DNA of 64,000 nucleotides from an uncultured Zhenpiania sp. Lineage in GTDB: Bacteria > Bacillota > Clostridia > Peptostreptococcales > Anaerovoracaceae. The notes beneath the pieces were generated by a model, which searched no databases, had not been told where the DNA came from, and worked only from the letters and a program-made list of their open reading frames with translations. Positions within the stretch are counted from its first letter, which is position 1. Every line of letters starts with the position of its first letter. The position numbers were made by a program, and so were the translations under genes. Below, one piece after another: positions 1-64,000 of this stretch. Where the stretch lies: assembly GCA_964625475.1 (NCBI GenBank), contig CAZVBL010000004.1, positions 1,143-65,142 on the forward strand, written 5' to 3'.

Positions 1-1105
1 CCTTTAGCACCGTGCCCTTTACGTCCATTCCGTCTATGCCATCCTCAGGCGCAATGATGTCGCAGATCAAATCGCCTTTTTTAATCTTGCGGAAAAGATT
101 CAAATCTCTGTAATTGACCCTGCCGGTCTCGTCTTCCTCGAACATGAGATATTCCTGCCGCGGTATGTGCTCGATGATTTCCCCGTCTTTTCCGTGGATC
201 GCCGGTACGCCGAGGGCAATTCTGAAAATCTTGAAGAACGATTGTTCGTTGACGATTCGCTCCTTCAATTCTTCATCGATCCCGGAAACGATCTTGGATT
301 TTTTGAGCGCTTCGTCAAAGAGTTCCTGAACCAGAGGCTGTCCATTCCCTACAGGGGGGAATGCGCAGGCCAAGGCACACAAATTCCCCTTTGGCAGGTA
401 GAAATAAACCGCTGCGTCAATGTCCGGAATCGGGTCGGTAGGATCGTCGCTTGCTGCTTTTTCTGGATTTTCCAGGCGTTCTTCCTCTTCCTTTTTTGCC
501 TTTTTTTCCTGGCTTTCAATGGTTTTGAGGTTCTTGTCCGCAGCTGCGGCCAACTGGCGAATGAAAGGCTCCGTTCCTGGAATGGGAACCCGCACGCTTT
601 GTTCCTGTCCGTCCGCTTCCTCGTCTGCTCCCGCCGCTTTGCCTGCCTGTGCTTCCTCCGATGACGCAAAAGTATCGTCCATGGGTTCGTCCAGCAGGAG
701 CCCATCTTCCGGCGTCCGTTCTCCCATGGTCTTTTCGCCTGGTTTCGCTGCGCCGTCCAACGCCTGCCTTTCGCCGCTCCCCGCTTTCGTCCCTGCCTCT
801 TGCGCCAATTCTTCCGCTTCTCGTTCTTCCAGCTCTATCATCGGCTCACGCATCCATTTTGAAAACAAGATGTCGGTCGGCGGTTCGTTTTTTTGCTGGC
901 ACCATTTGCAGTACAGCTGATAGATCGTGTCCGCACGGTTCTGTTCAGCCACATTTTCATGCAATCGCCAATCCGCTGACTGCTCCGATTCCTCTTCTGT
1001 ATTTGCTTCGGATCCTTCCACCATCTGCTGGGCATCGTCTTGCCCGCTGTCTTTGTCATTCTTTAAAAAGCCCTTAAAAAACTGATTGTTCTTCTTTTCT
1101 TCCAT
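1..1105 (-). CDS. FapA/DUF342 family protein, 3' end runs off the window; about 225-aa acidic N-terminal extension
   Basis: Not in the ORF track. I translated it by hand from ATG 1105 (MEEKKNNQFF) and found no stop down to base 1. The distal part reads GVPAIHGKDGEIIEHIPRQEYLMFEEDETGRVNYRDLNLFRKIKKGDLICDIIAPEDGIDGMDVKG, typical of DUF342. Confidence 0.8.
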   Translation of the reverse strand, partial: MEEKKNNQFFKGFLKNDKDSGQDDAQQMVEGSEANTEEESEQSADWRLHENVAEQNRADTIYQLYCKWCQQKNEPPTDILFSKWMREPMIELEEREAEELAQEAGTKAGSGERQALDGAAKPGEKTMGERTPEDGLLLDEPMDDTFASSEEAQAGKAAGADEEADGQEQSVRVPIPGTEPFIRQLAAAADKNLKTIESQEKKAKKEEEERLENPEKAASDDPTDPIPDIDAAVYFYLPKGNLCALACAFPPVGNGQPLVQELFDEALKKSKIVSGIDEELKERIVNEQSFFKIFRIALGVPAIHGKDGEIIEHIPRQEYLMFEEDETGRVNYRDLNLFRKIKKGDLICDIIAPEDGIDGMDVKGTVLK

Positions 1106-1264
1106 ATAACATCACTTGATCTGCGATTCAAGTTCCTTTCTGGCGACCACATCCAAGGATCCCCTGTGATTTTTGAAATAGGGTCACAGTCATCGTCTTT
1201 CCAAGCCTCTGAATGATCTGCGATTTATCGTTTTTTATGAAATGCCTTTTTCAGTCTGCTTTTT

Positions 1265-1293
1265 ATTATAATACAGGTCGCAAGTCTTAGCAA
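1265..1293 (-). promoter_or_regulatory. sigma-A promoter for the FapA-like gene
   Basis: TTGCTA-17bp-TATAAT on the minus strand. Confidence 0.6.
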
Positions 1294-1332
1294 TCTCAAA
1301 AAACTTGATACTGTCCAAACTCATTTGGCAGA

Positions 1333-1361
1333 TTGCGATTCCCCTCCGGTTGCGATATAAT
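1333..1361 (+). promoter_or_regulatory. sigma-A promoter for the TCS operon
   Basis: TTGCGA-17bp-TATAAT. Confidence 0.6.
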
Positions 1362-1480
1362 GGTAAATGTCTTGCTCTGCATGCGGGAACGAAGGAATGG
1401 TTGCATGTGGAATTGCGAGATCGTTTGAAAACGCTTTCATGCGGTGTGTTGGAAATGCATCCAAAACGAAGGAGAAGGAT

Positions 1481-2152
1481 ATGTACAAGCTGTTTGTAGT
1501 CGAAGATGATCGGGGAATTGCGGAAGCGATCAAAGCGCAGGCGGAAATGTGGGATTTTTCCGTATGCCTGGCAAAGGACTTTCGCAGCATTACAGCGGAA
1601 TTTTCCGCCTTTCAGCCCCATATCGTCCTGCTGGACATATCCCTCCCCTATTTCGATGGATACCATTGGTGCCGGGAAATACGCAAAGTCTCGAAGGTGC
1701 CGATCGTTTTCATTTCCTCCGCATCCGACAACATGAACATCGTGATGGCGATGAACATGGGGGCGGACGATTTTATCGCAAAGCCTTTTGACCAGAGCGT
1801 CCTGATGGCCAAAATGCAGGCGATGCTTCGCCGCAGCTACGCTTTTTCCACCTCGCTGCCGGTGCTGGAGCATCGAGGCGCACTATTGAATACGAACGAT
1901 GGCACCCTCCTCTATCGCAGCGAAAAAATCGAGCTTTCCAAGAACGAATACCGAATTTTGCTGTGCCTGATGGAGAATCTGGGAAAGGTTGTCAGCCGGG
2001 AGAAGTTGATGGATCGTTTGTGGCAAACGGATAGCTTCGTGGACGACAATACGCTGACGGTCAATGTCAACCGCCTGCGCAGGAAACTGGAAAGCGCAGG
2101 GCTTGACCGTTTCATTTCCACAAAATTCGGCGTAGGGTACATCATCGATTGA
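1481..2152 (+). CDS. OmpR-family response regulator (BceR/GraR-like)
   Basis: MYKLFVVEDD, LLDISLP, ADDFIAKPF and a winged-helix C-terminus; RBS GGAG before ATG 1481. Confidence 0.92.
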   Translation: MYKLFVVEDDRGIAEAIKAQAEMWDFSVCLAKDFRSITAEFSAFQPHIVLLDISLPYFDGYHWCREIRKVSKVPIVFISSASDNMNIVMAMNMGADDFIAKPFDQSVLMAKMQAMLRRSYAFSTSLPVLEHRGALLNTNDGTLLYRSEKIELSKNEYRILLCLMENLGKVVSREKLMDRLWQTDSFVDDNTLTVNVNRLRRKLESAGLDRFISTKFGVGYIID

Positions 2153-2165
2153 AGGAGGCGGCAGA

Positions 2166-3146
2166 ATGGCGTTGTTTTGGAAATACATTAGGCAGCATGG
2201 CAAGGTCATCCTCGCTACGCTACTGTTTTGTGTCATATTCGCTCTGGTGTTCGCACTGTATCATCTGCCGCTGGGGGCTGCGCTGTATCCAACTTTGCTC
2301 TGCGGCCTGATTGGGATTTTGTTCCTGGCTCTGGATTTTGTCAGGACAAAGCGAAAACATGCGGCGCTTGAGCGGCTGAGCCAGCTCACGGCTGCCATGA
2401 TGGACGAACTGCCCCGCGCCTGCTCCATGGAGGAGGAAGATTACCAGGCGGTCATCCGCGCTTTACAGTCCGAGGTCGCAGAACTGGAATCCGCATCGAG
2501 CGCAAAATACCGTGACATGATGGACTATTACACGATATGGATCCATCAAATCAAAACGCCTATCGCTTCCATGCGCCTGAACCTGCAGAACCAGGATACG
2601 CCGGCATCGAGGAAGCTGCAGGGCGATTTGTTCCGCATCGAGCAATATGTGGAAATGGCATTGACTTTCCTGCGTCTGGATTCCACCTCCAACGACTACG
2701 TTTTTCAGGAATGCTCCCTCGACCCCCTGATCCGACAGGCGGTCAGGAAATTTTCCCATGAATTTATCGACAGGAAAATCAGCCTTCAATATGAACCCAT
2801 CGAGATGTCCATCGTTACCGATGAGAAGTGGTTGTCCTTTGTCCTGGAACAGATTCTTTCCAATGCGCTGAAGTATACCCGCGAGGGGAGTGTGAAAATC
2901 TATGTGCAGGAACCGAACACGCTGTGCATCGAGGATACCGGCATTGGCATCGCCCCGGAAGACGTTCCGCGCATCTTTGAAAAAGGGTACACGGGGCATA
3001 ACGGACGCTCCGACAAGAAAGCGAGCGGCATCGGGGCGTACCTGTGCAAACGGATATGCGATAATCTTGGAATTGGAATCTGCGCAAAGTCCCAGGTGGG
3101 CAAGGGAACTGTGATCCTGTTGCAGCTGGATCAGCATGGGCTTTGA
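2166..3146 (+). CDS. Intramembrane-sensing histidine kinase (BceS-like)
   Basis: Two short N-terminal TMs, H-box WIHQIKTP, N-box EQILSNALKY, G1 box DTGIGI. Confidence 0.92.
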   Translation: MALFWKYIRQHGKVILATLLFCVIFALVFALYHLPLGAALYPTLLCGLIGILFLALDFVRTKRKHAALERLSQLTAAMMDELPRACSMEEEDYQAVIRALQSEVAELESASSAKYRDMMDYYTIWIHQIKTPIASMRLNLQNQDTPASRKLQGDLFRIEQYVEMALTFLRLDSTSNDYVFQECSLDPLIRQAVRKFSHEFIDRKISLQYEPIEMSIVTDEKWLSFVLEQILSNALKYTREGSVKIYVQEPNTLCIEDTGIGIAPEDVPRIFEKGYTGHNGRSDKKASGIGAYLCKRICDNLGIGICAKSQVGKGTVILLQLDQHGL

Positions 3147-3199
3147 ACCATGAACTTTGAACGAAAGTTCCCTTTTGCCCCATAGTTCGAAGCATATTA

Positions 3200-3227
3200 T
3201 CAAACCTTACAAAACCGTAAGGTTTGA
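3200..3227 (+). promoter_or_regulatory. Bce-type response-regulator operator
   Basis: Perfect 11-bp inverted repeat TCAAACCTTAC-6bp-GTAAGGTTTGA, a further TGTAAG half-site at 3237-3242, and a TAAAAT -10 near 3276. Confidence 0.65.
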
Positions 3228-3274
3228 AGCGGGAAATGTAAGCCGAATCGATGGCGACGCATTTCCCGCTTTTG
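3227..3274 (+). terminator. Probable terminator of the TCS operon
   Basis: 12-bp inverted repeat AAGCGGGAAATG (3227-3238) / CATTTCCCGCTT (3260-3271) followed by Ts. Confidence 0.5.
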
Positions 3275-3313
3275 CTAAAATAACGGCAGAAACTTTGAAG
3301 GAGGACAAACAAG

Positions 3314-4078
3314 ATGAACATTCTTGAAGTAAACGGTCTGAAAAAGACCTATTCCACGCGCCTCGGCGGCAACAAAGTGGAAGCGTTAAAAGATGTAAAT
3401 TTCACCGTGGAAGACGGCGAATACGTGGCTATCATGGGCGAGTCGGGTTCAGGCAAGACCACGCTCCTGAACATATTGGCGGCGCTCGACAAGCCTACTG
3501 CCGGCAGTGTCATTTTGGACGGCAAGGATCTGTCTAAGGTGAAAGAGGCGGCAGTGTCGGCATTCCGCCGCGACAACCTGGGCTTCGTGTTCCAGGAGTT
3601 TAACCTGCTGGACACCTTTACCCTGGAGGACAACATCTACCTGCCGCTGGTGCTTGCGGGCAAGCCTTACCGGGAAATGGCCGATCGGCTTGCGCCCATC
3701 GCAGCCACGCTGGACATCGGGGATTTGCTGAAAAAGTACCCTTACGAAGTGTCCGGTGGCCAAAAGCAGAGGGCCGCTGTCGCAAGGGCGATTATCGCAA
3801 ACCCGAAAATCATCCTTGCCGATGAACCCACAGGCGCCCTGGATTCCAGAGCCACCGATGAGCTTCTGCACATGTTCGCAAAGATCAACGCCTCCGGGCA
3901 GACGATCCTGATGGTAACCCACTCCATCAAGGCGGCAAGCGCCGCAGGCCGCGTGCTGTTCATCAAGGACGGAGAAGTTTATCACCAGATCTATCGCGGC
4001 GATGACAGCGATGAACAGATGTATCAGAAGATTTCCGATACGCTCACCTTGCTTGCGACAGGAGGTGACAGAAAATGA
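3314..4078 (+). CDS. ABC transporter ATP-binding protein (BceA-like)
   Basis: Walker A GESGSGKT, signature VSGGQKQR, Walker B ILADEP. Confidence 0.95.
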   Translation: MNILEVNGLKKTYSTRLGGNKVEALKDVNFTVEDGEYVAIMGESGSGKTTLLNILAALDKPTAGSVILDGKDLSKVKEAAVSAFRRDNLGFVFQEFNLLDTFTLEDNIYLPLVLAGKPYREMADRLAPIAATLDIGDLLKKYPYEVSGGQKQRAAVARAIIANPKIILADEPTGALDSRATDELLHMFAKINASGQTILMVTHSIKAASAAGRVLFIKDGEVYHQIYRGDDSDEQMYQKISDTLTLLATGGDRK

Positions 4079-6129
4079 AATTCGGATTTTATTTCAGGCT
4101 GGCCGCAGATGGCATCCGAAAGAACAAGCGGATGTACCTGCCGTACATCCTCACCTGCATCGGAATGGTGATGATGGCTTACATCGTGGCTTTTTTAAGG
4201 TTCTCTCCAGTGATCGCAACCTTAAATGGCGGAGCGACCGCACAGGAAATCATGCGGATTGGCGTCGTTGTCACCATCTTCTTTGCGGCGCTCTTTCTGT
4301 TCTACACCAATTCGTTCCTGATGAAACGCCGCAAAAAAGAATTTGGGCTATACAACATCCTCGGAATGGGGAAAGGCAACCTGAGCCGAATCCTGTTGTG
4401 GGAATCCATCGACATTGCGCTTTTGTCCCTCGCATTGGGGATTCTCTTTGGGATCGCCCTTTCCAAACTGGCAGAGCTGGGTCTTGCCAACATGCTCGAA
4501 GGGCAGATCACCTATTCCATGTCGATACCCATGGATGCCGTCCTTCTCACGGCCATCCCGTTCCTGGCGATCTTCATCCTGCTGTTTTTCAATTCCCTCA
4601 GGCAATTGTGGTTCTCAAACCCCATTTCCCTGCTCCGAAGCGAAAACGTGGGCGAAAAGCCGCCGAAAGCGAATTGGTTCTTTGGCATCCTCGGCGTGGC
4701 CGTGCTGGGGGCGGCCTATTACATCGCAGTCAGCATCCAAGACCCCGTCTCGGCCCTCATGGCATTTTTAATCGCTGTGCTGATGGTCATCGCCGCCACC
4801 TACCTCATCATGATTGCGGGTTCAGTGCTGCTTTGCCGCATTCTGCAAAAGAGGAAGGGCTATTATTACAAGGCGAATCATTTCGTGTCGGTTTCCTCCA
4901 TGGCTTACCGCATGAAGCGCAATGGCGCCGGACTTGCATCCATTTGCATCCTTGCCACCATGGTGCTTGTCATGATTTCTTCCACCTCGGCCCTGTTTAT
5001 CGGCGGCGAAGATGTCGTTCGCAACCGTTATCCCCGCGAAATCAACACCTGTGTCCAGATGGAGGAAAACAAAAGCCTGACAGATGGAGACATCAGGCGT
5101 TTTGAAAGCACCATAGATGGCATCCTCGAAAAACGTGGCGCTGCGCAGGGCAACATCATCCAATACCGCTCCGCCGTCACCGCCGGGAAGCTAAACGGCG
5201 GCCAGGTGATCTTCGATGTGGACGATATCGACATGAACGACTTCAGCGTCAGCAGCATGTCCGATGTACACCAAATCTATCTTGTGCCTGTCGAGGATTA
5301 CAACCATATGATGGGCGCAAACGCTGCCCTTGCGGAGGATGAAGTCCTGGTTTATGCTCCAAGGGACACCTTTGACGGCGATACCTTTGGCTTTGCCGGA
5401 TTGAAGCAATACAAGGTGAAAGAAATCCTGAAAGACTGCTTTCCAAACCCTGACATGGCGATGGACATCATGCCGTCCCTCATGGTCATTGTTCCTGATT
5501 TGGCAAAAGCCGCTGACGGCCTTGTGAATGCGAAAGGCGATGCGTTATCCTACACAAAGTGGTACTATTCTTTTGACACTTCTCTCGGCGGCGAGGAGGA
5601 CATCGCCTTGTATGAAGAATTGAAAGCGGCTTTTGGGAATTTGCGGAAGGGCGATGGGGACGCATTTACATCGTTCGTTGAGAGCCGCGAATATGAACGG
5701 GAGGGCTTTTACTCGTTGTACGGAGGGCTGTTTTATCTCAGCGTAATCCTCAGCATCGTATTCATCTTCGCTGTGGTGCTGATCATTTACTACAAGCAGA
5801 TTTCAGAAGGTTATGAGGATCAGCCGAGGTTTGGGATCATGCAAAAGATTGGCATGACTAAGAAAGACATACGCAGAAGCATCAATTCCCAGCTTCTCAC
5901 TGTGTTTTCCCTGCCGCTGTTGGGTGCGGGGCTGCATCTCGCTTTTGCGTTTCCCATCATGGAGAAGCTGCTGATGCTCTTTAACCTGCACAACCGCACG
6001 CTGTTCATCTACACTACGATCGGCAGTTTTCTCGTGTTCGCCCTGTTTTACGCCATCGTGTACCGCATCACCTCGAATGGGTACTACCAGATTGTGAGCG
6101 ATTCCCTGACAAACGATGAACCCAGGTAA
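4075..6129 (+). CDS. FtsX-like ABC permease with a large extracellular domain (BceB-like)
   Basis: RRKKEFGLYNILGM motif, about 10 TMs with a large loop, ATGA overlap with the ATPase gene. Confidence 0.92.
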   Translation: MKFGFYFRLAADGIRKNKRMYLPYILTCIGMVMMAYIVAFLRFSPVIATLNGGATAQEIMRIGVVVTIFFAALFLFYTNSFLMKRRKKEFGLYNILGMGKGNLSRILLWESIDIALLSLALGILFGIALSKLAELGLANMLEGQITYSMSIPMDAVLLTAIPFLAIFILLFFNSLRQLWFSNPISLLRSENVGEKPPKANWFFGILGVAVLGAAYYIAVSIQDPVSALMAFLIAVLMVIAATYLIMIAGSVLLCRILQKRKGYYYKANHFVSVSSMAYRMKRNGAGLASICILATMVLVMISSTSALFIGGEDVVRNRYPREINTCVQMEENKSLTDGDIRRFESTIDGILEKRGAAQGNIIQYRSAVTAGKLNGGQVIFDVDDIDMNDFSVSSMSDVHQIYLVPVEDYNHMMGANAALAEDEVLVYAPRDTFDGDTFGFAGLKQYKVKEILKDCFPNPDMAMDIMPSLMVIVPDLAKAADGLVNAKGDALSYTKWYYSFDTSLGGEEDIALYEELKAAFGNLRKGDGDAFTSFVESREYEREGFYSLYGGLFYLSVILSIVFIFAVVLIIYYKQISEGYEDQPRFGIMQKIGMTKKDIRRSINSQLLTVFSLPLLGAGLHLAFAFPIMEKLLMLFNLHNRTLFIYTTIGSFLVFALFYAIVYRITSNGYYQIVSDSLTNDEPR

Positions 6130-6256
6130 ATTACAGGGCAAAGGCCACATGCCGCAAAAATCCCATCGTGGAGAGTCGATCTCTGCTGAGTCTCCATGGT
6201 TCTATAAAAAATTGATTGTCAACTTTAACATATAATTGCGATTCTTGCTGATTTTG

Positions 6257-6306
6257 TTGTCAAATAAATTAATGTAGTTGACAAGTTCAAAATCCTGTGT
6301 TAGGCT
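6257..6306 (+). promoter_or_regulatory. Promoter and possible operator of the AlbA_2 gene
   Basis: TTGACA (6278)-17bp-TAGGCT; inverted repeat TTGTCAA (6257) / TTGACAA (6278), with a third TTGTCAA at 6217. Confidence 0.45.
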
Positions 6307-6343
6307 AAACGCAACACATGACGAGTGACGGGAGGCATGTTCC

Positions 6344-7795
6344 ATGCAAAAAGAAGCATTAAAGAGCTTGATCGCTGATATTCAGAAGCAAAAAACGGAA
6401 CAGCAAACAGTTGAACTCAAGGAAACACATGGGGGTTTCCCAAAAAGGATCTATGACACAATTTCATCCTTCTCCAATCAGGACAGCGGCGGAATCATCA
6501 TCTTTGGCATGTCAGATAAGCCGAATTATGAGATTGTCGGTGTTTATGATGCAGAAGACACGCAAAAAAAGATCATGGAACTATGCGGGCAGATGGAACC
6601 TAATGTGAGAGCAGTCGTTACCATTTGCGATATTGATGGCAAAACGGTCGTTGCTGCAGAAATTCCTGGCGTAGAAATTTCAGAGCGTCCTGTCTTTTAT
6701 CGTGGACGGGGGAAATTGAAAGGTTCCTATGTCCGCATCGGCGATGCGGATATTCCTATGACGCCATACGAGATTTATCGCTTTGAGGCTTTTAGAAAGC
6801 GGATATGCGACGATCTGCGGCTTGTGGAGCATGCGAAGATCAGATTGTTAAACCAGGAAATGCTGCACGCTTGTTTAACCGCAGCAAAAAAGGAACGGAG
6901 GAATCTTGCCGAAAATGTTTCAGATGCCGATATACTGGAAATGCTGGGCGTTACCGTTGATGGAACTCCCACTCTAGCAGGCGTGATGGCTTTTTCTGAT
7001 TACCCGCAAGCGTATTTCCCACAATTGTGCGTTACCGCAATTGTCGTCCCCGGCACCGAAATCGGGGATCAGGGAACCGATGGGGAACGATTTATCGACA
7101 ACAAACGGATTACAGGAAACATCTCGGAAATGTTGGCAGAAAGCGTTGAATTTGTTCGCAGGAATAGCCGCACAAAGACGATCGTTGGAGAAGATGGCGC
7201 ACGACACGACAAAACGGAGTATCCTATGGCAGCTGTCAGGGAGGCCGTCTTAAACGCTCTGGTTCACAGGGATTACAGCCGCTACACGGAAAGCGTCCCG
7301 GTAAGCATAGAAATGTATCGGGACAGAATGGAAATCAAGAGCAGCGGGGGTTTGTTCGGAACAGCGTCTGTAGAACTTTTAGGGCGCATGAGAACGGAGA
7401 CCAGGAATGTCGCGCTGGTAAACATCCTTGGGTTCTTGAACGTGACTGAGAATCGATATTCCGGTATACCTACCATGAGGAAAGCGTGTTCAGAAGCAAA
7501 ATTGCCGATGCCGGAGTTTGTCGATAGGCACGGAGAGTTCAATGTCACCTTTAGGAACAACATATTTGAACAGAAAGGAAAACTCGATAAAAGCGACATG
7601 AGGAAAGCCGTCCTTGAATTTTGCAGCATCCCCAGAAGCAGGAATGAAATGATCGAATTTACCGGCCTGTCCCGATATTACACCATGTCAGCGATTGTCC
7701 AGCCTTTGATAGATCAAGGGCTGCTGGCTCAGACGATGCCGGATAAGCCAAAGAGTCCAAAGCAAAAGTATGTAAAAAGCAACGGCATGGGATGA
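6344..7795 (+). CDS. Schlafen AlbA_2-domain protein with RecG-like C-terminal (HATPase_c_4) and wHTH domains
   Basis: EQQTVELKE..TISSFSNQDSGGIIIFG, then AVREAVLNALVHRDYS, SSGGLFG, RNVALVNIL, ENRYSGIP and a C-terminal PKSPKQKY. Confidence 0.8.
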   Translation: MQKEALKSLIADIQKQKTEQQTVELKETHGGFPKRIYDTISSFSNQDSGGIIIFGMSDKPNYEIVGVYDAEDTQKKIMELCGQMEPNVRAVVTICDIDGKTVVAAEIPGVEISERPVFYRGRGKLKGSYVRIGDADIPMTPYEIYRFEAFRKRICDDLRLVEHAKIRLLNQEMLHACLTAAKKERRNLAENVSDADILEMLGVTVDGTPTLAGVMAFSDYPQAYFPQLCVTAIVVPGTEIGDQGTDGERFIDNKRITGNISEMLAESVEFVRRNSRTKTIVGEDGARHDKTEYPMAAVREAVLNALVHRDYSRYTESVPVSIEMYRDRMEIKSSGGLFGTASVELLGRMRTETRNVALVNILGFLNVTENRYSGIPTMRKACSEAKLPMPEFVDRHGEFNVTFRNNIFEQKGKLDKSDMRKAVLEFCSIPRSRNEMIEFTGLSRYYTMSAIVQPLIDQGLLAQTMPDKPKSPKQKYVKSNGMG

Positions 7796-7869
7796 AAGGA
7801 CAATTTTTAGACTATTGCAACTTGCTATTGCAATTTACGAAAGGGTATTAGTCCTCAGACGTTTTTTAA

Positions 7870-8226
7870 CATTCGGGCAGCCCGTAAGCCGGGTTCTGTA
7901 TTTGGCAATCATCTATCTCGACGTACTGTCACCAGCACGCTCCAGCGACTCACCTCTCGGGCAGCGACGGGCCGCCGCCTTTCATGCCCTTTCTTAGTCT
8001 TGCTCCGGATGGGGTTTACACGAGAAGCATGTTGCCATGCCTCCCGGTGAGCTCTTACCTCGCCATTTCAACCTTACCACGGCACGACCCGTTTCGGCGG
8101 TATGTTTCTGTTGCACTTTCCCTATAGTTACCTACGCCAGACGTTATCTGGCACCCTCGCCCTGTGGAGCCCGGACTTTCCTCATGCGCCCCAAAAGCGC
8201 ACGCAATTGCCTGGACTACCCGAATG
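7870..8226 (-). ncRNA. rnpB: RNase P RNA (class A)
   Basis: The minus strand contains GAGGAAAGTCCGGGCTCC, GAAAGTGCAACAGAAA, GGTAAGGTTGAAATGGCGAGGTAAGAGCTCACC and ACAGAACCCGGCTTA; the CATTCGGG / CCCGAATG ends pair. Confidence 0.97.
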
Positions 8227-8327
8227 CATGATTTTGATGTACCATGAACTTCCGCTGAACATACAATCAGAGTTCATGATTCAATGAACGCTTCCCCACG
8301 GCAACGCCGTATCAATCAATGCGTTCA

Positions 8328-9119
8328 TTATACCACCAAAAAGGGATCGATGTCCACTTTGGATTCCACGATTTCAATTTGGTCTTGCAATTTTTCTTTC
8401 AGTTTTTTTGAGAAATTCTCCACGAAGGATTTTTCCGTGCCGTAGTGGCCCGCATCGATCAAAGCGATGCCCAGCGCCTTTGCGTTTTGCGCTTCGTGGT
8501 ATTTGACATCTCCAGTAATCAAAAGCTGGCAGCCGTTTTCCAAAGCAAGCTCCATCAAATCCGAGCCTGCCCCGGTGCAGATTCCCACCCTTTCGATGGG
8601 CATGTCACCTTTGCCCACGACCCGAACCTGGCTGCGTTCCATGTTCAGTTTTTTTGCCAGTCGTTTTGCCAGGGCGCTTAGCGTCACGGACCTGGGCAAC
8701 CTTCCTGTGCGGCCGATCATGTCAACGTCGCCATTCGCTCGAAAGCCCCCCACATCCTGCAGTCCGATTAAATCGGCCAGAAAATCATTGTTCCCGCCCT
8801 TCAGCTTGTCAAAAGGAGTGTGGCAGGAATAAACGCAAATTCCCATGTTCAGCAGCTTGACGATGTAAGAACCCAGCACGTCCCGGTAATCCACCGTTTT
8901 GATGCCCTCGAAAATCAGCGGGTGATGGGTGATGATCATGTCCGGGTTTTCTTCTGCGGCTTCCTCGATGATGGCATCTGTGATTTCCAACGCCAAGAGA
9001 ACCTTTTGGATTTCCATGGGTCCGACCGCCAGTTGGATTCCGCTGTTATCCCAGCTTTCCTGGGTATTGGAGGGAGCGATTTCCTCCAACGCTTCTATCA
9101 CTTGATCTAATTTCATCAT
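8328..9119 (-). CDS. Nif3-like dinuclear metal centre hexameric protein (YqfO)
   Basis: WDNSGIQL, IITHHPLIF, YSCHTPFD, DAGHYGTE; canonical position after trmK. Confidence 0.93.
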   Translation of the reverse strand: MMKLDQVIEALEEIAPSNTQESWDNSGIQLAVGPMEIQKVLLALEITDAIIEEAAEENPDMIITHHPLIFEGIKTVDYRDVLGSYIVKLLNMGICVYSCHTPFDKLKGGNNDFLADLIGLQDVGGFRANGDVDMIGRTGRLPRSVTLSALAKRLAKKLNMERSQVRVVGKGDMPIERVGICTGAGSDLMELALENGCQLLITGDVKYHEAQNAKALGIALIDAGHYGTEKSFVENFSKKLKEKLQDQIEIVESKVDIDPFLVV

Positions 9120-9905
9120 TCAAATACCTCCCAAAAGCCATTTCAAATAGAGGATTCTGGCTTGCGTCCCGTTTGCCTTTGCGCAATCCGGTTTTCTGCT
9201 TTTCATCAGCCCCGCTCGGATTCGTTCTTCTGCGGCCAGCTTCCTCTGGACGAAAGGCACTGCCAGCTGGCCTGCGGAAAAAATCCAGGGCGGCACTTCG
9301 TATGCGATATCATCTGCGTGTTTCTCATACAATTCCTGAGAAACGGCAACCGTATCTCCACCTGCGGACGAAACGGCTCGTTGGGGGTTTGGAACCATGG
9401 GGCTTGCCCCAACATCCAAGGCATTTCCTGACGGAAAAACCGTAAGGATTTCACAAATATGCTTACCCTCTCGCACTAAGGCTTCCCTGGCGATGGAGCA
9501 TCCGTGATGAATCAGCCAGTGGCGCAACTTGCCCTGGCCGCTCCTGGGCTGGAGGATCAATTTGCGCAAACTATGGGTTTTCTTCATATTTTCCCCTAAG
9601 ATTTGGGTCATGAGAACGCCTCCCATGCCTGCCATCACGACAGCATCCACTTCTCCGTCTTCCAGTACTTGCATCCCGTTTCCCAGACGCAGGTCAAATG
9701 CCATCTGGGGGTATAGGGAGCGTCCCAGCTGGCGGGCTTTTTCCAGGGAACCGGGGCTAATGTCCGTCAACACCACATGGGGGCAGATGTTTCGTTCCCA
9801 GAGGGCAATTGGCAAAAAACCATGGTCGGTACCAATGTCGGCCATGGTTTCCCCATCTTCTACCTGATCCGCCAGTGCCTGCAGGCGATCCGTCAATTTC
9901 ACCAT
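9120..9905 (-). CDS. trmK: tRNA (adenine22-N1)-methyltransferase
   Basis: ADIGTDHGFLP, LGNG, AGMGG, LILQP; lies directly after rpoD. Confidence 0.9.
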   Translation of the reverse strand: MVKLTDRLQALADQVEDGETMADIGTDHGFLPIALWERNICPHVVLTDISPGSLEKARQLGRSLYPQMAFDLRLGNGMQVLEDGEVDAVVMAGMGGVLMTQILGENMKKTHSLRKLILQPRSGQGKLRHWLIHHGCSIAREALVREGKHICEILTVFPSGNALDVGASPMVPNPQRAVSSAGGDTVAVSQELYEKHADDIAYEVPPWIFSAGQLAVPFVQRKLAAEERIRAGLMKSRKPDCAKANGTQARILYLKWLLGGI

Positions 9906-11083
9906 TATTCCAGATAATCTTTCAGCTTCTTGCTCCTGCTTGGATGGCGCAGTTTTCGGAGGGCCTTCGCTTCAATCTGCCTGATGCGCTCCCTTGTCAC
10001 ATCGAACCGCTTGCCCACCTCTTCCAGCGTTCTGGCTCGTCCATCTTCCAGGCCAAAACGCAGCTTCAGTACCTTCTGTTCCCGCTCTGTCAGGGTGTCC
10101 AGGACTTCCACCAGCTGCTCTTTCAGCATGGAAAAAGCCGCTGCCTCCGCTGGGGCTGGCACCTCTTCGTCCGGAATGAAATCTCCCAGATGGCTATCCT
10201 CTTCTTCGCCGATGGGGGTCTCCAGGGACACGGGTTCCTGGGCGATTTTGAGGATTTCCCGCACTTTTTCCTCCGATATGCCCATTTCTTCCGCAATTTC
10301 TTCCGGCGTCGCCTCCCTGCCTTTTTCCTGGATCAACTGGCGGGATACGCGAATCAGTTTGTTGATGGTTTCCACCATGTGAACCGGAATGCGGATGGTT
10401 CTGGCCTGATCCGCAATGGATCTGGTGATGGCCTGACGAATCCACCAAGTCGCATAAGTGCTGAACTTATATCCTTTTTTCCAATCGAATTTATCAACGG
10501 CTTTGATCAGACCCAGGTTGCCCTCCTGAATCAAATCCAGGAACAGCATGCCCCTGCCCACATATTTTTTCGCAATGCTCACCACAAGACGCAGATTGGC
10601 CTCGCACAGCTTCTGCTTGGCCGCTTCATCGCCTGCCTCCATCCGCTTTGCCAGTTCGATCTCCTCTTGTGCCGTAAGGAGGGGGACTTTCCCGATCTCC
10701 TTCAAGTACATCCTTACGGGATCGTCTACTGCGATGTCTTTTGGAATCGTGGATTCCAAATCGATTTCTTTTGCCCCGCCGTTTTCCGCGATGACAGCAT
10801 CCACCTCTGGATCTTCCACTTCCTCTTCTTCCAGCTCGCTGAGTTCCATCTCGCCCGGCTCTAATTCCACCTCTGAAACAATGGCAATTCCCCTGGATAT
10901 CAGCTGCTCGTACATATCGTCCATGTCATCCTTGTCCATCTCCACATTGCCGAGATGGTCGGAAATCTCCGTATATGTGAGCGAACCCCTTCCCTTTGCC
11001 TTTTCGGCCAATTCTTCGATCAGTTGTTTTTTGTCTTTTAGCTGTGGCTGTAAGGTTTCCTGTTGCGCTTCTTGTTTTGCCAT
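9905..11083 (-). CDS. rpoD: Primary sigma factor RpoD/SigA
   Basis: [48 protein letters not shown]. Confidence 0.99.
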
Positions 11084-11092
11084 TTGTTGATA

Positions 11093-12838
11093 CTACCCCC
11101 TACCGTTTTTGATCATCGTCTGGATTTCCATGAGTTCGTTTGTCAACGCTACGATGGCTTCCTCGTTTTCTTCTTCTATCATAGAAAGCTGCATGATCAG
11201 CTCTTGTTCTTTCTTCGTCCACTCGCTTCGCTTGATGGCATCGACACAATCGGAAAAGAGCTGCTCTTCTTTTCCTGCCAGCCGCACATTCTCCATGAGG
11301 CTTTCCAGCTCCTGGGCATCTTCCAATTCTAGCATGTCCATCAACCTTGGAATGTCCAGTTCTTCATGTTGTTCGTAAATCTCTTTGATGCAGTTATAAA
11401 TGTTCCGTCCGGACGGTGATGTGAACGCGGCCTTTTCATAGGGAAGGATCCGCGGATAATAGCTGCTGCTGTGCAGCATGAGCTTTATCATATTCTTTTC
11501 CAACGATGTGATATGGGACGGCGACTTTCCCATGTCCTTCGGGTGGCGTTCGACCCACTGGGAAGGCTGTTTTTCACTATTATTGCCAATTGCTTCAAGT
11601 CTTATAGCGCCTTCGGAGATTTTTGTCTCCTCTGCCAGTTTTTTTATGTAAATGTCCGCCTCCACCGGACTCAAATTCCGTAGGACCTCAGCGGCCTTTT
11701 TTAAAAACTCCACCTGTCCTTCTGGCGTATCCAGTTTACATTCTTTCCGAATCAGGTTCAATCGATACTCCGCATAAGGCAACGCTTCCCTGACCAGTTC
11801 CATAAATGCGCTTTTTCCATTTTTCTTGACAAATTCATCGGGATCCTTGCCCTCGGAAATGTGCAGCACTCGAACATTGAGTTTTTCCTTGTGGAGAATG
11901 TCCAGCCCCCGAAGGGCGGCGTTGATGCCTGCCTGATCCGCATCGTAGGACAAAATCACATGCTCCGTATAACGCTTGAGCAGCCTGGCCTGGTTTTCCG
12001 TCAGAGCCGTCCCCAAGGATGCAGAAACGTTCCTCACGCCGCTCTGGTACAGGGAAATCACGTCCATGTACCCTTCCACAAGGATCGCCTGATCCTCTTT
12101 GTGTATTTCCTGCCTGGTGATGTTCAACCCATACAAATTGTTTTTTTTCTGGAACACGCTGGATTCCTGGGAGTTCAAGTACTTAGGGACGCCGTCGCCC
12201 AGCGTCCTGCCCCCAAATCCGATGATTTTTCCGCTGGTGTTCATGATGGGGAACATGACCCGGCTACGAAACTTATCATAATATTTACCCTTGGATTGGG
12301 AAATCAATCCTAATTCCACAAGTTTTTCTTTTTCATACCCCATGGCAGTCAGATGTTGATACAGGCTGTCCCACTTTTCATCCGCATAGCCGATGCCGAA
12401 CTGATTGAGGATCTCCATCTCAATCCCGCGGCCTTTCATGTAATCGTAGCCTGGATTGGCTCTTTCTCGGAAAGCCCGGTAAAAGAATTTGGCGGCTTCC
12501 CGGTTGATGGCGTAGGCTTCGTCCTTTTTTTCGCTTTTGCGAAAGTCCTTTTGTATGGCAATGCCATATTCGTCAGCCAGCTTTTCAATGGCCTGCACAA
12601 AATCCAACTGGTAATGCTGTTCGACAAAGCTGATGACATCTCCCGTAGCCCCACAGCCAAAGCAAGTAAAGATCTGCTTTGTTTCGGATACGACAAAAGA
12701 AGGTGTCTTTTCGTTGTGGAATGGGCATCTTCCTTTGTAATTGCTCCCTGCCTTTTTTAAAGGAACGACCCGCCCAATCACATCGACAATGTTGCACCTG
12801 CTTTTAATCTCATCAACTGTGTTGCTGCCTCCGCTCAC
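11093..12838 (-). CDS. dnaG: DNA primase
   Basis: CPFHNEKTPSF zinc finger, KYLNS, TOPRIM VEGYMDV, YDADQAG; GTG start. Confidence 0.98.
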   Translation of the reverse strand: MSGGSNTVDEIKSRCNIVDVIGRVVPLKKAGSNYKGRCPFHNEKTPSFVVSETKQIFTCFGCGATGDVISFVEQHYQLDFVQAIEKLADEYGIAIQKDFRKSEKKDEAYAINREAAKFFYRAFRERANPGYDYMKGRGIEMEILNQFGIGYADEKWDSLYQHLTAMGYEKEKLVELGLISQSKGKYYDKFRSRVMFPIMNTSGKIIGFGGRTLGDGVPKYLNSQESSVFQKKNNLYGLNITRQEIHKEDQAILVEGYMDVISLYQSGVRNVSASLGTALTENQARLLKRYTEHVILSYDADQAGINAALRGLDILHKEKLNVRVLHISEGKDPDEFVKKNGKSAFMELVREALPYAEYRLNLIRKECKLDTPEGQVEFLKKAAEVLRNLSPVEADIYIKKLAEETKISEGAIRLEAIGNNSEKQPSQWVERHPKDMGKSPSHITSLEKNMIKLMLHSSSYYPRILPYEKAAFTSPSGRNIYNCIKEIYEQHEELDIPRLMDMLELEDAQELESLMENVRLAGKEEQLFSDCVDAIKRSEWTKKEQELIMQLSMIEEENEEAIVALTNELMEIQTMIKNGRG

Positions 12839-12914
12839 GTTTGTCCCTCATCACCTTTTGATCCATCAATTCTTTTTCTCTTTCGACAAAACCGTGAAGT
12901 TTCCTTTTTTTTCG

Positions 12915-13940
12915 TTAAAATTTTTTTCTTTCTCTTCCAAAATGTGGATCACATAGATGGGCATGCAAATTCATGGCATAGCGATCCGTCATGCCTGCGA
13001 TATAGTCTTTCACCATTTCCTCCAATCCAAATTCCGGTATCATGTCCTGCAAATCTTCCGGGAGGGATTTCGGATGTTCCTGAAAATACCCGTAGAGGGA
13101 TTCGATGATGGTTTTGATCCGCTGCAGGTCTTCATCCTTTTTTACTTTGTTGTTGCGATAAACGTTTTGGAACATAAAATCCCGCAACAGATCCATGTGA
13201 TCCAGGCAGGCATCGCTCATGGAAATTCGATTTTTCCCAAAGCTGCTGTCGATCAGATCCGTCACCAAAGTGTCAATCCTGGCGCGATGGGTGTCCCCCA
13301 GCACGGCAAGGCATTGCTTCGGCAAATCCCCTTCCGTAATGACGCCGCTCCGAAGGGCATCGTCGATATCGTGGTTGATATAAGCCACCCGGTCGCTGAT
13401 TTTGACGATCTGGCCTTCCAAGGTAAAGGGTATCCCCTCCCCGGTATGGTTCAGGATGCCGTCCCTTACTTCTTCGGTCAGGTTCATTCCCCTTCGTAAG
13501 CTGCCCCTTTCCAACACATCCACGACTCGCAGGCTTTGGACGTTGTGGCGAAAACCACCCTTGTGGATCTCGTTGAGCACGCTTTCCCCGCTGTGGCCAA
13601 AGGGCGTGTGTCCCAAATCGTGTCCCATGGCGATGGCCTCCGTCAGATCCTCATTCAGCCCCAACGCCCTGGCTATGGTCCGGGAAATTTGTGAAACTTC
13701 GATGGTATGGGTCAGCCTGGTGCGAAAATGGTCGCCTTCCGGAGCCAGGAACACCTGGGTCTTGTGCATCAATCTGCGAAAGGCTTTGGAATGGACGATT
13801 CGATCCCGATCCCGCTGGTAAACGGTTCGGATGGCGCATTGCTCCTCCGGCTCCTTTCGGCCTCTCGATTCCGCTGCTTTTGCGGCAAAAGGCGACAGCG
13901 TTTCATATTCTCGTTTTTCGATGCATTCTCTTCCAATCAT
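12915..13940 (-). CDS. dgt: Deoxyguanosinetriphosphate triphosphohydrolase (dGTPase)
   Basis: YQRDRDRIVHSKAFRRL, RTRLTH, GHDLGHTPFGH, YIAGMTD. Confidence 0.95.
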   Translation of the reverse strand: MIGRECIEKREYETLSPFAAKAAESRGRKEPEEQCAIRTVYQRDRDRIVHSKAFRRLMHKTQVFLAPEGDHFRTRLTHTIEVSQISRTIARALGLNEDLTEAIAMGHDLGHTPFGHSGESVLNEIHKGGFRHNVQSLRVVDVLERGSLRRGMNLTEEVRDGILNHTGEGIPFTLEGQIVKISDRVAYINHDIDDALRSGVITEGDLPKQCLAVLGDTHRARIDTLVTDLIDSSFGKNRISMSDACLDHMDLLRDFMFQNVYRNNKVKKDEDLQRIKTIIESLYGYFQEHPKSLPEDLQDMIPEFGLEEMVKDYIAGMTDRYAMNLHAHLCDPHFGRERKKF

Positions 13941-13955
13941 ATTTCGTAGCTTGTC

Positions 13956-14948
13956 CTATACAAAAATCTGGATAACCAAAACGGACAGCCCACCAAGCAC
14001 CATGGTGACAGGCAATGTCACGACCCAGGCAATGACGATGTTCTGTGCAATTCCCCACTTTACCGCAGAAAGCCGCTTTGCGCTCCCAACCCCCATGACA
14101 GACGTGGTAATGACCTGGGTGGTGCTGATGGGCGCACCCAAAAACGACATGCTTTCAATGACCAGCGCAGAAGCGGTCTGTGCTGCGAATCCGCTGGCGG
14201 GCTGGAGCTTCGTCACGCCGCCGCCCATGGTTTTCATGATCTTCCATCCGCCGAGGGAAGTCCCCAGAGCCATCATGCAGGCACATGCCACCTTGACCCA
14301 AAGGGGCACGCCGGAACTGGCATCCAAAAGGCCTCCCGTAACGAGCGCAAGCGTGATGATTCCCATGGTTTTCTGCGCATCATTGTTGCCGTGGGAATAA
14401 GCAACCAGGGCTGCGGAAAAAACCTGAAGCTTGGAAAACACCCGATTGGCCTTTGCCTGAGACCAGCTTGCGAAAAGCATGAAAATCAATTTCATGAAGC
14501 CAAAGCCGATGAACAACCCGATAAAGGGCGATGTGACCAAAGGAACGATCACTTTGTACAAAATGCCGTTCCACAGGATATGCTCCGTGCTGGCAGTGAA
14601 AACGATCGTTGCGCCCAGTAAACTCCCGATGAGCGCATGGGAGGAAGAACTAGGAATGCCCTTCCACCAGGTAAACAAGTTCCATATAATGGCTCCCACG
14701 AGCGCCCCTAAAATCACATATTGCTCCAGCTCCACATCCACGAGGCCGCTGGAGATGGTCATGGCTACCTTCTCGCTGGTCAGAGCGCCGGCAAGGTTCA
14801 TGGCTGCCGCAAGGAGGATGGCTTTTTTGGGCGTGAGCGCCCTGGTATACACAGATGTGGCAATGGCGTTCGCCGTGTCGTGAAACCCATTGATAAACTC
14901 AAAGATCAGCGCAACCAAGATGACGCATGCCAAAATTCCGCTAAGCAT
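13956..14948 (-). CDS. PiT-family inorganic phosphate transporter
   Basis: Signatures GFHDTANAIAT and HGNNDAQK. Confidence 0.95.
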   Translation of the reverse strand: MLSGILACVILVALIFEFINGFHDTANAIATSVYTRALTPKKAILLAAAMNLAGALTSEKVAMTISSGLVDVELEQYVILGALVGAIIWNLFTWWKGIPSSSSHALIGSLLGATIVFTASTEHILWNGILYKVIVPLVTSPFIGLFIGFGFMKLIFMLFASWSQAKANRVFSKLQVFSAALVAYSHGNNDAQKTMGIITLALVTGGLLDASSGVPLWVKVACACMMALGTSLGGWKIMKTMGGGVTKLQPASGFAAQTASALVIESMSFLGAPISTTQVITTSVMGVGSAKRLSAVKWGIAQNIVIAWVVTLPVTMVLGGLSVLVIQIFV

Positions 14949-15564
14949 ATTTCATTACCACGCCTTCTATGATGTTCGCAACGCATTCGCAGGAATCCAG
15001 GCTGGCCTCCAGCTGCTCATACAGATGCTTCCATTTGATGAGTTCAATTGGGTTTTCCTCTTGCCGGAACAGCTCAGTTAACGCCTGCCTGTATAAAATA
15101 TCGCCCTCGTTTTCAATGCGGTTCACCTCGATGACTTGCTCCTGGACCGTGTTGTTCTTTTTTACTTCTGAAAGGTGCTTGAACAGGACATCCAGTTCCC
15201 GAATGGCCTGCATGATGTATTTTGCCATGGTCAGGCACTGGGGTTTCACCTCTTTTACATCGAACACGATAAAGCGGTTGGCCACTTCCTCCAGGGAGTC
15301 CACGATTTCATCCATTTCTTTGGTGATGGAATAAATGTCCTCCCTGTCGAAGGGCGTTATGAAGGACTCGTGCAGCGCCATCAGGATTTTGTGGGCCTGC
15401 ATGTCGCATTCCGTTTCCATGACCTTAATGGCTGCCACCTTATCCGTGATTTCCTCATAATTTGACACTAAATCTAAAAACCGCTCCCCAGCTTTCATGA
15501 TCTTGCCGGCGAAATCGATTAGCAACTGAAAAAATTCGTTTTCTTTTTTCTTAACCCCTATCAT
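14941..15564 (-). CDS. DUF47 PhoU-like phosphate transport regulator
   Basis: FITPFDREDI, ENEGD; paired with a PiT gene. Confidence 0.92.
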   Translation of the reverse strand: MIGVKKKENEFFQLLIDFAGKIMKAGERFLDLVSNYEEITDKVAAIKVMETECDMQAHKILMALHESFITPFDREDIYSITKEMDEIVDSLEEVANRFIVFDVKEVKPQCLTMAKYIMQAIRELDVLFKHLSEVKKNNTVQEQVIEVNRIENEGDILYRQALTELFRQEENPIELIKWKHLYEQLEASLDSCECVANIIEGVVMKYA

Positions 15565-15724
15565 CCTGCGTGCCTCTTTTCTTTCGTAAAATCTTGCCTG
15601 GTCTTATCATACCATCGTTGCTGTGGTAAAGTAAAGAAGAAAGTCGAACCCGCTCGTTCTTTTCCAGTGGCGAACGTCTCTGAAACTCCCCGAACAAGCG
15701 GTGATGCGGATATTTCTTCCTCAC

Positions 15725-15913
15725 TTAAAAATATAACCTTCGTTCCAAATTTTTTCCCAGAGTCTCATCTACCCGCGCAAAATGCCCCAGTACGGTTTGA
15801 ATGACATCTTCGTTTTCAAACATGAGGCTTTCAGCGATGTTCTCCACCAAATCCTCTTTTTCAGAGGGTTCCATGCTTCGGTAATAAGCGGCTGCCTGGC
15901 TGAATTCCATCAT
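15725..15913 (-). CDS. Stand-alone catalase C-terminal helical (catalase-related) domain, 62 aa
   Basis: FSQAAAYYRSMEPSEKEDLVENIAESL...HFARVDETLG; own RBS GAGGAG and ATGA overlap with the upstream gene. Confidence 0.8.
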   Translation of the reverse strand: MMEFSQAAAYYRSMEPSEKEDLVENIAESLMFENEDVIQTVLGHFARVDETLGKNLERRLYF

Positions 15914-16878
15914 TTTTGCGCTCCTCTCTGTCGACCCCCGTCTTTGTGGGCATAGTCCATGACTTGCAGGAATTCCTCATGGGTCAACCGCATCCCGTCC
16001 ACCAAGTTGGAAGGGAAAAAGCAAAGCCGCTCGCCTTGCTCCTTGGAAAGGATCTCCCGTAACGTCATTTTCCCGATTTTCACATAAGGATACTGCTCCT
16101 CCGGCCACAAGCAGGTAGCGGAAAAAGGGTCAAACCCACAGTTTTCCCTTTGCTCCTGTTCCATCATCTGGATTTCCAGCTCATACATCGGAAAACTTCC
16201 TTCCTCCAATGCGAGAACCAGATCGGAAATGCAACAGTCCGGCGAGAATCCGGCCAGAAACTCCGCCTCCTGATACGAAATTCCCTTTCTTTTTCCATTT
16301 TCTTCCTCTCCTTCACAGCAAGGGTTCCATCGATATCGAACATACGCTTCTTTTTCCCGTTCATTGATCCATCGGTAGGCATTGACGCTGTACCCTTCCA
16401 TATGGCGATAGGATTTTATCGTACCCTGGTTGGAATAAAGGCGAATGGCCAGGTTCATGGCCTCCGGATTTTCGGCGAGGAACCGCCAAAAATTTGGTTC
16501 GCCTCCGTATGCCTGTTGGGGAAATCCCAAAGATCTTACCATTTGGGGGAATTTAGCTGGGTCGTTGATGTAGTAGACTGGAAAATTGTTGCAGATCAAA
16601 TCACAATCCCCTTGTTCCGTATGGAACCTGACGGAAAAGCCACGGGTGTCCCGATGGGAATCGCCGCTTCCCAGTTCTCCCATGCACCTTGAGAATCGTA
16701 CTGTCACCGGGGTTTCCTGCCCTGGATCTTGGAGAAAACAGGCAGATGTGTAATCCGCAAGGCACATGTATGGGCTAAAGCTGCCTTTTGCGGCGACTCC
16801 TTTTCGGTGCAGCAGCGGAGGCCTGGCGGCCTGGCCGTTCAATTCGCCGATCTTTTCCAGCAACAAAAAATCTGTCAT
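15910..16878 (-). CDS. Truncated catalase-fold heme protein with atypical proximal ligand (Tyr to His)
   Basis: LLHRKG, VRFS, RDTRGFSVRF, DLICNNFP, YRHMEGY, WP..YP and LQVMDYAHKDGGRQR; RBS AGGTGG before ATG 16878. Confidence 0.85.
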   Translation of the reverse strand: MTDFLLLEKIGELNGQAARPPLLHRKGVAAKGSFSPYMCLADYTSACFLQDPGQETPVTVRFSRCMGELGSGDSHRDTRGFSVRFHTEQGDCDLICNNFPVYYINDPAKFPQMVRSLGFPQQAYGGEPNFWRFLAENPEAMNLAIRLYSNQGTIKSYRHMEGYSVNAYRWINEREKEAYVRYRWNPCCEGEEENGKRKGISYQEAEFLAGFSPDCCISDLVLALEEGSFPMYELEIQMMEQEQRENCGFDPFSATCLWPEEQYPYVKIGKMTLREILSKEQGERLCFFPSNLVDGMRLTHEEFLQVMDYAHKDGGRQRGAQK

Positions 16879-16895
16879 CACATACCACCTCAACG

Positions 16896-16924
16896 TAATA
16901 TATGCAACAGATTGTTTTTTGGTT
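16896..16924 (-). promoter_or_regulatory. sigma-K-type promoter of the catalase-like operon
   Basis: AACC-16bp-CATATATTA matches mACm-N16-CATA-N3-TA. Confidence 0.65.
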
Positions 16925-17080
16925 TATCATCGTTTATCATCCATCGAAATAAATTGACAGCAAACACAAGGGGCTTCGCATGGATGCCTGCTCGTTTTGA
17001 GACTGCCGCAAGCGTGGTTCCTGCCACAAAACAGACGCAAAACGGCATGGGGATCGCAAACCCGGTTTTTCGAGGGCATT

Positions 17081-17509
17081 TTAAAGCCCCGTATGTCCAA
17101 ACCCCCCTGTGCCTCGCTCTGTCTCTCCCAGCGCATCCACCGGTTCCCATGTGATTCTCTCGTATCTGGCGATGACCATCTGGGCAATTCGGTCGCCGTG
17201 CTGAACGGTGATCGGTTCCTGGCCCAAGTTGATGATCGGTACTTTGATTTCGCCCCGATAATCGCTGTCAATGGTGCCCACTCCATTTACCAGGCCGATT
17301 CCATGCCTGATGGCAAGGCCACTCCTCGCCCGCACCTGCGCTTCATATCCAGGGGGAAGCTCTATGGACAAGCCCGTAGGGATCAAAGCCCGTTCTCCGG
17401 GCTGTAGGCACACTGCTTGCCCCAAGTCCGCCCGTAAATCCATGCCTGCCGATCCTTCCGTCTCATAGGCAGGAAGCGCACCGCTTTTCGTTTTTATCCT
17501 GACCTCCAT
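17081..17509 (-). CDS. dut: dUTP diphosphatase
   Basis: [39 protein letters not shown]. Confidence 0.98.
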
Positions 17510-17514
17510 CGCCT

Positions 17515-18765
17515 TTACGCCTCCATGGCTTTTTTCAAATCAAAATCCCGATTGGTAACGGCTGCGCCGCAGTATCGATCCAAATCGCAGATTCGTCCCG
17601 CCATCCGGCGCATGTCGTCCATTGTGACCTTATCAAATCCTGCGATGACTTCTTGTGGCGATTGCGTCCGTCTGCATAACGCCATGTTTTTTCCAATGGA
17701 AAACATCCTTCCGTTGACGTTTTCCTGGGCAAAAATATAGCTGCTCTTCATCTGCTCTTTGGCAGTCGCCAGTTCTTCCTCCGTCACGCCGTTTCGTCCC
17801 AGGGTCTCCAGTTCTTCTTTGATCGCTGCGATGGCATCTCTGATCTTGTCGTGTGCCACTCCAGCGTAGATGTTGAAATAACCGGCATTACTGAATGCGC
17901 TGGATACCGAATAAACGGAATAGGCCAGTCCTTTTTGTTCTCGGATGCTCTGAAACAGCCTGGAACTCATGCTGCCACCCATGATGTTGCTGAGAAGCCC
18001 CATGGCATAGTAATCCTCGTCCACCATGGAAACCCCTGGAAGGGCAAAGCTGACATGGCTCTGCTCGATATCTTTTGTTTTCACATTGTATCGCGGTTCA
18101 TAGGGCTTGGGATGGCGTTCTTTTTTCTCCTTGGCAGCTTCCAGTTTTGTCAATCGATTTTCAAAGAGTTCGCAGATTTTATCTTCGTCAAAATTACCGG
18201 CAATGGCGATTACCAGGCTATCCCTCGTGTATTCCCTGCGCATGTACCCGATCAATTCTGACCTGTCAATGCGGCTTAAGGTTTCAGGCGTTCCTATAAT
18301 GGAATTTCCCAGCGGATTTCCTTTAAACACCAGCTCGCACACGGTATCATGGACGTCATCGTCCGGGGTGTCCTGAATCATTTTGATTTCCTCCCGGATT
18401 ACGTTTCGCTCCTTCTCCATCTCTTCCGGATCCATTTTGGAATTGAGAATCATGTCCAAGAGAATTTCCGCCGCCTTGCCCAGATTGTCCGACAGGGTTT
18501 TGATATAATAGCAAGTGGCCTCTTTGCCTGTAAAGGCGTTGAACTGGCCGCCGATTTTGTCCACATCGGAGGCGATTTCCTTTGCCGTCCGCTTTTCCGT
18601 GCCTTTGAACATCATGTGTTCAATGTAGTGGGAAACGCCTGCGATGGAGGCGGGTTCATCTATCGCTCCTGCCCTGACCCATGCTCCCAGTGCAACGGAT
18701 TGAATGTGTGGAATGTTTTCCATGACAAGCGTAGTGCCGCAATCCAGCTGCTTTGTTTTTATCAT
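17515..18765 (-). CDS. M16-family zinc peptidase
   Basis: Inverted zinc motif [25 protein letters not shown]. Confidence 0.95.
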
Positions 18766-18780
18766 CTTCTCATTACCATC

Positions 18781-19059
18781 CTATTTTTTTCTTTTTCGTT
18801 TTTCCAGGATTTCGTCCCTATATAAATAGCCTGCGATGGCCAATGCGACCACGATGAGCGCCACTGTGCCGGCAGTCTTGCCCAATTTCAACTCAAAAAA
18901 GTAGGTGATGCACATCACTGCGAAAAACAAAAGCGCCACCAGTAAAAAGACAGCTTTTCCACCCTTCTCCGCTGCTTTCCGCTTTGTTTCTTCCGATGGC
19001 GGAGCTTGTCCTTCTGGCTGCTCCTGCCCTGTAATGTCCTTTTCTTTCATTGCTTCCAT
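18781..19059 (-). CDS. Small two-TM hypothetical membrane protein
   Basis: Two hydrophobic segments with a basic C-terminus; start codon uncertain. Confidence 0.6.
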   Translation of the reverse strand: MEAMKEKDITGQEQPEGQAPPSEETKRKAAEKGGKAVFLLVALLFFAVMCITYFFELKLGKTAGTVALIVVALAIAGYLYRDEILEKRKRKK

Positions 19060-19150
19060 GCCTTTTCTCTGTCTTTCGATCGCACATCTGGCCGCAGTTT
19101 CAGTTCGCTGCTTTCTCATGACGTTCCGCAAACATGCGATTGGGTTTCCA

Positions 19151-19828
19151 TCAATTGTTGTTGCGACCCATGATCGCCAGAATGCGGATGAAGATGTTGA
19201 TAATATCCATATAGAGGTCTGTTGCGCTGTCAATGGCATTATCCACCGTTTTCTGGTATGCATTGGCTTTCGCCCAGTCGTATCCAATATAACCGGAAAA
19301 AATCAGCACAACGGCATAATCAAAAATCGTGTAATCCTTGTGCCAAATCAATACGCACACCAACTCAACAATGACTACGGCAACCAGGGTAAAAAACAGC
19401 GTCCTTCCCATGCTGAGGAACAGGCTGGGAAATGCGCTCCCTGCGATCATCATCACCAACGTAATGATTCCTGTCACCAGAACTGCGTTAAAGACGATCT
19501 CCGATCCATAATAAGGAAGCAGCATGGTCAGCACCACGCCCAGTGGAACTACGATCAAATTGTACCCCACAAAACTGACCACCGGACTATTGCTCCTGGT
19601 GAGCCTTGCCCCTACAATGATGCATATGATATATCCAATGAGAAATACAAAGGGGTTCATGTTGTCAAATGCGCCTTCCAGCGCAGTAATCATAAAAGCG
19701 TTTACGGCAAATCCATAGAGCAAAGTTGCCCCGATGATCAAATTATATGCGCGCTGGCCGATCTGCCGCTCCCCCTCATGAAGCGTCAACCGTTCCCGCT
19801 TGTTGGTTGTCATTAAATTTCCTGTCAT
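19151..19828 (-). CDS. Bax inhibitor-1/YccA-family membrane protein
   Basis: About 7 TMs with C-terminal ATDLYMDIINIFIRIL. Start placed at ATG 19828 (RBS AGAGG), downstream of a TGG-TATACT -10 near 19882-19887. Confidence 0.85.
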   Translation of the reverse strand: MTGNLMTTNKRERLTLHEGERQIGQRAYNLIIGATLLYGFAVNAFMITALEGAFDNMNPFVFLIGYIICIIVGARLTRSNSPVVSFVGYNLIVVPLGVVLTMLLPYYGSEIVFNAVLVTGIITLVMMIAGSAFPSLFLSMGRTLFFTLVAVVIVELVCVLIWHKDYTIFDYAVVLIFSGYIGYDWAKANAYQKTVDNAIDSATDLYMDIINIFIRILAIMGRNNN

Positions 19829-19907
19829 AACACCATTTCCTCTTTCACTTTTTAGCCTTGTCATCAAAGCTATCATATATAGTATACCACAAGCTACGAG
19901 TACAAGT

Positions 19908-19936
19908 AACATAAATTCCATAAAACTCATATATTA
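19908..19936 (+). promoter_or_regulatory. sigma-K-type promoter of the Cys-rich gene
   Basis: AACA-16bp-CATATATTA. Confidence 0.65.
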
Positions 19937-19977
19937 TTCAAGAATTACTTGTTGAAAGTTTAAAAGGAGGTAACTAT

Positions 19978-21063
19978 ATGAGTTGTTTCGGCAATAGACC
20001 GGCGTCGGACCTCTTCGAGAATTGCTGCAACGCAGGCAATCTCTGCAAATTTAACGGCAAACTGGATGATGTAGTCAGCACACCGATTTATGTACAGAGC
20101 GTCTACGACGCAGTGCTTTCCAATCTCCAGGGAATGAAAACAGTGCAAAACCAGAGGTTCTCGCCTGCTGTTCCCGTGGGCAGCACCATCCTCAGGGTCT
20201 GCGACATTCGCTGCAAAAAATATTTCAACCCATGCAACGTAGATGATCCAAGAAATTTAAACCTGGATATCGATACCAGCATTTCCGGAGCCACGTTCCT
20301 GCAAAACGGCAACGGGGAATACGTTGAGGTCGTGGGTCCCGATGGGATGCTTTCCCAGAAAGTGCTGTACGCCGATACCCAGGAATGCGATGACCAGTGC
20401 ATGGGAACCCCGATTTTCGGAACCCAAAACGTCAATATCACAGGTGATGTCCTGGTTTACATCGACCTGCTGCTGTGCGACAGATGCAACAATGAAAGCG
20501 TGTTTACCGTTTGCGCGCAGGTCAACGTGGCTACGGCCACCCACCCGTTGGCGCTGACGAATTTCTTTGAATGCTGCATGCCAAGCACAGAGGACACAGC
20601 CTTTCTCCCAAGGTTTACGGAGTTTGCAAACGTAGCATGTGAGGCTCGTCTGGCAACCAATAGCTGCGGCAGGGATCTGAGCATCGGACCGGACGGCGAA
20701 GTATGTGGAAATCTGATCCTCGCCCTCTGCGTAAGTTCGGAAAAGAAAATCGTAGTGCCTGTGCAGTTGTGCGCGCTGTCCACCGGATTCGCGGAAATTC
20801 CTACCCAGACCAATCCCATCTGCTCCAGCTTCCCCGGCCTTTTCCCAAACAGGGTCAGTGAAGCGGATACAGAAGAAAACTGTGGGGATCCATGCCAGCC
20901 ATCCCATAACGCCTGCGGCGATTTGCGCAACAGCAACGGGAACGGCTGCGGCGATCCATGCGGCGGCGGGAACCCTGTACCGGAAAAGCCTGCATCGGAC
21001 TGCGGATGTGGGTGCAATGAATGCGGTCCCGGCAAACCTGGGGAACCGAGGCACAGAAGATAA
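19978..21063 (+). CDS. Cysteine-rich spore surface protein candidate (CsxA/CdeC-like)
   Basis: About 29 Cys in 361 aa, no signal peptide, RBS AAGGAGG, sigma-K-type promoter, Cys/Gly/Pro-rich tail. Confidence 0.65.
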   Translation: MSCFGNRPASDLFENCCNAGNLCKFNGKLDDVVSTPIYVQSVYDAVLSNLQGMKTVQNQRFSPAVPVGSTILRVCDIRCKKYFNPCNVDDPRNLNLDIDTSISGATFLQNGNGEYVEVVGPDGMLSQKVLYADTQECDDQCMGTPIFGTQNVNITGDVLVYIDLLLCDRCNNESVFTVCAQVNVATATHPLALTNFFECCMPSTEDTAFLPRFTEFANVACEARLATNSCGRDLSIGPDGEVCGNLILALCVSSEKKIVVPVQLCALSTGFAEIPTQTNPICSSFPGLFPNRVSEADTEENCGDPCQPSHNACGDLRNSNGNGCGDPCGGGNPVPEKPASDCGCGCNECGPGKPGEPRHRR

Positions 21064-21124
21064 ACAAGGGGAAAACGGCGTTCCCGTTTCCACCTGAATG
21101 CGCCGCAATTTCATCTCAATTGGC

Positions 21125-21156
21125 AGACGGCCTGTATTTGCAAATGCAGGCCGTCT
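21125..21156. terminator. Hairpin between convergent genes
   Basis: AGACGGCCTGTATTTG / CAAATGCAGGCCGTCT, 16-bp arms with one G-U. Confidence 0.6.
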
Positions 21157-21174
21157 CACCCAATGCCCAGTCCA

Positions 21175-22035
21175 TCAACGATAATCCTTTGCGCATCTGG
21201 GGTACTGCGATGTGTCCCATCGAAGCCCCAATTTTTTTACAGTTCCATCGGAAACCAGATAGATGGCCCGAAAGCCGCTGCTGTCATTGCATTGTACGTC
21301 AATATGGTAATAACCCTTTCCTACCCGAACGATGTTCCACTGATGAAATGGATTGACCGCATCTTCGTTAGCATGGACATAGTAGCACTTTACGCCCATT
21401 TCATCGCACAGTGCCTTGAATGCCCTGGAATAGCCGGAACATTGCGCCTCTTTATAGATCAGCGCACCCCATGCGCTGTTGGCTCCGTTTTTTCTGCTGC
21501 TGTCCGCATAGCGACAATTTCGCACCAGGTAATCATGGGCAATCCGCACCTTTTCTTTGTCGCTCATAGCAGCCTTTATCTTTGTATTGACAAATTTCGC
21601 CGCCGCATCTTTTACCTGGCTGCGCTGGCTCTCTGTCATGAAAGGGCCGTATACGGTTCCCGCCCCGTAATTTCCCCGGACTTTTTTCTTGGAAACCCGA
21701 TTGCTGGCAACTTGCCGTCCATCTCGCAGCTTTGCGACCACGATGTAGCAGTACTTTTTTCGTTCCCGCAGGTTTCGATCCTGAAAAGTCGCTTTTTGGG
21801 TAACGGCGACCTTTTGATAAGCGGATTTTTTCTTCAGGGAGCGGTAAACATGATAGGATTTCACCTGCTTCTCCCTGTTCCATTTCAAAACGATGGATGA
21901 GGCGGACGCATTGGTCACGTTCAGATGCACGGATGCTCCCGCCGCCGCTTGCATGGGAAAAACCGCGATAGCTACCGCCATTGCGATGGCCAATGCGCTC
22001 GCTGACATTCTCCCTGTTCTCTTTCTCAGTTTCAT
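21175..22035 (-). CDS. Secreted FN3 plus transglutaminase-like domain protein
   Basis: Signal peptide, FN3-like region (LKW..YHVYRS), Cys-His-Asp triad in AQCSGY / HQWN / HIDV; RBS GGGAGG before ATG 22035. Confidence 0.82.
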   Translation of the reverse strand: MKLRKRTGRMSASALAIAMAVAIAVFPMQAAAGASVHLNVTNASASSIVLKWNREKQVKSYHVYRSLKKKSAYQKVAVTQKATFQDRNLRERKKYCYIVVAKLRDGRQVASNRVSKKKVRGNYGAGTVYGPFMTESQRSQVKDAAAKFVNTKIKAAMSDKEKVRIAHDYLVRNCRYADSSRKNGANSAWGALIYKEAQCSGYSRAFKALCDEMGVKCYYVHANEDAVNPFHQWNIVRVGKGYYHIDVQCNDSSGFRAIYLVSDGTVKKLGLRWDTSQYPRCAKDYR

Positions 22036-22117
22036 TTGTAATGCCCTCCCTCTGCTTTCTATGTTTTTCATAGATTACACCATATAGGGAGGCAATAGGT
22101 CGCCCTGGAAGCGACAA

Positions 22118-22669
22118 TTATTTTGCTGCGGTTCCCAGCAACGTCTGTCCGAAATGCAAGAGCGTTTCGTTGATTAAAAACAAATCGTACTCCTGGCGTT
22201 CCAGAAAATATCGCATGATCACATCGGATTTTTGTCCCATGGAAAGGGCATAACCAGCACTGGACAACAACTCGTTCGTCTCTTCCAGAGACAGCTCCAG
22301 GGAAACCGCCAAAGCCAGAACCGTCGTTTTTTTCGGGTTGTAATTCCTGTTGCTGCGTATCTTTGAGAAAAGTTTCCGATCCATGTGCGCACCCTTGTAA
22401 ACATCCGGATCCTTCTTTCCCTTTTCATCGATGATCCGCAGCAGCATTTCCGAAAACGTCTCTTCCATATTGTCCAAACGATCGCCCAAGCCGCCAGCTT
22501 CATAAGGGCATACGGCTTCGCGCACCCGCATCTGCGCGTTCCATTCCGGGCGGTAATGTTCTTTTATATAGTTATCGATGTCCCGGAGCCCTTCTTTTGT
22601 GGAACGCTCCTCTTTTCCAGCCCCCGTTTTCCCAGGAACCTGGCCGTTCCGAACACAGTGAAACAGCAT
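22118..22669 (-). CDS. Hypothetical HTH (XRE-like) protein resembling the C-terminal domain of clostridial macro-domain proteins
   Basis: FSEMLLRIID, DRKLFSKIR, PKKTTVLALAVSL, SAGYAL; RBS AGGAGG before ATG 22669. Confidence 0.7.
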   Translation of the reverse strand: MLFHCVRNGQVPGKTGAGKEERSTKEGLRDIDNYIKEHYRPEWNAQMRVREAVCPYEAGGLGDRLDNMEETFSEMLLRIIDEKGKKDPDVYKGAHMDRKLFSKIRSNRNYNPKKTTVLALAVSLELSLEETNELLSSAGYALSMGQKSDVIMRYFLERQEYDLFLINETLLHFGQTLLGTAAK

Positions 22670-22773
22670 GATTGGATTCCTCCTGTCGTTTGCAGGCCAG
22701 GGAAAGGCATTGCGATTTTTGGCAAGGGACATCGCAAGCCGCCATGTTTCGCATTGCGGGGCATCCTTCGGTT

Positions 22774-24645
22774 TCATCGCAGTTGCGGCTGGCGTTTCCC
22801 GTCTGCCGTTGGACTTTCATCCTGCGCATGGGCTGCGATCACCTGCAGGAACTTCGCTCCATATTTTTCAAATTTCACTTCCCCTACGCCGGAAACGCCT
22901 AGCATTTCCGCTTTCGTCCTGGGGGATTTGGCGCACATTTCCCGCAGGGTCTTGTCTGCGAACACCACATAGGGAGGAACGCTCTGAATCCTGGCGATTT
23001 TCGTCCTAAGTGCCCGGAGGGCTTCAAAGAGCTGTGGATTTTCCACATCATAATCCTGTTTTCTCGTTTTGGCTTCCTTTGCCGCTTTCGGTTCCTGCTC
23101 CTTTGCGGTCTTCATGGTGACATGCGCTTCTCCCGCCAGGACGGCTCCTGCCTCGGATCCTAGCCGTAAAACGCTGTAGCGGTCATCGGTCTGTATCAGA
23201 TAATCGTTCAGCAGCAGGTGATCGGCAACCTGCCGAAGGAAATGGATGGGTTTGTCGGATTCGGAACCGTAACCATCGCTTTCATCCAAGCGATAACGGT
23301 GGATTTTTTCCGTGTCCGCACCACGAACCGCATCCAGGATCACCGTCAGGCCATACCGCTGGCCGCAACTTTTCACGCAGTCCAGGATGTTCCTCGCCGT
23401 GCTGGTAATGTCCCGCTCCTCGAACCGGGTCAGGCAGTTGCCGCAGTTGCCGCAGTATCCGGGGGAACGCTCTCCAAAATACCGAAGGATGTAGTTTCGC
23501 AGGCAGTCGTTGGTATGGCAGTAAAAGGTCATCCTTTTCAGGCGCATTCGATCCCGCTCCCGAATCTTTTCCCGCTCCTCTGGTTCCAACTCCTCATTTT
23601 CGCTGTCCTTTTCGATGAAAAACTGGTTCGTTACCACATCCTTTCCGCCGTACAGCAAAATGCAGTCCGCAGGCTCCCCGTCCCTTCCGGCCCTGCCCGC
23701 TTCCTGGTAGTAGCTCTCTATGTTTTTCGGCATGTTATAGTGAATCACGAAATGCACGTTGGATTTGTCGATGCCCATGCCAAAGGCGTTAGTGGCGACC
23801 ATGATGGGCTTTCTATCATAGATGAAATCATCCTGGTTCTCTCTTCGCTCCCCGTCCGAAAGCCCTGCATGGTAGCGAACCGCCCCGATTCCATCTTCCT
23901 TCAGCCGCTGGCAGACTTCTTCCACCAGCTTTCGCGTCAGGCAGTAGACGATGCCGCTCTTGCCCGGGTGGGTATCGAGGTAATTCTTCAGGGCCGCATA
24001 TTTGTTGCAAGGCTTTTGCACGGAAAAAAACAGGTTCTTTCTGTCAAAACCCGTCGTCAGGACAATCGGATCCTGCAGCTTGAGAATCCGCACCACATCT
24101 TCCCTGACCTGACGGGTCGCCGTAGCCGTAAACGCACTAATGATCGGCCGATGCTCCAGTTGCTCCACAAATTCCAGGATTTTCAGGTAGCTTGGGCGGA
24201 AATCCTGCCCCCACTGGGAGACGCAGTGCGCTTCATCCACCGCCACCATTTCGATTTTCACGGATTGGGCAAAATTCAAAAACTCCCGGTTCGTGAGCCG
24301 CTCCGGCGCCACATATATGATTTTGTAGGTTCCCTGTCTGGCATATTCCAGCGCTTTGAAATACTGGCCCTGGGTCAGGGAGCTGTTAAAATAGGCGCCG
24401 CGGATTCCCGCCTCTTTTAAAGCGGCGACTTGATCCTTCATCAGGGAGATCAGCGGCGTAATGACTAAGGTGATTCCCTCCATCATGATTCCCGGCAATT
24501 GATAGCAGATGGACTTCCCCGCTCCCGTGGGCATGATGCCAAAGGCATCCTTCCCGCTGAGAATGCTGTCGATGAGCAGTTCCTGCCCTTCCCGGAACTC
24601 ATCGTAGCCAAAATATTTTTTTAAAAATTGTCGTTTTTCTGTCAT
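22774..24645 (-). CDS. recQ: DNA helicase RecQ with RQC and HRDC domains
   Basis: MPTGAGKS, VDEAHCVSQWG, SAFTATAT, YYQEAGRAGRDG, VPPYVVFADKTL. Confidence 0.97.
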   Translation of the reverse strand: MTEKRQFLKKYFGYDEFREGQELLIDSILSGKDAFGIMPTGAGKSICYQLPGIMMEGITLVITPLISLMKDQVAALKEAGIRGAYFNSSLTQGQYFKALEYARQGTYKIIYVAPERLTNREFLNFAQSVKIEMVAVDEAHCVSQWGQDFRPSYLKILEFVEQLEHRPIISAFTATATRQVREDVVRILKLQDPIVLTTGFDRKNLFFSVQKPCNKYAALKNYLDTHPGKSGIVYCLTRKLVEEVCQRLKEDGIGAVRYHAGLSDGERRENQDDFIYDRKPIMVATNAFGMGIDKSNVHFVIHYNMPKNIESYYQEAGRAGRDGEPADCILLYGGKDVVTNQFFIEKDSENEELEPEEREKIRERDRMRLKRMTFYCHTNDCLRNYILRYFGERSPGYCGNCGNCLTRFEERDITSTARNILDCVKSCGQRYGLTVILDAVRGADTEKIHRYRLDESDGYGSESDKPIHFLRQVADHLLLNDYLIQTDDRYSVLRLGSEAGAVLAGEAHVTMKTAKEQEPKAAKEAKTRKQDYDVENPQLFEALRALRTKIARIQSVPPYVVFADKTLREMCAKSPRTKAEMLGVSGVGEVKFEKYGAKFLQVIAAHAQDESPTADGKRQPQLR

Positions 24646-24837
24646 GTTCCGCTCCAATGTCTGATTTAGCATTTTTTACCATTATAAGATGGATTTTCTC
24701 CGTTTGCAACAAAAATTTTACGCAACCTTCATTGAAATCCGCAAAAAATAAGTTTATAGTTAAGCGTGGGAATCGTTCCGCAAGAAAAGGCTTTGCGATG
24801 ATTTCCACATCAACAAAAAAGAAAGCTGGGATGAAAC

Positions 24838-25611
24838 ATGAGATTTGACTTGCACTGCCATACGAAGGAAGGCTCCATTGACTCCAGAGTGTCCATCGAG
24901 CGATATGTGCAGCTACTGAAGGAAAAGGGCTTCGATGGCTTCATGATCACGGATCATAATTCCTACAAGGGCTGCCGCGCGTGGGATCGCATGTCAAAGG
25001 ATCCCCAATATTCCGATTTCATCGTTCTCCGCGGAGTGGAGTACGACACAAAGGATGCTGGCCATATCCTGGTCATCATGCCGGATGATCTGTATCTTCC
25101 CATTTTGAACGTGCGGGGCATGACGCTGAGGCGATTGCTGAAAATCGTCCACCGCTTTGGCGGCATATTGGGGCCTGCCCATCCCTTCGGCGTCCGCAGT
25201 TCCAGCGCCATGCATTTTCGCAAGATGAACATGGAACTCATCGAGCGGTTTGACTTCATCGAAACCTTCAACACCTGCGAATCAGCAACGGACAACGAGC
25301 TGTCCCGGCAATTGGCGGACAAATACCATCTGACCGCATTTGGCGGCTCCGATGCCCATGAAGAACGATATGTGGGCATGGCCGAAACCGTGTTTGACGA
25401 TGTGATTGCCTGCAACAACGATTTGATCCATGCGGTCAAGGCAGGGCATCCAACCCATGTAAATGGCCAGGTGCGGGAAATGACCACGAAAGCCAAAAGA
25501 AAGGCGCAGTGGATGGGGGTTTGGGGTTTCAAGATCTACAATCGAGGGCTTGCCAAACTGATTTCCCCTTACCGCAAGTACCACCACATGAAAATGCCCT
25601 TCCGCTCTTAG
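24838..25611 (+). CDS. PHP-domain metal-dependent phosphoesterase
   Basis: DLHCHT, TDHN, AHPF, GGSDAH. Confidence 0.9.
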   Translation: MRFDLHCHTKEGSIDSRVSIERYVQLLKEKGFDGFMITDHNSYKGCRAWDRMSKDPQYSDFIVLRGVEYDTKDAGHILVIMPDDLYLPILNVRGMTLRRLLKIVHRFGGILGPAHPFGVRSSSAMHFRKMNMELIERFDFIETFNTCESATDNELSRQLADKYHLTAFGGSDAHEERYVGMAETVFDDVIACNNDLIHAVKAGHPTHVNGQVREMTTKAKRKAQWMGVWGFKIYNRGLAKLISPYRKYHHMKMPFRS

Positions 25612-25709
25612 CGCATGCTTCAGCAATCGTTCCAGCCGTCCGCACGCCCGATTCGCACTGTCTTCCAACCCAAATCGCTTGCCATATGGCTTCCAGAAGG
25701 CCTCACCAG

Positions 25710-26663
25710 CTACAGGCTTTTCAAAAGCGATTTCACAATGTACCTGGAATTGAGGGCAAAGGCCTCGTAAGGCTGTTCCTCCGATTTTGCGCGAGTCCAG
25801 TGTTGGTGCGTAAATTCCTGAACAATCTCCTCCTCAGACATCCCTTTTTTCACAAGCTGGGCCACATCGGCGCGCTCGCTGTCCAGTTCTTTTTCATAAA
25901 GCTCCCAATACGTTTCGTTGAACTCCTCCGGCAGCAGGCCGAAATGGGGCAGCACGATGCGCCTTGCCTTGCATTTTTTGCATTTTTCAAGGGATTTTAT
26001 GGCATCCTCATAGCTTTTGAGGATGGGCGCATGCACATAATCCAGCCGTTCCAAAATGCCGGTGCTTTCGCTGGTAAAGAGGATGCTGTCCGGTTTCAGC
26101 AGGAAACTCAGGGAACAGTCCGTATGACCCTTTGTTTCCAAAACCGTGAACGCCCGATTCCCAAGGGAAATCTCATCGCCCTCCCCGATCACCTGATCGA
26201 TGGACAGAAAATCCGTACTGATTTCCACGGAAGACCCAGGGTCATATTGTTCTTTGGCCTTTTCGCCCAACTCCTTCATCAATTCCCGCGCACCCGATTT
26301 TGGCAAAATTTTGGCCGCATGGGCGGCTCCCAGGACAATTGCGTTCGGATAAGCGGTCTTCACATAAGGCAATGCGCCGATGTGGTCGTAATGGCTGTGG
26401 CTCAAAATCACATAATCCAACTGTTTTCCTGAAAGCGCTTCTTTCAGGTTTTTCACGAGCCGCAGCCCGCAATACGCCATGCCACAGTCCAAAAGAGCTG
26501 TCTTTTCACCGCCGATCACCAGAATCGCTTCCCCGCCGTGGCCCGCCGTCACTCGATGGATTCCCGAAGGAAATCCAAATCGATCATGCTTTCGTCCCCC
26601 AAAATCATAAAAATCAAGTCCTGTTTTTTCCATTTCAACGTTTTCTTCTAACTCCCGTTCCAT
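25710..26663 (-). CDS. MBL-fold metallo-hydrolase
   Basis: SHSHYDHIG (HxHxDH), TKGHT; RBS GGAGG before ATG 26663. Confidence 0.9.
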   Translation of the reverse strand: MERELEENVEMEKTGLDFYDFGGRKHDRFGFPSGIHRVTAGHGGEAILVIGGEKTALLDCGMAYCGLRLVKNLKEALSGKQLDYVILSHSHYDHIGALPYVKTAYPNAIVLGAAHAAKILPKSGARELMKELGEKAKEQYDPGSSVEISTDFLSIDQVIGEGDEISLGNRAFTVLETKGHTDCSLSFLLKPDSILFTSESTGILERLDYVHAPILKSYEDAIKSLEKCKKCKARRIVLPHFGLLPEEFNETYWELYEKELDSERADVAQLVKKGMSEEEIVQEFTHQHWTRAKSEEQPYEAFALNSRYIVKSLLKSL

Positions 26664-26971
26664 GGTTCCTCCAAAAGCCTTCATCAAAGCCGTACCGGAT
26701 CATGATATCACTGAAACAATGAAAAAGCAAGCACCGTGCTTGGCTTGTTTGTCACGCAGGAAGTGAACGTAAAATTTGTTGGGAATTGGGATGGATTCCT
26801 CAGAAACGCATTGACATTGTTTCCGAGGTCAGGTATATTCAAAAAGGCGGCAACTTGAAACAAGAACAGGGATAGGATCCACCACAGACATGAACCGCTG
26901 TGACGTGGACAATTTTGGAGCCTTATCGCAAAAAAAATATTTATCCACTTGGAAAGGTATCGGTATCGCAT

Positions 26972-27928
26972 ATGAAAAAAACGACATTGGGAAACACCGG
27001 CCTGCAGGTCACGCCTGTAGGATTCGGCGTGCTGACGGTTGGAAACACCCAATTGGACTTATCTGTAAAAGAAGGCGCAGACATTCTCCGCTATGGGTTG
27101 GAAAAAGGCATCAATTTTTTAGACACGGCGCAATACTACGAAACCTATCCTTACATACGGGAGGCATTGAGAGGAACGGATTTCCACCCGATCATCTGCT
27201 CCAAGTGCCTGGACTGCTCCTACGAAGAAATGGAGCATGCCATTGAAGAAGCGCTCCGGGAAATGGATCTGGATCATATCGACATTTTCCTGCTCCATGA
27301 AGTGAGGCAGGATCCGGATTGGGACAACCGCGCCGGTGCCTGGCGTTGCCTGCAGGATGCGAAAAAGGCGGGGCGGGTAAAGGCCATTGGCGTTTCCACC
27401 CATCATGTGGACGTTGCGAAAAAAATGGCGACAATCCCGGAAGCAGACGTGCTCTTTCCCCTCATCAATTTCCAGAGCCTTGGCATCCGCAAGGGCGATG
27501 GGCCGGGAACGAAGGAAGAAATGGCAGCTGCCATCAAAGCCAACGCTGATGCAGGAAAAGGCGTGTTCGCCATGAAAGCTTTCGGCGGCGGCAACCTGAC
27601 CGGCTCTTACCTGGAAGCCCTGGATTATGTGACCGGGCTGGATGGCATCGTCTCCACCATGATCGGCTTTGGAAAAAAAGAAGAAATCGACCGCATCGTA
27701 GAATACATGGAGGGAACCATTGACCGAAATTATGTCCCTGACACTACGAAGAAAAAAATCCGCATCGATCAGGGAGACTGCGAGGGGTGCGGCGCATGCC
27801 TGGAACGCTGCCCCAACAAGGCGATTTTCCGAAACCGCAATGGGCTTGCGGAAGTCAATCACGACATCTGTCTGACTTGCGGCTACTGCGCACCCGTCTG
27901 TCCCGTCCGCGCCATCATCATGTTTTAG
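26972..27928 (+). CDS. Aldo/keto reductase with a C-terminal 2x[4Fe-4S] ferredoxin domain
   Basis: GINFLDTAQYY, IDIFLLHE, IGVSTH; CEGCGACLERC and CLTCGYCAPVC. A TTGACA-17-TATATT promoter lies near 26812. Confidence 0.93.
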   Translation: MKKTTLGNTGLQVTPVGFGVLTVGNTQLDLSVKEGADILRYGLEKGINFLDTAQYYETYPYIREALRGTDFHPIICSKCLDCSYEEMEHAIEEALREMDLDHIDIFLLHEVRQDPDWDNRAGAWRCLQDAKKAGRVKAIGVSTHHVDVAKKMATIPEADVLFPLINFQSLGIRKGDGPGTKEEMAAAIKANADAGKGVFAMKAFGGGNLTGSYLEALDYVTGLDGIVSTMIGFGKKEEIDRIVEYMEGTIDRNYVPDTTKKKIRIDQGDCEGCGACLERCPNKAIFRNRNGLAEVNHDICLTCGYCAPVCPVRAIIMF

Positions 27929-28129
27929 CCATGGCAGCATGTAGAATGGAACGAACAGGGTTTCGAGAGCCGCTTTGACCCTGCCATCAGACCGGCTCCC
28001 GATTTTCAGGCCTTATGAAATACGCTTCCTGTCATATACCCATGCAACCTATGATTGCCGGTTCATTTGTCAACAACTTTCTGAAATGCCGCCTCTGCAA
28101 AAGCCATGCGCCTTCGGCCATCATCCATC

Positions 28130-28585
28130 TCATTCTTCCTCTGGAATGTCTTGTTCGTCCTCCTCGTCCGCATTGGGGTCAAATCCTTCCAGGCCTTTGT
28201 AAGTTTTGCCCGCTTTCTGCGCATAGTCGTAAATGGCGGATTTGATGGCATGGTCCGCCAATACGGAGCAGTGGATTTTCACCGCCGGAAGCCCTCCCAA
28301 TTCCTTGATGATCTGCTTGTTGGTCAGTTCGAGAGCCTCATCGATGGTCATGCCGATGATCATGTCCGTTGCCACGCTGGACGATGCGATGGCAGAGCCG
28401 CAGCCGAAGGTCTTGAATTTGGCATCCTTGATTTTTTCATCTTCCACTTTGATGGAAATCTGCATCATGTCACCGCACACCGGGCTGCCGTAAGTGCCGA
28501 TGCCATCAGCGTTTTCAATTTCCCCAACATTGTGCGGGTTCATGAAATGATCCATTACTTTATCGTTATACATGTTTGCCGCCAT
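28130..28585 (-). CDS. nifU: Fe-S cluster scaffold NifU/IscU
   Basis: GSPVCGDMM, FGCGSAIASSS, KIHCSVLA. Confidence 0.96.
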   Translation of the reverse strand: MAANMYNDKVMDHFMNPHNVGEIENADGIGTYGSPVCGDMMQISIKVEDEKIKDAKFKTFGCGSAIASSSVATDMIIGMTIDEALELTNKQIIKELGGLPAVKIHCSVLADHAIKSAIYDYAQKAGKTYKGLEGFDPNADEEDEQDIPEEE

Positions 28586-28588
28586 GTT

Positions 28589-29758
28589 TTACCACCCCTT
28601 CTCGCTTGATACTGATGAAATTTCTCTCAACTTGCCGACTACCTCTTTCAGCGTGTCCACCACATAATCGATGTCCTCTTTTGTCGTCATGTCCCCTACG
28701 GTGAAGCGGAGCGTCCCGTGAATGCGCTCCACTGGAATGCCCAGAGCCGACAACACATGGGACGGGGTCAGGGATGCGGATGAGCATGCTGAACCTGTGG
28801 AAACCGCGATGCCTTTCATGTCCAAACGCAGGAGCATGGCCTCCCCTTCAATAAATTCAAAGGTCAGGTTCGCGTTTCCGGGATGCCGATGTTCCATAGT
28901 GCCGTTCACATAAACATGGTCGATGTTCGCCTGCACCTGTTGGATAAGGTAATCCCGCAGTTCCGTGGAATGGCGGATATGTTCCGTCAAATTGAGACGG
29001 GCAAGCTCGGCTGCTTTTCCAAAGCCAACGATTCCCGCCAGGTTTTCCGTTCCCGCACGCCGCTTGCTTTCCTGTGCGCCGCCGTGAAGGTAATTGGAAA
29101 TACGCAGGCCCTTGCGGATGTACAAAGCCCCAATCCCCTTTGGCCCATAAATTTTATGAGCCGACATGGACATCATGTCCACGCCCAATTCTTTCACATC
29201 GATCTCCACATTTCCCAGTGCCTGAACCGCATCGGTGTGGAACAAAATCTGATGTTTTTTCGCAATCGCCGCCAGCTCCTTGATGGGTTCGATGGTGCCC
29301 ACTTCGTTATTGACAAACATGACGCTGATCAAAATCGTTCGGTCGGTAATGGCCGCTTCCAGGTCAGCGGGATCGACCCGGCCTCCCTCATCTACGCCAA
29401 GATATGTGACATCGTAGCCGTTCTTCTCCAGAAATTCGCAGGAATGAAGCATGGCATGGTGTTCGATTTTCGTTGTGATGATGTGGTTGCCCTTCCCCTT
29501 CTGCGCATTTGCCGTTCCCATGACAGCCCAGTTGTCCGCTTCTGTGCCGCAGGAAGTAAAAAATATCTCCTTTTCCTGCGCGCCGATCAACTCAGCCACC
29601 TGCGCCCTCGCCTTTACCAAAGCCGCTTTGGACTCTGCTGCGATGCCGTACAGGCTGGAAGGGTTTCCATACAGTTCTGAAAAGTAAGGAAGCATTGCGT
29701 CCAGTACTTCTTTTTTTACTGGCGTCGTTGCTGAATAATCTAAATAAACTTGTCGCAT
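28589..29758 (-). CDS. nifS: Cysteine desulfurase NifS/IscS
   Basis: YLDYSATTP, SAHKIYGPKG, STGSACSS; RBS AAGGAG before ATG 29758. Confidence 0.96.
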   Translation of the reverse strand: MRQVYLDYSATTPVKKEVLDAMLPYFSELYGNPSSLYGIAAESKAALVKARAQVAELIGAQEKEIFFTSCGTEADNWAVMGTANAQKGKGNHIITTKIEHHAMLHSCEFLEKNGYDVTYLGVDEGGRVDPADLEAAITDRTILISVMFVNNEVGTIEPIKELAAIAKKHQILFHTDAVQALGNVEIDVKELGVDMMSMSAHKIYGPKGIGALYIRKGLRISNYLHGGAQESKRRAGTENLAGIVGFGKAAELARLNLTEHIRHSTELRDYLIQQVQANIDHVYVNGTMEHRHPGNANLTFEFIEGEAMLLRLDMKGIAVSTGSACSSASLTPSHVLSALGIPVERIHGTLRFTVGDMTTKEDIDYVVDTLKEVVGKLREISSVSSEKGW

Positions 29759-30034
29759 TTTTACTCCTTTTCCCTTGAAGGAACCGTTGCGGATGGATTC
29801 CTCATGCAGTCCCAAAACCTTCTGTACCGTATACTATTATACCAAGGTTCCATGATTTTGAAACACCTTTTTATGCTATTTTTTGAAAAAAGCGGGCAGT
29901 TCCTTCCTGTTTTTTGCAATGCGGAAAGTCCCGATAAAACCGCAAGGCGCAACAGCGGAAAGCTGGCGGCTTTCTGCGATGCGGTCAAGCAAGGTGACGC
30001 AAGGGAATACGAGCGACTCCGATAACCGAGTGAG

Positions 30035-30200
30035 ATTCTATGCTGCCTCAGCGGATCCGAACAAGGTGGGTTTGCATTCCAGGCGAAGCCATGGTTTAGC
30101 AGATTAGCTGGAATCGCATTCCCAAATGAACTCGCTATGCTGATCTAACAAATCTCCACCCTCAACCCAAGGGATACGCACCCAGTCAGGCATAGAGCCC
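30035..30200 (-). ncRNA. ssrS: Probable 6S RNA
   Basis: About 165 nt folding by eye into a rod: closing stem (CTATGC/GCATAG, AGGGTGG/CCACCTT), central bubble with a 3' hairpin, terminal stem (AGCA-TAGC/GCTA-TGCT); contains the CCCACCT motif I recall from firmicute 6S RNAs; G-U pairs favour the minus strand. Confidence 0.7.
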
Positions 30201-30208
30201 CATCTCAC

Positions 30209-30421
30209 TCAATGTTTTCTGTGATATGCTTTGCGCTCCGCTTCGGGCAAATCTTCCACAAATTTGATGCGATCCAAATGCCCGCGAAAGTTTTCCCGAA
30301 ACTTTGCGATGTATTCCTTGCGCAGCTGATCCCGCTCTTTCCGTTCTTCTTCGGTCAACCCTTCTTCTTTGTCCTTTCTCGCCAGTTCGTTGATGCGGTC
30401 GATTTTTTCTTTTCCTATCAT
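30209..30421 (-). CDS. DUF896 (YnzC-like) small protein
   Basis: IDRINELARK..GLTEEE..ER..LRKEYI..FR. Confidence 0.92.
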   Translation of the reverse strand: MIGKEKIDRINELARKDKEEGLTEEERKERDQLRKEYIAKFRENFRGHLDRIKFVEDLPEAERKAYHRKH

Positions 30422-30920
30422 CTTTGCACGCAGCCTCCACTTGCCCAAAGGACAATTGGAAGTTTCCTTTCCACTACAATGTTACAATTGTTTATGAACC
30501 ATACCCCTTGCAGTCAGCAAGGGGTTGCCTGCCTTGTTGCTCAAATCTGCCTTTTTCGTTTGCAAGCACCGGCAGCAAATCCAGTATAGTGAATGCGGCT
30601 TTTTTTGTCAACCTATGCCTGGAATTTGTTTCATGCCGTATGCGCCACAACCCAGTGCAAAGCATAAAGGGGAATAGATGGCTGGGTTCAAGCAATGAGT
30701 AGAGTCGTTGCCATGAAATTGTTTTAGGGACAGGCAATCGTCCCTATTTTCACGCCAAAACTCAGCAACGACCGTCAAAAAACTCCGGGAAATCAACGGT
30801 TGATTTTGTGCGAAAACTGTCTTAAAATAGGAAAGGACGTTTGTTTTTCCCGCCTTGCTTTCACGAATCATAACGCTGCAGGAAGAAAGCAGAGATGAAC
30901 CGGAGGTGAACGACATCGCA

Positions 30921-31550
30921 ATGAAAGTGATCAAATGGCTTGACGAATACCTGGAGGAAGTGTTGATGGGCCTGCTTTTGATAGGCATCGTGGCCCTCGT
31001 GTCGTGCCAGGTCATCGCTCGATATGTGTTCAACAATTCCCTGACCTGGTCGGATGAACTGGCGAAGTATTTCCTGGTATGGAGCTGTTTCCTGAGCGTC
31101 AGCTATTGCGTCAAGAAGCGGATTTCCATCAAGATCGATCAGTTCCAGAACATGCTGTCTGAAAAGGCGCTCCCATGGATCAAGCTCATCAGGCATACGG
31201 TTGTTTTCATCTTTTGCATTCTCATGCTGCCCTTTTGCGTGACCTATGTACAGCAGGCGATCGATAACGGAGCCACCAGCTCCGCCCTGCAGATCCCCAT
31301 GTATTACATCCAATCCGCACCCCTGGCAGGCTTCGCACTGCTGACGATCCGCGTCGGACAGGCGTGGCTCAGGGAATTTCGGGCTTCAAAGCGCACCATC
31401 TTTGAAACCATAAAAGAAGAGCTGCGATATGAATTGCTCGATGAAATGCGGAGACAGGAAAGCGAAGGAAAAGAAGCTGGAGAGGAAGAGAAGAAGATAG
31501 AAATGAAAGACGAGAAGCGCGAAAAGGGAGAGGAGGTGAAGGAGCAGTGA
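30921..31550 (+). CDS. dctQ: TRAP transporter small permease DctQ
   Basis: QVIARYVFNNSLTWSDELAKY, four TMs, charged C-terminal tail. Confidence 0.92.
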   Translation: MKVIKWLDEYLEEVLMGLLLIGIVALVSCQVIARYVFNNSLTWSDELAKYFLVWSCFLSVSYCVKKRISIKIDQFQNMLSEKALPWIKLIRHTVVFIFCILMLPFCVTYVQQAIDNGATSSALQIPMYYIQSAPLAGFALLTIRVGQAWLREFRASKRTIFETIKEELRYELLDEMRRQESEGKEAGEEEKKIEMKDEKREKGEEVKEQ

Positions 31551-32944
31551 CAATCCTTGTTTTGATCATTTGCGTCGTTTTGTTGGCCATCGCCGTTCCC
31601 GTGGGGTTGGCGGTCGCCATCGACAGCCTGCTGCCGTCCCTTTTGTCCGATTCCTTTACCGTCAGCGGCGTCTTTGTGCTGCGTTCCATGCTCAGCGGCA
31701 TCAACCAGACGACGCTGCTGGCCATCCCCCTTTTCGTGCTGTCTGGGATCCTCATGTCAAAGGGGGGCGTTTCCAAAAGGCTCTTTGACTTTTTCGCCTA
31801 TTTCATCGGGAACAGGACAGCGGGGATTCCCTGTGCGGTCATCGTCACCTGCTTGTTCTTCGGTGCGATTTCCGGATCGGCTCCCGCAACCGTCGCAGCG
31901 GTTGGCTCCATGACCATTCCCTTCATGCTCAGCATGGGCTACGACAAAAAATTCACTGTCGCGCTGGTTGCCATTTCCGGCGGATTGGGCGTCATCATAC
32001 CCCCATCCATTCCCATGATTCTCTATGCCCAGGCATCCGGCACCTCCGTCTCCGATTTGTTCAAGGCCGGCATCGTTCCAGGACTGCTCATTGCGGCAAT
32101 CCTGATGGTTTATTCCTTCGTATACTGCAAAATCAACGGTGAGGACAAGGAACGAATCCGGGAAATCGTGGGTGGCTTGAGAGAGGAAAGCCTGGGTCGG
32201 GTGTTCCTCAAATCCTTCTGGGCGCTTTTGACGCCCGTCATCATCCTGGGGTGCATTTACTCCGGCATCACCTCACCCACGGAGGCAGCCGCCATTTCGG
32301 TCCTTTACGCCCTGGTGATTTCCTTGTTCGTCTACAAATCCCTCAAAATCAGGGATCTTTGGCCCATTTTCATAGAAGCCACCAGGACCTATGGCCCTGT
32401 GCTGTTCATCCTGGCATCCTCCGTGGCCTTTTCCAGGATTCTGACGCTGATGCAGGTGCCGCAGATGCTGAGCCAATGGATCACCAACGATTTTTCAAAC
32501 AAGGTCATCGTGTTCCTGGTTGTGAACATCATCCTGCTGCTGGTGGGCATGGTGCTGGACACCACTCCTGCCATCATGCTGCTGACCCCGATTTTGCTGC
32601 CGGTCGTAACGGTCTTTGGCATGGATCCTATCCACTTTGGAATCGTCATGGTCGTCAACCTGGCCATCGGGTTTGTCACGCCGCCCATCGGCGTGAACCT
32701 GTTCGTCGCCAGCTCCCTTTCCAAGGTTCCTGTCATGGAAATCGCAAGAAAAGCCGCAGGCATGATCCTGTTGTTCCTCATTGCTTTGGTGTTCATTACC
32801 TTTGTTCCGGGCATCAGCATCGGCGTGTTGACAAGCCCCGGGAAAACCATCATCGTGATCGCCTGCATCGTTGCTGCGGCGGCTGCGCTTGTCATCATTT
32901 CAAAAATCGTAAACAAAGGGAAAGAAGGTGCCCATCGTGAATAA
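31547..32944 (+). CDS. dctM: TRAP transporter large permease DctM
   Basis: LLAIPLF, GAISGSAPA, LGVIIPPSIP, TPPIGVNLF; GTG start. Confidence 0.95.
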   Translation: MTILVLIICVVLLAIAVPVGLAVAIDSLLPSLLSDSFTVSGVFVLRSMLSGINQTTLLAIPLFVLSGILMSKGGVSKRLFDFFAYFIGNRTAGIPCAVIVTCLFFGAISGSAPATVAAVGSMTIPFMLSMGYDKKFTVALVAISGGLGVIIPPSIPMILYAQASGTSVSDLFKAGIVPGLLIAAILMVYSFVYCKINGEDKERIREIVGGLREESLGRVFLKSFWALLTPVIILGCIYSGITSPTEAAAISVLYALVISLFVYKSLKIRDLWPIFIEATRTYGPVLFILASSVAFSRILTLMQVPQMLSQWITNDFSNKVIVFLVVNIILLLVGMVLDTTPAIMLLTPILLPVVTVFGMDPIHFGIVMVVNLAIGFVTPPIGVNLFVASSLSKVPVMEIARKAAGMILLFLIALVFITFVPGISIGVLTSPGKTIIVIACIVAAAAALVIISKIVNKGKEGAHRE

Positions 32945-33959
32945 AAAGAAAAGGAAAAAAAGCAGGACGCTGATGGCCATGCTGTTGATGGCCGCATTCC
33001 TAGGCGTTTTGACCGGCTGCGAAGCGGAGGGGCAGGAATACGCCATGGTCCTTGCCACGGCAAGCCCCGAAGATACGGTCACGGGCCTGTTTGCCAACGA
33101 GTTTGCCCAGCAGGTGGGACGCATTTCCAATGGAGAAATGGAAATCCAGGTCTACCACAACTCTCTCCTGGGCGGCGACACGGAGATCCTGGAATCCTGC
33201 CAGACCGGGGACATTCCCTTCGTGGTGCAGAACACTGCGCCGCAGGTCAGCTACATGCCCGCCCTGAGCCTCTTCGATCTGCCCATGGTTTTCGATGACC
33301 TGCAGCAGCTCCATCAGGTATTGGACGACGATGCATTCATGGAAAAGGTCAACGAAATTTACAAGGACGGGAATTTGCGCCTCCTGACGATGGGGGATCA
33401 GGGATTCCGGGTCATGTCCTCCAACCGAAACGTTCAATCCCTGGAAGATTTCGATGGCATCAAAATCCGAACCATGGAAAACAATTACCATATTCGCTTT
33501 TGGTCGGCACTCGGCGCAAACCCAACGCCCATGGCCTTTGCCGAGCTTTATGTGGGGCTGGAGCAAAACACGGTGGATGCCCAGGAAAATCCCTATGAAG
33601 TCATCGTTTCCAATCGGTTCTACGAGGTACAGGATTATGTGGTGGAAACCAACCACCTGCCCCATCTTTTGAGCCTGATTACCAACGACGAATTTTACGC
33701 CAACCTGACAAAGGAGGAACAGCAGGTCATCGATGAGGCTGCGGCAAACGCAGCGGAATATGCCAGGGAGCAGGCCGCCGTGCGTTCCAGCCAGCGCAAG
33801 AAAACCATCGCCGAAAGCGGAACCCAGATCGTTGAAATTTCCCCTGCGCTGCGAACGGAAATGCGGCAGGCATCCGCCCAGCTGTACGAACAGATTCGAG
33901 ACACGGTAAACGATGATGCGCTCTTCGACACCTATACCCAATTTATCGAAGCCCAGTGA
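32937..33959 (+). CDS. dctP: TRAP substrate-binding lipoprotein DctP
   Basis: Lipobox LTGC, GIKIRTMEN, LGANPTPM, VDAQENP. Confidence 0.93.
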   Translation: MNKKKRKKSRTLMAMLLMAAFLGVLTGCEAEGQEYAMVLATASPEDTVTGLFANEFAQQVGRISNGEMEIQVYHNSLLGGDTEILESCQTGDIPFVVQNTAPQVSYMPALSLFDLPMVFDDLQQLHQVLDDDAFMEKVNEIYKDGNLRLLTMGDQGFRVMSSNRNVQSLEDFDGIKIRTMENNYHIRFWSALGANPTPMAFAELYVGLEQNTVDAQENPYEVIVSNRFYEVQDYVVETNHLPHLLSLITNDEFYANLTKEEQQVIDEAAANAAEYAREQAAVRSSQRKKTIAESGTQIVEISPALRTEMRQASAQLYEQIRDTVNDDALFDTYTQFIEAQ

Positions 33960-34050
33960 TCGCCGCATGCACGGGGAAAATCCCCCGACCGCCAGAGCCT
34001 TGTATATTATGCCGATTTGCAGTGATCGCCGCATGCACGGGGAAAATCTC
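33954..34050 (+). repeat. Two exact 29-bp direct repeats with a 37-bp spacer (type I-E CRISPR-repeat-like)
   Basis: CAGTGATCGCCGCATGCACGGGGAAAATC at 33954-33982 and 34020-34048. Confidence 0.9.
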
Positions 34051-34068
34051 CCCTTGCGTTTTTTTCGG

Positions 34069-34926
34069 TCAAAGGATTTTTCGGACAGCATCGATGGGCA
34101 TGTCCTGCCCCGTCCAGAGCTTGAAGGCCGCCGCACCCTGATAAATCATCATGTTGATGCCGTTCATGGCATAGCAGCCTTTTTTGCGCGCCATGGCCAG
34201 CAAAGCCGTTTCTTCGGGAGCATAAATCACATCGAACACGTACAGCTCCGGGCGCAGATAGCTTTCATCGGGAACCAGGCACTGCCCTTTCAGTTTTCCC
34301 ATTCCCACATTGGTGGCATTGCACAGGAGTGCGCTGTCCGCGATTTCCCGTTTCAATGCAGCGTGATCCTCAAGAGGGTAAAACGTCGCCCTGCATGTCG
34401 TCTCGCTGTTGATGGTTTCGATGTTTTCCTCCATATGGCCGACAAAAGAATCGGATTTGTTGAAAATGGAAATTTCCCCTACGCAATCCAACGCCGCCTG
34501 CATGCAGATGGCCGTAGCCACGCCCCCGGCGCCGAAAACCGTGATTTTTTCCCCGATGATGTCGATGCCTGCGTTTTTCACCGCTTCCATGAAGCCCAGC
34601 CCGTCCGTGTTGGTGCCTTTCAGCGTGCCGCCATCGTTGACAACCGTGTTGACCGACTGGCACAATGCGGCAATTTCAGAGATTTCATCCAGCAGTGGAA
34701 TGATGGCGGTCTTGTAGGGCATGGAAACGTTCCAGCCCCTGACGTTGAGCGCTTTCAGCCCTTTTACGGCATCGGGGAGGTTGCCGGGCGGAAATTCAAA
34801 GGCCAGGTAAGCGTAGTCAAGCCCCAGGCTTTCAAAGGCAGCGTTGTGCATGGCCGGCGATTTGCTGTGGCGGATCGGCGTAGCCAGCAGGCCGATCAAT
34901 TCCGTGCGTCCTGTAATGCGTGTCAT
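34069..34926 (-). CDS. aroE: Quinate/shikimate dehydrogenase (YdiB-like AroE paralog)
   Basis: PIRHSKSP, NVSMPYK, NTDG, GAGG, DVIYAP. Confidence 0.93.
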   Translation of the reverse strand: MTRITGRTELIGLLATPIRHSKSPAMHNAAFESLGLDYAYLAFEFPPGNLPDAVKGLKALNVRGWNVSMPYKTAIIPLLDEISEIAALCQSVNTVVNDGGTLKGTNTDGLGFMEAVKNAGIDIIGEKITVFGAGGVATAICMQAALDCVGEISIFNKSDSFVGHMEENIETINSETTCRATFYPLEDHAALKREIADSALLCNATNVGMGKLKGQCLVPDESYLRPELYVFDVIYAPEETALLAMARKKGCYAMNGINMMIYQGAAAFKLWTGQDMPIDAVRKIL

Positions 34927-36155
34927 CCTTCGAGAATCTCCTTCATTTTATATGCCAGTCCCATGCATCGTTCCAAGGGAAGGGAGCAAAGCGCAATGCG
35001 AATGCCCCGGTTCATTTTCTGCGCAAAAATGCGATGCTCCAGCAACGCCCGATGATAGCGATCCAGCTGTTGGGGATCCTCTATTTTCAGCGTCACGAAA
35101 AACCCCTCTTTATAGGGGTAATGAGCCAGGCCACAGGCATCGGCCTCCGCCAAAAATCGGTCGCTTCGTCCTTTCAATAGGTGGATGTAGCGTTCCTTTT
35201 CCCGCAAAAATGCATCTTTATGTACTGTCGTCATCGCCACAAAATTTTCCATGGCAGCATTGTTGCAGTTGGACCAGGTAGCCCTGGCATATCGTTCTGA
35301 AACCCGGTACGCATCCTGGACGGATCCTTCATCCTTTCCCAGGATCAGTTGGCAGCCGCACCGCATGCCATAGGAAGTCAGGGTCTTGGAGCAGGAGAAC
35401 GCAATGATGGCCATGACGTTTTCGCTCAGCCGATCAAAGAGCTTCATGTAATCCTGCGCATGCTTTCCGTCATATGCGAAATCTATGTAGGCGATGTCAT
35501 CCAGCAAGATAAAGGGACCATCCCTGGACAACTCGTTTGCCGCATCTATCACCTCCTGCCATTCCCCCAGCGCCATGGAATAGCCGGTAGGATTGTGGCA
35601 CGGATCATTGATGACAGCCAGGACTTTGCCCTGCTTTTTCATCGCAGTCTTGCAGGTTTCGTAAAAGGATTCGCCGTTAAAGCTATCGCCTGCGAACATT
35701 TCATAAGCCAGGGTTTCGTTCCCGTTGACCTGCGCCATGGTCTTGTAGCTTTCCCAGCCGATGGATGGCACCACCAGGATATCACCTCGATCGAGCAAGT
35801 TGTTGATGGCCATGGAAATGGCACCGCTGCCGCCTGGAGTCGCGATTTCCTGATGGTGCAGGCGCAGGTTCGCGCTGCCGCAGACCCACTCGTAAACCTG
35901 CCTTCGATAATCGGGGTTTCCCGCAATGGCGGAGGAATAGGCGGCTTTCGTGCGATTGTCCAGTCGGTTGTAGGAATCGAACACGCTGTCAAAGGCCACC
36001 AGGTTGCCAGCCTCATCGTGCAGCGTCCCCACCGTGGCATCCAGAGCCTCATCCTTTCCATATTTGGCAACCGCCTCCCTTGCCAGGGACGCTACATGGA
36101 ATGCGCCGTCCTGAAAGGGCGTGGGGTCACAGTTGTGTTTGATGAAAGATTTCAT
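34923..36155 (-). CDS. Class I/II PLP-dependent aminotransferase
   Basis: INDPCHNPTG, LDDIAY, SCSKTLTSYGMRCG; ATGA overlap with the dehydrogenase gene. Confidence 0.92.
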   Translation of the reverse strand: MKSFIKHNCDPTPFQDGAFHVASLAREAVAKYGKDEALDATVGTLHDEAGNLVAFDSVFDSYNRLDNRTKAAYSSAIAGNPDYRRQVYEWVCGSANLRLHHQEIATPGGSGAISMAINNLLDRGDILVVPSIGWESYKTMAQVNGNETLAYEMFAGDSFNGESFYETCKTAMKKQGKVLAVINDPCHNPTGYSMALGEWQEVIDAANELSRDGPFILLDDIAYIDFAYDGKHAQDYMKLFDRLSENVMAIIAFSCSKTLTSYGMRCGCQLILGKDEGSVQDAYRVSERYARATWSNCNNAAMENFVAMTTVHKDAFLREKERYIHLLKGRSDRFLAEADACGLAHYPYKEGFFVTLKIEDPQQLDRYHRALLEHRIFAQKMNRGIRIALCSLPLERCMGLAYKMKEILEG

Positions 36156-36352
36156 GGAACATATGCCCTCCTATCGGAAACTACATGCATTCATTGTACC
36201 ACTGGGAACGGCATCTTTCAATCCCGATTTCATATGGCGGAGGACTGGATCTGTAGAGGGGAAAGTTGATCTGAAAACTGGCTCTTGAACCTCCCGCAGA
36301 TCAAAATGGCTGGCAAGGAACCTGTCCCTGTCAGCCATCCTGGCTTCGCCTG

Positions 36353-37555
36353 TTATTTTATTTTCACTCTCACCACCATGCTGTAAGCCCCGTAGACTTT
36401 CGCATTGTCCACTTTTTTGTATGCCCGGACTTTCACATAATAGGTTCCCTTTCTCTGTCGCTTTTTCAAGCTTTTTAGCTTTTTGAACGTTTTTTTCGTG
36501 GCGTTCTTTTTCTTGATGAGAGCCGTCCTTTTTCCTTTTTTGAAGTTTTTGTCCCTGGCGACCACCACTTGGTAGCCATCGGCCTTTGCGTTCTTTTTCC
36601 AACGCACGATCAGCTTCTTTTTGCTGGCCTGGACTTTCGCCTTCACCCCGGTGACTTTGCCAGGTTTGTCCGATTTGACGGCAGTGGTTTGCTTGCTCAC
36701 CGATACCGTCCCAGCATCAGACCAGAGGTCAGAGTCCAGGTTCAAATGCAAAGCGGGGCGCACGGTGCCTTCAAGAGTGCTAACGTAGGCTCCGTAGTAT
36801 TCAATACAGCCGTAGGTGCCCACACTCGTGGCATCGGTGCTAAAGTAACCCCGCGAGCGCAGCCACCACCAGCCGTTGCCTCTATAGCCAGGCTCGTTGG
36901 CTGTCCACGCTCCCTGATCCTTTGCGTAATCCGTATTCTCCGCACGCCTGGTCTCATCGTATTCATCGCGATCCGCTGAAAACCCGTAACTCGTCTCCAA
37001 TGCTTCCTCGATGGACAGCAGGTACACCTTGTCCTGGGTGTCGTCCCCACCCTCGGCATTGTAGTAATAGGGGTTGTCCGCATTTTCCACGTTGGTCGTG
37101 AATATTGCGCCCTGCTCGCTGGAAGTGAATGCCTTGTCGATGAAATTGTTCTTGGAATAATCGATGCCGGATTCGTTCTCACCGCTCCCATAGCCGTTCA
37201 GCCAGCTGCGCAGCGTGCAGGTCGCCCAGGTCACACTAGCAAAACTTGTGTTGTACTGTTGGCAGTCCAGGTTCTGATCCGCTAGCAGGAACGCATCGTT
37301 TCCGTCCACCGACAGCACCCGCCACTTGATCTTTTCCGTCTTGAAGCCCTCGTTCCCATCGGAGCTTTGCGGGTAGCTGCCGAAATACACGCAATCCCAG
37401 GTCGTCGTGCCGTCCGCCGTCCTGGGATTCTGCGGCGCAGCCGCCGCATTCGCCCCCTGCCAGTTCGTGGGCAGCAGCCACGCCGCCACGGTGAACGCAA
37501 GCGTAAAAGCAACGATCCTTGCGCCCCATCTTCTTCCCTTCCTATTCTCCGTCAT
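36353..37555 (-). CDS. Secreted DUF6273-like protein with a C-terminal FN3-like domain
   Basis: Signal peptide, YFGSYPQ, IKWRVL, TLRSWLN, DKVYLLSIEE, WWWLRS, VRPAL, and a Lys-rich FN3-like tail. Confidence 0.82.
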   Translation of the reverse strand: MTENRKGRRWGARIVAFTLAFTVAAWLLPTNWQGANAAAAPQNPRTADGTTTWDCVYFGSYPQSSDGNEGFKTEKIKWRVLSVDGNDAFLLADQNLDCQQYNTSFASVTWATCTLRSWLNGYGSGENESGIDYSKNNFIDKAFTSSEQGAIFTTNVENADNPYYYNAEGGDDTQDKVYLLSIEEALETSYGFSADRDEYDETRRAENTDYAKDQGAWTANEPGYRGNGWWWLRSRGYFSTDATSVGTYGCIEYYGAYVSTLEGTVRPALHLNLDSDLWSDAGTVSVSKQTTAVKSDKPGKVTGVKAKVQASKKKLIVRWKKNAKADGYQVVVARDKNFKKGKRTALIKKKNATKKTFKKLKSLKKRQRKGTYYVKVRAYKKVDNAKVYGAYSMVVRVKIK

Positions 37556-37693
37556 TCGTCCTCTCCTTTCCTTGAAACGAACCGTTCCATCGCATCGCCG
37601 ATGCCCGCCCGTTGGCGCAGGATCGCTTGTGGTCGTTTCAGGTTGCCCCTGCGCTCCTCGCCATACGCCAATCGTCAAGTCGTTCATACCTAT

Positions 37694-37723
37694 ATCGTAC
37701 CCCCCCCCTCAGTGTTTTGTCAA
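37694..37723 (-). promoter_or_regulatory. sigma-A promoter with a G9 tract in its spacer
   Basis: TTGACA-AAACACTGAGGGGGGGGG (18 bp)-TACGAT. Confidence 0.65.
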
Positions 37724-37807
37724 TTGCTTTTTTCGTTTTTCAACACAAAGAAATGCCGCATGCGCTTTGTTTCTTCTTCACGTCTCCCACCCTCATTGGG
37801 AATGGCG

Positions 37808-37956
37808 TCATCCCAACAGCTCCGCTATGTTGATAGTCCAGCCATCGTAAATCCCAACGGGGATGTCCTCATCGAAAGAGAATTGCCCAAAGTCTTCGTT
37901 TTCGTTCTCAAAGAAATAGGACAGGGTCGTTTCTTTTTAAGGTCTTTGTCCCTCAT
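37808..37956 (-). pseudogene. Fragment of a Uma2/DUF820 endonuclease C-terminus with a 1-nt frame break
   Basis: RBS GGAGG and ATG 37956; after a -1 shift at CTT AAA AAG it reads KETTLSYFFENENEDFGQFSFDEDIPVGIYDGWTINIAELLG*. Confidence 0.55.
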
Positions 37957-38270
37957 GGCTTCCTCCGTACAATAATGCTATTGTACCATGAATTTCCGCT
38001 GAAAACTCAATCGAAATTCGCGATTCAATGAAAATTGCGTTTTCGGACAGCCCCCCTTCGCAGTCGAGCTTGCCGCCTTGGAAACCCACTTTTTTTAGAA
38101 TCGGCAAGAAATGTTCACTTTTCTTTGGAAAATGTGGTAAAATATTGGTTGAAAACGGCGCATCAGGGCAACAGCGCACTTGCCGATGAGGGCATGTTCG
38201 ATACGCAAACCATTGGCGAACAATCCCCAAACAGCGCAACGCCAAGCGCGCCAGGCATCTGGAGGAAACC

Positions 38271-39503
38271 ATGAACAAACGATTAGTCATTACTGGCATG
38301 GGAGCCGTCACTCCCATTGGAATCGGAGTCGATCAATATTGGAAGGGCTTGATTGAAGGAACCTGCGGCATCGACCGCATCACCCGTTTCGATCCCTCTG
38401 GCCTGGCGGTGCAGATCGCTGCAGAGGTAAAGGGCTTTGACCCAAAGGACTGCCTTTCCGCAAAACTGGTGCGGGAGATGGATTTGTTCCAACAGTACGC
38501 CTATGCTGCCGCAGAGGAAGCCCTGACCCAAAGCGGGCTTCAGGTGGAGGGACAATCAGACCGCATCGGCTTGCTCATGGGAACCGCCATGAACGGAGTC
38601 GCCACGACAGCAGAAACCCAGGCGGAGCTTTCCGCAGGGAAATCGAAAAAGGTCAGTCCCCGCTTTGTGCCCAAAATCCTGGGGAACCTGGCTGCGGCCC
38701 AGTTTTCCATCGCCAGGGGAATCCACGGCCCCAGCTATACGCTGAATACCGCCTGCTCTTCCGGAGGCGATGCCATCGCAATGGCCGCCACATTGATTCA
38801 AACTGGACAAGCCGATGCCATGGTGGTCATGGGTGGCGAGAGCAGCCTCTGCCCTGTGGTGCTGGGAAGCCTGGCACAGGCCAAGGCCCTGTCCCGGAGC
38901 AACGAAAACCCCAAGTCCGCCTGTCGGCCTTTCGATGCGAACCGAGATGGCTTTATCATGGGCGAAGGGGGCGGCGCACTGATTCTGGAGACGGCGGAAA
39001 GCGCATCGGCGAGAAACGCTGTGATCCTTGCGGAGCTGGCAGGCTATGCCAATACTTCCGATGGCTATCATGTGACTTCGCCTGACCCTTCCGGGAAAGA
39101 AGCCATAACCTGCATGAAGCTGGCACTTTCCATGGCCGGGCTGGAGCCGGGGCAAATCGAATACATCAATGCCCATGGAACGTCCACCCCTGTGGGCGAT
39201 CCTATCGAAACCAGGGCGATCAAAGCGGTGTTCGGGGAAGCCCCCCCTCCTATCAGCTCAACGAAAGGCGCGACCGGCCATCTCATGGGGGCTGGCGGCA
39301 TCACGGAAACCATCGCCTGCATCCAGGCCATCAACACCGGCATCCTGCCTCCCACCCTGGGATACGAAACGCCGGATCCGGAATGCGACCTGGACTGCGT
39401 TCCGAACCAGGCGCGGAATGCGCAGGTTCATGCCGCCATGTCCAATGCACTGGGATTCGGCGGGCAGAACTCCAGCATTATCGTGAAAAAATACGAAGCG
39501 TAG
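38271..39503 (+). CDS. fabF: 3-oxoacyl-ACP synthase II
   Basis: NTACSSG, YINAHGTST, GHLMGA, SNALGFGG. Confidence 0.95.
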   Translation: MNKRLVITGMGAVTPIGIGVDQYWKGLIEGTCGIDRITRFDPSGLAVQIAAEVKGFDPKDCLSAKLVREMDLFQQYAYAAAEEALTQSGLQVEGQSDRIGLLMGTAMNGVATTAETQAELSAGKSKKVSPRFVPKILGNLAAAQFSIARGIHGPSYTLNTACSSGGDAIAMAATLIQTGQADAMVVMGGESSLCPVVLGSLAQAKALSRSNENPKSACRPFDANRDGFIMGEGGGALILETAESASARNAVILAELAGYANTSDGYHVTSPDPSGKEAITCMKLALSMAGLEPGQIEYINAHGTSTPVGDPIETRAIKAVFGEAPPPISSTKGATGHLMGAGGITETIACIQAINTGILPPTLGYETPDPECDLDCVPNQARNAQVHAAMSNALGFGGQNSSIIVKKYEA

Positions 39504-39535
39504 GTATGTCGATCCTTTTCGGTTTGTTCAAAATC

Positions 39536-39567
39536 GGACTCCCAGCAGTTGCCGCTGCTGGGAGTCC
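39536..39567. terminator. GC-rich hairpin between convergent fabF and mntP
   Basis: Perfect 13-bp stem GGACTCCCAGCAG / CTGCTGGGAGTCC, 6-nt loop, no immediate U-tract. Confidence 0.6.
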
Positions 39568-39575
39568 TGCTCATT

Positions 39576-40139
39576 TTACCCCATCACCCCCAGGTGCTCC
39601 AGCAGGATTTTTATCCCCATCAAAATCAGCACGATTCCCCCGAACAACTCTGCTTTTGCCCTGTACCGCATGCCAAAGACATTGCCAATCCAAAGGCCAG
39701 CGGCGGACAGGACGAAAGTCGTGGCTCCGATGAAGGAAATGGCTGGGACGATCCGCACTTTCAAGAATGCGAATGTGATGCCGACCGTCAGGGCATCGAT
39801 GCTGGTGGCCACTGCCAGGGGGAGCATGGTCTTCGCTCCAAAGGAATCGTTCAACCTTTCCTCCTGCCCGCTCCTGGATTCCCGAATCATGTTCGCACCG
39901 ATGAGCACCAGCAGCACAAAGGCGATCCAATGGTCGATGCTGGCGATCAGGAACTGGAACTGTTTTCCCAGCAAATAGCCGGACAAGGGCATGATCGCCT
40001 GGAATCCCCCGAAATACAGTCCTGTAACCATGACGTGCCTGGCCTGCACTCGCCGCACGGACAGCCCCTTGCAAATGGACACGGCAAAAGCATCCATGGA
40101 CAGCCCCACTGCGATGACAAACAGTTCCCACAAACCCAT
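39576..40139 (-). CDS. mntP: Manganese efflux pump MntP
   Basis: [28 protein letters not shown]. Confidence 0.93.
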
Positions 40140-40166
40140 ATGCGAGCATCCCCTTTCTTCCCTTGC

Positions 40167-40304
40167 TTACGACAACGCAAAAGCGCCTCCCCCATTGTTT
40201 CCCATCGCATGGGGGAAGCACCCCGCATCTTCCATCCCAATGGCACGCCCTATCGAAAGGAACGGGATTCCCGTCCATGATTGAAACGTTTCTCGTTCTT
40301 TCAT
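40167..40304 (-). CDS. Putative 45-aa small/leader protein upstream of mntP
   Basis: RBS AAGGAGG-7nt-ATG; MKERETFQSWTGIPFLSIGRAIGMEDAGCFPHAMGNNGGGAFALS*; downstream of a TATACT -10. Confidence 0.4.
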   Translation of the reverse strand: MKERETFQSWTGIPFLSIGRAIGMEDAGCFPHAMGNNGGGAFALS

Positions 40305-40487
40305 TTGGCTGCCTCCTTTTCACACCTTATTAGTATACGATAAAAAGGGGACAGCCACAACCACAAAAATGGCATTGCCGCGACTTCTGCATGTCGAACG
40401 CACGGAGAAGTTTTGCCGTGGCAGCGGTTGCGCTTGATTAAAGAACGTCCCTGTGGTAAACTACTGCTGGAATTGGAGAAATTTTTC

Positions 40488-41066
40488 ATGAAAAATTTGA
40501 TACGAAGCGCTACCCAAACCGCCCTGTTTTTCGCATCCCAGTATCTGGCTCCCGGCGATGCTGCCATTGACGCCACCTGTGGAAATGGAAACGACACCAT
40601 TGCCCTGGCCAAAATGGGCGCAGGAACGATTTATGCTTTCGATGTCCAGAAAGAAGCCCTACGGCGGACGAAAGCCGCCCTGATCCGGGAGAGCCTTGAT
40701 TCGGAAAACGTGCATCTGATCGCATGCGGCCATGAACGCATGACGGAGCATGTCAAGGAAAAGGTCAAGGTCATCCTCTTTAACCTGGGCTATCTTCCCT
40801 CTTTTTCAAAGACCATCGCAACGAGGAAAGAGACGACCCTGGCTGCCGTTTCCCAGGGGCTGGCACTACTCCAGAAGGATGGGCTTTTGTGCGTCACCAT
40901 GTACAGCGGCCATCCAGGCGGAGCCGAAGAAAAAGAGGCACTCCTGGACTTTGCCAAAACGCTGGATGAAAAAAAATACCATGTTGCGCATGTCAACATG
41001 CTGAACCAACGGAACCATCCGCCTGAATTATTGCTCATTACATTGAAATGGGGTGTTGAACCATGA
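40488..41066 (+). CDS. Class I SAM methyltransferase, YtqB/MnmM-like
   Basis: DATCGNGNDT, FNLGYLP, YSGHPGG. Confidence 0.85.
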   Translation: MKNLIRSATQTALFFASQYLAPGDAAIDATCGNGNDTIALAKMGAGTIYAFDVQKEALRRTKAALIRESLDSENVHLIACGHERMTEHVKEKVKVILFNLGYLPSFSKTIATRKETTLAAVSQGLALLQKDGLLCVTMYSGHPGGAEEKEALLDFAKTLDEKKYHVAHVNMLNQRNHPPELLLITLKWGVEP

Positions 41067-42484
41067 AAAAAACGAAAATCATATGCACGCTGGGGCCTGC
41101 CAGCCGCAGCGAAGCAGTTTTGAAGGACATGCTCCTTGCCGGGATGAATGTGGCTCGGCTCAATTTTTCCCACGGCGACCATGCCGAACATCGAGATGCC
41201 ATCCTGCGCTTTCGCAAGGTGCGGGACAGCCTTGGCCTTTCTGCCGCTGTGCTGCTGGACACAAAGGGGCCTGAAATCCGACTCAGGGATTTTGAAAACG
41301 ACAGCGTTGTCTTGCGGCAGGGACAGACCTTTACCCTGACGACCAGGCAAATCGCCGGAAACCAGGAAGCCTGCGCTATCTCCTACGATGGGCTTCCCTC
41401 CCAGGTGAAGCCTGGGACTTCCATTCTCATCGATGATGGACGAGTGGCTTTGAAGGTTCGGGAAACCAAAGGCTCCGACATTGTCTGCCAGGTGGAAAAC
41501 GGCGGCAAAATCAGCAGCCGAAAGGGCGTGAACGTACCCAATACCCACCTGGATTTGAAATACCTCAGCGAAGCAGACAAACGAGATCTGCGCTTTGGCA
41601 TTGAAAACGACGTGGATTACGTGGCGGCTTCCTTTGTCCGCACCCCGCAGGATGTCCTGGATTTGCGAAGCTTTCTGAGGGAAAACGGCGGCGCGGCTAT
41701 CAAGATCATTTCCAAAATCGAAAACCTGGAAGGCATCGACAACTTCGACAAAATCCTGGAGCACTCCGATGGCATCATGGTTGCCCGGGGGGACATGGGC
41801 GTGGAAGTGGACTTCGCAAGGCTTCCCGGCATCCAGAAACGGTTCATCAAGAAGTGCTGCCAGGCAGGAAAAATCGTCATTACCGCCACCCAAATGCTGG
41901 AATCCATGGTGACGAATCCAACGCCCACCAGGGCGGAAATCACGGACGTGGCGAATGCCGTGTTCGATGGAACCTCCGCAGTCATGCTTTCTGGGGAAAG
42001 CGCCATGGGGAACTATCCCGTGCAGGCAGTGGAGCATATGGCCGAAATTGTCAAGCAGGCTGAAAAAGACGCTTTTGACGTAAAAGCCTATCGCATCCTG
42101 GATTATCAAATGGACGCAAAGGACAAATCCAACGCCATCAGCCATGCGGCCTGCACTACGGCTCAGGATCTCCGGGCAAAAGCTATCATCGCAGTGACCA
42201 CCTCTGGCTACACGGCAGAAAAAATGTCTAAATTCCGGCCTTTTCAGCCTATCGTAGCCGCAACCCCACAGGCAAAAACGTTCCATCAGCTGGCTCTCTC
42301 CTGGGGCGTATATCCCATGCTCACAAGCTATGAGGATCGATTGGATCGGTTGCTGGAACTTGCGATGGACGGCGCACAGGACATGGGCATCGCAAACGCA
42401 GGCGACACGGTAGTCATCAGCGCCGGGCTGCCGCTCCAAAGCTCCGGGAAAACGAATTTAGTACGAGTAGAAACGATCCCATGA
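41063..42484 (+). CDS. pyk: Pyruvate kinase
   Basis: RLNFSHG, LDTKGPEIR, IMVARGDMGVE, ATQMLESM, MLSGESA. Confidence 0.98.
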   Translation: MKKTKIICTLGPASRSEAVLKDMLLAGMNVARLNFSHGDHAEHRDAILRFRKVRDSLGLSAAVLLDTKGPEIRLRDFENDSVVLRQGQTFTLTTRQIAGNQEACAISYDGLPSQVKPGTSILIDDGRVALKVRETKGSDIVCQVENGGKISSRKGVNVPNTHLDLKYLSEADKRDLRFGIENDVDYVAASFVRTPQDVLDLRSFLRENGGAAIKIISKIENLEGIDNFDKILEHSDGIMVARGDMGVEVDFARLPGIQKRFIKKCCQAGKIVITATQMLESMVTNPTPTRAEITDVANAVFDGTSAVMLSGESAMGNYPVQAVEHMAEIVKQAEKDAFDVKAYRILDYQMDAKDKSNAISHAACTTAQDLRAKAIIAVTTSGYTAEKMSKFRPFQPIVAATPQAKTFHQLALSWGVYPMLTSYEDRLDRLLELAMDGAQDMGIANAGDTVVISAGLPLQSSGKTNLVRVETIP

Positions 42485-42593
42485 TTTCCAAAACCCCTTA
42501 ACGCATTCGTCAAAATTTGCTATAATGAAGGGGATGCCAAAGAAAAGACAACGGCGATCGGAACGATGAAGGGCTTCTTTTGCCAACAATCGC

Positions 42594-42629
42594 TTGGATC
42601 GATTGGACTGATTGGATCGATTGGATTGA
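42594..42629 (+). repeat. Four tandem 9-mers in the gpmI leader
   Basis: TTGGATCGA TTGGACTGA TTGGATCGA TTGGATTGA. Confidence 0.85.
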
Positions 42630-42660
42630 TCACAAATGCATTGCACTAGGAGGTAACATC

Positions 42661-44190
42661 ATGGAAATGCGCAAACGTCCAACCATGCTGATGATTTTGG
42701 ATGGTTTCGGTGAAAACGAGGATTCTTATGGGAACGCAATCGCCCAGGCCGCCACGCCTGCCCTGGACGAGATCTTTGGCGCATATCCCAGGACAACGCT
42801 GAAAGCCTGCGGCCTGGCGGTGGGTCTGCCGGAGGGTCAAATGGGAAATTCGGAGGTAGGCCATCTGAACATCGGTGCCGGGAGAATCGTGTACCAGGAG
42901 CTGACTCGCATCACCAAGGCAATCGAAGATGGCTCTTTCCTGGAAAACGAGGCCATTGACAAGGCCATGGAGCATGTACGCAAAAACGGCTCTGCTCTCC
43001 ACCTTGCCGGACTCCTTTCCGATGGCGGCGTACACAGCCACATCTCCCACTTGTTTGCCCTCATCGACATGGCGGCGAAAAAAGGAATCCAGGAATTATA
43101 TGTACACTGCTACCTGGATGGCCGCGACGTGCCGCCTCGCTGCGCCCTGACCTATGTGGAGCAGCTGGAGGCACACATGGCCAAAATTGGCCTTGGAAAA
43201 ATCGCCACTATAGCGGGTAGGTACTATGCCATGGATCGGGACAAACGTTGGGAGCGGGTGGTGAAAGCCTATGATGCCATCACGCTGCGGGAAGGCATCC
43301 AAGCCACAGATGGCGCATCCGCCATTTCCGCCGCTTATGAACGAGGCGAAAACGATGAATTTGTCCAGCCAACCTGTGTGGAAGGCGGCCACCCCCTCTG
43401 CGACAATGACGCAATGATCATGTTCAACTTCAGGCCTGACCGCGCCAGGGAAATCACCAGGGCACTGGTAGCAAATGATTTTGACGGATTTGTCCGCAAA
43501 AAGGTTGTCCGTAATTTATTTTATGTGTGCATGACCCAATATGACGCAGAAATGCCCAATGTGGAAATCGCCTACCCGCCCCAAAGGCTGAAAGCAACCC
43601 TGGGGGAATACCTTGCGGATCTTGGCCTGAGCCAGCTGCGAATCGCAGAAACGGAAAAATACGCCCATGTGACATTTTTCTTCAACGGCGGCGTGGAGGC
43701 ACCCAACAAAAACGAAGATCGCATCCTGATTCCTTCGCCAAAGGTAGCCACTTACGACTTGCAGCCGGAAATGAGCGCATACCTTGTGACAGACAAGGTT
43801 CTCGAAGAAATCGCCGCTGACAAATACGATGTGATCATCCTTAACTTTGCCAATGCGGACATGGTGGGACATACTGGCGTGATGGAAGCCGCCATTGCTG
43901 CCATCGAAGCCCTGGACAAATGCGTCCCGAAAATCGTGGACGCAGTGCTTGCCAAAGGTGGCCAGATCCTGCTGACCGCAGACCATGGAAACGCCGACAA
44001 CATGTTGAACCCGGATGGATCCGTGGTGACGGCCCACTCCCTCAACGAGGTGCCGCTGCTCCATATTGCGGACAGCCCTGTGAAATTGAAGGACGGCGGC
44101 AAACTGGCGGACTTGTCCCCCACCCTTTTGGATTTGATGGGGCTGGAAATACCGAAGGAGATGACCGGGGAGAGTCTCGTGGAAAGATAA
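42661..44190 (+). CDS. gpmI: 2,3-bisphosphoglycerate-independent phosphoglycerate mutase
   Basis: ILDGFG, MGNSEVGH, GRYYAMDRD, DMVGHTG, TADHGN. Confidence 0.98.
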   Translation: MEMRKRPTMLMILDGFGENEDSYGNAIAQAATPALDEIFGAYPRTTLKACGLAVGLPEGQMGNSEVGHLNIGAGRIVYQELTRITKAIEDGSFLENEAIDKAMEHVRKNGSALHLAGLLSDGGVHSHISHLFALIDMAAKKGIQELYVHCYLDGRDVPPRCALTYVEQLEAHMAKIGLGKIATIAGRYYAMDRDKRWERVVKAYDAITLREGIQATDGASAISAAYERGENDEFVQPTCVEGGHPLCDNDAMIMFNFRPDRAREITRALVANDFDGFVRKKVVRNLFYVCMTQYDAEMPNVEIAYPPQRLKATLGEYLADLGLSQLRIAETEKYAHVTFFFNGGVEAPNKNEDRILIPSPKVATYDLQPEMSAYLVTDKVLEEIAADKYDVIILNFANADMVGHTGVMEAAIAAIEALDKCVPKIVDAVLAKGGQILLTADHGNADNMLNPDGSVVTAHSLNEVPLLHIADSPVKLKDGGKLADLSPTLLDLMGLEIPKEMTGESLVER

Positions 44191-44280
44191 CTCTCCTGCA
44201 TGCGCCGATTGGGGATTCTAAAAGGCAGCCTTGTTTCTTTCGGGATGCCTGTCCCCAATCGTCAGATATCCAATCGTACA

Positions 44281-44378
44281 GAGCGCGCTCCAGGGAATCC
44301 CACAAGCCGCCGCACCCGCACGGCATCGGTCATTTCCCCGAAGGCGAGTGCGCTCCAGGGAATCCCACAAGCCGCCGC
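44281..44378. repeat. 33-bp direct repeat (32/33 identical), 65-bp period, abutting the sigF stop codon
   Basis: GAGYGCGCTCCAGGGAATCCCACAAGCCGCCGC at 44281-44313 and 44346-44378. Confidence 0.88.
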
Positions 44379-45118
44379 TACCGCACCATCTGCTCCCGCA
44401 TGCTTTGAAGCACTTTCTTTTCAATGCGGGACACCTGAACCTGGGAAATCCCGATTTTCCCTGCGATTTGCTGTTGCGTCATATCTTTGAAATACCGCAG
44501 GACGATGATCTGCCTTTCCCGCTCCGGCAGGGTTCCAATCATCATTTTCAAATCGATCAGGTTGACGTTCCTGTCCTCTTCTGAAACGTGGCTGACCTTC
44601 CTCTCCCGGTAGCCCTCGGAGATTTCGCCGTTGTCCAGGCTCTCCACGTTTGTCAGGGCTTCCGCCGCATCGAGGATTTCCAGTATCTTTTCAACTGGCT
44701 GCCCCATTTGCTCCGACAAGTAGCTGAGCTTTGGCCAGGAGCCGTGCCGGTTGTAATAGTCTTCCCTGATTTTTTTCAGGTTTCGCATGTCGGTTTTCAG
44801 CTGACGGCTCACCTTGATCCTGCCGTCATCGCGAATGTATCGCTTGATTTCCCCCAGAATCATGGGAACGGCATAGGTGGAAAACATCACGTTGAATTTG
44901 GTGTCAAACCGATCGATGGCTTTTAGCAGGCCCATGAAGCCGATCTGCAAAAGATCGTCCAGCTCGCAGCCGGATCCGACAAATTTCAAAGCCAGGTTCT
45001 TTACAAGTCCTGTGTTCTGCGCGACAATCAGCTCCCGCGCTTCCTGGTCGCCTTGCTGCGCCCGTTCAATCAGCGCATATGTATCTTCTTTTTTTGCCGG
45101 AACGTATTTAGAGGCCAT
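44378..45118 (-). CDS. sigF: Forespore sigma factor SigF
   Basis: DDLLQIG..GLLKAID, FSTYAVPMILGEIKR, SQVQVSRIEK; last gene of the spoIIA operon. Confidence 0.95.
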   Translation of the reverse strand: MASKYVPAKKEDTYALIERAQQGDQEARELIVAQNTGLVKNLALKFVGSGCELDDLLQIGFMGLLKAIDRFDTKFNVMFSTYAVPMILGEIKRYIRDDGRIKVSRQLKTDMRNLKKIREDYYNRHGSWPKLSYLSEQMGQPVEKILEILDAAEALTNVESLDNGEISEGYRERKVSHVSEEDRNVNLIDLKMMIGTLPERERQIIVLRYFKDMTQQQIAGKIGISQVQVSRIEKKVLQSMREQMVR

Positions 45119-45551
45119 CGCTGATATCGAGCTGCTTGGTCATCGTCACCGTCGTTCCCTCGCCAGTGCGAGACACAACCTCCAATCGATCCATGAAGCT
45201 TTCCATCACCGTAAAGCCCATGCCCGACCGTTCTTCTGCGCTCCCCGTGGTGAACATGGGTTCCCTGGCCTTTTCCACGTCCTCGATTCCCACGCCCCAG
45301 TCCCGCACGATGAGAATGACCTTTCCGCTGGGGCGGAGTTGGCATTCCAATTCTACCATTTGACCCGGATCTCCATCGTATCCGTGGATGATGCTGTTGC
45401 TTACCGCTTCCGACACGCCGGTCTTGATTTCCGTCAGTTCCTCGATGGTAGGATCCATGCAGGCGACGAAAGCCGCTGCCGCTGACCGGGCAAACCCCTC
45501 ATTCTCCGCTCTTGCGGAAAACTGCAGTTTCATCCTATTGTCCACTGGCAT
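45108..45551 (-). CDS. spoIIAB: Anti-sigma F factor
   Basis: NEGFARSAAAAF, SEAVSNSIIHGY, RSGMGFTVMESFMD. Confidence 0.97.
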   Translation of the reverse strand: MPVDNRMKLQFSARAENEGFARSAAAAFVACMDPTIEELTEIKTGVSEAVSNSIIHGYDGDPGQMVELECQLRPSGKVILIVRDWGVGIEDVEKAREPMFTTGSAEERSGMGFTVMESFMDRLEVVSRTGEGTTVTMTKQLDISDGL

Positions 45552-45915
45552 TCACCTCCATTTTCATCTGCTCCTGCCCTTTCAACAGGCAAACCGCATC
45601 CTCTTTGTTTTTTTGCTTGTCCACCACGGTGAAAACGCCTGCCATGTACAAAATTTTCTCCACGAATTGCGAGCATCCTGCCAGGAAAATGCGGCCTCCC
45701 CGCTTCGTCACCTTGTTATAACGCCCCAGCACCATGCCGATGCCGGAGCTATCCATGAACGTCACCTTCTCGAAATCCAAAATCAAATGGCGGCAGCCAA
45801 AAGCAGCCATGGTTTCATCTATTTCATCCCGAAGGGTTCCTGCGCTGTGGTGATCCAGTTCCCCAAAGGCGGAAGCGATGAGAATGTCGTCCGTGGTTTG
45901 AAATTCCAATTGCAT
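45535..45915 (-). CDS. spoIIAA: Anti-anti-sigma F factor
   Basis: GELDHHSA, FMDSSGIG; RBS AAGGAGG before ATG 45915. Confidence 0.96.
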   Translation of the reverse strand: MQLEFQTTDDILIASAFGELDHHSAGTLRDEIDETMAAFGCRHLILDFEKVTFMDSSGIGMVLGRYNKVTKRGGRIFLAGCSQFVEKILYMAGVFTVVDKQKNKEDAVCLLKGQEQMKMEVNASGQ

Positions 45916-46007
45916 AAAAAGCCCCTCCTTTCTCACCCTTCCATTATATCCCCTGGAAAAGGGCTTGTCCTTAAGAGAAAAAGGGGAAATGCTTCTATTT
46001 TTGGCGA

Positions 46008-47198
46008 TTATTCCGGTTTTATGTCGATGGTTTCCCGGGAAGCCGCAGCTTCTGCGATCAGGGACTCGCAGTCCAGCTTGCTCTCTGACCGCAGGATTCG
46101 CTCCAGCTTTGGCTTTGTGGCCGGATGCTTTGGCAAAAATACGGTGCAGCAGTCCTCATAAGGCTGGATGGACGTTTCGTAAGTCCCGATTTCCCTGGCT
46201 CTGTCCATGATCTCCACCTTGTCCATGGCAATGAGGGGGCGCATGACGGGAAGCTGCACCGAAGCGTCCGTCACGACCAGGGCTTCCGCTGTCTGGCTGG
46301 CCACCTGTCCCAGGTTTTCCCCGGTAATGAGCATGCCGCAGCCCGTTTCCTTTGCTACCTGTTCCCCAATTCGCATCATGAACCGGCGAACCAGGATGGT
46401 GGTTTCTTCTTCCGGGCAGTTCTGGACGATCTGCTCCTGAATGGGCAGCAGGTTGATGACGTGCATTTTGAATCGCCCGCAGTAAACGGCCACGATCCTC
46501 GCCAAATCCTCCACCTTCTCCTGGGCGCGCTGGCTGGTATACGGATAGGAATGAAAGTGGATGGCTTCGATGAGCATGCCTCGCTTTGCCATCATCCAAG
46601 TGGCTACCGGGCTGTCGATGCCGCCGGAAAGCAGGCTCATGCCCTTGCCGTTGGTTCCCAGGGGCAGGCCGCCGAAGCCTGGGATTTTGTCCTGGTAAAT
46701 ATAGGACTTGTCGTGGCGCACATCCACGAACAGCAAGCAGTCCGGCTGGTTCACGTCTACCCGCAGCACCTTGCACCCAACCAGGATTTTCGCACCGATG
46801 ATCCGACCGATTTCCGGCGATTTGACAGGAAAATTTTTATCGGCTCGCTTCGCCTTTACCTTAAAGGTCCCGATGCCTCGCTCTTCGATGATTTCTTTCA
46901 TGTATGCGACCGCTGCTTCTCCGATGGCATCCAGGTTGGAGTCGGCTTCTACCGCCGGGCTGATGGAAGCCACGCCAAACACCTTGGAAATCTCATGGAT
47001 GATTTCCTGCTTTTCATAGGCTTTGTCCGCCCTGACGAAAATCAGGCCCTCGTGCCTTTTGACCTCAAAATTCTGGAATTTACGCTTGAGAAGTTTGCGG
47101 ATCCGCTCTGCCAGCATCCGCTCGAAATAAGGCTTGTTCATGCCCTTTAACGCCACTTCTCCGCATCTTACGATCAATATGTGCTGCTCGTTCAACAT
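46008..47198 (-). CDS. thiI: tRNA 4-thiouridine synthase
   Basis: THUMP domain, PP-loop LLSGGIDSPV, GQVASQT, PYEDCC. Confidence 0.97.
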   Translation of the reverse strand: MLNEQHILIVRCGEVALKGMNKPYFERMLAERIRKLLKRKFQNFEVKRHEGLIFVRADKAYEKQEIIHEISKVFGVASISPAVEADSNLDAIGEAAVAYMKEIIEERGIGTFKVKAKRADKNFPVKSPEIGRIIGAKILVGCKVLRVDVNQPDCLLFVDVRHDKSYIYQDKIPGFGGLPLGTNGKGMSLLSGGIDSPVATWMMAKRGMLIEAIHFHSYPYTSQRAQEKVEDLARIVAVYCGRFKMHVINLLPIQEQIVQNCPEEETTILVRRFMMRIGEQVAKETGCGMLITGENLGQVASQTAEALVVTDASVQLPVMRPLIAMDKVEIMDRAREIGTYETSIQPYEDCCTVFLPKHPATKPKLERILRSESKLDCESLIAEAAASRETIDIKPE

Positions 47199-47336
47199 CG
47201 TTCTCCTTGTCCTTCTGATTATCCCTAAATCGATTTGTCCCTCGATCGGAAGTTGCCTGAATCTGCCCGAAAACCATCTGGAGTCCCAAAATCCACCTGA
47301 ATCCAGAAGTGTCCGCAAACGATCCGAATCCCAAAC

Positions 47337-48533
47337 CTATCGAAAACTCCCCAGCTTTCGGAACCGTGCCACGGCTCCCTTTACTTTGTCAAGCACGATG
47401 TCCATTTCTTCCACGGTGTTGTACCTCCCAAAGCTGAACCGAATCGCGCCTTCGATTTCTTTGTCCGTCAACCCCATGGCTTTCAACACATGGCTCTGTC
47501 CTTTCTTGTTGGAAGCGCAGGCTGATCCAGTGGAAACGTAGATTCCATCCTGCTCCAGCGTATGGAGCAGGACTTCTGCTCGGGTGCCAAGGAACGATAC
47601 GTTGAGCACTGCCGGGCAGCCGTCCTGGGGGCTGTTGATTTTGATGTCCGAAATCTCCTGCCGGATTCCTTCCATCAGGTAGTTTCGCAGCACCCCCAGG
47701 TCCATCGTCCGCCCGTCAGGCGAATCCATCCCCGCAATGTCATCTGAAGGTTCCAATCGCTGAACCGCGCCGGATGACGATTCCTCCAGTCGCCGGATCA
47801 TGTCGGCAGCCGTGCCAAAGCCTGCGATGGCCGGCACGTTTTCCGTTCCCGAACGCATCCCATCCTCCTGGCCGCCTCCTACGAGAAACGCCGGGATATG
47901 GATATTGGGCGCGATCCACAAGGCGCCGATGCCCTTTGGCCCGTGGATCTTGTGGCCGCTGACGGAAATCATGTCAGCGGTTTTCGGCAGGGGCAGCTTC
48001 CCAAATGCCTGCACCCCATCGGTGTGGAGCACAGCCTTTTTTTTATGCTTCGCAATTTCATCGATGGGCATGACGGTTCCCGTCTCATTGTTGACCTGCA
48101 TGATGGAAATCAGGATGGTATCCTCATCGATCGCTTCTTTCAGCTGCTCCATGTCCAGGCGGCACTCGCCATCCACGCCTACGAAAACCACGTCAAACCC
48201 CTGCTGGGCCAGCCGTTTGCAGGCTTCCAGCACGGCAGGATGTTCCACCTGCGAAGTAACGATTCTGCGGCCTCGCTTTTTCCTGGCCGCCGCAGTTCCG
48301 AAAATGGCCATGCTGTCGGCTTCCGTTCCCCCGGAAGTAAAATACAGGTTTCCCCGGGATTGCCCCATGGCGTTCATGACTTTTTTCCGAGCCGTCTTCA
48401 CGGCCTTTTCTGCTGTGACTCCCAGCTGGTAAAGGGACGATGGGTTCCCAAAGTCCTCTTTCATGTATGCGATCATGGTTTCCGTCACCGCATCGTGTTG
48501 TCTGGTGGTGGCGCTGTTGTCTAAGTAAATCAT
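47337..48533 (-). CDS. Cysteine desulfurase paired with ThiI (NifZ/IscS2-like)
   Basis: YLDNSATT, SGHKIHGPKG, STGSAC; lies directly upstream of thiI. Confidence 0.93.
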   Translation of the reverse strand: MIYLDNSATTRQHDAVTETMIAYMKEDFGNPSSLYQLGVTAEKAVKTARKKVMNAMGQSRGNLYFTSGGTEADSMAIFGTAAARKKRGRRIVTSQVEHPAVLEACKRLAQQGFDVVFVGVDGECRLDMEQLKEAIDEDTILISIMQVNNETGTVMPIDEIAKHKKKAVLHTDGVQAFGKLPLPKTADMISVSGHKIHGPKGIGALWIAPNIHIPAFLVGGGQEDGMRSGTENVPAIAGFGTAADMIRRLEESSSGAVQRLEPSDDIAGMDSPDGRTMDLGVLRNYLMEGIRQEISDIKINSPQDGCPAVLNVSFLGTRAEVLLHTLEQDGIYVSTGSACASNKKGQSHVLKAMGLTDKEIEGAIRFSFGRYNTVEEMDIVLDKVKGAVARFRKLGSFR

Positions 48534-48627
48534 GTGGCGTTTCCTTATGCTTGCTATCTCCTGATGTCCTACAAATGGTTGTCAATGTCATCACTTCCTG
48601 AATGGAAGGTTTATCAAAATGAATCCC

Positions 48628-51564
48628 CTATTTTCCATAATACTCCGAAAGCACCGACATCACGGTCGGTATGTCCAGTGGCTTCGTCAAATGGGCGTTC
48701 ATTCCTGCCCGTATGGTTTTCTTTACATCCTCATCATAGGCGTTCGCTGTCATGGCGATAATGGGGACGGTCGCCGCATCCGGGCGATCCATCGTGCGTA
48801 TTGTGCGAGTTGCCTCCAGGCCATCCATGACCGGCATCATGATATCCATCAAAATCACATGATAATACCCAGGCGTTGAGGCTGCAAATTTTTCCACCGC
48901 CGCTTTTCCATTTTCCGCAGGAAACACCTGTGCTCTTTCGTCCTCCAACACGGATCGGATGATTTCCATATTGAGCGCATTGTCCTCGACCGCAAGTATT
49001 CTCATGCCCGTTAGGTCACAAGCGACAGGTTTTGATTCTGAAAAAAGTTTGGGTTTCAATTCGGTAATCTCAATCGGCAGTTCTATGGTGAATTTGCTGC
49101 CCCTGTCCAACTGGCTTTCTACGGAAATCGACCCGCCCATCATATCGACGAACTGCTTGGTGATGGACATTCCAAGCCCGGTGCCCTTGTAATTCGTCCG
49201 GCCTCCTCCATCCGCCTGGGAAAAGGGTTCCCAGATATGTTCCAGGAACTCAGGGGTCATGCCGATGCCCGTATCCTCAACCTCAAACCGAATCATCGTT
49301 TCCCTGTCGGCATCGGGCGATTCCTCGATGCGAAACACGATTTTTCCGCCATCGGGCGTGAATTTCACCGCATTTCCAAGGATGTTCACCAAAATCTGCC
49401 GCAGGCGAAGTTCATCTCCTATCCGATACGGGTGTCGATATTCAGGGAATTCCCGGACAAATTCGATTTCCCTGTTCACCATCTGCCCCTGGATAATGGC
49501 AACGCAACGTTCTATCATGATCGTCATGTCCATGAACTCATGATTCAGGGATATCTTGCCGCTTTCGATGCGGCTCATGTCCAATACATCGTTAATGAGG
49601 TTCAGCAAATGTTCCGAGGATTCCAAAATTTTGCCGAGGCAGTCCTCCACCCTTTTCGGATTGTTCAGGGAACGCATGGCAATGTTGCCCATGCCCATGA
49701 TCCCATTGATGGGAGTGCGAATGTCATGTGACATGTTGGACAAAAATGTGCTCTTCGCCTGGTTGGCATATTTGGCCTGTTTCAACGCTTCTTCCAACGC
49801 TTTTCGCTGCTCCATCTCTTTTTTGATGGTTTCCGTTATGATTCTTTTTGCCAGGACCACTTGGTAACCGCGATCCTGCTCCGACAGCTTCGTGAAACGA
49901 AATTGGATGTAATCGGGTTCTTCCGCATTGTTGCGCAAATTCACATTGTAAATGCTTTTGTCCTGAAGTTGTTCCAGGATGAAATCGAGCTTTGTGGCAT
50001 CGAGCCACATTTCTTTGTCTTCATCGTGAACATGCTCCACATATGCGGAAATGGCCTCATAGTAATCGTTGCTGCTTGCCAGCGCTGCGATTTCCGGCGA
50101 ATCATCGTTCGCCTTGTATACGGACATCTCTTCGGTCTCGCAGTCGATCAATGCGATAAAATTGTAATCGCTGCTCAAAGCGGCGATGATTTCATAGGAT
50201 TCCTCCAGCATCTCCTTTTGGGATATTTCGCTGCGCATTTCATCATCCACGCCATGAACGCCCATGACGACCTGATGCTTGCCATCCTGCCACCCGCCCA
50301 TGCGAACCAGTTTCAACTGATAATATTCGATCTCCCCATCCTGCTGGATGCGATAATTCACATTGAGGGAGGCCTGCATGTCCAGCTCCATCCACAAATG
50401 CTCCGGGGAACACATCAGGTACAGGAATTCTTGATCCTCCTCGTAGACGACATCATGGATGTAACGTCTCATGCTTTCCTGAAATGAATGTTTTCCCGCA
50501 AAAAAGGCGTTGCCTTCACCGCTCATGTCATCGTTCGTGCGGTAAGGGGTTGCGGTTCCCGCATCAAGATCCACCAGATAGACGAAGCTATATTCCGCAC
50601 ATAAAGCCTGTATTATTGCAAACTGTTGCTTTTTTTCCTCCCACAGTTTGATCTCATCGCTTGTTTTTTTTGCAGTCTGATCCAGGAGTATGCGCTGGAA
50701 AACCAACTCTCCATTTTCCATCAGCAGTTTGATTTTCCCGCTCACATCGAGTATGGTGCCATCCTTGTGGCAAACCCTGTATTCGATGTCCGCACTATCC
50801 CCAACCTTCTCAAGGTGCCGCAGGCATTCCCGGAACCTGGGCTTATCCTCTTCTGCCACGGAATCAGCGATCAAATCAAATCCTGCCGCCTCCAGCTCTT
50901 CCCTGCTTTCGTATCCCAGAATTTTGAGGGCGGCGCGATTGACGCCGAGTATTCGGTTCCCATGCACCGTATGACGTATCATGCCGCAGTCCGTAGAGGC
51001 AAAGATGGCTTCCAATACCTGGCTTTGGTTCTCCAGTTTTTCTTTGTCCGCTGCGCTGGATCTGTCATAACGTTCGGTAAATACGACATATTTGAGGATT
51101 CGCCCCAGCTTTCGCATGGCCGCCCGCTCTTCCTGCGTCCATGTCCGTTTGGCATGAAAATCGATCATTCCCACGTTCCCGTCACATTCCTGGTCCCTCA
51201 GGATCCCATAACGCAGAATCTCATAGTCCGATTTTTCCACGCCGCCTTTTGGCATGATTCCATCTGCCGTCACTTCGCTCAGGCCTTCCTCATCGTACAG
51301 AACCAATGCCCTGTTCCAGAACTCGTCCGAAACCGTATGGATTTTTCCTTGAAAGTTGTACCGTTCTTCTGAAAAACTCGCATGGGTGACCACATATCCC
51401 TGATAGCCGATTAAAGCTTCTGCGACATAGGCAACATCAACGTTGAATTTCGTGCGGCAGGCATCCAAAATGCGCATGATATCCACATTCTCCACACGAT
51501 CTTTTCCTTGCAGCGCAAAACAATACTCCTGTAAGTCATCATCAATCCTGGTCTGCATCGTCAT
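48628..51564 (-). CDS. Orphan hybrid histidine kinase (GAF-like/PAS-HisKA-HATPase-REC)
   Basis: No TM segments; SNMSHDIRTP, NILGNAVKF, GTGLG, receiver EDN / ILMDIMMP; RBS GAGGAG before ATG 51564. Confidence 0.93.
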   Translation of the reverse strand: MTMQTRIDDDLQEYCFALQGKDRVENVDIMRILDACRTKFNVDVAYVAEALIGYQGYVVTHASFSEERYNFQGKIHTVSDEFWNRALVLYDEEGLSEVTADGIMPKGGVEKSDYEILRYGILRDQECDGNVGMIDFHAKRTWTQEERAAMRKLGRILKYVVFTERYDRSSAADKEKLENQSQVLEAIFASTDCGMIRHTVHGNRILGVNRAALKILGYESREELEAAGFDLIADSVAEEDKPRFRECLRHLEKVGDSADIEYRVCHKDGTILDVSGKIKLLMENGELVFQRILLDQTAKKTSDEIKLWEEKKQQFAIIQALCAEYSFVYLVDLDAGTATPYRTNDDMSGEGNAFFAGKHSFQESMRRYIHDVVYEEDQEFLYLMCSPEHLWMELDMQASLNVNYRIQQDGEIEYYQLKLVRMGGWQDGKHQVVMGVHGVDDEMRSEISQKEMLEESYEIIAALSSDYNFIALIDCETEEMSVYKANDDSPEIAALASSNDYYEAISAYVEHVHDEDKEMWLDATKLDFILEQLQDKSIYNVNLRNNAEEPDYIQFRFTKLSEQDRGYQVVLAKRIITETIKKEMEQRKALEEALKQAKYANQAKSTFLSNMSHDIRTPINGIMGMGNIAMRSLNNPKRVEDCLGKILESSEHLLNLINDVLDMSRIESGKISLNHEFMDMTIMIERCVAIIQGQMVNREIEFVREFPEYRHPYRIGDELRLRQILVNILGNAVKFTPDGGKIVFRIEESPDADRETMIRFEVEDTGIGMTPEFLEHIWEPFSQADGGGRTNYKGTGLGMSITKQFVDMMGGSISVESQLDRGSKFTIELPIEITELKPKLFSESKPVACDLTGMRILAVEDNALNMEIIRSVLEDERAQVFPAENGKAAVEKFAASTPGYYHVILMDIMMPVMDGLEATRTIRTMDRPDAATVPIIAMTANAYDEDVKKTIRAGMNAHLTKPLDIPTVMSVLSEYYGK

Positions 51565-51783
51565 AGCCGATTCTCCTCGGACAATCTCCAATTTTGTCCG
51601 GATTGTCCCCAATCATCCCGTTTTTCAGCTTTACGTTTCCTTTAACAATATACCACAATCTCGGCTTTAAGGCAAAAGAAAAAGAATCGCCACAGACAAT
51701 TGTTTCCACGTCCCATCGCAGGGCAGCATGGGCTCTGGCACTTTTCAACATGTCCCTCCCTTGTTTTCAGTGAGTTCCAGGCA

Positions 51784-51978
51784 TTATCCACAGGATTTTT
51801 GAAATCGTATACAATTTTATCCATAGCCCCATGTGGATAAACATATTTTTACAATCGTTGATATTTCAACACTTTCATCATTCTGCAAAAATAAGTTATC
51901 CACAGTTTTCCACAATCTCTTCCAGATATTTTCAAATCATGCTGGATCCATTGATTTTTCATCGTTTTCTGTGGATGA
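51784..51978. promoter_or_regulatory. DnaA-box cluster
   Basis: Perfect TTATCCACA at 51784 (+), 51832 (-) and 51896 (+); one-mismatch boxes at 51817 (+), 51906 (+) and 51970 (-); AT-rich intergenic DNA. Confidence 0.85.
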
Positions 51979-52111
51979 AACCTCGCATTTCCTTGAAAGA
52001 TCGGAAAAATCCTGTCGTTTCCACCGTTTCCATGAAACAACAGTATACTTGTCTCGAAAAGTATGATACACTAAAACCTCAAATCAAAGAACCACATGGA
52101 GGATACCTGTT

Positions 52112-52810
52112 ATGATAAGAAAAATCATTGAAATCAACGAAGAAGCTTGCAACGGCTGCGGCCTGTGCGCAGAGGCATGCCACGAAAGCGCGATCGGCAT
52201 GGTGGACGGAAAAGCCAAATTGCTGCGGGACGATTACTGCGATGGTCTGGGGGATTGCCTGCCGGCATGTCCTACCGGAGCCATTTCCTTTGTGGAACGG
52301 GAAGCGGATCCATACGACGAGGCCGCCGTCATGGCGAACAAAGAAAAAAAGCAGGGTGCGGCCTCCGCTCCTTGCGGATGTCCGGGGAGCAACGCCAGGA
52401 TCCTATCGCCTGAACCAAAAACGACAGGCTCCTGCGACCCTGCTTCCACGCAGCTGAGGCAGTGGCCGGTGCAGATCAAGCTGGCTCCTATCCACGCACC
52501 CTATTTTCAGGATGCGAAACTTCTCATCGCAGCGGACTGCGCAGCATACGCTTATGGGAACTTTCACAATGCGTTCATGAAGGGAACCGTCACCCTCATC
52601 GGCTGCCCGAAGCTGGATGACATCGATTATACGGAAAAACTGACGGAAATCATCCGGCAAAACGACATCAAAAGCGTGACCGTTGCGCGCATGGAAGTGC
52701 CTTGCTGCGGCGGCATTGAAACGGCTGTCAAAAATGCGCTGCAGGCCAGCGGCAAATTCCTGCCGTGGCAGGTGGTGACCATCTCCACGGATGGGCGGAT
52801 TTTGGACTAG
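52112..52810 (+). CDS. 4Fe-4S dicluster protein with a C-terminal Cys-containing domain
   Basis: CNGCGLCAEAC, CDGLGDCLPACP, LRQWPVQ, AADC, GCPKLD, MEVPCC. Confidence 0.9.
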   Translation: MIRKIIEINEEACNGCGLCAEACHESAIGMVDGKAKLLRDDYCDGLGDCLPACPTGAISFVEREADPYDEAAVMANKEKKQGAASAPCGCPGSNARILSPEPKTTGSCDPASTQLRQWPVQIKLAPIHAPYFQDAKLLIAADCAAYAYGNFHNAFMKGTVTLIGCPKLDDIDYTEKLTEIIRQNDIKSVTVARMEVPCCGGIETAVKNALQASGKFLPWQVVTISTDGRILD

Positions 52811-53442
52811 AATCCCATTTCTTCCATAATCAGGACGACTTCAACATCATCAATATCGTTCATCTTTGCATGATGCACAACGATGGCATTGCATATTTTT
52901 CCTTCCGTATTGCAGTTAAAACATCGATGTTCCCCCGACTTCACGCAAGGCGTTGGCAAGTTGTATTTGAGCGCATTCAAGGGTGCCGCTACGTTGCGTG
53001 CCCTGTACATCGCCCGATCCAGATCCGGTTCGATCTTGTTTGCCGAAACGATGAAAAACACCTTTTCATGCCCGAAAAGGGATCCCGCTATGCGGTTTCC
53101 AGTGCCATCGATGTTGACCATTTCCCCCGTCTGTGCCATGCCGTTTACGGATGTGAGAAATACATCGGTCAGCATCGCTTTCCTTGCCAAATCGAGAAAC
53201 TCATCATTGTCTTTGCTCTGATACGGGTCGTACACCGTATTATGGCTGCGAAGCCTTCGGTACAAGCCCATGTCTGCCATCGTTCTGCTGTCGCCAAAAC
53301 CGACGGTTTTCTGGTCGATCGACGCATCTACATACTGCGCGGCTTCCTCTGCAGTTTCAAACACAGAGACTTGGTACCGCTTTCTGATGAGAGCCTTTCT
53401 TGTTTTTTCTACTGCCTCTTTCATGTGTTCCATGTGTTCCAA
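52807..53442 (-). CDS. LUD-domain (lactate utilization-like) protein
   Basis: GFGDSRT, LTSVNG, NIDGTGNR, GEHRC..C..C; TTG or a nearby ATG start. Confidence 0.85.
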   Translation of the reverse strand: MEHMEHMKEAVEKTRKALIRKRYQVSVFETAEEAAQYVDASIDQKTVGFGDSRTMADMGLYRRLRSHNTVYDPYQSKDNDEFLDLARKAMLTDVFLTSVNGMAQTGEMVNIDGTGNRIAGSLFGHEKVFFIVSANKIEPDLDRAMYRARNVAAPLNALKYNLPTPCVKSGEHRCFNCNTEGKICNAIVVHHAKMNDIDDVEVVLIMEEMGF

Positions 53443-53555
53443 GAGGGTTCACTTCCTTTCTGGATTTATTGCATATGAGAAATGTCGCGATTGGCAGTTC
53501 CAAAACATGCTTTCCGTTTCATTTGGCAAGCACGCATTTTCGTTGCCTTGCCTGT

Positions 53556-53585
53556 AGTATACTGGAAACAACCGGATTTTTCAAG
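53556..53585 (-). repeat. 30-bp direct repeat copy 1, a sigma-A promoter
   Basis: Minus strand TTGAAA-AATCCGGTTGTTTCCAG-TATACT; 28/30 identical to 61549-61578. Confidence 0.85.
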
Positions 53586-53605
53586 AAAAAGCCAAGGGGT
53601 TGGCA

Positions 53606-54115
53606 TTATTTTTTGTGTTTTTTCTTTTTCTTTTTTGCCGCTGCGTTGGAGCCGATTCTGGCGGCTCGAATTTCCTCATCCGTTCGATTGCTGGATCGAT
53701 TCAGGATTTTTTCAATGTCAGTGCCTTTCCCCGGAGGCGGCACATCAAGGCGTTTCCGTCTCATGGCCTCAAACAAGAGCTGCTTGGCGTTCATGGATAC
53801 GGACGTGGAAAAATTTACCTTTCTATATAAATCGATGAGGTTGCTCGAACCGAGCATTCTCTTGACATCGAAGGTAATGTTCATGATTTTTGCAAAATTG
53901 ATGACATTGTCATCGTTGACATTCGCATCCAGCCTTTTCCATGCGCGTTTCAAAACATTGATGGTGATAATGAGATAAATGATGACACCCAAAAGAAGGT
54001 AGGGAAGCAACATGATGACATTGGCTTTCAATGTGGCGAAAACGCCGCTGTTCGGTGTCACAAAGTACAATGCCACAAATAAAAATATGAGTACTACGAA
54101 TTTATTCCTGCTCAC
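53606..54115 (-). CDS. Hypothetical membrane protein with a poly-Lys tail
   Basis: RBS GGGAGG with GTG start, two N-terminal hydrophobic segments. Confidence 0.75.
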   Translation of the reverse strand: MSRNKFVVLIFLFVALYFVTPNSGVFATLKANVIMLLPYLLLGVIIYLIITINVLKRAWKRLDANVNDDNVINFAKIMNITFDVKRMLGSSNLIDLYRKVNFSTSVSMNAKQLLFEAMRRKRLDVPPPGKGTDIEKILNRSSNRTDEEIRAARIGSNAAAKKKKKKHKK

Positions 54116-54171
54116 TGCGATCCTCCCATGTATTTTGCAGTTTCATGCAACTTTTGTCATCGCCCCTGGCC

Positions 54172-54825
54172 TCAATTCATGTCCTCGGGTTCGCTTTCTT
54201 CTTCCAGCGCGCTTCCTGTCTGGCATCCGTCAACAAAATCGGAATCCGAAGCGATGGAATCCAGCACCATGCCTGCAGCTGCGACCTCTCCTCGTTTCAC
54301 CAGCTCATCGATATGCTTTTCATGATCCAGAACGGAAAGCCCACCGTCCACAGCATCCACCATGATGAAATACGTGCGCCCTTCCTGATCCTTGCATTCC
54401 ACGACATAGAACCTTTTGTAAAAAGAATCTTCTTCGATGATTTCGATCTTCGGAGTGAACATCAGCTTTGCTTTGCTGATGTACTGCCTCATGCAAAACT
54501 GATGGCCAATCTCGTAGCACTGCTCCATGGGAGTGACGGTTTCGAGAGACTCCTCATGCGAAATGGCCTCCTCTATGTATTCCGGCTCACCCTTGGCTTC
54601 GTACACGGATCCGCAAACCCTGTCGATGATGCAGTCAACCAGCTTGTTAAGCGGCTTCATGAATTTGAACTTTTCCTTGCCAACGGTCAAACGATATCGA
54701 AAGCGCACATACGGATAATGAACATTCTCAATGCTTTGGAGATCCAAACCGGGATCTGTATGAAGCAGCAGCATCAGGGCTTCCTTTTGTGTATAAGTTG
54801 GTTTTAACAGCTTTGCCTTTATCAT
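54172..54825 (-). CDS. Hypothetical cytoplasmic protein
   Basis: 217-aa ORF with RBS AAAGGT, co-oriented downstream of the symporter gene. Confidence 0.75.
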   Translation of the reverse strand: MIKAKLLKPTYTQKEALMLLLHTDPGLDLQSIENVHYPYVRFRYRLTVGKEKFKFMKPLNKLVDCIIDRVCGSVYEAKGEPEYIEEAISHEESLETVTPMEQCYEIGHQFCMRQYISKAKLMFTPKIEIIEEDSFYKRFYVVECKDQEGRTYFIMVDAVDGGLSVLDHEKHIDELVKRGEVAAAGMVLDSIASDSDFVDGCQTGSALEEESEPEDMN

Positions 54826-54895
54826 ATGAATCCACCTTTCGCATGATCGCCATCGGGAAAGCAGCTTTACGACAGTGGGACTACATGTCTAAATG

Positions 54896-54928
54896 GGGCT
54901 TTCTGCCAACGCCGTTGGCAGAAAGCCC
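54896..54928. other. Perfect 15-bp hairpin between co-oriented genes
   Basis: GGGCTTTCTGCCAAC-gcc-GTTGGCAGAAAGCCC, no U-tract. Confidence 0.7.
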
Positions 54929-54989
54929 ATTGTCCATCGTTCGCATCTGTAGTTTCATGTGTCAATATCCGCCTTGCGGCAGATGAGTG

Positions 54990-56582
54990 TTACAAAGTCT
55001 CGGCAGCCAAGGCACACCTCTTGCTAAATACAAACTGCGTAATCGCTTTGGTTTCAGTTGACAGATGCTTGGATGTCGCAACCTGCACTTCTTTTGATAC
55101 AGCGACCTTCTTTCCCTTGGCTCTGTCCATGAGGTCGCAGATTTCCTGGCTGGTCGGTTTGCCAAAGTGGCTCCCCACAATCATGGCCAGGGCAGATCCG
55201 ATGACTCCTACGAAGAACTGGTGGCATCCGGTAACAACGTCAAGCCCACACTGTGCCCAAATCTGCACCAATGCGGCTCCTGCGATCATGGATGCCACGG
55301 ATCCCACGGCATTTGCCTTTTTCCACCAGACCGCGCATACATAGCTCGGCAGGAACGCTGCGCCCATGAAGCTGAACGTATCGACGATTAGGTCGAAAAT
55401 GCCCGGTGGGTTCAATATCGCAATGATGATGCCGATAATGCCCACAACAATGATGGATCCTTTGGATACGATTACAACGCTCTTGTCGCTGGCATCCTTC
55501 TTGAGCCATCTTTTATAAAAGTCGATGGAAATGATGGTCGCAATCAGCAGCATCAAAGCGGCAACCGTACTCATGACCGCCGACATGATCGCCGTAAGCA
55601 GCAATCCTGATATGACGCCTGGCAGCTGAACCTCTGCCAGCGAAGGGATTACCAGTTCAGGATCTGCGTTGATCAGTCCGGAAGGATCCTTTGTAAACAT
55701 GATAAGCCCGGCAAGCCCAAGGAAATAAGGGATGTAACAAAATAGCTGGGTCCAGATCGTGGCATAGATGACGGACGTTTTCACTGCCTTGGGACTGCCC
55801 ATGGCCATGTGTTTGTTGACGCTGTGAGGCAGACCCATGTAGCCCACCATGTAAATCAGCACGGCACCGGCAATGACGCCGTAACCGCCTTCATACATGT
55901 TGTCTTTGCCCCATACGCTCAGGAGCGTAGGATCGATGGCCGCCAACGATTCATTCAGTCCTACGAACCATCCCACTTTCGTCATTGTAATGATGAACAC
56001 GAGGATCAGCGATCCGATCATGATGAAGCCCTGGATGCAGTCTGTCCACGCAACTGCGAAATACCCGCCTATGAACGTGTAGAACAAGATGACCGCGACA
56101 CCGACGACAAGCCCGACTTCCAGCGGAAATCCGAACAGAGCCACCAGCGTTTTGCCAGTCGTCATGAACTGCCCCAGCACATAGCACGCAAGGCCAAAGA
56201 CTGCAATGATGCAGCCGATAATTTTGACGGGAATGGATTGATATCTTTTTTCAAGATACTCGATCGGCGAAATCGCATCCAGCAGCTGGGAAAGCCTCCG
56301 CATCCTTCTTCCCAGCACGGTCAGGTTGATCATGCCGCCCATGCTGTCTCCGACCGCATAGAAGATTGCGAAGTATCCCATCGCATATGCCTCCGATGGA
56401 CCGCCCATGAACATGAATCCGCTCATTGCGGTTGTTTGAAGCGTCAACGCTGTAATGAGTGGCCCCATGGATCTCCCGCCGACCATGTAATCCGCGGAAC
56501 TTTTTGCCCTCTTGTTCCAATAAATCCCCATGGCGATCATGCCGATAAAATAAACAAACAGTACAATGATTTCTACCCTCAT
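54990..56582 (-). CDS. Sodium:solute (PutP-like) symporter
   Basis: DYMVGGR, AMSGFMFMG.P, FIGGYFAVAWTD..QG, GYMGLPH, SAVMST. Confidence 0.93.
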   Translation of the reverse strand: MRVEIIVLFVYFIGMIAMGIYWNKRAKSSADYMVGGRSMGPLITALTLQTTAMSGFMFMGGPSEAYAMGYFAIFYAVGDSMGGMINLTVLGRRMRRLSQLLDAISPIEYLEKRYQSIPVKIIGCIIAVFGLACYVLGQFMTTGKTLVALFGFPLEVGLVVGVAVILFYTFIGGYFAVAWTDCIQGFIMIGSLILVFIITMTKVGWFVGLNESLAAIDPTLLSVWGKDNMYEGGYGVIAGAVLIYMVGYMGLPHSVNKHMAMGSPKAVKTSVIYATIWTQLFCYIPYFLGLAGLIMFTKDPSGLINADPELVIPSLAEVQLPGVISGLLLTAIMSAVMSTVAALMLLIATIISIDFYKRWLKKDASDKSVVIVSKGSIIVVGIIGIIIAILNPPGIFDLIVDTFSFMGAAFLPSYVCAVWWKKANAVGSVASMIAGAALVQIWAQCGLDVVTGCHQFFVGVIGSALAMIVGSHFGKPTSQEICDLMDRAKGKKVAVSKEVQVATSKHLSTETKAITQFVFSKRCALAAETL

Positions 56583-56764
56583 GCCTGAGCCACCCCCTCA
56601 TTGTCATGCCTCTTTTTTTCATCAATGAACACCTCAAATTCGGAATCATCGATCTGGGCATCCTGTCTCTTCATAACGGAATAGATGATGACAGCCGCAA
56701 TGATGTTGACGAATGGCCAGATTAAAATGGCCAAAAATGTGGTGATTGGCATTCCTATAATCAT
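56579..56764 (-). CDS. Small single-TM symporter accessory protein
   Basis: RBS AGGAGG, one TM, ATGA overlap with the symporter gene. Confidence 0.75.
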   Translation of the reverse strand: MIIGMPITTFLAILIWPFVNIIAAVIIYSVMKRQDAQIDDSEFEVFIDEKKRHDNEGVAQA

Positions 56765-56960
56765 AACTTGAACCTCCTAACATAAAAACTGAAATGCTTC
56801 TTTGCTTGCAGGCGCTGACGCCGCAAGGCAACCCACCCCCATAAAACTCCTCTTCCTCCAGGACGATGCCATGAAATTGACAAGCATCTACCCCATCGAT
56901 GAAAATGGAACGATCTACACAGGCTTGCTCCTCAGACCTGGAAGCATGCATCACACTATT

Positions 56961-56989
56961 ATCTTACTAATATTCAGACAACTTCTCAA
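56961..56989 (-). promoter_or_regulatory. sigma-A promoter giving a leader of about 190 nt
   Basis: TTGAGA-17bp-TAAGAT. Confidence 0.55.
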
Positions 56990-57065
56990 TAGCAGCTACC
57001 TTTATTTAAAGAAAATTTAGGTTGGGTTTTAAGTAAATTTAATATTTTCTTTATTATCGGCACTT

Positions 57066-58538
57066 TTATTTTAAGTAACGGGAAGCAGTCGCCCGATAAG
57101 CCGCGATTTTTTTTCCAACAGACTGGCTGCGCCGACTGAAAAAGCTGATGCTGACAAAAAATATAACATTGACCATAAGCCCCAGCACGGCGCAAGGGGC
57201 GGAAGTCATGGATGTAACGCCATCCAAAAAGAAAAATGTCAGAACACCGCTCCACAAACCTGCCAGGGCTGCCAAAGCCGTGGAACGTTTCCAAAAAAGA
57301 GCGCCGAGCACCGGCACGATCAATTGCATCGTTCCACCCATGGAAAGGACAGCGATATCAAAGACGCTCTGAGGGATCAGCAGGATCAGAAGATATGTGA
57401 CTCCAGAAACCACTACTACCGCCCATTTGGCAACAGACAGAAGATTCTTTTCCGTTATGTTGCGGTTTGCATACCGTTTGTGGATGTCGATTGTATAAAT
57501 GGCTACCAAAGCATGGATTTGGGAATTTGCTGTAGAAAGAATGGCCGCAACGATGCCGATGACTACGAAAGCGCACAAAAGGGGCGGCGCATAACGGCTC
57601 ATCATGCTGGCAATGAGCATGTCTCCCCCATCGTTGTTTTTGTTCAGAAGAATGCTGGCCGTCCCTGCGAAAAGGGTTCCAACGCAGACGATGGACGAAA
57701 GGCACAGGAAAAAAGGCAGCGTTTCAAAATGCCGCACCGATCCTGCGGCAAAATTTCGTATCCATATTTGAGGTCCCATAAAAGCGCCGACAGGCACGAC
57801 GAAAAACAAGGAAAGCCAAAGGGCAGTCCTGTTGAATCCAGCATCTTCCCCCCCCAATGTCACATGATCGATGCCATCGTCCACCACGCGGGCAAACATG
57901 GTTTCCATCCCGCCTGCCGTTTTCATGAGATAAAAGCCGCATCCCAGCAGCGTGATAATGATCAGCGCTCCGTAAAAGATATCTGTCAACGCAACCGCCC
58001 GCAGGCCGCCGGCCCACAAATAGATGACCAACACGGCAAAAAAAATCAATCCGCTGACCTGCCAGGAAATATAACCTCTTGTGACAGCTTGAAGGAGCAA
58101 AATCCCTCCCATCATCTGCGCAAGAAGATAGAACATGGTAAAGACAATGGTCACCACTGTCACTGACAAACTCAAAAGGCGGCTGCCGTAGATATCGTCA
58201 AAGAAATCGGCAGGAGTCACATATCCATAAGTTTTTCCATAAAACCAGATCCTCCTTCCAACAGCATAGAAGAGGACGGCAAAAAGAGCGTCCCAGCCGA
58301 TCGTTGTCATGTAAATGGGACCTGCTTCATAGAAATAGGCAATGCCTCCCATGAACGCAAATGCGCTCATCCATGTCGCAAAGACCGTAGCGTACATGGG
58401 AAAAAGTTTCAGTTTTCTCCCCTGCAGAAAAAAGTCCGATATGGTAGGCGCCGAATAGTTCCTGGCAATCTCTGCCAAAAGCAGCGGAATAAAAAGAAAC
58501 GTGCAAATCATCAGCATCACGATTGGATTTACGGTCAT
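57066..58538 (-). CDS. Sodium:solute symporter family protein
   Basis: DFFLQGR, MSAFAFMGG, GGLRAVALTD, AILSTANS; RBS AAGGAGG. Confidence 0.92.
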   Translation of the reverse strand: MTVNPIVMLMICTFLFIPLLLAEIARNYSAPTISDFFLQGRKLKLFPMYATVFATWMSAFAFMGGIAYFYEAGPIYMTTIGWDALFAVLFYAVGRRIWFYGKTYGYVTPADFFDDIYGSRLLSLSVTVVTIVFTMFYLLAQMMGGILLLQAVTRGYISWQVSGLIFFAVLVIYLWAGGLRAVALTDIFYGALIIITLLGCGFYLMKTAGGMETMFARVVDDGIDHVTLGGEDAGFNRTALWLSLFFVVPVGAFMGPQIWIRNFAAGSVRHFETLPFFLCLSSIVCVGTLFAGTASILLNKNNDGGDMLIASMMSRYAPPLLCAFVVIGIVAAILSTANSQIHALVAIYTIDIHKRYANRNITEKNLLSVAKWAVVVVSGVTYLLILLIPQSVFDIAVLSMGGTMQLIVPVLGALFWKRSTALAALAGLWSGVLTFFFLDGVTSMTSAPCAVLGLMVNVIFFVSISFFSRRSQSVGKKIAAYRATASRYLK

Positions 58539-58731
58539 GGATATGCCTCCTTTGTTTCAGGTCTCATCGATGGCTGCCGCATCATGCCGCAAACAAATCA
58601 TATCCCAGAAAAAATTGTTTGTACGAAGGCTTGCAGATGCAGCGAGTATTCGATATAATAGTGTTGGATTGCTGGTTGCTGTGTTGACACATTTCAGGCC
58701 ATACAGCAAACATACGGAAAGAAGTGAACCT

Positions 58732-60429
58732 ATGTATTTCGGTGTTTTGCTCATTTTTACTTTTGTATCCCTTGCAATTTCGTTTTCCTATTTTTACATG
58801 TTTTCACAGCGTGAAGAACTGTTTATGAAATACTGGGGGTTTGCCTGGTCTGCTTATTCCTGCAGCCTGTTATGTCTCGTTGTCTTCTTTCATACGGAAT
58901 TTACCCTTCTGTTGGAAGTCCGCAAAGTCATCGACATGTTCAACCTGTTGTTGCTCCTCTTTGGGGTATTCGCTTTCATGCACGCCGCAATCCCTACCTA
59001 CTGGTACAGGTTTTCCTTATACATGCTCCTCCTGGCCGGTATCTTTATTTTTTACCAGCTGGATTTGCTGTCTTATTGTCTCCCCATCAGCATGTTCCAG
59101 GTTGCCACCACCCTGGCCATCTGTTATAACGTGGCCCGGTACTGGCATATCCCCAAGCTGGAAAGGATCGTAGTTGCCGTCGTGTTTTTCCTCTGGGGCG
59201 GAACAAAGGCAGCCTTTTCCATACTGGAGCTTTTTTATGCGTCCACTTTTAACTTATATATGATAGAAATTCTCCTGTCCAACATTCTGAATTTCTGTAT
59301 TCTTGCCATATATGCCCAATACGCCCACCATGAAGTCGATCTGGCCGGGCATCTCTACCAGACCGTGGTAGAAAATGCATCGGATCTGATCTTTTACTAT
59401 CAGCTGACGCCCTACCCATCGTTCACCTATGTGACGCCCTCTGCGGAGACCCTGACCGGATATGCGCCTGGGCAATTTTATGAAAACCCCCATCTCTATC
59501 TCTATCTCGTAGGAAAAGATGATTTTCCCATCGTTGAAGATATTTTTTCCGGAAAGATTGACAGCGACGAAGGGCAAATCGTCCAAATCGTCAAAAAAGA
59601 CGGAACGCTCTTCTGGGGGGAGCTCAAGGTCACCATTATCAAAGACAAGAACGACCAGTCCATTGCGGTAGAAGGAAGCTTAAGGGACATCACCGCTATG
59701 AAATCCGCACAGCTGGCTCAGATACAAGCGAAACGTTCGCGCGACCTGCTCCTGTCCTATATCTCCCATGAATTGCGCACGCCGATCACCTCCATCGCCG
59801 GATACCTGACAGCCTTGGAGGAAGGAGTCATCGACAGCGAAGATGACGTCAGGGAAGCCATGGAAATCATTACGACCCAGACCCTTCTGCTGAAAAAACT
59901 CATCGATGATTTGGATCAACTCTCCAAGCTGGAGATGCATCAGTTTTCTTTTTCATTCATGACCTACCCTGTGGCCGATATCGTCCAGCGTCTGATGCGG
60001 GAATACGATGCCATCATCCGCATGGCGGACCGCCATAGGACGACTGTGGCATACAGCAAAGAGGAAATGGATGATCGATGGATCGTGGCGGACGAGGCCA
60101 GGATCAGCCAAGTGTTTTCCAATCTGCTGAACAATGCCATCAAATATTCCGGGGCGGAAGATTCCATTTCTGTCCTTTTCCATATCGATGAACAGAAAGA
60201 TGCCTTTCTCGTCAGCATCGCCAACACCGGCCAAGGCATCGCACCCGAGGATCTTCCCCATATCTTCGACCGATTTTATCAGGCTGACAGCCGTAAAAAA
60301 TCCGGACGCGGCCTTGGACTCGCTATTTCCAGTGAAATCATCAAGGCCCACAATGGTACCATTCATGCGCAAAGCGAAGAAGGAAAAAGCACGGTATTTA
60401 CATTTACGATTCCACTGTACAATATATAA
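58732..60429 (+). CDS. Multi-TM PAS histidine kinase
   Basis: About 7 TMs, PAS domain (YVTPSAETLTGY), ISHELRTP, NLLNNAIKY, GRGLGLAI; TTGCAG-17-TATAAT promoter at 58631-58659. Confidence 0.93.
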   Translation: MYFGVLLIFTFVSLAISFSYFYMFSQREELFMKYWGFAWSAYSCSLLCLVVFFHTEFTLLLEVRKVIDMFNLLLLLFGVFAFMHAAIPTYWYRFSLYMLLLAGIFIFYQLDLLSYCLPISMFQVATTLAICYNVARYWHIPKLERIVVAVVFFLWGGTKAAFSILELFYASTFNLYMIEILLSNILNFCILAIYAQYAHHEVDLAGHLYQTVVENASDLIFYYQLTPYPSFTYVTPSAETLTGYAPGQFYENPHLYLYLVGKDDFPIVEDIFSGKIDSDEGQIVQIVKKDGTLFWGELKVTIIKDKNDQSIAVEGSLRDITAMKSAQLAQIQAKRSRDLLLSYISHELRTPITSIAGYLTALEEGVIDSEDDVREAMEIITTQTLLLKKLIDDLDQLSKLEMHQFSFSFMTYPVADIVQRLMREYDAIIRMADRHRTTVAYSKEEMDDRWIVADEARISQVFSNLLNNAIKYSGAEDSISVLFHIDEQKDAFLVSIANTGQGIAPEDLPHIFDRFYQADSRKKSGRGLGLAISSEIIKAHNGTIHAQSEEGKSTVFTFTIPLYNI

Positions 60430-60443
60430 GGAGGTTGTTTTCA

Positions 60444-61178
60444 ATGGCCAGAGAAAAAATTTTAGTCGTAGACGATGAACACGCAATCAACAAATTGATA
60501 TGTTCCTATCTGGTAAAGGAACAATTTTCCGCCCTTTCCGCCTATAGCGGCAAGCAGGCCCTGGAATTGTTGCGGAAGGACAACCCTGACATGATCATCC
60601 TGGACATCATGCTCCCTGACATGGAAGGTCCGGAACTATGTCTGGAAATCCGCAAGACCAGCAATGCGCCCATTATTTTCCTCAGCTGCAAAACCCAGGA
60701 AATCGATAAAATCATCGCCCTTTCCTCAGGAGGAGACGACTATATGACAAAACCATTCATGCCCGGCGAGCTGGTGGCGCGCATAAAAGCGCACCTGCGC
60801 AGGCAAAACGTCCTCAGCGCCCAAATGTCCCAGTCGCCCGAAAACAACATCCGCGAGTTCGAAGGGCTGACCGTTGACCTCGACACGCACGAAGTATTCC
60901 TGGAGGGAAACCCTGTAAGCATCACCACGAAAGAATTTGAAATCCTCCGGCTACTGATAGAAAATCCCCGCAAAGTCTTTTCCGCGCAGCAAATCTTTGA
61001 GACTGTCTGGAAATCCACCTGCATGGAAAGCGGCGCCAAAACGGCGAGCGTCCATATCAGCACCCTGCGGAAAAAGCTGGAAAGCCATCCGGCCAGTCCT
61101 CAGTACATCATCACCGTGCGAGGGGTTGGTTATAAGTTTAACCAGACCCTTTCCCATCGAGATCCCGGGAACCCTTGA
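60444..61178 (+). CDS. OmpR-family response regulator
   Basis: ILVVDDE, ILDIMLP, GDDYMTKPF, ITVRGVGYKF. Confidence 0.95.
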   Translation: MAREKILVVDDEHAINKLICSYLVKEQFSALSAYSGKQALELLRKDNPDMIILDIMLPDMEGPELCLEIRKTSNAPIIFLSCKTQEIDKIIALSSGGDDYMTKPFMPGELVARIKAHLRRQNVLSAQMSQSPENNIREFEGLTVDLDTHEVFLEGNPVSITTKEFEILRLLIENPRKVFSAQQIFETVWKSTCMESGAKTASVHISTLRKKLESHPASPQYIITVRGVGYKFNQTLSHRDPGNP

Positions 61179-61413
61179 GCAAGGGCTGCCTGCCCCACCT
61201 GGTGCGCCATGCGTAGAAAAGCACGCACGCCATGTAAAACCAGCAGCAGATTACATATCCGTAAAGGAACGGCATTCCCAGTACAAAAGGATATACCCTG
61301 TTCCGAACAAAAAATATCCCCGGGAACTCCACTGCGCAAAACCCTGCGGCAAGCAACGCCCATACGATGACAGTTCGTTTGTGCATCCTGCCTTTTTGCG
61401 TCTTCCTATTCAC
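61138..61413 (-). CDS. Small membrane protein, DUF3311-like symporter partner
   Basis: RBS AAGGAGG with GTG 61413; EFPG..RVYPFVLGMPFLYGY..CW. Confidence 0.7.
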   Translation of the reverse strand: MNRKTQKGRMHKRTVIVWALLAAGFCAVEFPGIFFVRNRVYPFVLGMPFLYGYVICCWFYMACVLFYAWRTRWGRQPLLKGSRDLDGKGSG

Positions 61414-61548
61414 GATGCGCCTCCTTTTGCATTCCATGCGGTGCGCTGATAACACAAAAAGCAGCGACCCCTGCGGGATGGAAAATTTTCCTTCAATTTC
61501 CCATGCTTTTTCCCCTCCTGCGTCCCGCATTTTCATTCCCTTTCCTAC

Positions 61549-61578
61549 AGTATACTGGAAACAGCCGGATTTCTCAAG
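61549..61578 (-). repeat. 30-bp direct repeat copy 2, a sigma-A promoter
   Basis: Minus strand TTGAGA-AATCCGGCTGTTTCCAG-TATACT. Confidence 0.85.
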
Positions 61579-61603
61579 GGAAAACATGACAATCCCAAAG
61601 CTG

Positions 61604-64000
61604 TCACGCCTTTTCCCCAGCCGCCATTTCCCCGCCCTCGCAGGCGGTTTCCAGAAATTCCAGGATTTCCGGCAGTTTCTTCCCCTTGCCCGGCAAAAAG
61701 CGCAAAAATGGTTTCACGCCTCCGTGGATCAAAGCCCTGGCTCCGTATTTGGCCGACAGAGCGGCCAGGGAACCTGAGTTGAGCGCATTGTTCCGGCCAA
61801 AGTCGAACACGACTTTGTTTCCTTCCTCATGGATCCTGACAACCTGCAGTTTCTCCGCAGCGGCGCGAATCCGGGAAACGGCAATCAGGTTCATCGTGGC
61901 CTGTGGGATTTCACCGAACCGATCGATCAACTCATCGATGGTTTCCTCTTCGTCCGCTGCGGTTTCAATGGAAGCGATTTTCTTGTACATCTGCAGCTTC
62001 AGCACTTCATCGGCGATGTAGCGATCCGGAATCAGCGCGTTCACATTAAGTTCGATGGAAGTTTTCTCCCCTTCCGGCGCAACCTTTTCTCCTCTCAGGC
62101 TTCGCACCGCATCCTCCACCAGCTTGCAGTAAAGCTCGTATCCAACGTTCATCATGTGGCCGTGCTGCTCCGTTCCCAGCAGGTTTCCGGCTCCCCGGAT
62201 CTCCAGATCGCGCATTGCCACTTTGAACCCTGCTCCAAACTCGGTAAATTCCCGGATGGCTCGCAGCCGTTTTTCCGCCACTTCCGAAAGGCACTTGTCC
62301 TTTTGGAACATGAGGTAGGCGTAGGCCATTCGGTTGGATCGCCCTACCCGGCCGCACAGCTGGTACAACTGGGAAAGGCCGAACCGATCCGCATCCAGGA
62401 TGATCATGGTGTTGACGTTGGGAATGTCGATGCCCGATTCGATGATGGTCGTTGCCACCAGCACGTTGCTCTCGCCCTGGACGAACCCCATGATCACGTC
62501 TTCCAAATGGCGTTCGTTCATCTGCCCATGCCCTACGGCTATTTTGGCATGAGGCACCAGTTCTTCAATATGGGCTGCGACCCGATTGATGCCCTTGACC
62601 CGATTGAACACCACATAGACCTGACCACCCCGATCCAGTTCTTTTTCGATGGCATCCTGTATCAGGGCATCCTCCTGCTCCAGCACATAAGTCTGAACCG
62701 GGTACCGATCTTCCGGCGGCTTGCTGATGATGCTCATGTCCTTGATTCCCGCCAGGGACATGTGAAGGGTTCTGGGAATGGGCGTGGCGGAAAGGGTCAA
62801 CACGTCCACGTTTTTTTTCCATTGTTTGATGATTTCCTTGTGTTCCACGCCAAACCGCTGCTCTTCATCGACTACCAGAAGCCCCAGATCCTTGAACTTC
62901 ATGTCTTTGGAAAGGAGCCGGTGGGTTCCGATGACCACATCGATGCTGCCTTTGGCAAGACCCTGCACAATCGCCTTTTGCTGGGCATCCGTCCGAAATC
63001 GGGAGAGCATTTCCACTTTGAAGGGAAACGTCTCGAACCGCTCCCGCAGGGTATAGTAGTGCTGGTTGGCCAGGATGGTGGTGGGCACCAGGACAGCCGC
63101 CTGCTTTCCATCGGCAACGCATTTGAACATGGCTCTCGCCGCCACTTCCGTCTTGCCAAACCCCACGTCTCCGCAGAGCAGCCGATCCATGGCCGTATCC
63201 TTTTCCATGTCCTTTTTGATTTCTTCGATGCAGCGAAGCTGGTCATCGGTCTCCTCGTAGGGAAAGCTGTCCTCAAACTCCCGTTGCCATACGGTGTCCG
63301 GCGAAAAGGCATGGCCTTTCTCTACCTGACGAGCTGCGGAAACTTCCAGCAATTCCATCGCCATGCTGGCAATGGCGGCTTTGGCTTTCGTCTTTGTGAC
63401 CTTCCACTCGCTGCCGGAAAGCTTGTTCAGCTTGGGGGATCCGGCATCGGCTCCCACATATTTCTGGACCCGATCCATCTGCTCCACCGGCACATAGAGC
63501 ATGTCTTTCCCGCTGTATTTGATTTTCAGGTAATCCTTTTTCACCTTCTGGACGGTGAGCTGCTGGATGCCGAGGAACTTACCGATTCCGTGGTCTTCAT
63601 GCACCACATAATCCCCCTTCTGCATGTCCGCAAAGGAGCGAATCGGCTGGCTCAAATCGCGGGAAGGCTTCTTCCTCCGTCTTTTCTTTCTCGGAACGCC
63701 GAAAATGTCGCCATCCCAGATGTAACAGAATTTTTCTTTTGGAAAATCGATGCCGCCGGTCAGTTCCCCTGTTTTCACCCATACCCTGGACAGGAGGCCG
63801 GCACGATCCAAAAACTCTTCCATGTTGGAAGCCCGTTCCTGGCTGGCGCAGACGATGGTCACTTTGTAGCCTTGTTTCAAATATGCCTTGATTTCCGTCT
63901 CCAGCAGATCCATTTTGCCGTTGAACAGGAGCGTGGGCTTGCTGATGACGCTGCGAACCTCCGCAAAGGATTCCACGCCCTTGATGACCCTTTGCAGCGG
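61604..64000 (-). CDS. mfd: Transcription-repair coupling factor, 5' end outside the window
   Basis: CarD-like RID (VVHEDHGIG), GDVGFGKT, DEEQRF, SATPIPRT, GFKVAMRDLEIRGAGNLLG, TRCF domain. Confidence 0.98.
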   Translation of the reverse strand, partial: PLQRVIKGVESFAEVRSVISKPTLLFNGKMDLLETEIKAYLKQGYKVTIVCASQERASNMEEFLDRAGLLSRVWVKTGELTGGIDFPKEKFCYIWDGDIFGVPRKKRRRKKPSRDLSQPIRSFADMQKGDYVVHEDHGIGKFLGIQQLTVQKVKKDYLKIKYSGKDMLYVPVEQMDRVQKYVGADAGSPKLNKLSGSEWKVTKTKAKAAIASMAMELLEVSAARQVEKGHAFSPDTVWQREFEDSFPYEETDDQLRCIEEIKKDMEKDTAMDRLLCGDVGFGKTEVAARAMFKCVADGKQAAVLVPTTILANQHYYTLRERFETFPFKVEMLSRFRTDAQQKAIVQGLAKGSIDVVIGTHRLLSKDMKFKDLGLLVVDEEQRFGVEHKEIIKQWKKNVDVLTLSATPIPRTLHMSLAGIKDMSIISKPPEDRYPVQTYVLEQEDALIQDAIEKELDRGGQVYVVFNRVKGINRVAAHIEELVPHAKIAVGHGQMNERHLEDVIMGFVQGESNVLVATTIIESGIDIPNVNTMIILDADRFGLSQLYQLCGRVGRSNRMAYAYLMFQKDKCLSEVAEKRLRAIREFTEFGAGFKVAMRDLEIRGAGNLLGTEQHGHMMNVGYELYCKLVEDAVRSLRGEKVAPEGEKTSIELNVNALIPDRYIADEVLKLQMYKKIASIETAADEEETIDELIDRFGEIPQATMNLIAVSRIRAAAEKLQVVRIHEEGNKVVFDFGRNNALNSGSLAALSAKYGARALIHGGVKPFLRFLPGKGKKLPEILEFLETACEGGEMAAGEKA

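Follow-up and report, generated by a model that had tools for sequence, protein, structure and literature searches.

A tract of nine Gs fills the 3' half of the spacer of a putative sigma-70-type promoter upstream of a gene for a predicted secreted, lectin-like protein of the DUF6273 family, and two further genomes have tracts of the same class at the 5' end of a DUF6273 gene. We tentatively interpret the tract found in the window (the whole stretch of 64,000 nt analyzed here) as a promoter spacer tuned by slippage, that is, as a contingency switch of the porA type, and regard this interpretation as having somewhat less than an even chance of being correct. Contingency locus is in this sense a plausible designation for a feature that has been read from DNA.

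Anatomy of the putative promoter and the G9 tract

The putative promoter and the gene that it would serve comprise the following features, all of them on the minus strand:

37718..37723, minus strand: -35 hexamer TTGACA, a perfect consensus (direct reading and promoter scan)
37700..37717, minus strand: spacer of 18 nt, AAACACTGAGGGGGGGGG (direct reading and promoter scan)
37708-37700, minus strand: G9 tract (C9 on the plus strand), forming the 3' half of the spacer and abutting the -10 hexamer (direct reading)
37694..37699, minus strand: -10 hexamer TACGAT, which matches TATAAT at 4/6 positions and retains the key A2 and T6
37686..37688, minus strand: predicted transcription start site (TSS), about 7 nt past the -10 hexamer, placed by sigma-70 geometry
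37556..37685, minus strand: presumed 5' leader of about 130 nt, with the Shine-Dalgarno (SD) sequence AGGAG at 37567-37563
36353..37555, minus strand: gene coding for a protein of 400 aa, secreted or located at the surface (Pfam, alignment of 20 homologues, PDB profile matches, AF2 and Foldseek)

Across the promoter, the minus strand reads GCAATTGACAAAACACTGAGGGGGGGGGTACGATATAGGTATG. The sequence-only reading that preceded this work had described a TTGACA hexamer, an 18-bp spacer ending in nine Gs and a TACGAT hexamer, and both direct reading and an independent promoter scan (10/12 consensus matches, spacer of 18) recover these elements at the same coordinates, 139 nt upstream of the ATG at 37555; its further remark that the loss of one G would yield a 17-nt spacer is arithmetically correct, the spacer being counted as 18. 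The geometry of sigma-70 promoters, by which the TSS was placed, is established knowledge. Combinations of a perfect TTGACA with at least 4/6 of the -10 consensus number six in the window, versus 1.4 in shuffled sequence, so that most such matches in the window carry meaning. The TTGACA/TACGAT site is, in addition, the only one within 400 nt of the start codon, on the strand of the gene, to reach 8/12 as a sigma-70-like match.

No G/C run in the 64-kb window is longer than the G9 tract, and none besides it reaches nine; an iid model would predict about 0.5 such runs per 64 kb. Long runs of G or C are under-represented in the rest of the window: C7 (39241-39247), C8 and C9 (the tract itself, in plus-strand letters) occur once each, and G runs of seven or more are absent. 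The tract lies within the range of lengths associated with hypermutability (a G/C run of about 8 or more). The C8 run, at 57848-57855 (G8 on the coding strand), is read in frame, midway along the gene (57066-58538, minus strand) of a 490-aa sodium:solute symporter, and constitutes a useful internal control tract for slippage.

The gene, its start codon and its product

Several lines of evidence identify the ATG at 37555 as the true start of the gene. It is preceded by the AGGAG motif, the gene called by Logan on an identical contig begins with the same codon, and the alignment of 20 homologues runs from it onwards with their typical signal peptide included. These observations outweigh the ATG at 37687 (the start of a mechanical ORF of 444 aa) as the main start. 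This second ATG (37687-37685, minus strand) lies 6 nt past the -10 hexamer, at the predicted TSS and in frame with the ATG at 37555, and a leaderless isoform carrying an N-terminal extension of 44 aa may arise from it. Since translation starts at 37555, the promoter implies a leader of about 130 nt. This leader shows no significant structure (fold z-score of 0.67) and has no Rfam match at E<=1, and a riboswitch or ncRNA within it was rejected.

The secreted DUF6273/FN3 product that had been announced downstream of the promoter is borne out by a Pfam match, an FN3 fold and a signal-peptide-like helix. Residues 1-37 make up a signal peptide, with an N-terminal hydrophobic helix and an A-N-A | A site, and are followed by the C-type-lectin-like DUF6273 domain (residues ~45-290) and by a very basic FN3 domain (residues ~300-400; PDB profile matches). 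The domain belongs to PF19789 over the length of the model (E of 2.1e-24; 86.8 bits, the cutoff being 23.5; positions 3-171 of a profile of 172), and the profile of the family matches the N-terminal domain of an IgA protease (PDB 9qa6) at 2e-9. The AF2 model of the 400-aa protein has a pLDDT of 85, and Foldseek returned FN3 matches with TM values of 0.75-0.79. Taken together, the signal peptide, DUF6273 and FN3 mark the protein as a surface or interaction determinant, and its predicted character is that of a secreted, ligand-binding, lectin-like protein, probably retained at the wall through the basic FN3 domain. Among 5.8 billion proteins, no relative above 59% identity was found. DUF6273 adopts a C-type-lectin-like fold and is a target of diversity-generating retroelements (DGRs) in gut phages (PMC10743442; bioRxiv 10.1101/2024.10.15.618418), and it forms the N-terminal domain of the IgA protease of the gut bacterium Thomasclavelia (PMC12402451). 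Because of these two roles, DUF6273 is a surface module under diversifying selection and hence a suitable target for a switch.

Genomic context

The upstream neighbor of the DUF6273 gene is fabF, which is transcribed divergently, and the DUF6273 gene therefore needs a promoter of its own within the intergenic region. The features relevant to this region are:

37556..38258: intergenic region lacking a counterpart in congeners (blastn against congener loci, synteny tables)
37808-37936, minus strand: stop-bounded frame of 42 codons (KETTLSYFFENENEDFGQFSFDEDIPVGIYDGWTINIAELLG*), which on translation resembles the C-terminal remnant of a protein gene
37980..37988, minus strand: extended -10 element TGGTACAAT, a distal candidate that precedes the start codon by 425 nt and lies inside a palindrome and repeat D3 (Python scan)

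The FabF protein of the window has 79% identity with the Anaerovorax odorimutans enzyme, and its identity with the FabF of the mouse-gut MAG MGBC119074 and with that of 'Clostridiales bacterium strain 16' amounts to 86-89%. These values point to an Anaerovoracaceae-like member of the gut Clostridia as the host. Similarity to congener loci by blastn starts only at 38259, just before fabF, which in the congeners is preceded by crcB and DUF896, the DUF6273 gene being absent at that position. Both the DUF6273 gene and the adjoining intergenic DNA of 716 nt are peculiar to the window genome and belong to a rearranged, variable part of the chromosome. The same arrangement of crcB and DUF896 upstream of fabF led us to discard congener synteny as a source of an orthologous promoter, and the DNA upstream of the gene in the window shows no similarity to any of the loci fetched. 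The putative remnant at 37808-37936 has no Pfam match.

Several repeats were recorded in the window. A 51-nt direct repeat, 82% identical between its copies, occupies 8238-8288 and 37982-38032; the former copy adjoins the RNase P RNA gene (7870-8222, minus strand) and the latter lies in the DUF6273-fabF intergenic region, where a palindrome (GTACAATAATGCTATTGTAC) overlaps it, as do sites resembling promoters on either strand. A pair of 33-nt direct repeats, 97% identical and 33 nt apart, is found at 33954-33986 and 34020-34052 in an intergenic position beside the shikimate dehydrogenase gene, and a 41-nt pair similar in kind lies at 44281-44386.

Two other types of switch were considered for the locus and rejected. 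An inverton would present flanking inverted repeats of 15-30 nt together with a recombinase, and the inverted repeats detected here are weak and scattered, none of them closely bracketing 37694-37723. A DGR target would display a variable and a template repeat (VR/TR) that differ at adenines, with a reverse transcriptase nearby, and no repeat anywhere in the window involves 36353-37555, nor was a TR/VR pair or a reverse transcriptase (RT) found at the locus. The lack of a competing inverton or DGR at the locus further supports the slippage interpretation.

Recurrence of long tracts at DUF6273 homologues

The survey of homologues covered 80 loci encoding DUF6273 proteins (440 kb), in which all G/C runs were listed. 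Only two runs of at least eight were found in the 440 kb, and both are located at the 5' end of a DUF6273 gene (L078 and L018/L085); 52 kb of congeneric chromosome contained no G/C run of seven or more. Across about 500 kb of comparable DNA, tracts of the G9/G10 class occur nowhere besides DUF6273 5' ends. With the window left aside as the discovery case and 5' zones making up about 5-8% of the surveyed DNA, the probability that two of two tracts fall within such zones by chance is P ~0.002-0.007. This recurrence lends the contingency reading of the window tract indirect support. The remaining homologues (78/80) carry no long tract. Two homologues without a signal peptide, P0004 and P0012, were examined as potential frameshifted OFF forms and discarded, each being intact, with its own ribosome-binding site and free of simple sequence repeats (SSRs). 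The two tracts that emerged from the survey are:

2421-2448 of JAMPFJ010000042.1 (L078; same as L089 and L088): promoter TTGACT-16-TACAAT
1432-1441 of CAJTYS010000093.1, MAG MGBC119074 (L018/L085; also L084 and L086): G10 inside signal-peptide codons

The first of these reproduces the layout of the window, with a G9 in a promoter spacer, in unrelated DNA. The spacer of L078 is AACC-G9-TAG (16 nt), and 34 nt, SD sequence included, separate TACAAT from the ATG of a gene coding for a 505-aa DUF6273/Big_2 product; the genome has 38% GC and has been binned as 'Bacteroidales' or 'Clostridium sp.'. Relative to a 17-nt spacer, L078 is one G short and the window one G over. The tract is G9 in two MAGs and in one run, and in a 93%-identical orthologue of the gene (L087) the contig ends inside it.

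The second tract belongs to a congener of the window organism (MGBC119074, with a FabF 88% identical to that of the window) and lies in the coding region of a DUF6273/Big_2/FN3 gene, which the G10 puts out of frame: the ORF that starts at ATG-1345 ends after 44 codons, and a separate call covers the DUF6273 part, as a product of 491 aa (P0054). With G8 or G11 the gene would be back in frame, G7 and G10 being both one G short. A length of G10 is seen in three assemblies, a set biased by having been found via the shortened product; three other mouse-gut runs yielded contigs with G7. In two DNA runs and one metatranscriptome the contigs are interrupted at the tract, although such breaks at homopolymers can also stem from low coverage or sequencing error; the metatranscriptome contig shows that the gene is transcribed. 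Eight more contig runs and three raw-read runs yielded nothing at the tract, and no in-frame allele was observed among those found (G7 and G10). Both of these alleles being out of frame, the L085 data are also consistent with a decaying pseudogene.

A proposed slippage dial and its alternatives

The mechanism that we propose for the window can be outlined as follows. A sigma-A (sigma-70-type) promoter would drive a monocistronic gene for a secreted and probably wall-associated lectin-like protein, and a slippage-prone G9 would fill the 3' half of its spacer, so that the gain or loss of a single G at replication would move the two hexamers further apart or closer together. Transcription would be strongest with G8 (17 nt), intermediate with the assembled G9 (18 nt) and weak or off with G10 (19 nt), G7 corresponding to 16 nt. 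The tract would hence set expression in steps across spacers of 16 to 19 nt, and not operate as an on/off switch, and since single-G slips change the spacer, the cells of a clonal population would come to differ in the amount of surface protein that they carry. We infer that TTGACA/TACGAT is the active promoter, that slippage of the tract is frequent enough in this organism to be of use, and that expression tracks spacer length. Promoter anatomy, the rarity of such tracts, their recurrence and the apparent mutability of a homologue tract all lend indirect support to this scheme.

Against the dial counts, in the first place, that the tract itself was seen in one length only, in a single sample. 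Exact look-ups of four window proteins led to one sample only, SRR10165008, the Logan contig of which is 100% identical over 781 nt, C9 included, and runs unbroken through the tract, with no length variants seen; a pattern scan of JGI metagenomes with a variable gap returned two chance matches, neither of them with a tract. Long tracts in only 2/80 homologues likewise speak against a family-wide rule. The unbroken G9 contig and the scarcity of long tracts would also be expected if the promoter were real but static, with a neutral or hitch-hiked G9 that is stable on ecological time scales, and the gene constitutive or otherwise regulated. Promoters with 18-nt spacers are known to be functional, and the one described here may simply be constitutive; the available pair of assemblies agrees on G9, the L078 tract appears in run X25 as a single G9 contig at a depth of 59, and most members of the family manage without a long tract. 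A static promoter, however, leaves unexplained why long G/C runs should be absent elsewhere in about 500 kb of comparable DNA when the 5' ends of DUF6273 genes have three of them, and it sits poorly with the difference in length between samples of a tract in the same family (L085). Moreover, G/C runs of nine or more are slippage-prone in all bacteria studied. All in all, we consider a static promoter possible, if rather doubtful.

A second alternative would place the start of transcription at the distal extended -10 element (37980..37988) or at a promoter recognized by a different sigma factor, with TTGACA/TACGAT arising by chance and the G9 lying in a transcribed leader. The presence of the distal element counts against the dial, as does the leader of about 130 nt, compared to 34 nt in L078. 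Extended -10 motifs are common in Firmicutes, a strong SD sequence and a 43-codon ORF lie downstream of this one, and about half of the 10/12 promoter matches in the window are to be expected by chance (17 in the window versus 8 in shuffles). Set against this, perfect-35 matches are four times enriched over shuffles, TTGACA/TACGAT is the sole site near the gene, and the occurrence in L078 of the same G9-in-spacer layout with unrelated sequence makes it hard to credit the arrangement to chance twice, for which reasons a distal promoter is judged unlikely. That the G9 is a consensus error of assembly or sequencing, the true tract being shorter or of uncertain length, is highly improbable, for although Illumina accuracy falls in long G runs and the window and L001 were possibly assembled from the same reads, two different assemblers produced an identical C9 with unique flanks, and analogous tracts appear in independent projects.

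Discussion

Phase variation through SSRs is textbook biology in mucosal pathogens but, to our knowledge, has hardly been documented in the dominant Firmicutes of the gut, which are obligate anaerobes. For Lachnospiraceae and related gut Clostridia, our search of the full-text literature retrieved no account of phase variation by slipped-strand events, and a 2025 review cites, for Clostridia, invertons only. Switching through SSRs in promoter spacers is itself classical, and it seems plausible that the taxon and the gene family reported here are new for the mechanism. The broader proposition that poly-G switches for DUF6273 lectin-like proteins have arisen in anaerobic gut Clostridia (Anaerovoracaceae and Lachnospiraceae-like) with at least three independent origins is more speculative and we would not yet expect it to hold; the corresponding division into two transcriptional cases (the window and L078) and a translational one (L085) is put forward with the same diffidence. 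Should this broader proposition hold, it would reveal an SSR 'phasome' in a group known only for invertons and DGRs, with SSR switches acting on the very fold that gut phages diversify by means of DGRs. A poly-G dial on a secreted lectin-like protein would suggest that IgA, phage or glycan niches exert a fluctuating selection on this surface molecule, and would provide a cheap signature for metagenomes, in the form of long G/C runs at the 5' ends of genes. Truncated or 'pseudogene' calls in MAGs, like that of P0054, would then be alternative phase states.

Among known systems, the closest counterpart is porA, in which one-nucleotide slips change the length of the spacer and lead to graded expression, with related poly-C spacers in opc and fetA. 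The porA promoter of Neisseria meningitidis, which van der Ende et al. reportedly described in 1995, harbors a poly-G between its -35 and -10 elements. As in porA, the window presents a homopolymeric G tract (9-11 nt in porA) between the hexamers of a putative sigma-70 promoter, upstream of a gene for a predicted surface protein. Unlike the host of the window, an uncultured, strictly anaerobic member of the gut Clostridia, N. meningitidis is a Gram-negative pathogen with a known large phasome and measured switching rates. A comparable logic applies to the poly-C promoters of fim2 and fim3 in Bordetella pertussis and to the poly-A promoter spacers of vlp in Mycoplasma hyorhinis, where variable surface proteins are transcribed at a level that depends on the length of a homopolymer in the promoter core. 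The fim tracts, in contrast to that of the window, space the binding site of the activator BvgA from the -10 element, the vlp tract is a poly-A, and the proteins involved lie outside the DUF6273 family.

In gut anaerobes, phase-variable transcription of surface factors has been described for the invertons of Clostridioides difficile and Bacteroides (PMC11868660), which depend on a recombinase and on inverted repeats at either side; convincing repeats of this kind are absent around the window promoter. Contingency genes with a poly-G in the coding region, as known from Campylobacter, Haemophilus and Neisseria (PMC11868660; PMC3315296), are matched by the congener gene L085, the G10 of which is out of frame, one slip away from the frame and variable in length between samples. 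Unlike those genes, L085 has shown no in-frame allele, and the feature belongs to a relative of the window organism and not to the window itself. The 'tentaclins', which are DGR-diversified gut-phage proteins with a DUF6273 or C-type-lectin fold (PMC10743442), share with the window protein the family of the ligand-binding domain, often followed by Ig or FN3 domains, and, on the slippage reading, the theme of programmed variation. The DGRs of tentaclins, however, vary the sequence of the protein through a reverse transcriptase, whereas the promoter tract of the window would vary its amount instead.

Follow-up and report, generated by a model that had tools for sequence, protein, structure and literature searches.

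Among the Firmicutes, control of DnaA away from the replication origin is known from Bacillus subtilis alone, where five of the six DnaA-box clusters (DBCs) are origin-proximal. At these clusters, B. subtilis DnaA acts as a transcription factor that activates sda and represses ywlC, yydA, and vpr (PMC4447404; PMC3245932), and besides regulating the genes adjacent to them, the clusters jointly restrain the initiation of replication (PMC3245932; PMC4447404). The B. subtilis non-origin clusters are poorly conserved, and the features that distinguish them are unknown (PMC3245932). In Escherichia coli, the datA and DARS loci act on the DnaA-ATP/ADP cycle and not on a gene (PMC5742627), and clostridial replication origins sit at rpmH-dnaA-dnaN (PMC7561715). 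As judged from the sequence comparisons presented here, the DnaA-box cluster that we analyzed is a conserved, non-coding element that is located away from the origin and is found in many Clostridia, across families and gene contexts.

For our search for DnaA boxes, we scanned the entire window (i.e., the whole 64-kb stretch of DNA under analysis) for TTATCCACA with at most one mismatch, and obtained 20 sites. Perfect boxes occur only three times in these 64 kb, at 51784 (plus strand; B1), 51832 (minus strand; B3), and 51896 (plus strand; B4), and they are interspersed with one-mismatch boxes at 51817 (plus strand; B2), 51906 (plus strand; B5), and 51970 (minus strand; B6). This mismatch-tolerant search bears out the initial annotation, which had reported three perfect and three one-mismatch boxes in the segment 51784-51978, among them a head-to-head pair (51817/51832) and a tandem pair (51896/51906). 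An extra weak box, TTTTCAACA (B0), which is conserved as well, is found at 51742-51750, to the left of the reported start of the cluster. The G+C content of the cluster is 32%, compared with about 50% for the window, and the boxes are intergenic, with a minus-strand gene for a hybrid histidine kinase on one side and a plus-strand Fer4 gene on the other. When the window was simulated 300 times with a first-order Markov model, no more than three boxes per 200 bp were ever obtained, at most two of them perfect, and a simulation using the AT-rich composition of this particular intergenic region likewise reached a maximum of three; the observed cluster contains six, three of which are perfect. These simulations exclude a chance origin of the cluster. 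Other Clostridia DNA (863 kb) contained seven perfect boxes in total, and none of its 300-bp stretches exceeded one third of the score of the cluster.

The plus-strand gene to the right of the boxes (52112-52810) encodes a ferredoxin-like protein of 232 amino acids in which Pfam recognizes a 2x[4Fe-4S] domain and an AF_0155-type C-terminal domain; we refer to it as FrdX-like on the basis of gene neighborhood rather than of a sequence comparison with a characterized protein. Homologues of this Fer4 protein whose genes also carry the cluster are 88, 84, 82, and 79% identical to it, and those of Anaerovorax odorimutans and Ihubacter massiliensis 77 and 76%, respectively. Each of these lineages possesses the same boxes at the same distances, in the roughly 380-420 bp that precede the Fer4 gene. 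Relative to B1, the minus-strand box B3 starts at +48 and B4 at +112 in all seven lineages, and each of the three boxes is invariant at nine of nine positions. The spacers between the boxes are variable (zero to two invariant positions), and the short ones between B1, B2, and B3 are free to vary. Between lineages, the cluster is 81-84% identical, whereas the adjacent gene, at its four-fold degenerate sites, reaches an identity of only 45-62%, which reveals strong purifying selection on this non-coding DNA. The initial annotation had called for a look at conservation, and the cluster is indeed kept upstream of the Fer4 gene in seven lineages.

The wider surroundings of these Fer4-type copies change from lineage to lineage. 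To the left, one finds the kinase gene in the window, a DUF6512 gene in four lineages, and a divergently oriented S11 peptidase gene in Anaerovorax and Ihubacter; to the right of the Fer4 gene follow a LUD-domain gene in the window, an ABC transporter gene in the four lineages, and hcp (Prismane) in Anaerovorax and Ihubacter. The latter gene order matches that of the frdX-hcp pair (PMC12915319; PMC1274295), which in C. difficile is induced by NO via HcpR (PMC12915319; PMC1274295). The cluster is absent upstream of 80 further Fer4 homologues (63-73% identity) from GTDB species representatives, and its association with the Fer4 gene is clade-specific. Going by these alignments, the cluster is best assigned to the upstream region of the gene at 52112-52810 and not to the kinase gene.

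A scan of metagenome contigs that was independent of any protein sequence, with the pattern GTATACAATTTTATCC-N9-TGTGGATAA (representing the -10 block described below, half of B2, and B3), yielded 22 loci, only one of which carries the Fer4 gene. The 25 bases of this pattern (the -10 block, the TTATCC half of B2, and B3) are invariant in the metagenome set by construction; the architecture of the copies extends beyond them, however, since B0, B1, and B4 recur at fixed positions. A TTTCAAC motif is present at +57 in these copies, frequently accompanied by TGTCAA at +85, and a left arm, TTATGTCAAC...TGTTCGC, is found in the larger family. A gene for an AlaX-type protein (tRNA_SAD plus DHHA1 domains) is located downstream and co-oriented in all 12 metagenome loci with a sufficiently long right flank. 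In six loci, an Amidase_3 (CwlD-like) gene is present on the opposite strand to the right of the element, lying between the element and alaX in five to six of them, and seven metagenome loci have a divergently oriented AraC-family gene on the left. Taking Fer4-type and metagenome copies together, each locus whose flank is long enough has a gene in the same orientation behind the element. Since the AlaX proteins are merely 34-45% identical to each other, the element family must be old. Apart from a tandem duplicate in one locus (L109), a profile built from 26 copies detected no further copies in 1.23 Mb of locus DNA.

With the element oriented as in the window, a negative GC skew is seen on the left in 18 of the 19 metagenome loci for which data are available, and on the right in 13 of 18. 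Among the Fer4-type relatives, both flanks have a negative skew in four of five cases (L088, L089, L090, and L092); in the fifth (L086), the left flank has a value close to zero (+0.016). It thus seems that the element is held in a single orientation with respect to the movement of the replication fork, with the downstream gene on the lagging strand, a lead that is derived from short flanks with synteny common within groups.

Alignments and the family profile delimit the core of the Fer4-type copy, which comprises B0, B1, the -10 block, B2, B3, a palindrome, B4, and B5, to positions 51737-51914 of the plus strand. In the alignment of the seven lineages, 88 of the 168 positions between 51737 and 51904 are invariant, and an nhmmer profile of 26 family members matches the window at 51700-51964 (E=2e-51). 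The functional unit begins at about 51737, to the left of the start at 51784 given in the initial annotation. It includes B0 (M1; 51742-51750, plus strand), which precedes B1 by 42 bp (start to start) and has two mismatches to TTATCCACA and one to TTWTNCACA. The block that holds B0, CACTTTTCAACAT, is invariant at 12 of 13 positions in the seven lineages, and B0 occupies a fixed position in most metagenome copies too. B1 (51784-51792, plus strand; invariant at nine of nine positions in the seven lineages) lies outside the search pattern and nevertheless has at most one mismatch in all 26 family members; the 3' part of this box, TCCACA, is at the same time a -35-like hexamer. It is followed by the -10 block, AAATCGTATACAATT (51802-51816, plus strand), which contains the -10-like sequence TACAAT (51810-51815) and is invariant at 14 of 15 positions in the seven lineages.

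Directly adjacent is B2, TTATCCATA (51817-51825, plus strand), a one-mismatch box arranged head-to-head with B3. Six of its nine positions are invariant in the seven lineages, conservation is limited to its TTATCC half, and across the family it has zero to three mismatches. The perfect box B3 (51832-51840, minus strand; nine of nine positions invariant) starts 48 bp after the start of B1, a spacing that is found in 21 family members and is 49 bp in the other five. Between B3 and B4 lies a near-palindrome (M2), GTTGATATTTCAAC (51857-51870), in which the TTTCAAC motif coincides with a minus-strand -35-like TTGAAA; its TTTCAA sequence has a fixed position across the family, +57 from the start of the module. 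B4, TTATCCACAG (51896-51904, plus strand), is again a perfect box with nine of nine positions invariant, it starts 64 bp after the start of B3, and it has at most one mismatch in 25 of 26 aligned family copies. In the family, the spacing between B3 and B4 amounts either to 63-64 bp (nine copies) or to 72-76 bp (17 copies); these two classes differ by about one helical turn, which fits protein contacts on a single face of the DNA. The two remaining boxes are less widely kept. B5, TTTTCCACA (51906-51914, plus strand), stands in tandem to B4, is specific for a group of lineages, and is invariant at one of nine positions in the seven lineages. B6, TCATCCACA (51970-51978, minus strand), is invariant at two of nine positions; the nearest relatives retain its TGTGGAT core alone, and it is missing in Anaerovorax and Ihubacter.

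The reading that we prefer, and that we hold to be about evenly balanced between right and wrong, regards the element as a double-stranded-DNA regulatory element of about 180-240 bp at which DnaA would assemble and in which a DnaA-gated promoter would be embedded. The comparisons establish the sequence, conservation, spacing, and non-origin position of the element and its lack of a coding or RNA-structure signal; that DnaA binds to it, that the promoter is active, and in which direction it is regulated are inferred from these features. DnaA would bind to B1 (plus), B3 (minus), and B4 (plus), which are held at fixed spacing with B4 in helical phase, and would spread cooperatively from there to the weak boxes B0 and B2 (and here also to B5 and B6), giving rise to a defined oligomer away from oriC. 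A predicted sigma-A-type promoter, TCCACA-17-TACAAT, would lie within the element, with B1 over its -35 region and with B2 and B3 flanking the predicted start of transcription (about 51819-51823). Occupancy by DnaA would then gate transcription toward the downstream gene, in the simplest case by repression when active DnaA is abundant, and the element may additionally retain DnaA away from the origin, as happens at the B. subtilis clusters.

Firmicutes and E. coli have conserved the residues with which DnaA reads its box (PMC7561715), and the three exact boxes should therefore be high-affinity sites for this protein. That weak boxes are conserved as weak boxes, together with the helical phasing of B4, suggests a defined cooperative DnaA oligomer. 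The putative promoter was recovered by a promoter scan and points to the Fer4 gene, and no terminator is predicted between the element and this gene. Several findings count against the model: the predicted -35 region is weak (four of six positions), the leader up to the start of the Fer4 gene would be about 290 nt long, and the 80 FrdX-like genes from other taxa have no cluster. Nor does a simple operator explain the TKTCAAY motifs at fixed positions, the TTGAAATTTCAA palindrome, or the left arm of the larger family. The downstream gene differs by clade (FrdX-like or AlaX-type), with a convergent amidase gene intervening in some loci, which argues against a function that is tied to a single gene.

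The initial annotation had proposed a datA- or DBC-like locus. What stands of this proposal is a non-origin box cluster under strong purifying selection, the kind of locus to which DBCs and datA belong; the stronger version, a dedicated locus for control of the DnaA cycle that would be the clostridial counterpart of datA, DARS, or the B. subtilis DBCs and would set initiator activity, appears possible to us, although on balance improbable. The neighboring gene would then have only an incidental part, and accessory proteins would bind to the motifs outside of the boxes. In size and make-up, the element comes near to minimal datA, which consists of 262 bp with three essential boxes and one accessory-protein site (PMC5742627), and its head-to-head pair of boxes recalls the core of DARS (PMC5742627). 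Persistence in two or more unrelated gene neighborhoods with some 100 positions conserved, despite flanking AlaX proteins that are only 34-45% identical, would suit such a locus, as would the fact that strong boxes have been kept strong and weak boxes weak, the low copy number (no extra match in the 1.23 Mb bar the one tandem duplicate), and the nearly constant orientation relative to GC skew. Furthermore, the conserved part far exceeds an ordinary operator and includes several motifs that lack an explanation, and the non-origin clusters of B. subtilis were found by Okumura et al. to restrain initiation (PMC3245932). A promoter, however, better explains why a -10-like block stands invariant at a constant distance from B1, and in Bacillus, unlike in the case studied here, the position of such clusters is not maintained from one species to another (PMC3245932).

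Firmicutes are not known to possess IHF, Fis, or Hda, and the mechanisms of datA and DARS in E. coli are therefore not simply transferable; nor are the bacteria in question known to have SeqA. In a further form of the idea, datA/DARS would have its clostridial equivalent in the element: an ancient DnaA-assembly site, locked in orientation and about 240 bp long, that combines strong boxes with deliberately weak ones and with sites for an accessory protein (TKTCAAY and the palindrome). Such a site would serve once-per-cycle control of the initiator, with the head-on genes behind it (FrdX-like and AlaX-type) as read-outs of replication status; this form is in our estimation doubtful.

Far less of the evidence speaks for the kinase gene as the target. 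The kinase (48628-51570, minus strand) combines PAS, HisKA, HATPase_c, and receiver domains according to Pfam; its receiver domain and the lack of an adjoining response regulator agree with its initial designation as an orphan hybrid kinase. It is a neighbor outside of the element. Its promoter, TTGCCT-17 nt-extended -10 TGnTATATT (51647-51675, minus strand), was recognized by a promoter scan and by its conservation in the locus of a relative (L001). In a collection of 5.8 billion proteins, the nearest relatives of the kinase are 73 and 72% identical. L001, which encodes the 73% identical protein, retains the downstream synteny (iscS, thiI, spoIIAA, spoIIAB, and sigF), the promoter and 5' UTR of the kinase gene, and an identical version of the T-rich 24-nt block that precedes this promoter; its homology to the window stops at about 51691. 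Upstream of the L001 kinase gene there are no DnaA boxes, and vanW-ddl-vanY are found there instead. The two closest kinase loci (L001 and L002) and those of kinase homologues at 44-47% identity (L083-L085), which reside in unrelated contexts, are all free of boxes, and contexts are not shared among these loci. Alignments place the junction between homology to the kinase locus (to about 51691) and homology to the Fer4 locus (from about 51710) at 51692-51709. Since Fer4-locus homology starts at about 51710 and the neighbors of the element change between lineages, the juxtaposition of kinase gene and element represents a rearrangement at this junction; to judge by the aligned loci, it is probably peculiar to this genome, or possibly an assembly join.

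It was nevertheless an attractive idea that the boxes might allow DnaA to control the adjacent orphan kinase and thereby couple Spo0A and sporulation to the state of replication: in this genome, the element is found 64-110 bp upstream of the -35 region of the kinase gene, a promoter-like site on the minus strand, TTGAAA-18-TATGTT (51869-51840), would face the kinase gene, and the latter is two genes away from spoIIAA-spoIIAB-sigF. Of that minus-strand site, the -35 sequence is conserved and the -10 sequence is not, so that we consider a promoter there a weak possibility. The coupling of replication to sporulation through this kinase, as put forward in the initial annotation, has to be corrected in view of the kinase gene's own promoter, which is conserved together with the 5' UTR in the boxless L001, and of the occurrence of the same cluster in six other lineages without the kinase. 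None of the 28 other copies of the element adjoins this kinase gene, the homology breakpoint falls between kinase promoter and element, the more distant homologues (44-47% identity) are boxless in other contexts, and the kinase itself contains a receiver domain and offers no link to Spo0A. We therefore regard control of the kinase by the boxes as highly unlikely.

A function at the level of RNA or of a small protein would be an alternative to a DNA-binding element. B3 is perfectly complementary to B1, B2 (6-9 bp), and B4, so that a plus-strand transcript could form alternative hairpins, and a run of T residues often comes after B4; the B2/B3 and B3/B4 repeats could accordingly represent helices of a cis-regulatory RNA leader or of a small RNA. 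Yet no Rfam family matched at its gathering threshold or at E<=1, RNAalifold applied to 23 copies returned only the invariant 6-bp pairing between B2 and B3 with no covarying pairs, and the repeats, rather than covary, hold to the exact DnaA consensus. Two candidate small reading frames, of 69 and 60 amino acids, are not conserved as coding sequence. The former (51542-51751) overlaps the conserved promoter and 5' UTR of the kinase gene, and no such ORF is present in L001; the latter, which begins at 51824 (MDKIVYDFK...), is reduced by a frameshift to 26 amino acids in L088-L090 and has no start codon in Anaerovorax. We looked also for an Sda-like inhibitor or another small protein, and no intergenic ORF proved to be conserved. 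A leader, a small RNA, or a small protein gene is in our view very improbable. Among binding sites for other regulators, an exact Spo0A box (TGTCGAA) occurs in only one of 26 copies, and the consensus sequences of LexA, HcpR/FNR, CtsR, parS, and the sporulation sigma factors, judged by eye, do not fit; all of these candidates were discarded.

The position of the cluster on the chromosome was assessed by GC skew and gene content. The skew is negative in nearly every 2-kb bin of the window, and its cumulative curve falls monotonically from 8 kb to 64 kb; it amounts to -0.198 at 50-52 kb and to -0.026 to -0.12 over the following 12 kb. There is thus no skew switch at the cluster in the window, and the Fer4-type relatives show no flip across their flanks either. 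Among the ORFs of the window that were scanned with Pfam, there was neither dnaA nor dnaN, and tblastn with one DnaA probe gave no match in the window or in 118 loci; the source contig, which is about 70 kb long, contains no origin. No DnaA-trio run was found, the best trio-like 15-mer matching at eight of 15 positions, which is not above the background of the window. The initial annotation, which noted no dnaA gene nearby, had argued against an origin from a missing DnaA-trio run and from genes that stay mostly on the minus strand on both sides of the cluster, and had suggested a check of GC skew; the Pfam and tblastn searches, the trio score, the gene map, and the monotonic cumulative skew all sustain this view. 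Among the genes of the window, Pfam identifies dnaG-sigA, recQ, the spoIIAA-spoIIAB-sigF operon, iscS, thiI, and mfd; a gene for RNase P RNA is present in the window as well. A blastn comparison with 72,556 plasmids and 50,697 phages provided no match, nor did a pattern search of IMG/VR contigs, and mobile-element genes are absent near the cluster, whose flanks contain housekeeping genes. The cluster is not oriC, and the notion that it represents an origin of the chromosome, the relic of one, or an origin brought in by an integrated plasmid or phage, for which dense consensus DnaA boxes within AT-rich intergenic DNA might be adduced, is scarcely credible given a cumulative skew that falls through the site and 12 kb past it, the mostly minus-strand genes on the right, the absence of dnaA, dnaN, and a trio run, and the lack of plasmid, phage, and mobile-element traces.

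We return to the preferred reading of the element as a DnaA assembly site with an embedded promoter. Box order, orientation, helical phasing, and the pattern of weak and strong sites are all preserved, and they make the element a defined and mutable sequence. If DnaA binds to it, gut anaerobes would possess a conserved member of the DnaA regulon in which replication status is linked to a ferredoxin-like gene whose relatives are paired with hcp in the defense against nitrosative stress; alternatively, again provided that DnaA binds, a control locus of the datA/DARS type would have come to light in a phylum without a known one.

Compared with known systems, the element shares with the bipartite oriC of clostridia a group of three or more boxes that lie closer than 100 bp to each other within AT-rich DNA (PMC7561715); unlike such an origin, it comes without dnaA/dnaN, a skew switch, a DnaA-trio, or an unwinding element. 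The E. coli loci datA, DARS1, and DARS2 are non-coding, span about 100-400 bp, and contain three key boxes plus accessory sites (PMC5742627). The three invariant boxes, the head-to-head pair, and the conserved non-box blocks in about 240 bp of the element resemble this layout in formal terms only, since there is no sequence homology between them and the E. coli loci depend on IHF and Fis; moreover, the element has a promoter-like block that is always followed by a co-oriented gene. DnaA-regulated promoters such as PdnaA, sda, nrdAB, and gidA of P. aeruginosa have boxes that overlap or flank the core promoter (PMC4447404; PMC13438810), as would the predicted promoter described here. In contrast to these cases, the FrdX-like and AlaX-type targets have no known link to replication, and the element is far larger and more conserved than a usual operator.

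With the DBCs of B. subtilis, the element has in common that consensus boxes are clustered in intergenic DNA outside of oriC, in a Firmicute, and in promoter regions (predicted ones in our case). The neighboring genes (kinase and Fer4 in the window; DUF6512, S11 peptidase, AlaX-type, AraC-family, and Amidase_3 elsewhere) are not orthologous to those of the B. subtilis clusters, all six of which (at sda, ywlC, yydA, vpr, gcp, and the thdF/jag neighbors) have neighbor genes that are absent here, and we found no description of such an element in the literature. While non-origin DnaA-box clusters are thus already known as a kind, new here is a discrete non-origin element with a conserved architecture: in contrast to the B. 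subtilis DBCs, it has kept the order, orientation, and spacing of its boxes, the -10 block, and the extra motifs across families of the Clostridia.

When the conserved non-origin DnaA-box cluster (core at 51737-51914, plus strand, in the window) is read in its plus orientation, the GC skew of the flanking DNA is nearly always negative, both in the window and in all related loci. The element thus seems to have kept a single orientation relative to replication across these loci, and the gene downstream of it, whether of the Fer4 or of the AlaX type, seems to lie on the lagging strand.

The AlaX-type copies constitute a sister group of the element, found in the metagenome loci L097-L118 (e.g., L110:3663-3943 and L100:7866-8141). 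They possess an additional left arm, TTATGTCAAC...TGTTCGC, and the interval between DnaA boxes B3 and B4 (51832-51840, minus strand, and 51896-51904, plus strand, in the window) is 10 bp longer in them. An AlaX-type tRNA-editing gene lies downstream, often with a gene for a CwlD-like amidase in between, and an AraC-family gene is often found in divergent orientation on the left. One metagenome locus, L109, carries the element twice in tandem (8863-9134 and 9420-9663), in the same orientation and about 550 bp apart; this is the sole duplication seen among the loci examined.

A second motif, T(G/T)TCAA(C/T), recurs in the element family, its copies sharing one strand and lying at fixed distances (-99, -66, +57, and +85) from the GTATACAAT block; copies in the window are present at 51743-51749 and 51864-51870. 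The copy at -66, which in the window sits at -64, falls inside the weak DnaA box TTTTCAACA; the other copies may be very weak DnaA boxes or sites for another protein.

To the left of the element, the orphan hybrid histidine kinase gene (48628-51570, minus strand), an iscS-like gene, thiI, spoIIAA, spoIIAB, and sigF follow in the same order in the window (44378-48533, minus strand) and at the locus of the closest, 73% identical kinase relative (L001:6821-10896). Hence, the kinase gene adjoins the forespore sigma-factor operon. At L001, a vanW-ddl-vanY cluster (970-3564), encoding a D-Ala-D-Ala ligase and a VanY carboxypeptidase, is positioned directly upstream of the kinase gene, the place taken by the DnaA-box element in the window.

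Elsewhere, the window contains a bacterial class A RNase P RNA (7870-8222, minus strand; 268 bits) and a catalase-family ORF of 327 amino acids (15725-16893, minus strand) that matches profile positions 24-338 of 383 only. A separate 62-amino-acid ORF follows immediately; the catalase gene could be split or truncated.

Directly after the Fer4 gene downstream of the element, Anaerovorax odorimutans (L091:6001-8319) and Ihubacter massiliensis (L094:8001-10318) carry hcp, the gene for the hybrid-cluster protein. Nitrosative-stress regulons are known to contain this gene pair as frdX-hcp, so DnaA boxes may stand in front of an NO-defence operon.

Follow-up and report, generated by a model that had tools for sequence, protein, structure and literature searches.

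An 8-kb block of transporter and two-component genes lies next to mfd between two short direct repeats that resemble promoters, which raises the question of whether these repeats are the ends of an inserted element, the targets of one regulator, or copies of a promoter that was put to use more than once. We found that the repeat pair described in the initial annotation of this 64-kb stretch of DNA (hereafter, the window) is real: positions 53556-53585 and 61549-61578 are identical at 28 of 30 positions, have the same orientation and are spaced 7993 bp apart. At up to three mismatches, the 30-bp repeat has two matches in the 64 kb and none in 100 dinucleotide shuffles. The similarity extends further, over 58 nt on the minus strand (P1, 53533-53590; P2, 61526-61583), with 49 of 58 positions identical in an ungapped comparison, or 86.8% over 53 nt by blastn. 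Its edges are sharp, as the adjacent 30 nt outside match at 9/30 and 7/30 positions. Two strong consensus promoters might resemble each other by chance, and the two hexamers, both near consensus, would alone be worth about 10 shared bases. However, the 17-nt spacer matches at 16 of 17 positions (counted from the aligned 58-mers), and the positions that remain once the -35, spacer and -10 are removed are still 22/29 identical (p ~1e-8). Together, the shuffle and flank statistics refute a chance resemblance, to which we give practically no credence. No match to the repeats was found in Rfam at the gathering score or at E<=1, and the P1 and P2 leaders showed no notable fold.

Both repeats have near-consensus sigma-A hexamers with a spacing in the 16-18 bp range, and this signature is valid on the minus strand only (TTGAAA-17-TATACT, 53584-53556; TTGAGA-17-TATACT, 61577-61549). 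In P1, the -35 TTGAAA (53584-53579) and the -10 TATACT (53561-53556) enclose the 17-nt spacer, and the module also spans about 23 nt of the initial transcribed region; in P2, the hexamers are TTGAGA (61577-61572) and TATACT (61554-61549). These are the top two minus-strand sigma-70-type matches in 12.5 kb, at 10/12 each. Each copy lies some 20-25 nt past a stop codon, that of hyp169 at 53606 for P1 and that of mfd at 61604 for P2, and 105-130 nt ahead of a start codon, that of a LUD-domain gene at 53442 (P1 at -91 to -148) and that of a DUF3311-like gene at 61413 (P2 at -113 to -170, with the start confirmed by orthologue alignment). P2 thus lies in the gap that separates the mfd stop from the DUF3311-like gene. 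The genes behind both copies have good ribosome-binding sites, and on the upstream side there is a stop codon or a terminator hairpin; a terminator-like hairpin, GCCAACCCCTTGGC plus a T-run (53591-53604, minus strand), stands at the end of hyp169, immediately next to the -35 of P1. Consensus, position and strand, with location after a stop and before a gene, therefore favor the earlier reading of the repeats as promoters. We infer from these sequence features that P1 and P2 fire as promoters, with P1 as the predicted driver of the LUD gene.

The block belongs to a 13-kb island, which is bordered on the left by a nifS-type cysteine desulfurase gene (47337-48533, minus strand; then thiI at 46008-47318) and on the right by the 3' part of mfd, for transcription-repair coupling factor (61604-64000, minus strand). 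On the minus strand, the island encodes a 994-aa hybrid PAS histidine kinase (48628-51612), which is absent from the orthologous cassettes examined; the 211-aa LUD-domain protein (52807-53442); hyp169, a conserved membrane protein without assigned function (53606-54115); hyp217, a conserved protein without assigned function (54172-54825); the sodium:solute symporter SSS530 (54990-56582) with its small upstream partner ORF small61 (56579-56764); and a second sodium:solute symporter, SSS490 (57066-58538). A PAS-domain membrane histidine kinase (58729-60429, start at 58729 probable) and an OmpR/VanR-type response regulator (60435-61178) are encoded on the plus strand. The DUF3311-like gene (61138-61413, minus strand), for a 91-aa protein with two TM segments and a GTG start behind AAGGAGG, is convergent with the response regulator gene and overlaps its 3' end. 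Searches of Pfam and NCBIfam with the block ORFs returned SSS, histidine kinase, response regulator, DUF3311-like and LUD domains, besides the two conserved proteins without assigned function. Neither SSS530 nor SSS490 comes near the NCBIfam cut-offs for MctP, MctC, PutP, PanF and ActP. GC content is 0.486 in the island and 0.547-0.552 in the flanks.

Comparison with relatives showed that the block and LUD together form a single cassette of genes, conserved across Anaerovoracaceae as judged from gene content and order: the DUF3311-like small protein, the response regulator and histidine kinase, two SSS transporters, hyp169, hyp217 and LUD. LUD is a regular cassette member in relatives; in three other lineages, LUD-domain genes stand right beside the orthologous cassette, with identities of 69% in L086-L088, 57% in L082/L083 and 28% in L093, where the gene is a paralogue; in L086-L088, LUD starts 4 bp past the hyp217 homologue. 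The cassettes of relatives lie in genomic contexts other than the mfd-nifS locus, and at neither end of the orthologous cassettes examined did we find a copy of the P1/P2 repeat. There, the DUF3311-like gene sits almost without a gap behind mgtE or another gene, and LUD is coupled to the preceding gene or stands beside an HxlR or LysR regulator gene. We compared the mfd locus itself in 80 species anchored on Mfd. An mfd-P-LUD arrangement was seen in none of them, and neither was a cassette placed downstream of mfd. In L004, nifS-thiI follows mfd immediately and no repeat copy is present, and in L001 the gap between mfd and nifS is filled by a van-like cluster, a different cargo of 5.5 kb; therefore, what varies at this locus is the entire 13-kb stretch from mfd to nifS. 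A look for close relatives of the species in the searched collections found none: the nearest LUD there is 69% and the nearest Mfd 89% identical, and the single identical contig, L081, shows the same structure.

These comparisons bear directly on the proposal, made in the initial annotation, that the block had inserted at a promoter between mfd and a resident LUD gene, duplicating the promoter, and that recombination could excise it; on this view, the repeats would be att-like or target-site direct repeats. Same-orientation direct repeats do flank 8 kb, the region has a lower GC content than mfd and nifS, and the genomic context of the cassette differs among relatives. Integrase-mobilized genomic islands with attL/attR repeats likewise have lower-GC accessory genes, several kb in all, set between imperfect direct repeats that are tens of bp long. 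No integrase, recombinase or transposase domain was detected among the block ORFs with Pfam and NCBIfam, as the initial annotation had noted for integrases, and there is no tRNA or other conserved att target here. The repeats do not match the unit that is present or absent, since L004 misses the entire 13 kb, and the LUD gene "outside" them, taken for a displaced resident, is part of the cassette in the three other lineages. Consistent with this, the GC3 of LUD is 0.571, which is island-like, in contrast to 0.68-0.70 in the flanking core genes. The search for an empty site with a single repeat copy found none among the 80 species, cassette orthologues carry no such repeat at their ends, and a third copy, described below, lies outside the block. 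For efficient recombination by RecA, an identical stretch of roughly 25 bp or more is required; in the repeats, at 84% identity overall, no exact run exceeds 15 bp, which is below this requirement and counts against excision by RecA. Viewed as a crossover core, a run of this length would fit an old event but lends it no positive support. Target-site duplications known to us are far shorter than 58 bp. We conclude that P1 and P2 do not mark where an inserted 8-kb element ends, and an excisable insertion in an mfd/LUD promoter is highly unlikely.

The window contains more than the two copies reported earlier. A third, rearranged copy, P3, is located at 51991-52049 on the plus strand, outside the 8-kb block and upstream of Fer232 (52112-52810, plus strand), a 2x[4Fe-4S] ferredoxin-like protein with 84-88% aa identity in relatives. 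P3 is a long form of the module, laid out as CCTTGAAA, 9 extra nt, AAATCCTGTCGTTTCCA, 19 extra nt and GTATACT. Removing its 9 and 19 extra nt leaves a 31-mer identical to P1 at 28 of 31 positions and to P2 at 27 of 31, and P1 and P2 match each other at 28/31 over the same 31-mer, so that collapsed P3 is as close to either as they are to one another. Within the 64 kb, AAATCCNGNNGTTTCCA and CAGTATACT occur in P1, P2 and P3 only. The ungapped similarity of P3 is modest (local score 30, versus 28.5 at the best unrelated site), and the relationship carries weight because the exact blocks are collinear. The long form is conserved at 76-80% nt in L094-L096, together with about 400 bp upstream of Fer232, and the orthologous P3 regions of relatives match the P1/P2 31-mer at 23-25/31 positions. 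Directly upstream of P3, six 9-mers at 51784-51978 match TTATCCACA with at most one mismatch, three of them perfectly, and this DnaA-box-like cluster is conserved along with P3 in relatives. P3 is the native upstream region of Fer232. P3, the probable source copy, lies about 1.5 kb from P1.

With a probability that we put at about 60%, P1 and P2 are copies of a single sigma-A promoter module of about 58 nt, belonging to a lineage-specific family with three members in the 64-kb window and with P3 as its long ancestral form. The conserved cassette sits in the variable 13-kb island between mfd and nifS, and its DUF3311-like and LUD genes no longer have there what precedes them in relatives. Each of the two genes carries instead a compact copy of the module with TTGAAA and TATACT at the canonical 17-bp spacing. 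The compact form could have arisen from the long P3 form through two deletions of 9 and 19 nt, a direction that is deduced from three relatives and that gene conversion among copies could mimic. In our best reading, then, the repeats are a promoter module reused before unrelated genes in a variable island, which is fairly ordinary promoter reuse.

The same three sites might instead owe their likeness mainly to function, as operators at which a single regulator recognizes AAATCC-N5-GTTTCCA, the AGTATACT palindrome or both and so joins LUD, Fer232 and the small membrane protein in one regulon. The initial annotation had proposed one regulator for P1 and P2, binding a spacer centered on CCGG. A scan of the 64-kb window for more copies yielded P3 and its exact AAATCCNGNNGTTTCCA, so the absence of other copies, which would have spoken against the proposal, does not apply; the CCGG center was not upheld, as it reads CCTG in P3. 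The 14 specified motif bases are invariant at P1, P2 and P3, while neighboring bases vary and indels flank the motif on either side in P3, and the half-sites form a direct repeat spaced 10 bp. Regulated expression is also plausible since LUD-domain genes of relatives stand beside varied local regulator genes (HxlR, LysR). On the other hand, the 22/29 identity outside the hexamers and spacer goes beyond any plausible operator, and therefore shows common descent of the copies, whatever else holds. The motif is also changed in P3 orthologues (ACTTCCA or GCTTCCA, with another spacing in L096) and absent from orthologous cassettes. On balance, we regard operator function as the main cause of the similarity as possible but doubtful; AAATCC-N5-GTTTCCA may possibly serve as a shared regulator-binding site in addition to being part of the module.

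As for the binder, the cassette's own response regulator (60435-61178) is encoded inside the block, and a direct repeat spaced 10 bp is of the type bound by its family. However, orthologous response regulators, 61-78% identical, belong to cassettes that lack the motif entirely: at up to 2-3 mismatches, it is absent from those of L082, L084-L088 and L091-L093. All aligned cassettes, that of the window included, share instead a TTAAA(T/A) direct-repeat array with a period of about 10-11 bp (57004-57043 in the window, minus strand), upstream of the promoter of the small ORF and SSS530 (TTGAGA-17-TAAGAT, 56989-56961); the window and four relatives have this array in conserved form. The response regulator is very unlikely to be the P1/P2 binder because the motif is missing from these orthologous cassettes and the array is shared in its place. 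From its expected position and form, the array is the more likely candidate operator for this regulator. The binder could be some other factor or, speculatively, DnaA: P3 adjoins the conserved DnaA-box cluster, and two spacer 9-mers, AAATCCGGT and GTTTCCAGT, resemble weak DnaA boxes in the orientation of most boxes in that cluster. These 9-mers, however, agree with the DnaA-box consensus at no more than about 4-6 of 9 positions (counted from the sequences), short of the at most one mismatch seen at the six boxes of the cluster. We consider it unlikely that a compact sigma-A promoter was born from the DnaA-box-linked Fer232 region by two short deletions and was then copied in front of two more genes of a newly assembled island, with an invariant spacer through which DnaA or replication status may influence expression of the transporter-associated protein and LUD genes.

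The promoter-reuse reading places P1 and P2 close to the putative mobile promoters, which are defined by at least 80% identity over at least 50 nt upstream of non-paralogous genes (Matus-Garcia, Nijveen, van Passel 2012; PMC3575422). The two copies have the required length and identity (49/58; 86.8% over 53 nt), lie upstream of starts of genes with unrelated products (LUD and DUF3311-like), and are not a known IS, tRNA or RNA family. A plasmid search gave only two short matches (130-176 nt, 69-73%), both inside the response regulator gene, and viral and metagenome searches gave no match. As with putative mobile promoters, highly similar non-coding DNA precedes unrelated genes of one genome (PMC3575422). 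In contrast to putative mobile promoters generally, a likely source (the Fer232 upstream region) and a likely route (two short deletions) can be named here, all three copies lie inside one 13-kb accessory island, and P1 and P2 include the -10 box, which the published screen mostly excluded (PMC3575422). There is also a likeness to promoter capture, for which Cit+ E. coli and ldh activation in Lactococcus are cited in PMC3575422, in that a gene severed from the transcription it once had is supplied with a copy of a promoter that resides at another place in the genome. Those cases involve tandem duplication or IS insertion under observed selection, whereas the events here are deduced from comparative anatomy.

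As for the cassette itself, loci for SSS-family permeases can be under two-component control, such as MctP with MctS/MctR in Rhizobium. Like these, the cassette has SSS genes beside divergent histidine kinase and response regulator genes, and small membrane-protein partner ORFs. It differs in that both symporters score far below the family cut-offs given above and in that it adds two proteins without assigned function and LUD.

Taken together, these results remove a false lead, that of a cryptic mobile element which lacks an integrase and bears promoters at its ends, and they offer a worked example of how relocated and rearranged cassette genes can acquire transcription signals by reusing a resident promoter. 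They also define a conserved Anaerovoracaceae cassette, comprising a two-component system, two SSS symporters with small partner ORFs, two proteins without assigned function and, in several lineages, LUD, and they identify the mfd-nifS gap as a variable spot in the clade. Should the spacer turn out to be an operator, the ferredoxin-like, LUD-domain and transporter-associated membrane proteins would belong to one small regulon. If the deletion-and-copy reading is true, the locus would be a traceable natural case of the birth and spread of a promoter without mobile-element machinery.

Two near-identical promoter-module copies, P1 before the gene for a LUD-domain protein and P2 before a DUF3311-like gene, bound an 8-kb block. 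We confirmed the 28/30 identity of the 30-mers reported in the initial annotation, and found that the pair were the sole matches in the window with 3 mismatches allowed; shuffles gave 0. The similarity of P1 and P2 extended to 58 nt (53533-53590 versus 61526-61583, 49/58 identical), and a third, rearranged copy, P3, lies outside the block. The 58-nt similarity had abrupt edges, with the flanking 30 nt on either side matching at only 9/30 and 7/30 positions, and 22 of the 29 bases beyond the hexamers and spacer were identical (p ~1e-8). This identity outside the hexamers and spacer, together with the sharp edges, argues that P1 and P2 are homologous copies of a discrete module, more than two good promoters. 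By eye, the 58-mer bears a weak ~8-nt resemblance to MITE-like terminal inverted repeats. On the minus strand, both copies read TTGAAA or TTGAGA, 17 nt and TATACT, and they were the top two minus-strand promoter matches in 12.5 kb. The proposed sigma-A promoters P1 and P2 thus stand as consensus matches, on the minus strand only, from which their activity is predicted; P3 is likewise a predicted promoter, on the plus strand. Promoter patterns with 23 and 21 specified bases had 0 matches in JGI metagenome contigs and IMG/VR.

An Rfam scan of the region and of the whole window placed no family at the repeats, leader folding gave z-scores of -1.05, -2.11 and +0.94, and the leaders had no common sequence past about +25; a riboswitch or sRNA reading of the leaders was therefore dropped. 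We also dropped a small ORF that would begin at the ATGCG common to both copies; it runs for 23 codons behind P1, and behind P2 it shares the reading frame of the DUF3311-like gene. Orthologues of this gene align from a GTG at 61413, with an AAGGAGG site ahead of it, which confirms that start.

In the direction of transcription on the minus strand, from mfd to thiI, mfd (61604 to the window end, minus) is followed by P2 and the DUF3311-like gene (61138-61413, minus), which encodes a 91-aa two-TM protein whose DUF3311 matches were sub-threshold in the window copy and in 4/4 orthologues scanned. Next come an OmpR/VanR-type response regulator (RR; 60435-61178, plus), a PAS histidine kinase (HK; 58729-60429, plus), the sodium:solute symporter SSS490 (57066-58538, minus) and a 61-aa ORF with a second symporter, SSS530 (54990-56764, minus). 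Between SSS530 and the LUD gene lie, on the minus strand, the conserved cassette proteins hyp217 and then hyp169, a terminator-like hairpin and P1. The LUD gene (52807-53442, minus), downstream of P1, is convergent with Fer232, which encodes a 2x[4Fe-4S] ferredoxin-like protein (52112-52810, plus); a 994-aa hybrid kinase (48628-51612, minus), nifS (47337-48533, minus) and thiI (minus) end the order. The convergent DUF3311-like and RR genes overlap by ~41 bp (61138-61178), an overlap that recurs in most relatives examined, so that, unless terminated, RNA synthesis initiated at P2 would proceed in antisense orientation into the RR and HK genes.

The initial annotation had proposed that the block inserted at the promoter between mfd and the LUD gene and duplicated it. 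Comparison with other genomes argues against this. Kinase orthologues 43-65% identical occur in the same arrangement at loci L082/L083, L084, L085, L086-L088, L091, L092 and L093, where the order is small protein, RR/HK, SSS490, small ORF, SSS530 and hyp217, with hyp169 in most; the cassette neighbours vary by lineage (mgtE, HSP20, rpsI-rplM or an IF-2B-like gene). The nearest homologue of the window LUD protein (69%) lies inside the L086-L088 cassette, starting 4 bp past the hyp217 homologue; in L082/L083 a LUD gene (57%) follows hyp169, separated from it by an HxlR gene, and the corresponding end of the L093 cassette carries a LUD-domain gene of more distant relationship. Because LUD genes sit at or in orthologous cassettes, the LUD gene belongs to the cargo of the cassette and is not a former neighbour of mfd that was pushed aside. 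Moreover, the P1/P2 repeat was found in none of the orthologous cassettes, none of the listed genes has a recombinase domain, as the reported absence of an integrase had it, and the longest exact run common to P1 and P2 is 15 bp, so insertion with promoter duplication is unsupported. Three of the four defining features tested for an att-bounded integrative element were absent here; for the fourth, an identical crossover core, the 15-bp run would suit an old event and lends no positive support. Plasmid BLAST of the block returned just two short matches (69-73%), both within the RR gene. The predicted empty site, mfd-promoter-LUD, was not seen in relatives: neither the cassette nor a LUD gene lay ≤10 kb downstream of mfd in any of 80 Mfd-anchored species.

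Similarity across the cassette is mosaic (window 52807-61413 versus L082, L086 and L093). The best matches for HK, RR and SSS490 are in L082 (65, 78 and 72%), those for SSS530, hyp169 and hyp217 in L093 (84, 69 and 60%), and that for LUD in L086 (69%), a pattern that suggests recombination within the cassette. At L085 (8446-9914), the SSS490 orthologue was called as two ORFs of 368 and 134 aa, overlapping in the tblastn match, which probably reflects a frameshift, whether in a true pseudogene or through faulty assembly.

By its Mfd, the window belongs to Anaerovoracaceae (Clostridiales Family XIII), with the top match, at 89%, in 'Clostridiales bacterium strain 16' and 82% in Hominibacterium faecale. 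The mfd-nifS gap varies in this clade: in L004 it is empty, with nifS-thiI following mfd after about 90-105 bp (3071-3177), and in L001 (12459-17327) it holds a van-like set (VanW, D-Ala-D-Ala ligase, VanY and VanZ) plus an AAA_14/DUF4143 ATPase. Therefore, the variable unit at this locus is the entire 13 kb between mfd and nifS. This island has a GC content of 0.486, versus 0.547 and 0.552 in the flanks, and its outer junctions on the nifS and mfd sides have no 9-mer in common and no repeat. The exact LUD protein was matched by a single 5-kb Logan contig (L081), whose sequence does not differ from the window, which left no strain-level variation for comparison.

P3 bears on the origin of the module. 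A scan of the window's 64 kb found that copies are not confined to two: the 9-mer CAGTATACT and the motif AAATCCNGNNGTTTCCA, which has 14 specified bases, were each limited to P1, P2 and P3. The last lies at 51991-52049 (plus), with 62 nt between it and the start of Fer232 downstream. In this long form, the blocks CCTTGAAA, AAATCCTGTCGTTTCCA and GTATACT were collinear with P1/P2, split by 9 and 19 extra nt. Removal of GATCGGAAA and CCGTTTCCATGAAACAACA leaves a 31-mer matching P1 at 28/31 and P2 at 27/31; P1 and P2 match each other at 28/31 over the same span. Fer232 is highly conserved in relatives (84-88% aa). At L094-L096 it stands in another neighbourhood (DUF6512, Fer232, ABC-ABC-GntR), with ~400 bp upstream kept at 76-80% nt, long P3 form included. 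Retention of the long form despite different neighbours indicates that it is ancestral at Fer232. The relatives' versions, collapsed likewise, reach 23-25/31 to P1 and P2, which points to this genome's own P3 as the closest to both. Copying within this lineage would have produced P1 and P2, a direction that we infer, and compaction would bring TTGAAA and TATACT to the 17-bp spacing. Gene conversion among P1, P2 and P3 might account for the same similarities in place of lineage copying with compaction.

Beside P3, upstream of Fer232, lie six DnaA-box-like 9-mers (51784-51978), including the 64 kb's only three perfect TTATCCACA. The cluster is kept with Fer232 at 76-80% nt in L094 (9671-9791) and L096 (9668-9798), and has no dnaA gene nearby. 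Because GC skew does not turn there and the cluster follows Fer232 in relatives, we rejected P3 as an origin of replication; the cluster may be a DnaA-regulated promoter or titrate DnaA. The 9-mers of the P1/P2 spacer are weak DnaA-box look-alikes (about 4-6/9 positions by our count), and a DnaA link for them is a lead only.

The proposal that one regulator targets the repeats survives in general form, in that the invariant spacer element of P1, P2 and P3 could be an operator; CCGG does not hold as its shared centre, which reads CCTG in P3. The cassette's own RR is an unlikely binder, as the motif is missing in all orthologous cassettes. In the window (57004-57043, minus) and four aligned relatives (L082, about 8330-8400, and equivalents in L084, L085 and L086), the small-ORF/SSS530 promoter is preceded by an array of TTAAA(T/A) direct repeats that recur about every 10-11 bp; this array is a likely candidate operator of the cassette's OmpR-family regulator.

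Other repeats occur in the window. A 51-nt repeat (82%) at 8238-8288 and 37982-38032 has one copy close to the RNase P RNA gene (7870-8222, minus), 16 nt upstream of its 5' end. Each copy has an inverted repeat inside it, ATGAACT/AGTTCAT versus GAATTTC/GAAATTC, in which, by eye, complementarity appears to be preserved although both arms have changed. Two closely spaced direct-repeat pairs (33954-34052, 33 nt, 66-bp spacing, 97%; 44281-44386, 41 nt, 65-bp spacing, 93%) were not reported by Tandem Repeats Finder. The region near 29 kb matches nifS in two stretches of 74-80% nt (29007-29257 versus 47803-48044) and is probably a second cysteine desulfurase paralogue.

By the published operational definition (PMC3575422), P1 and P2 together qualify as putative mobile promoters and are a new example of this known phenomenon. 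Unusually, this case also shows a probable source copy, along with a simple route by which the derived form could have arisen.
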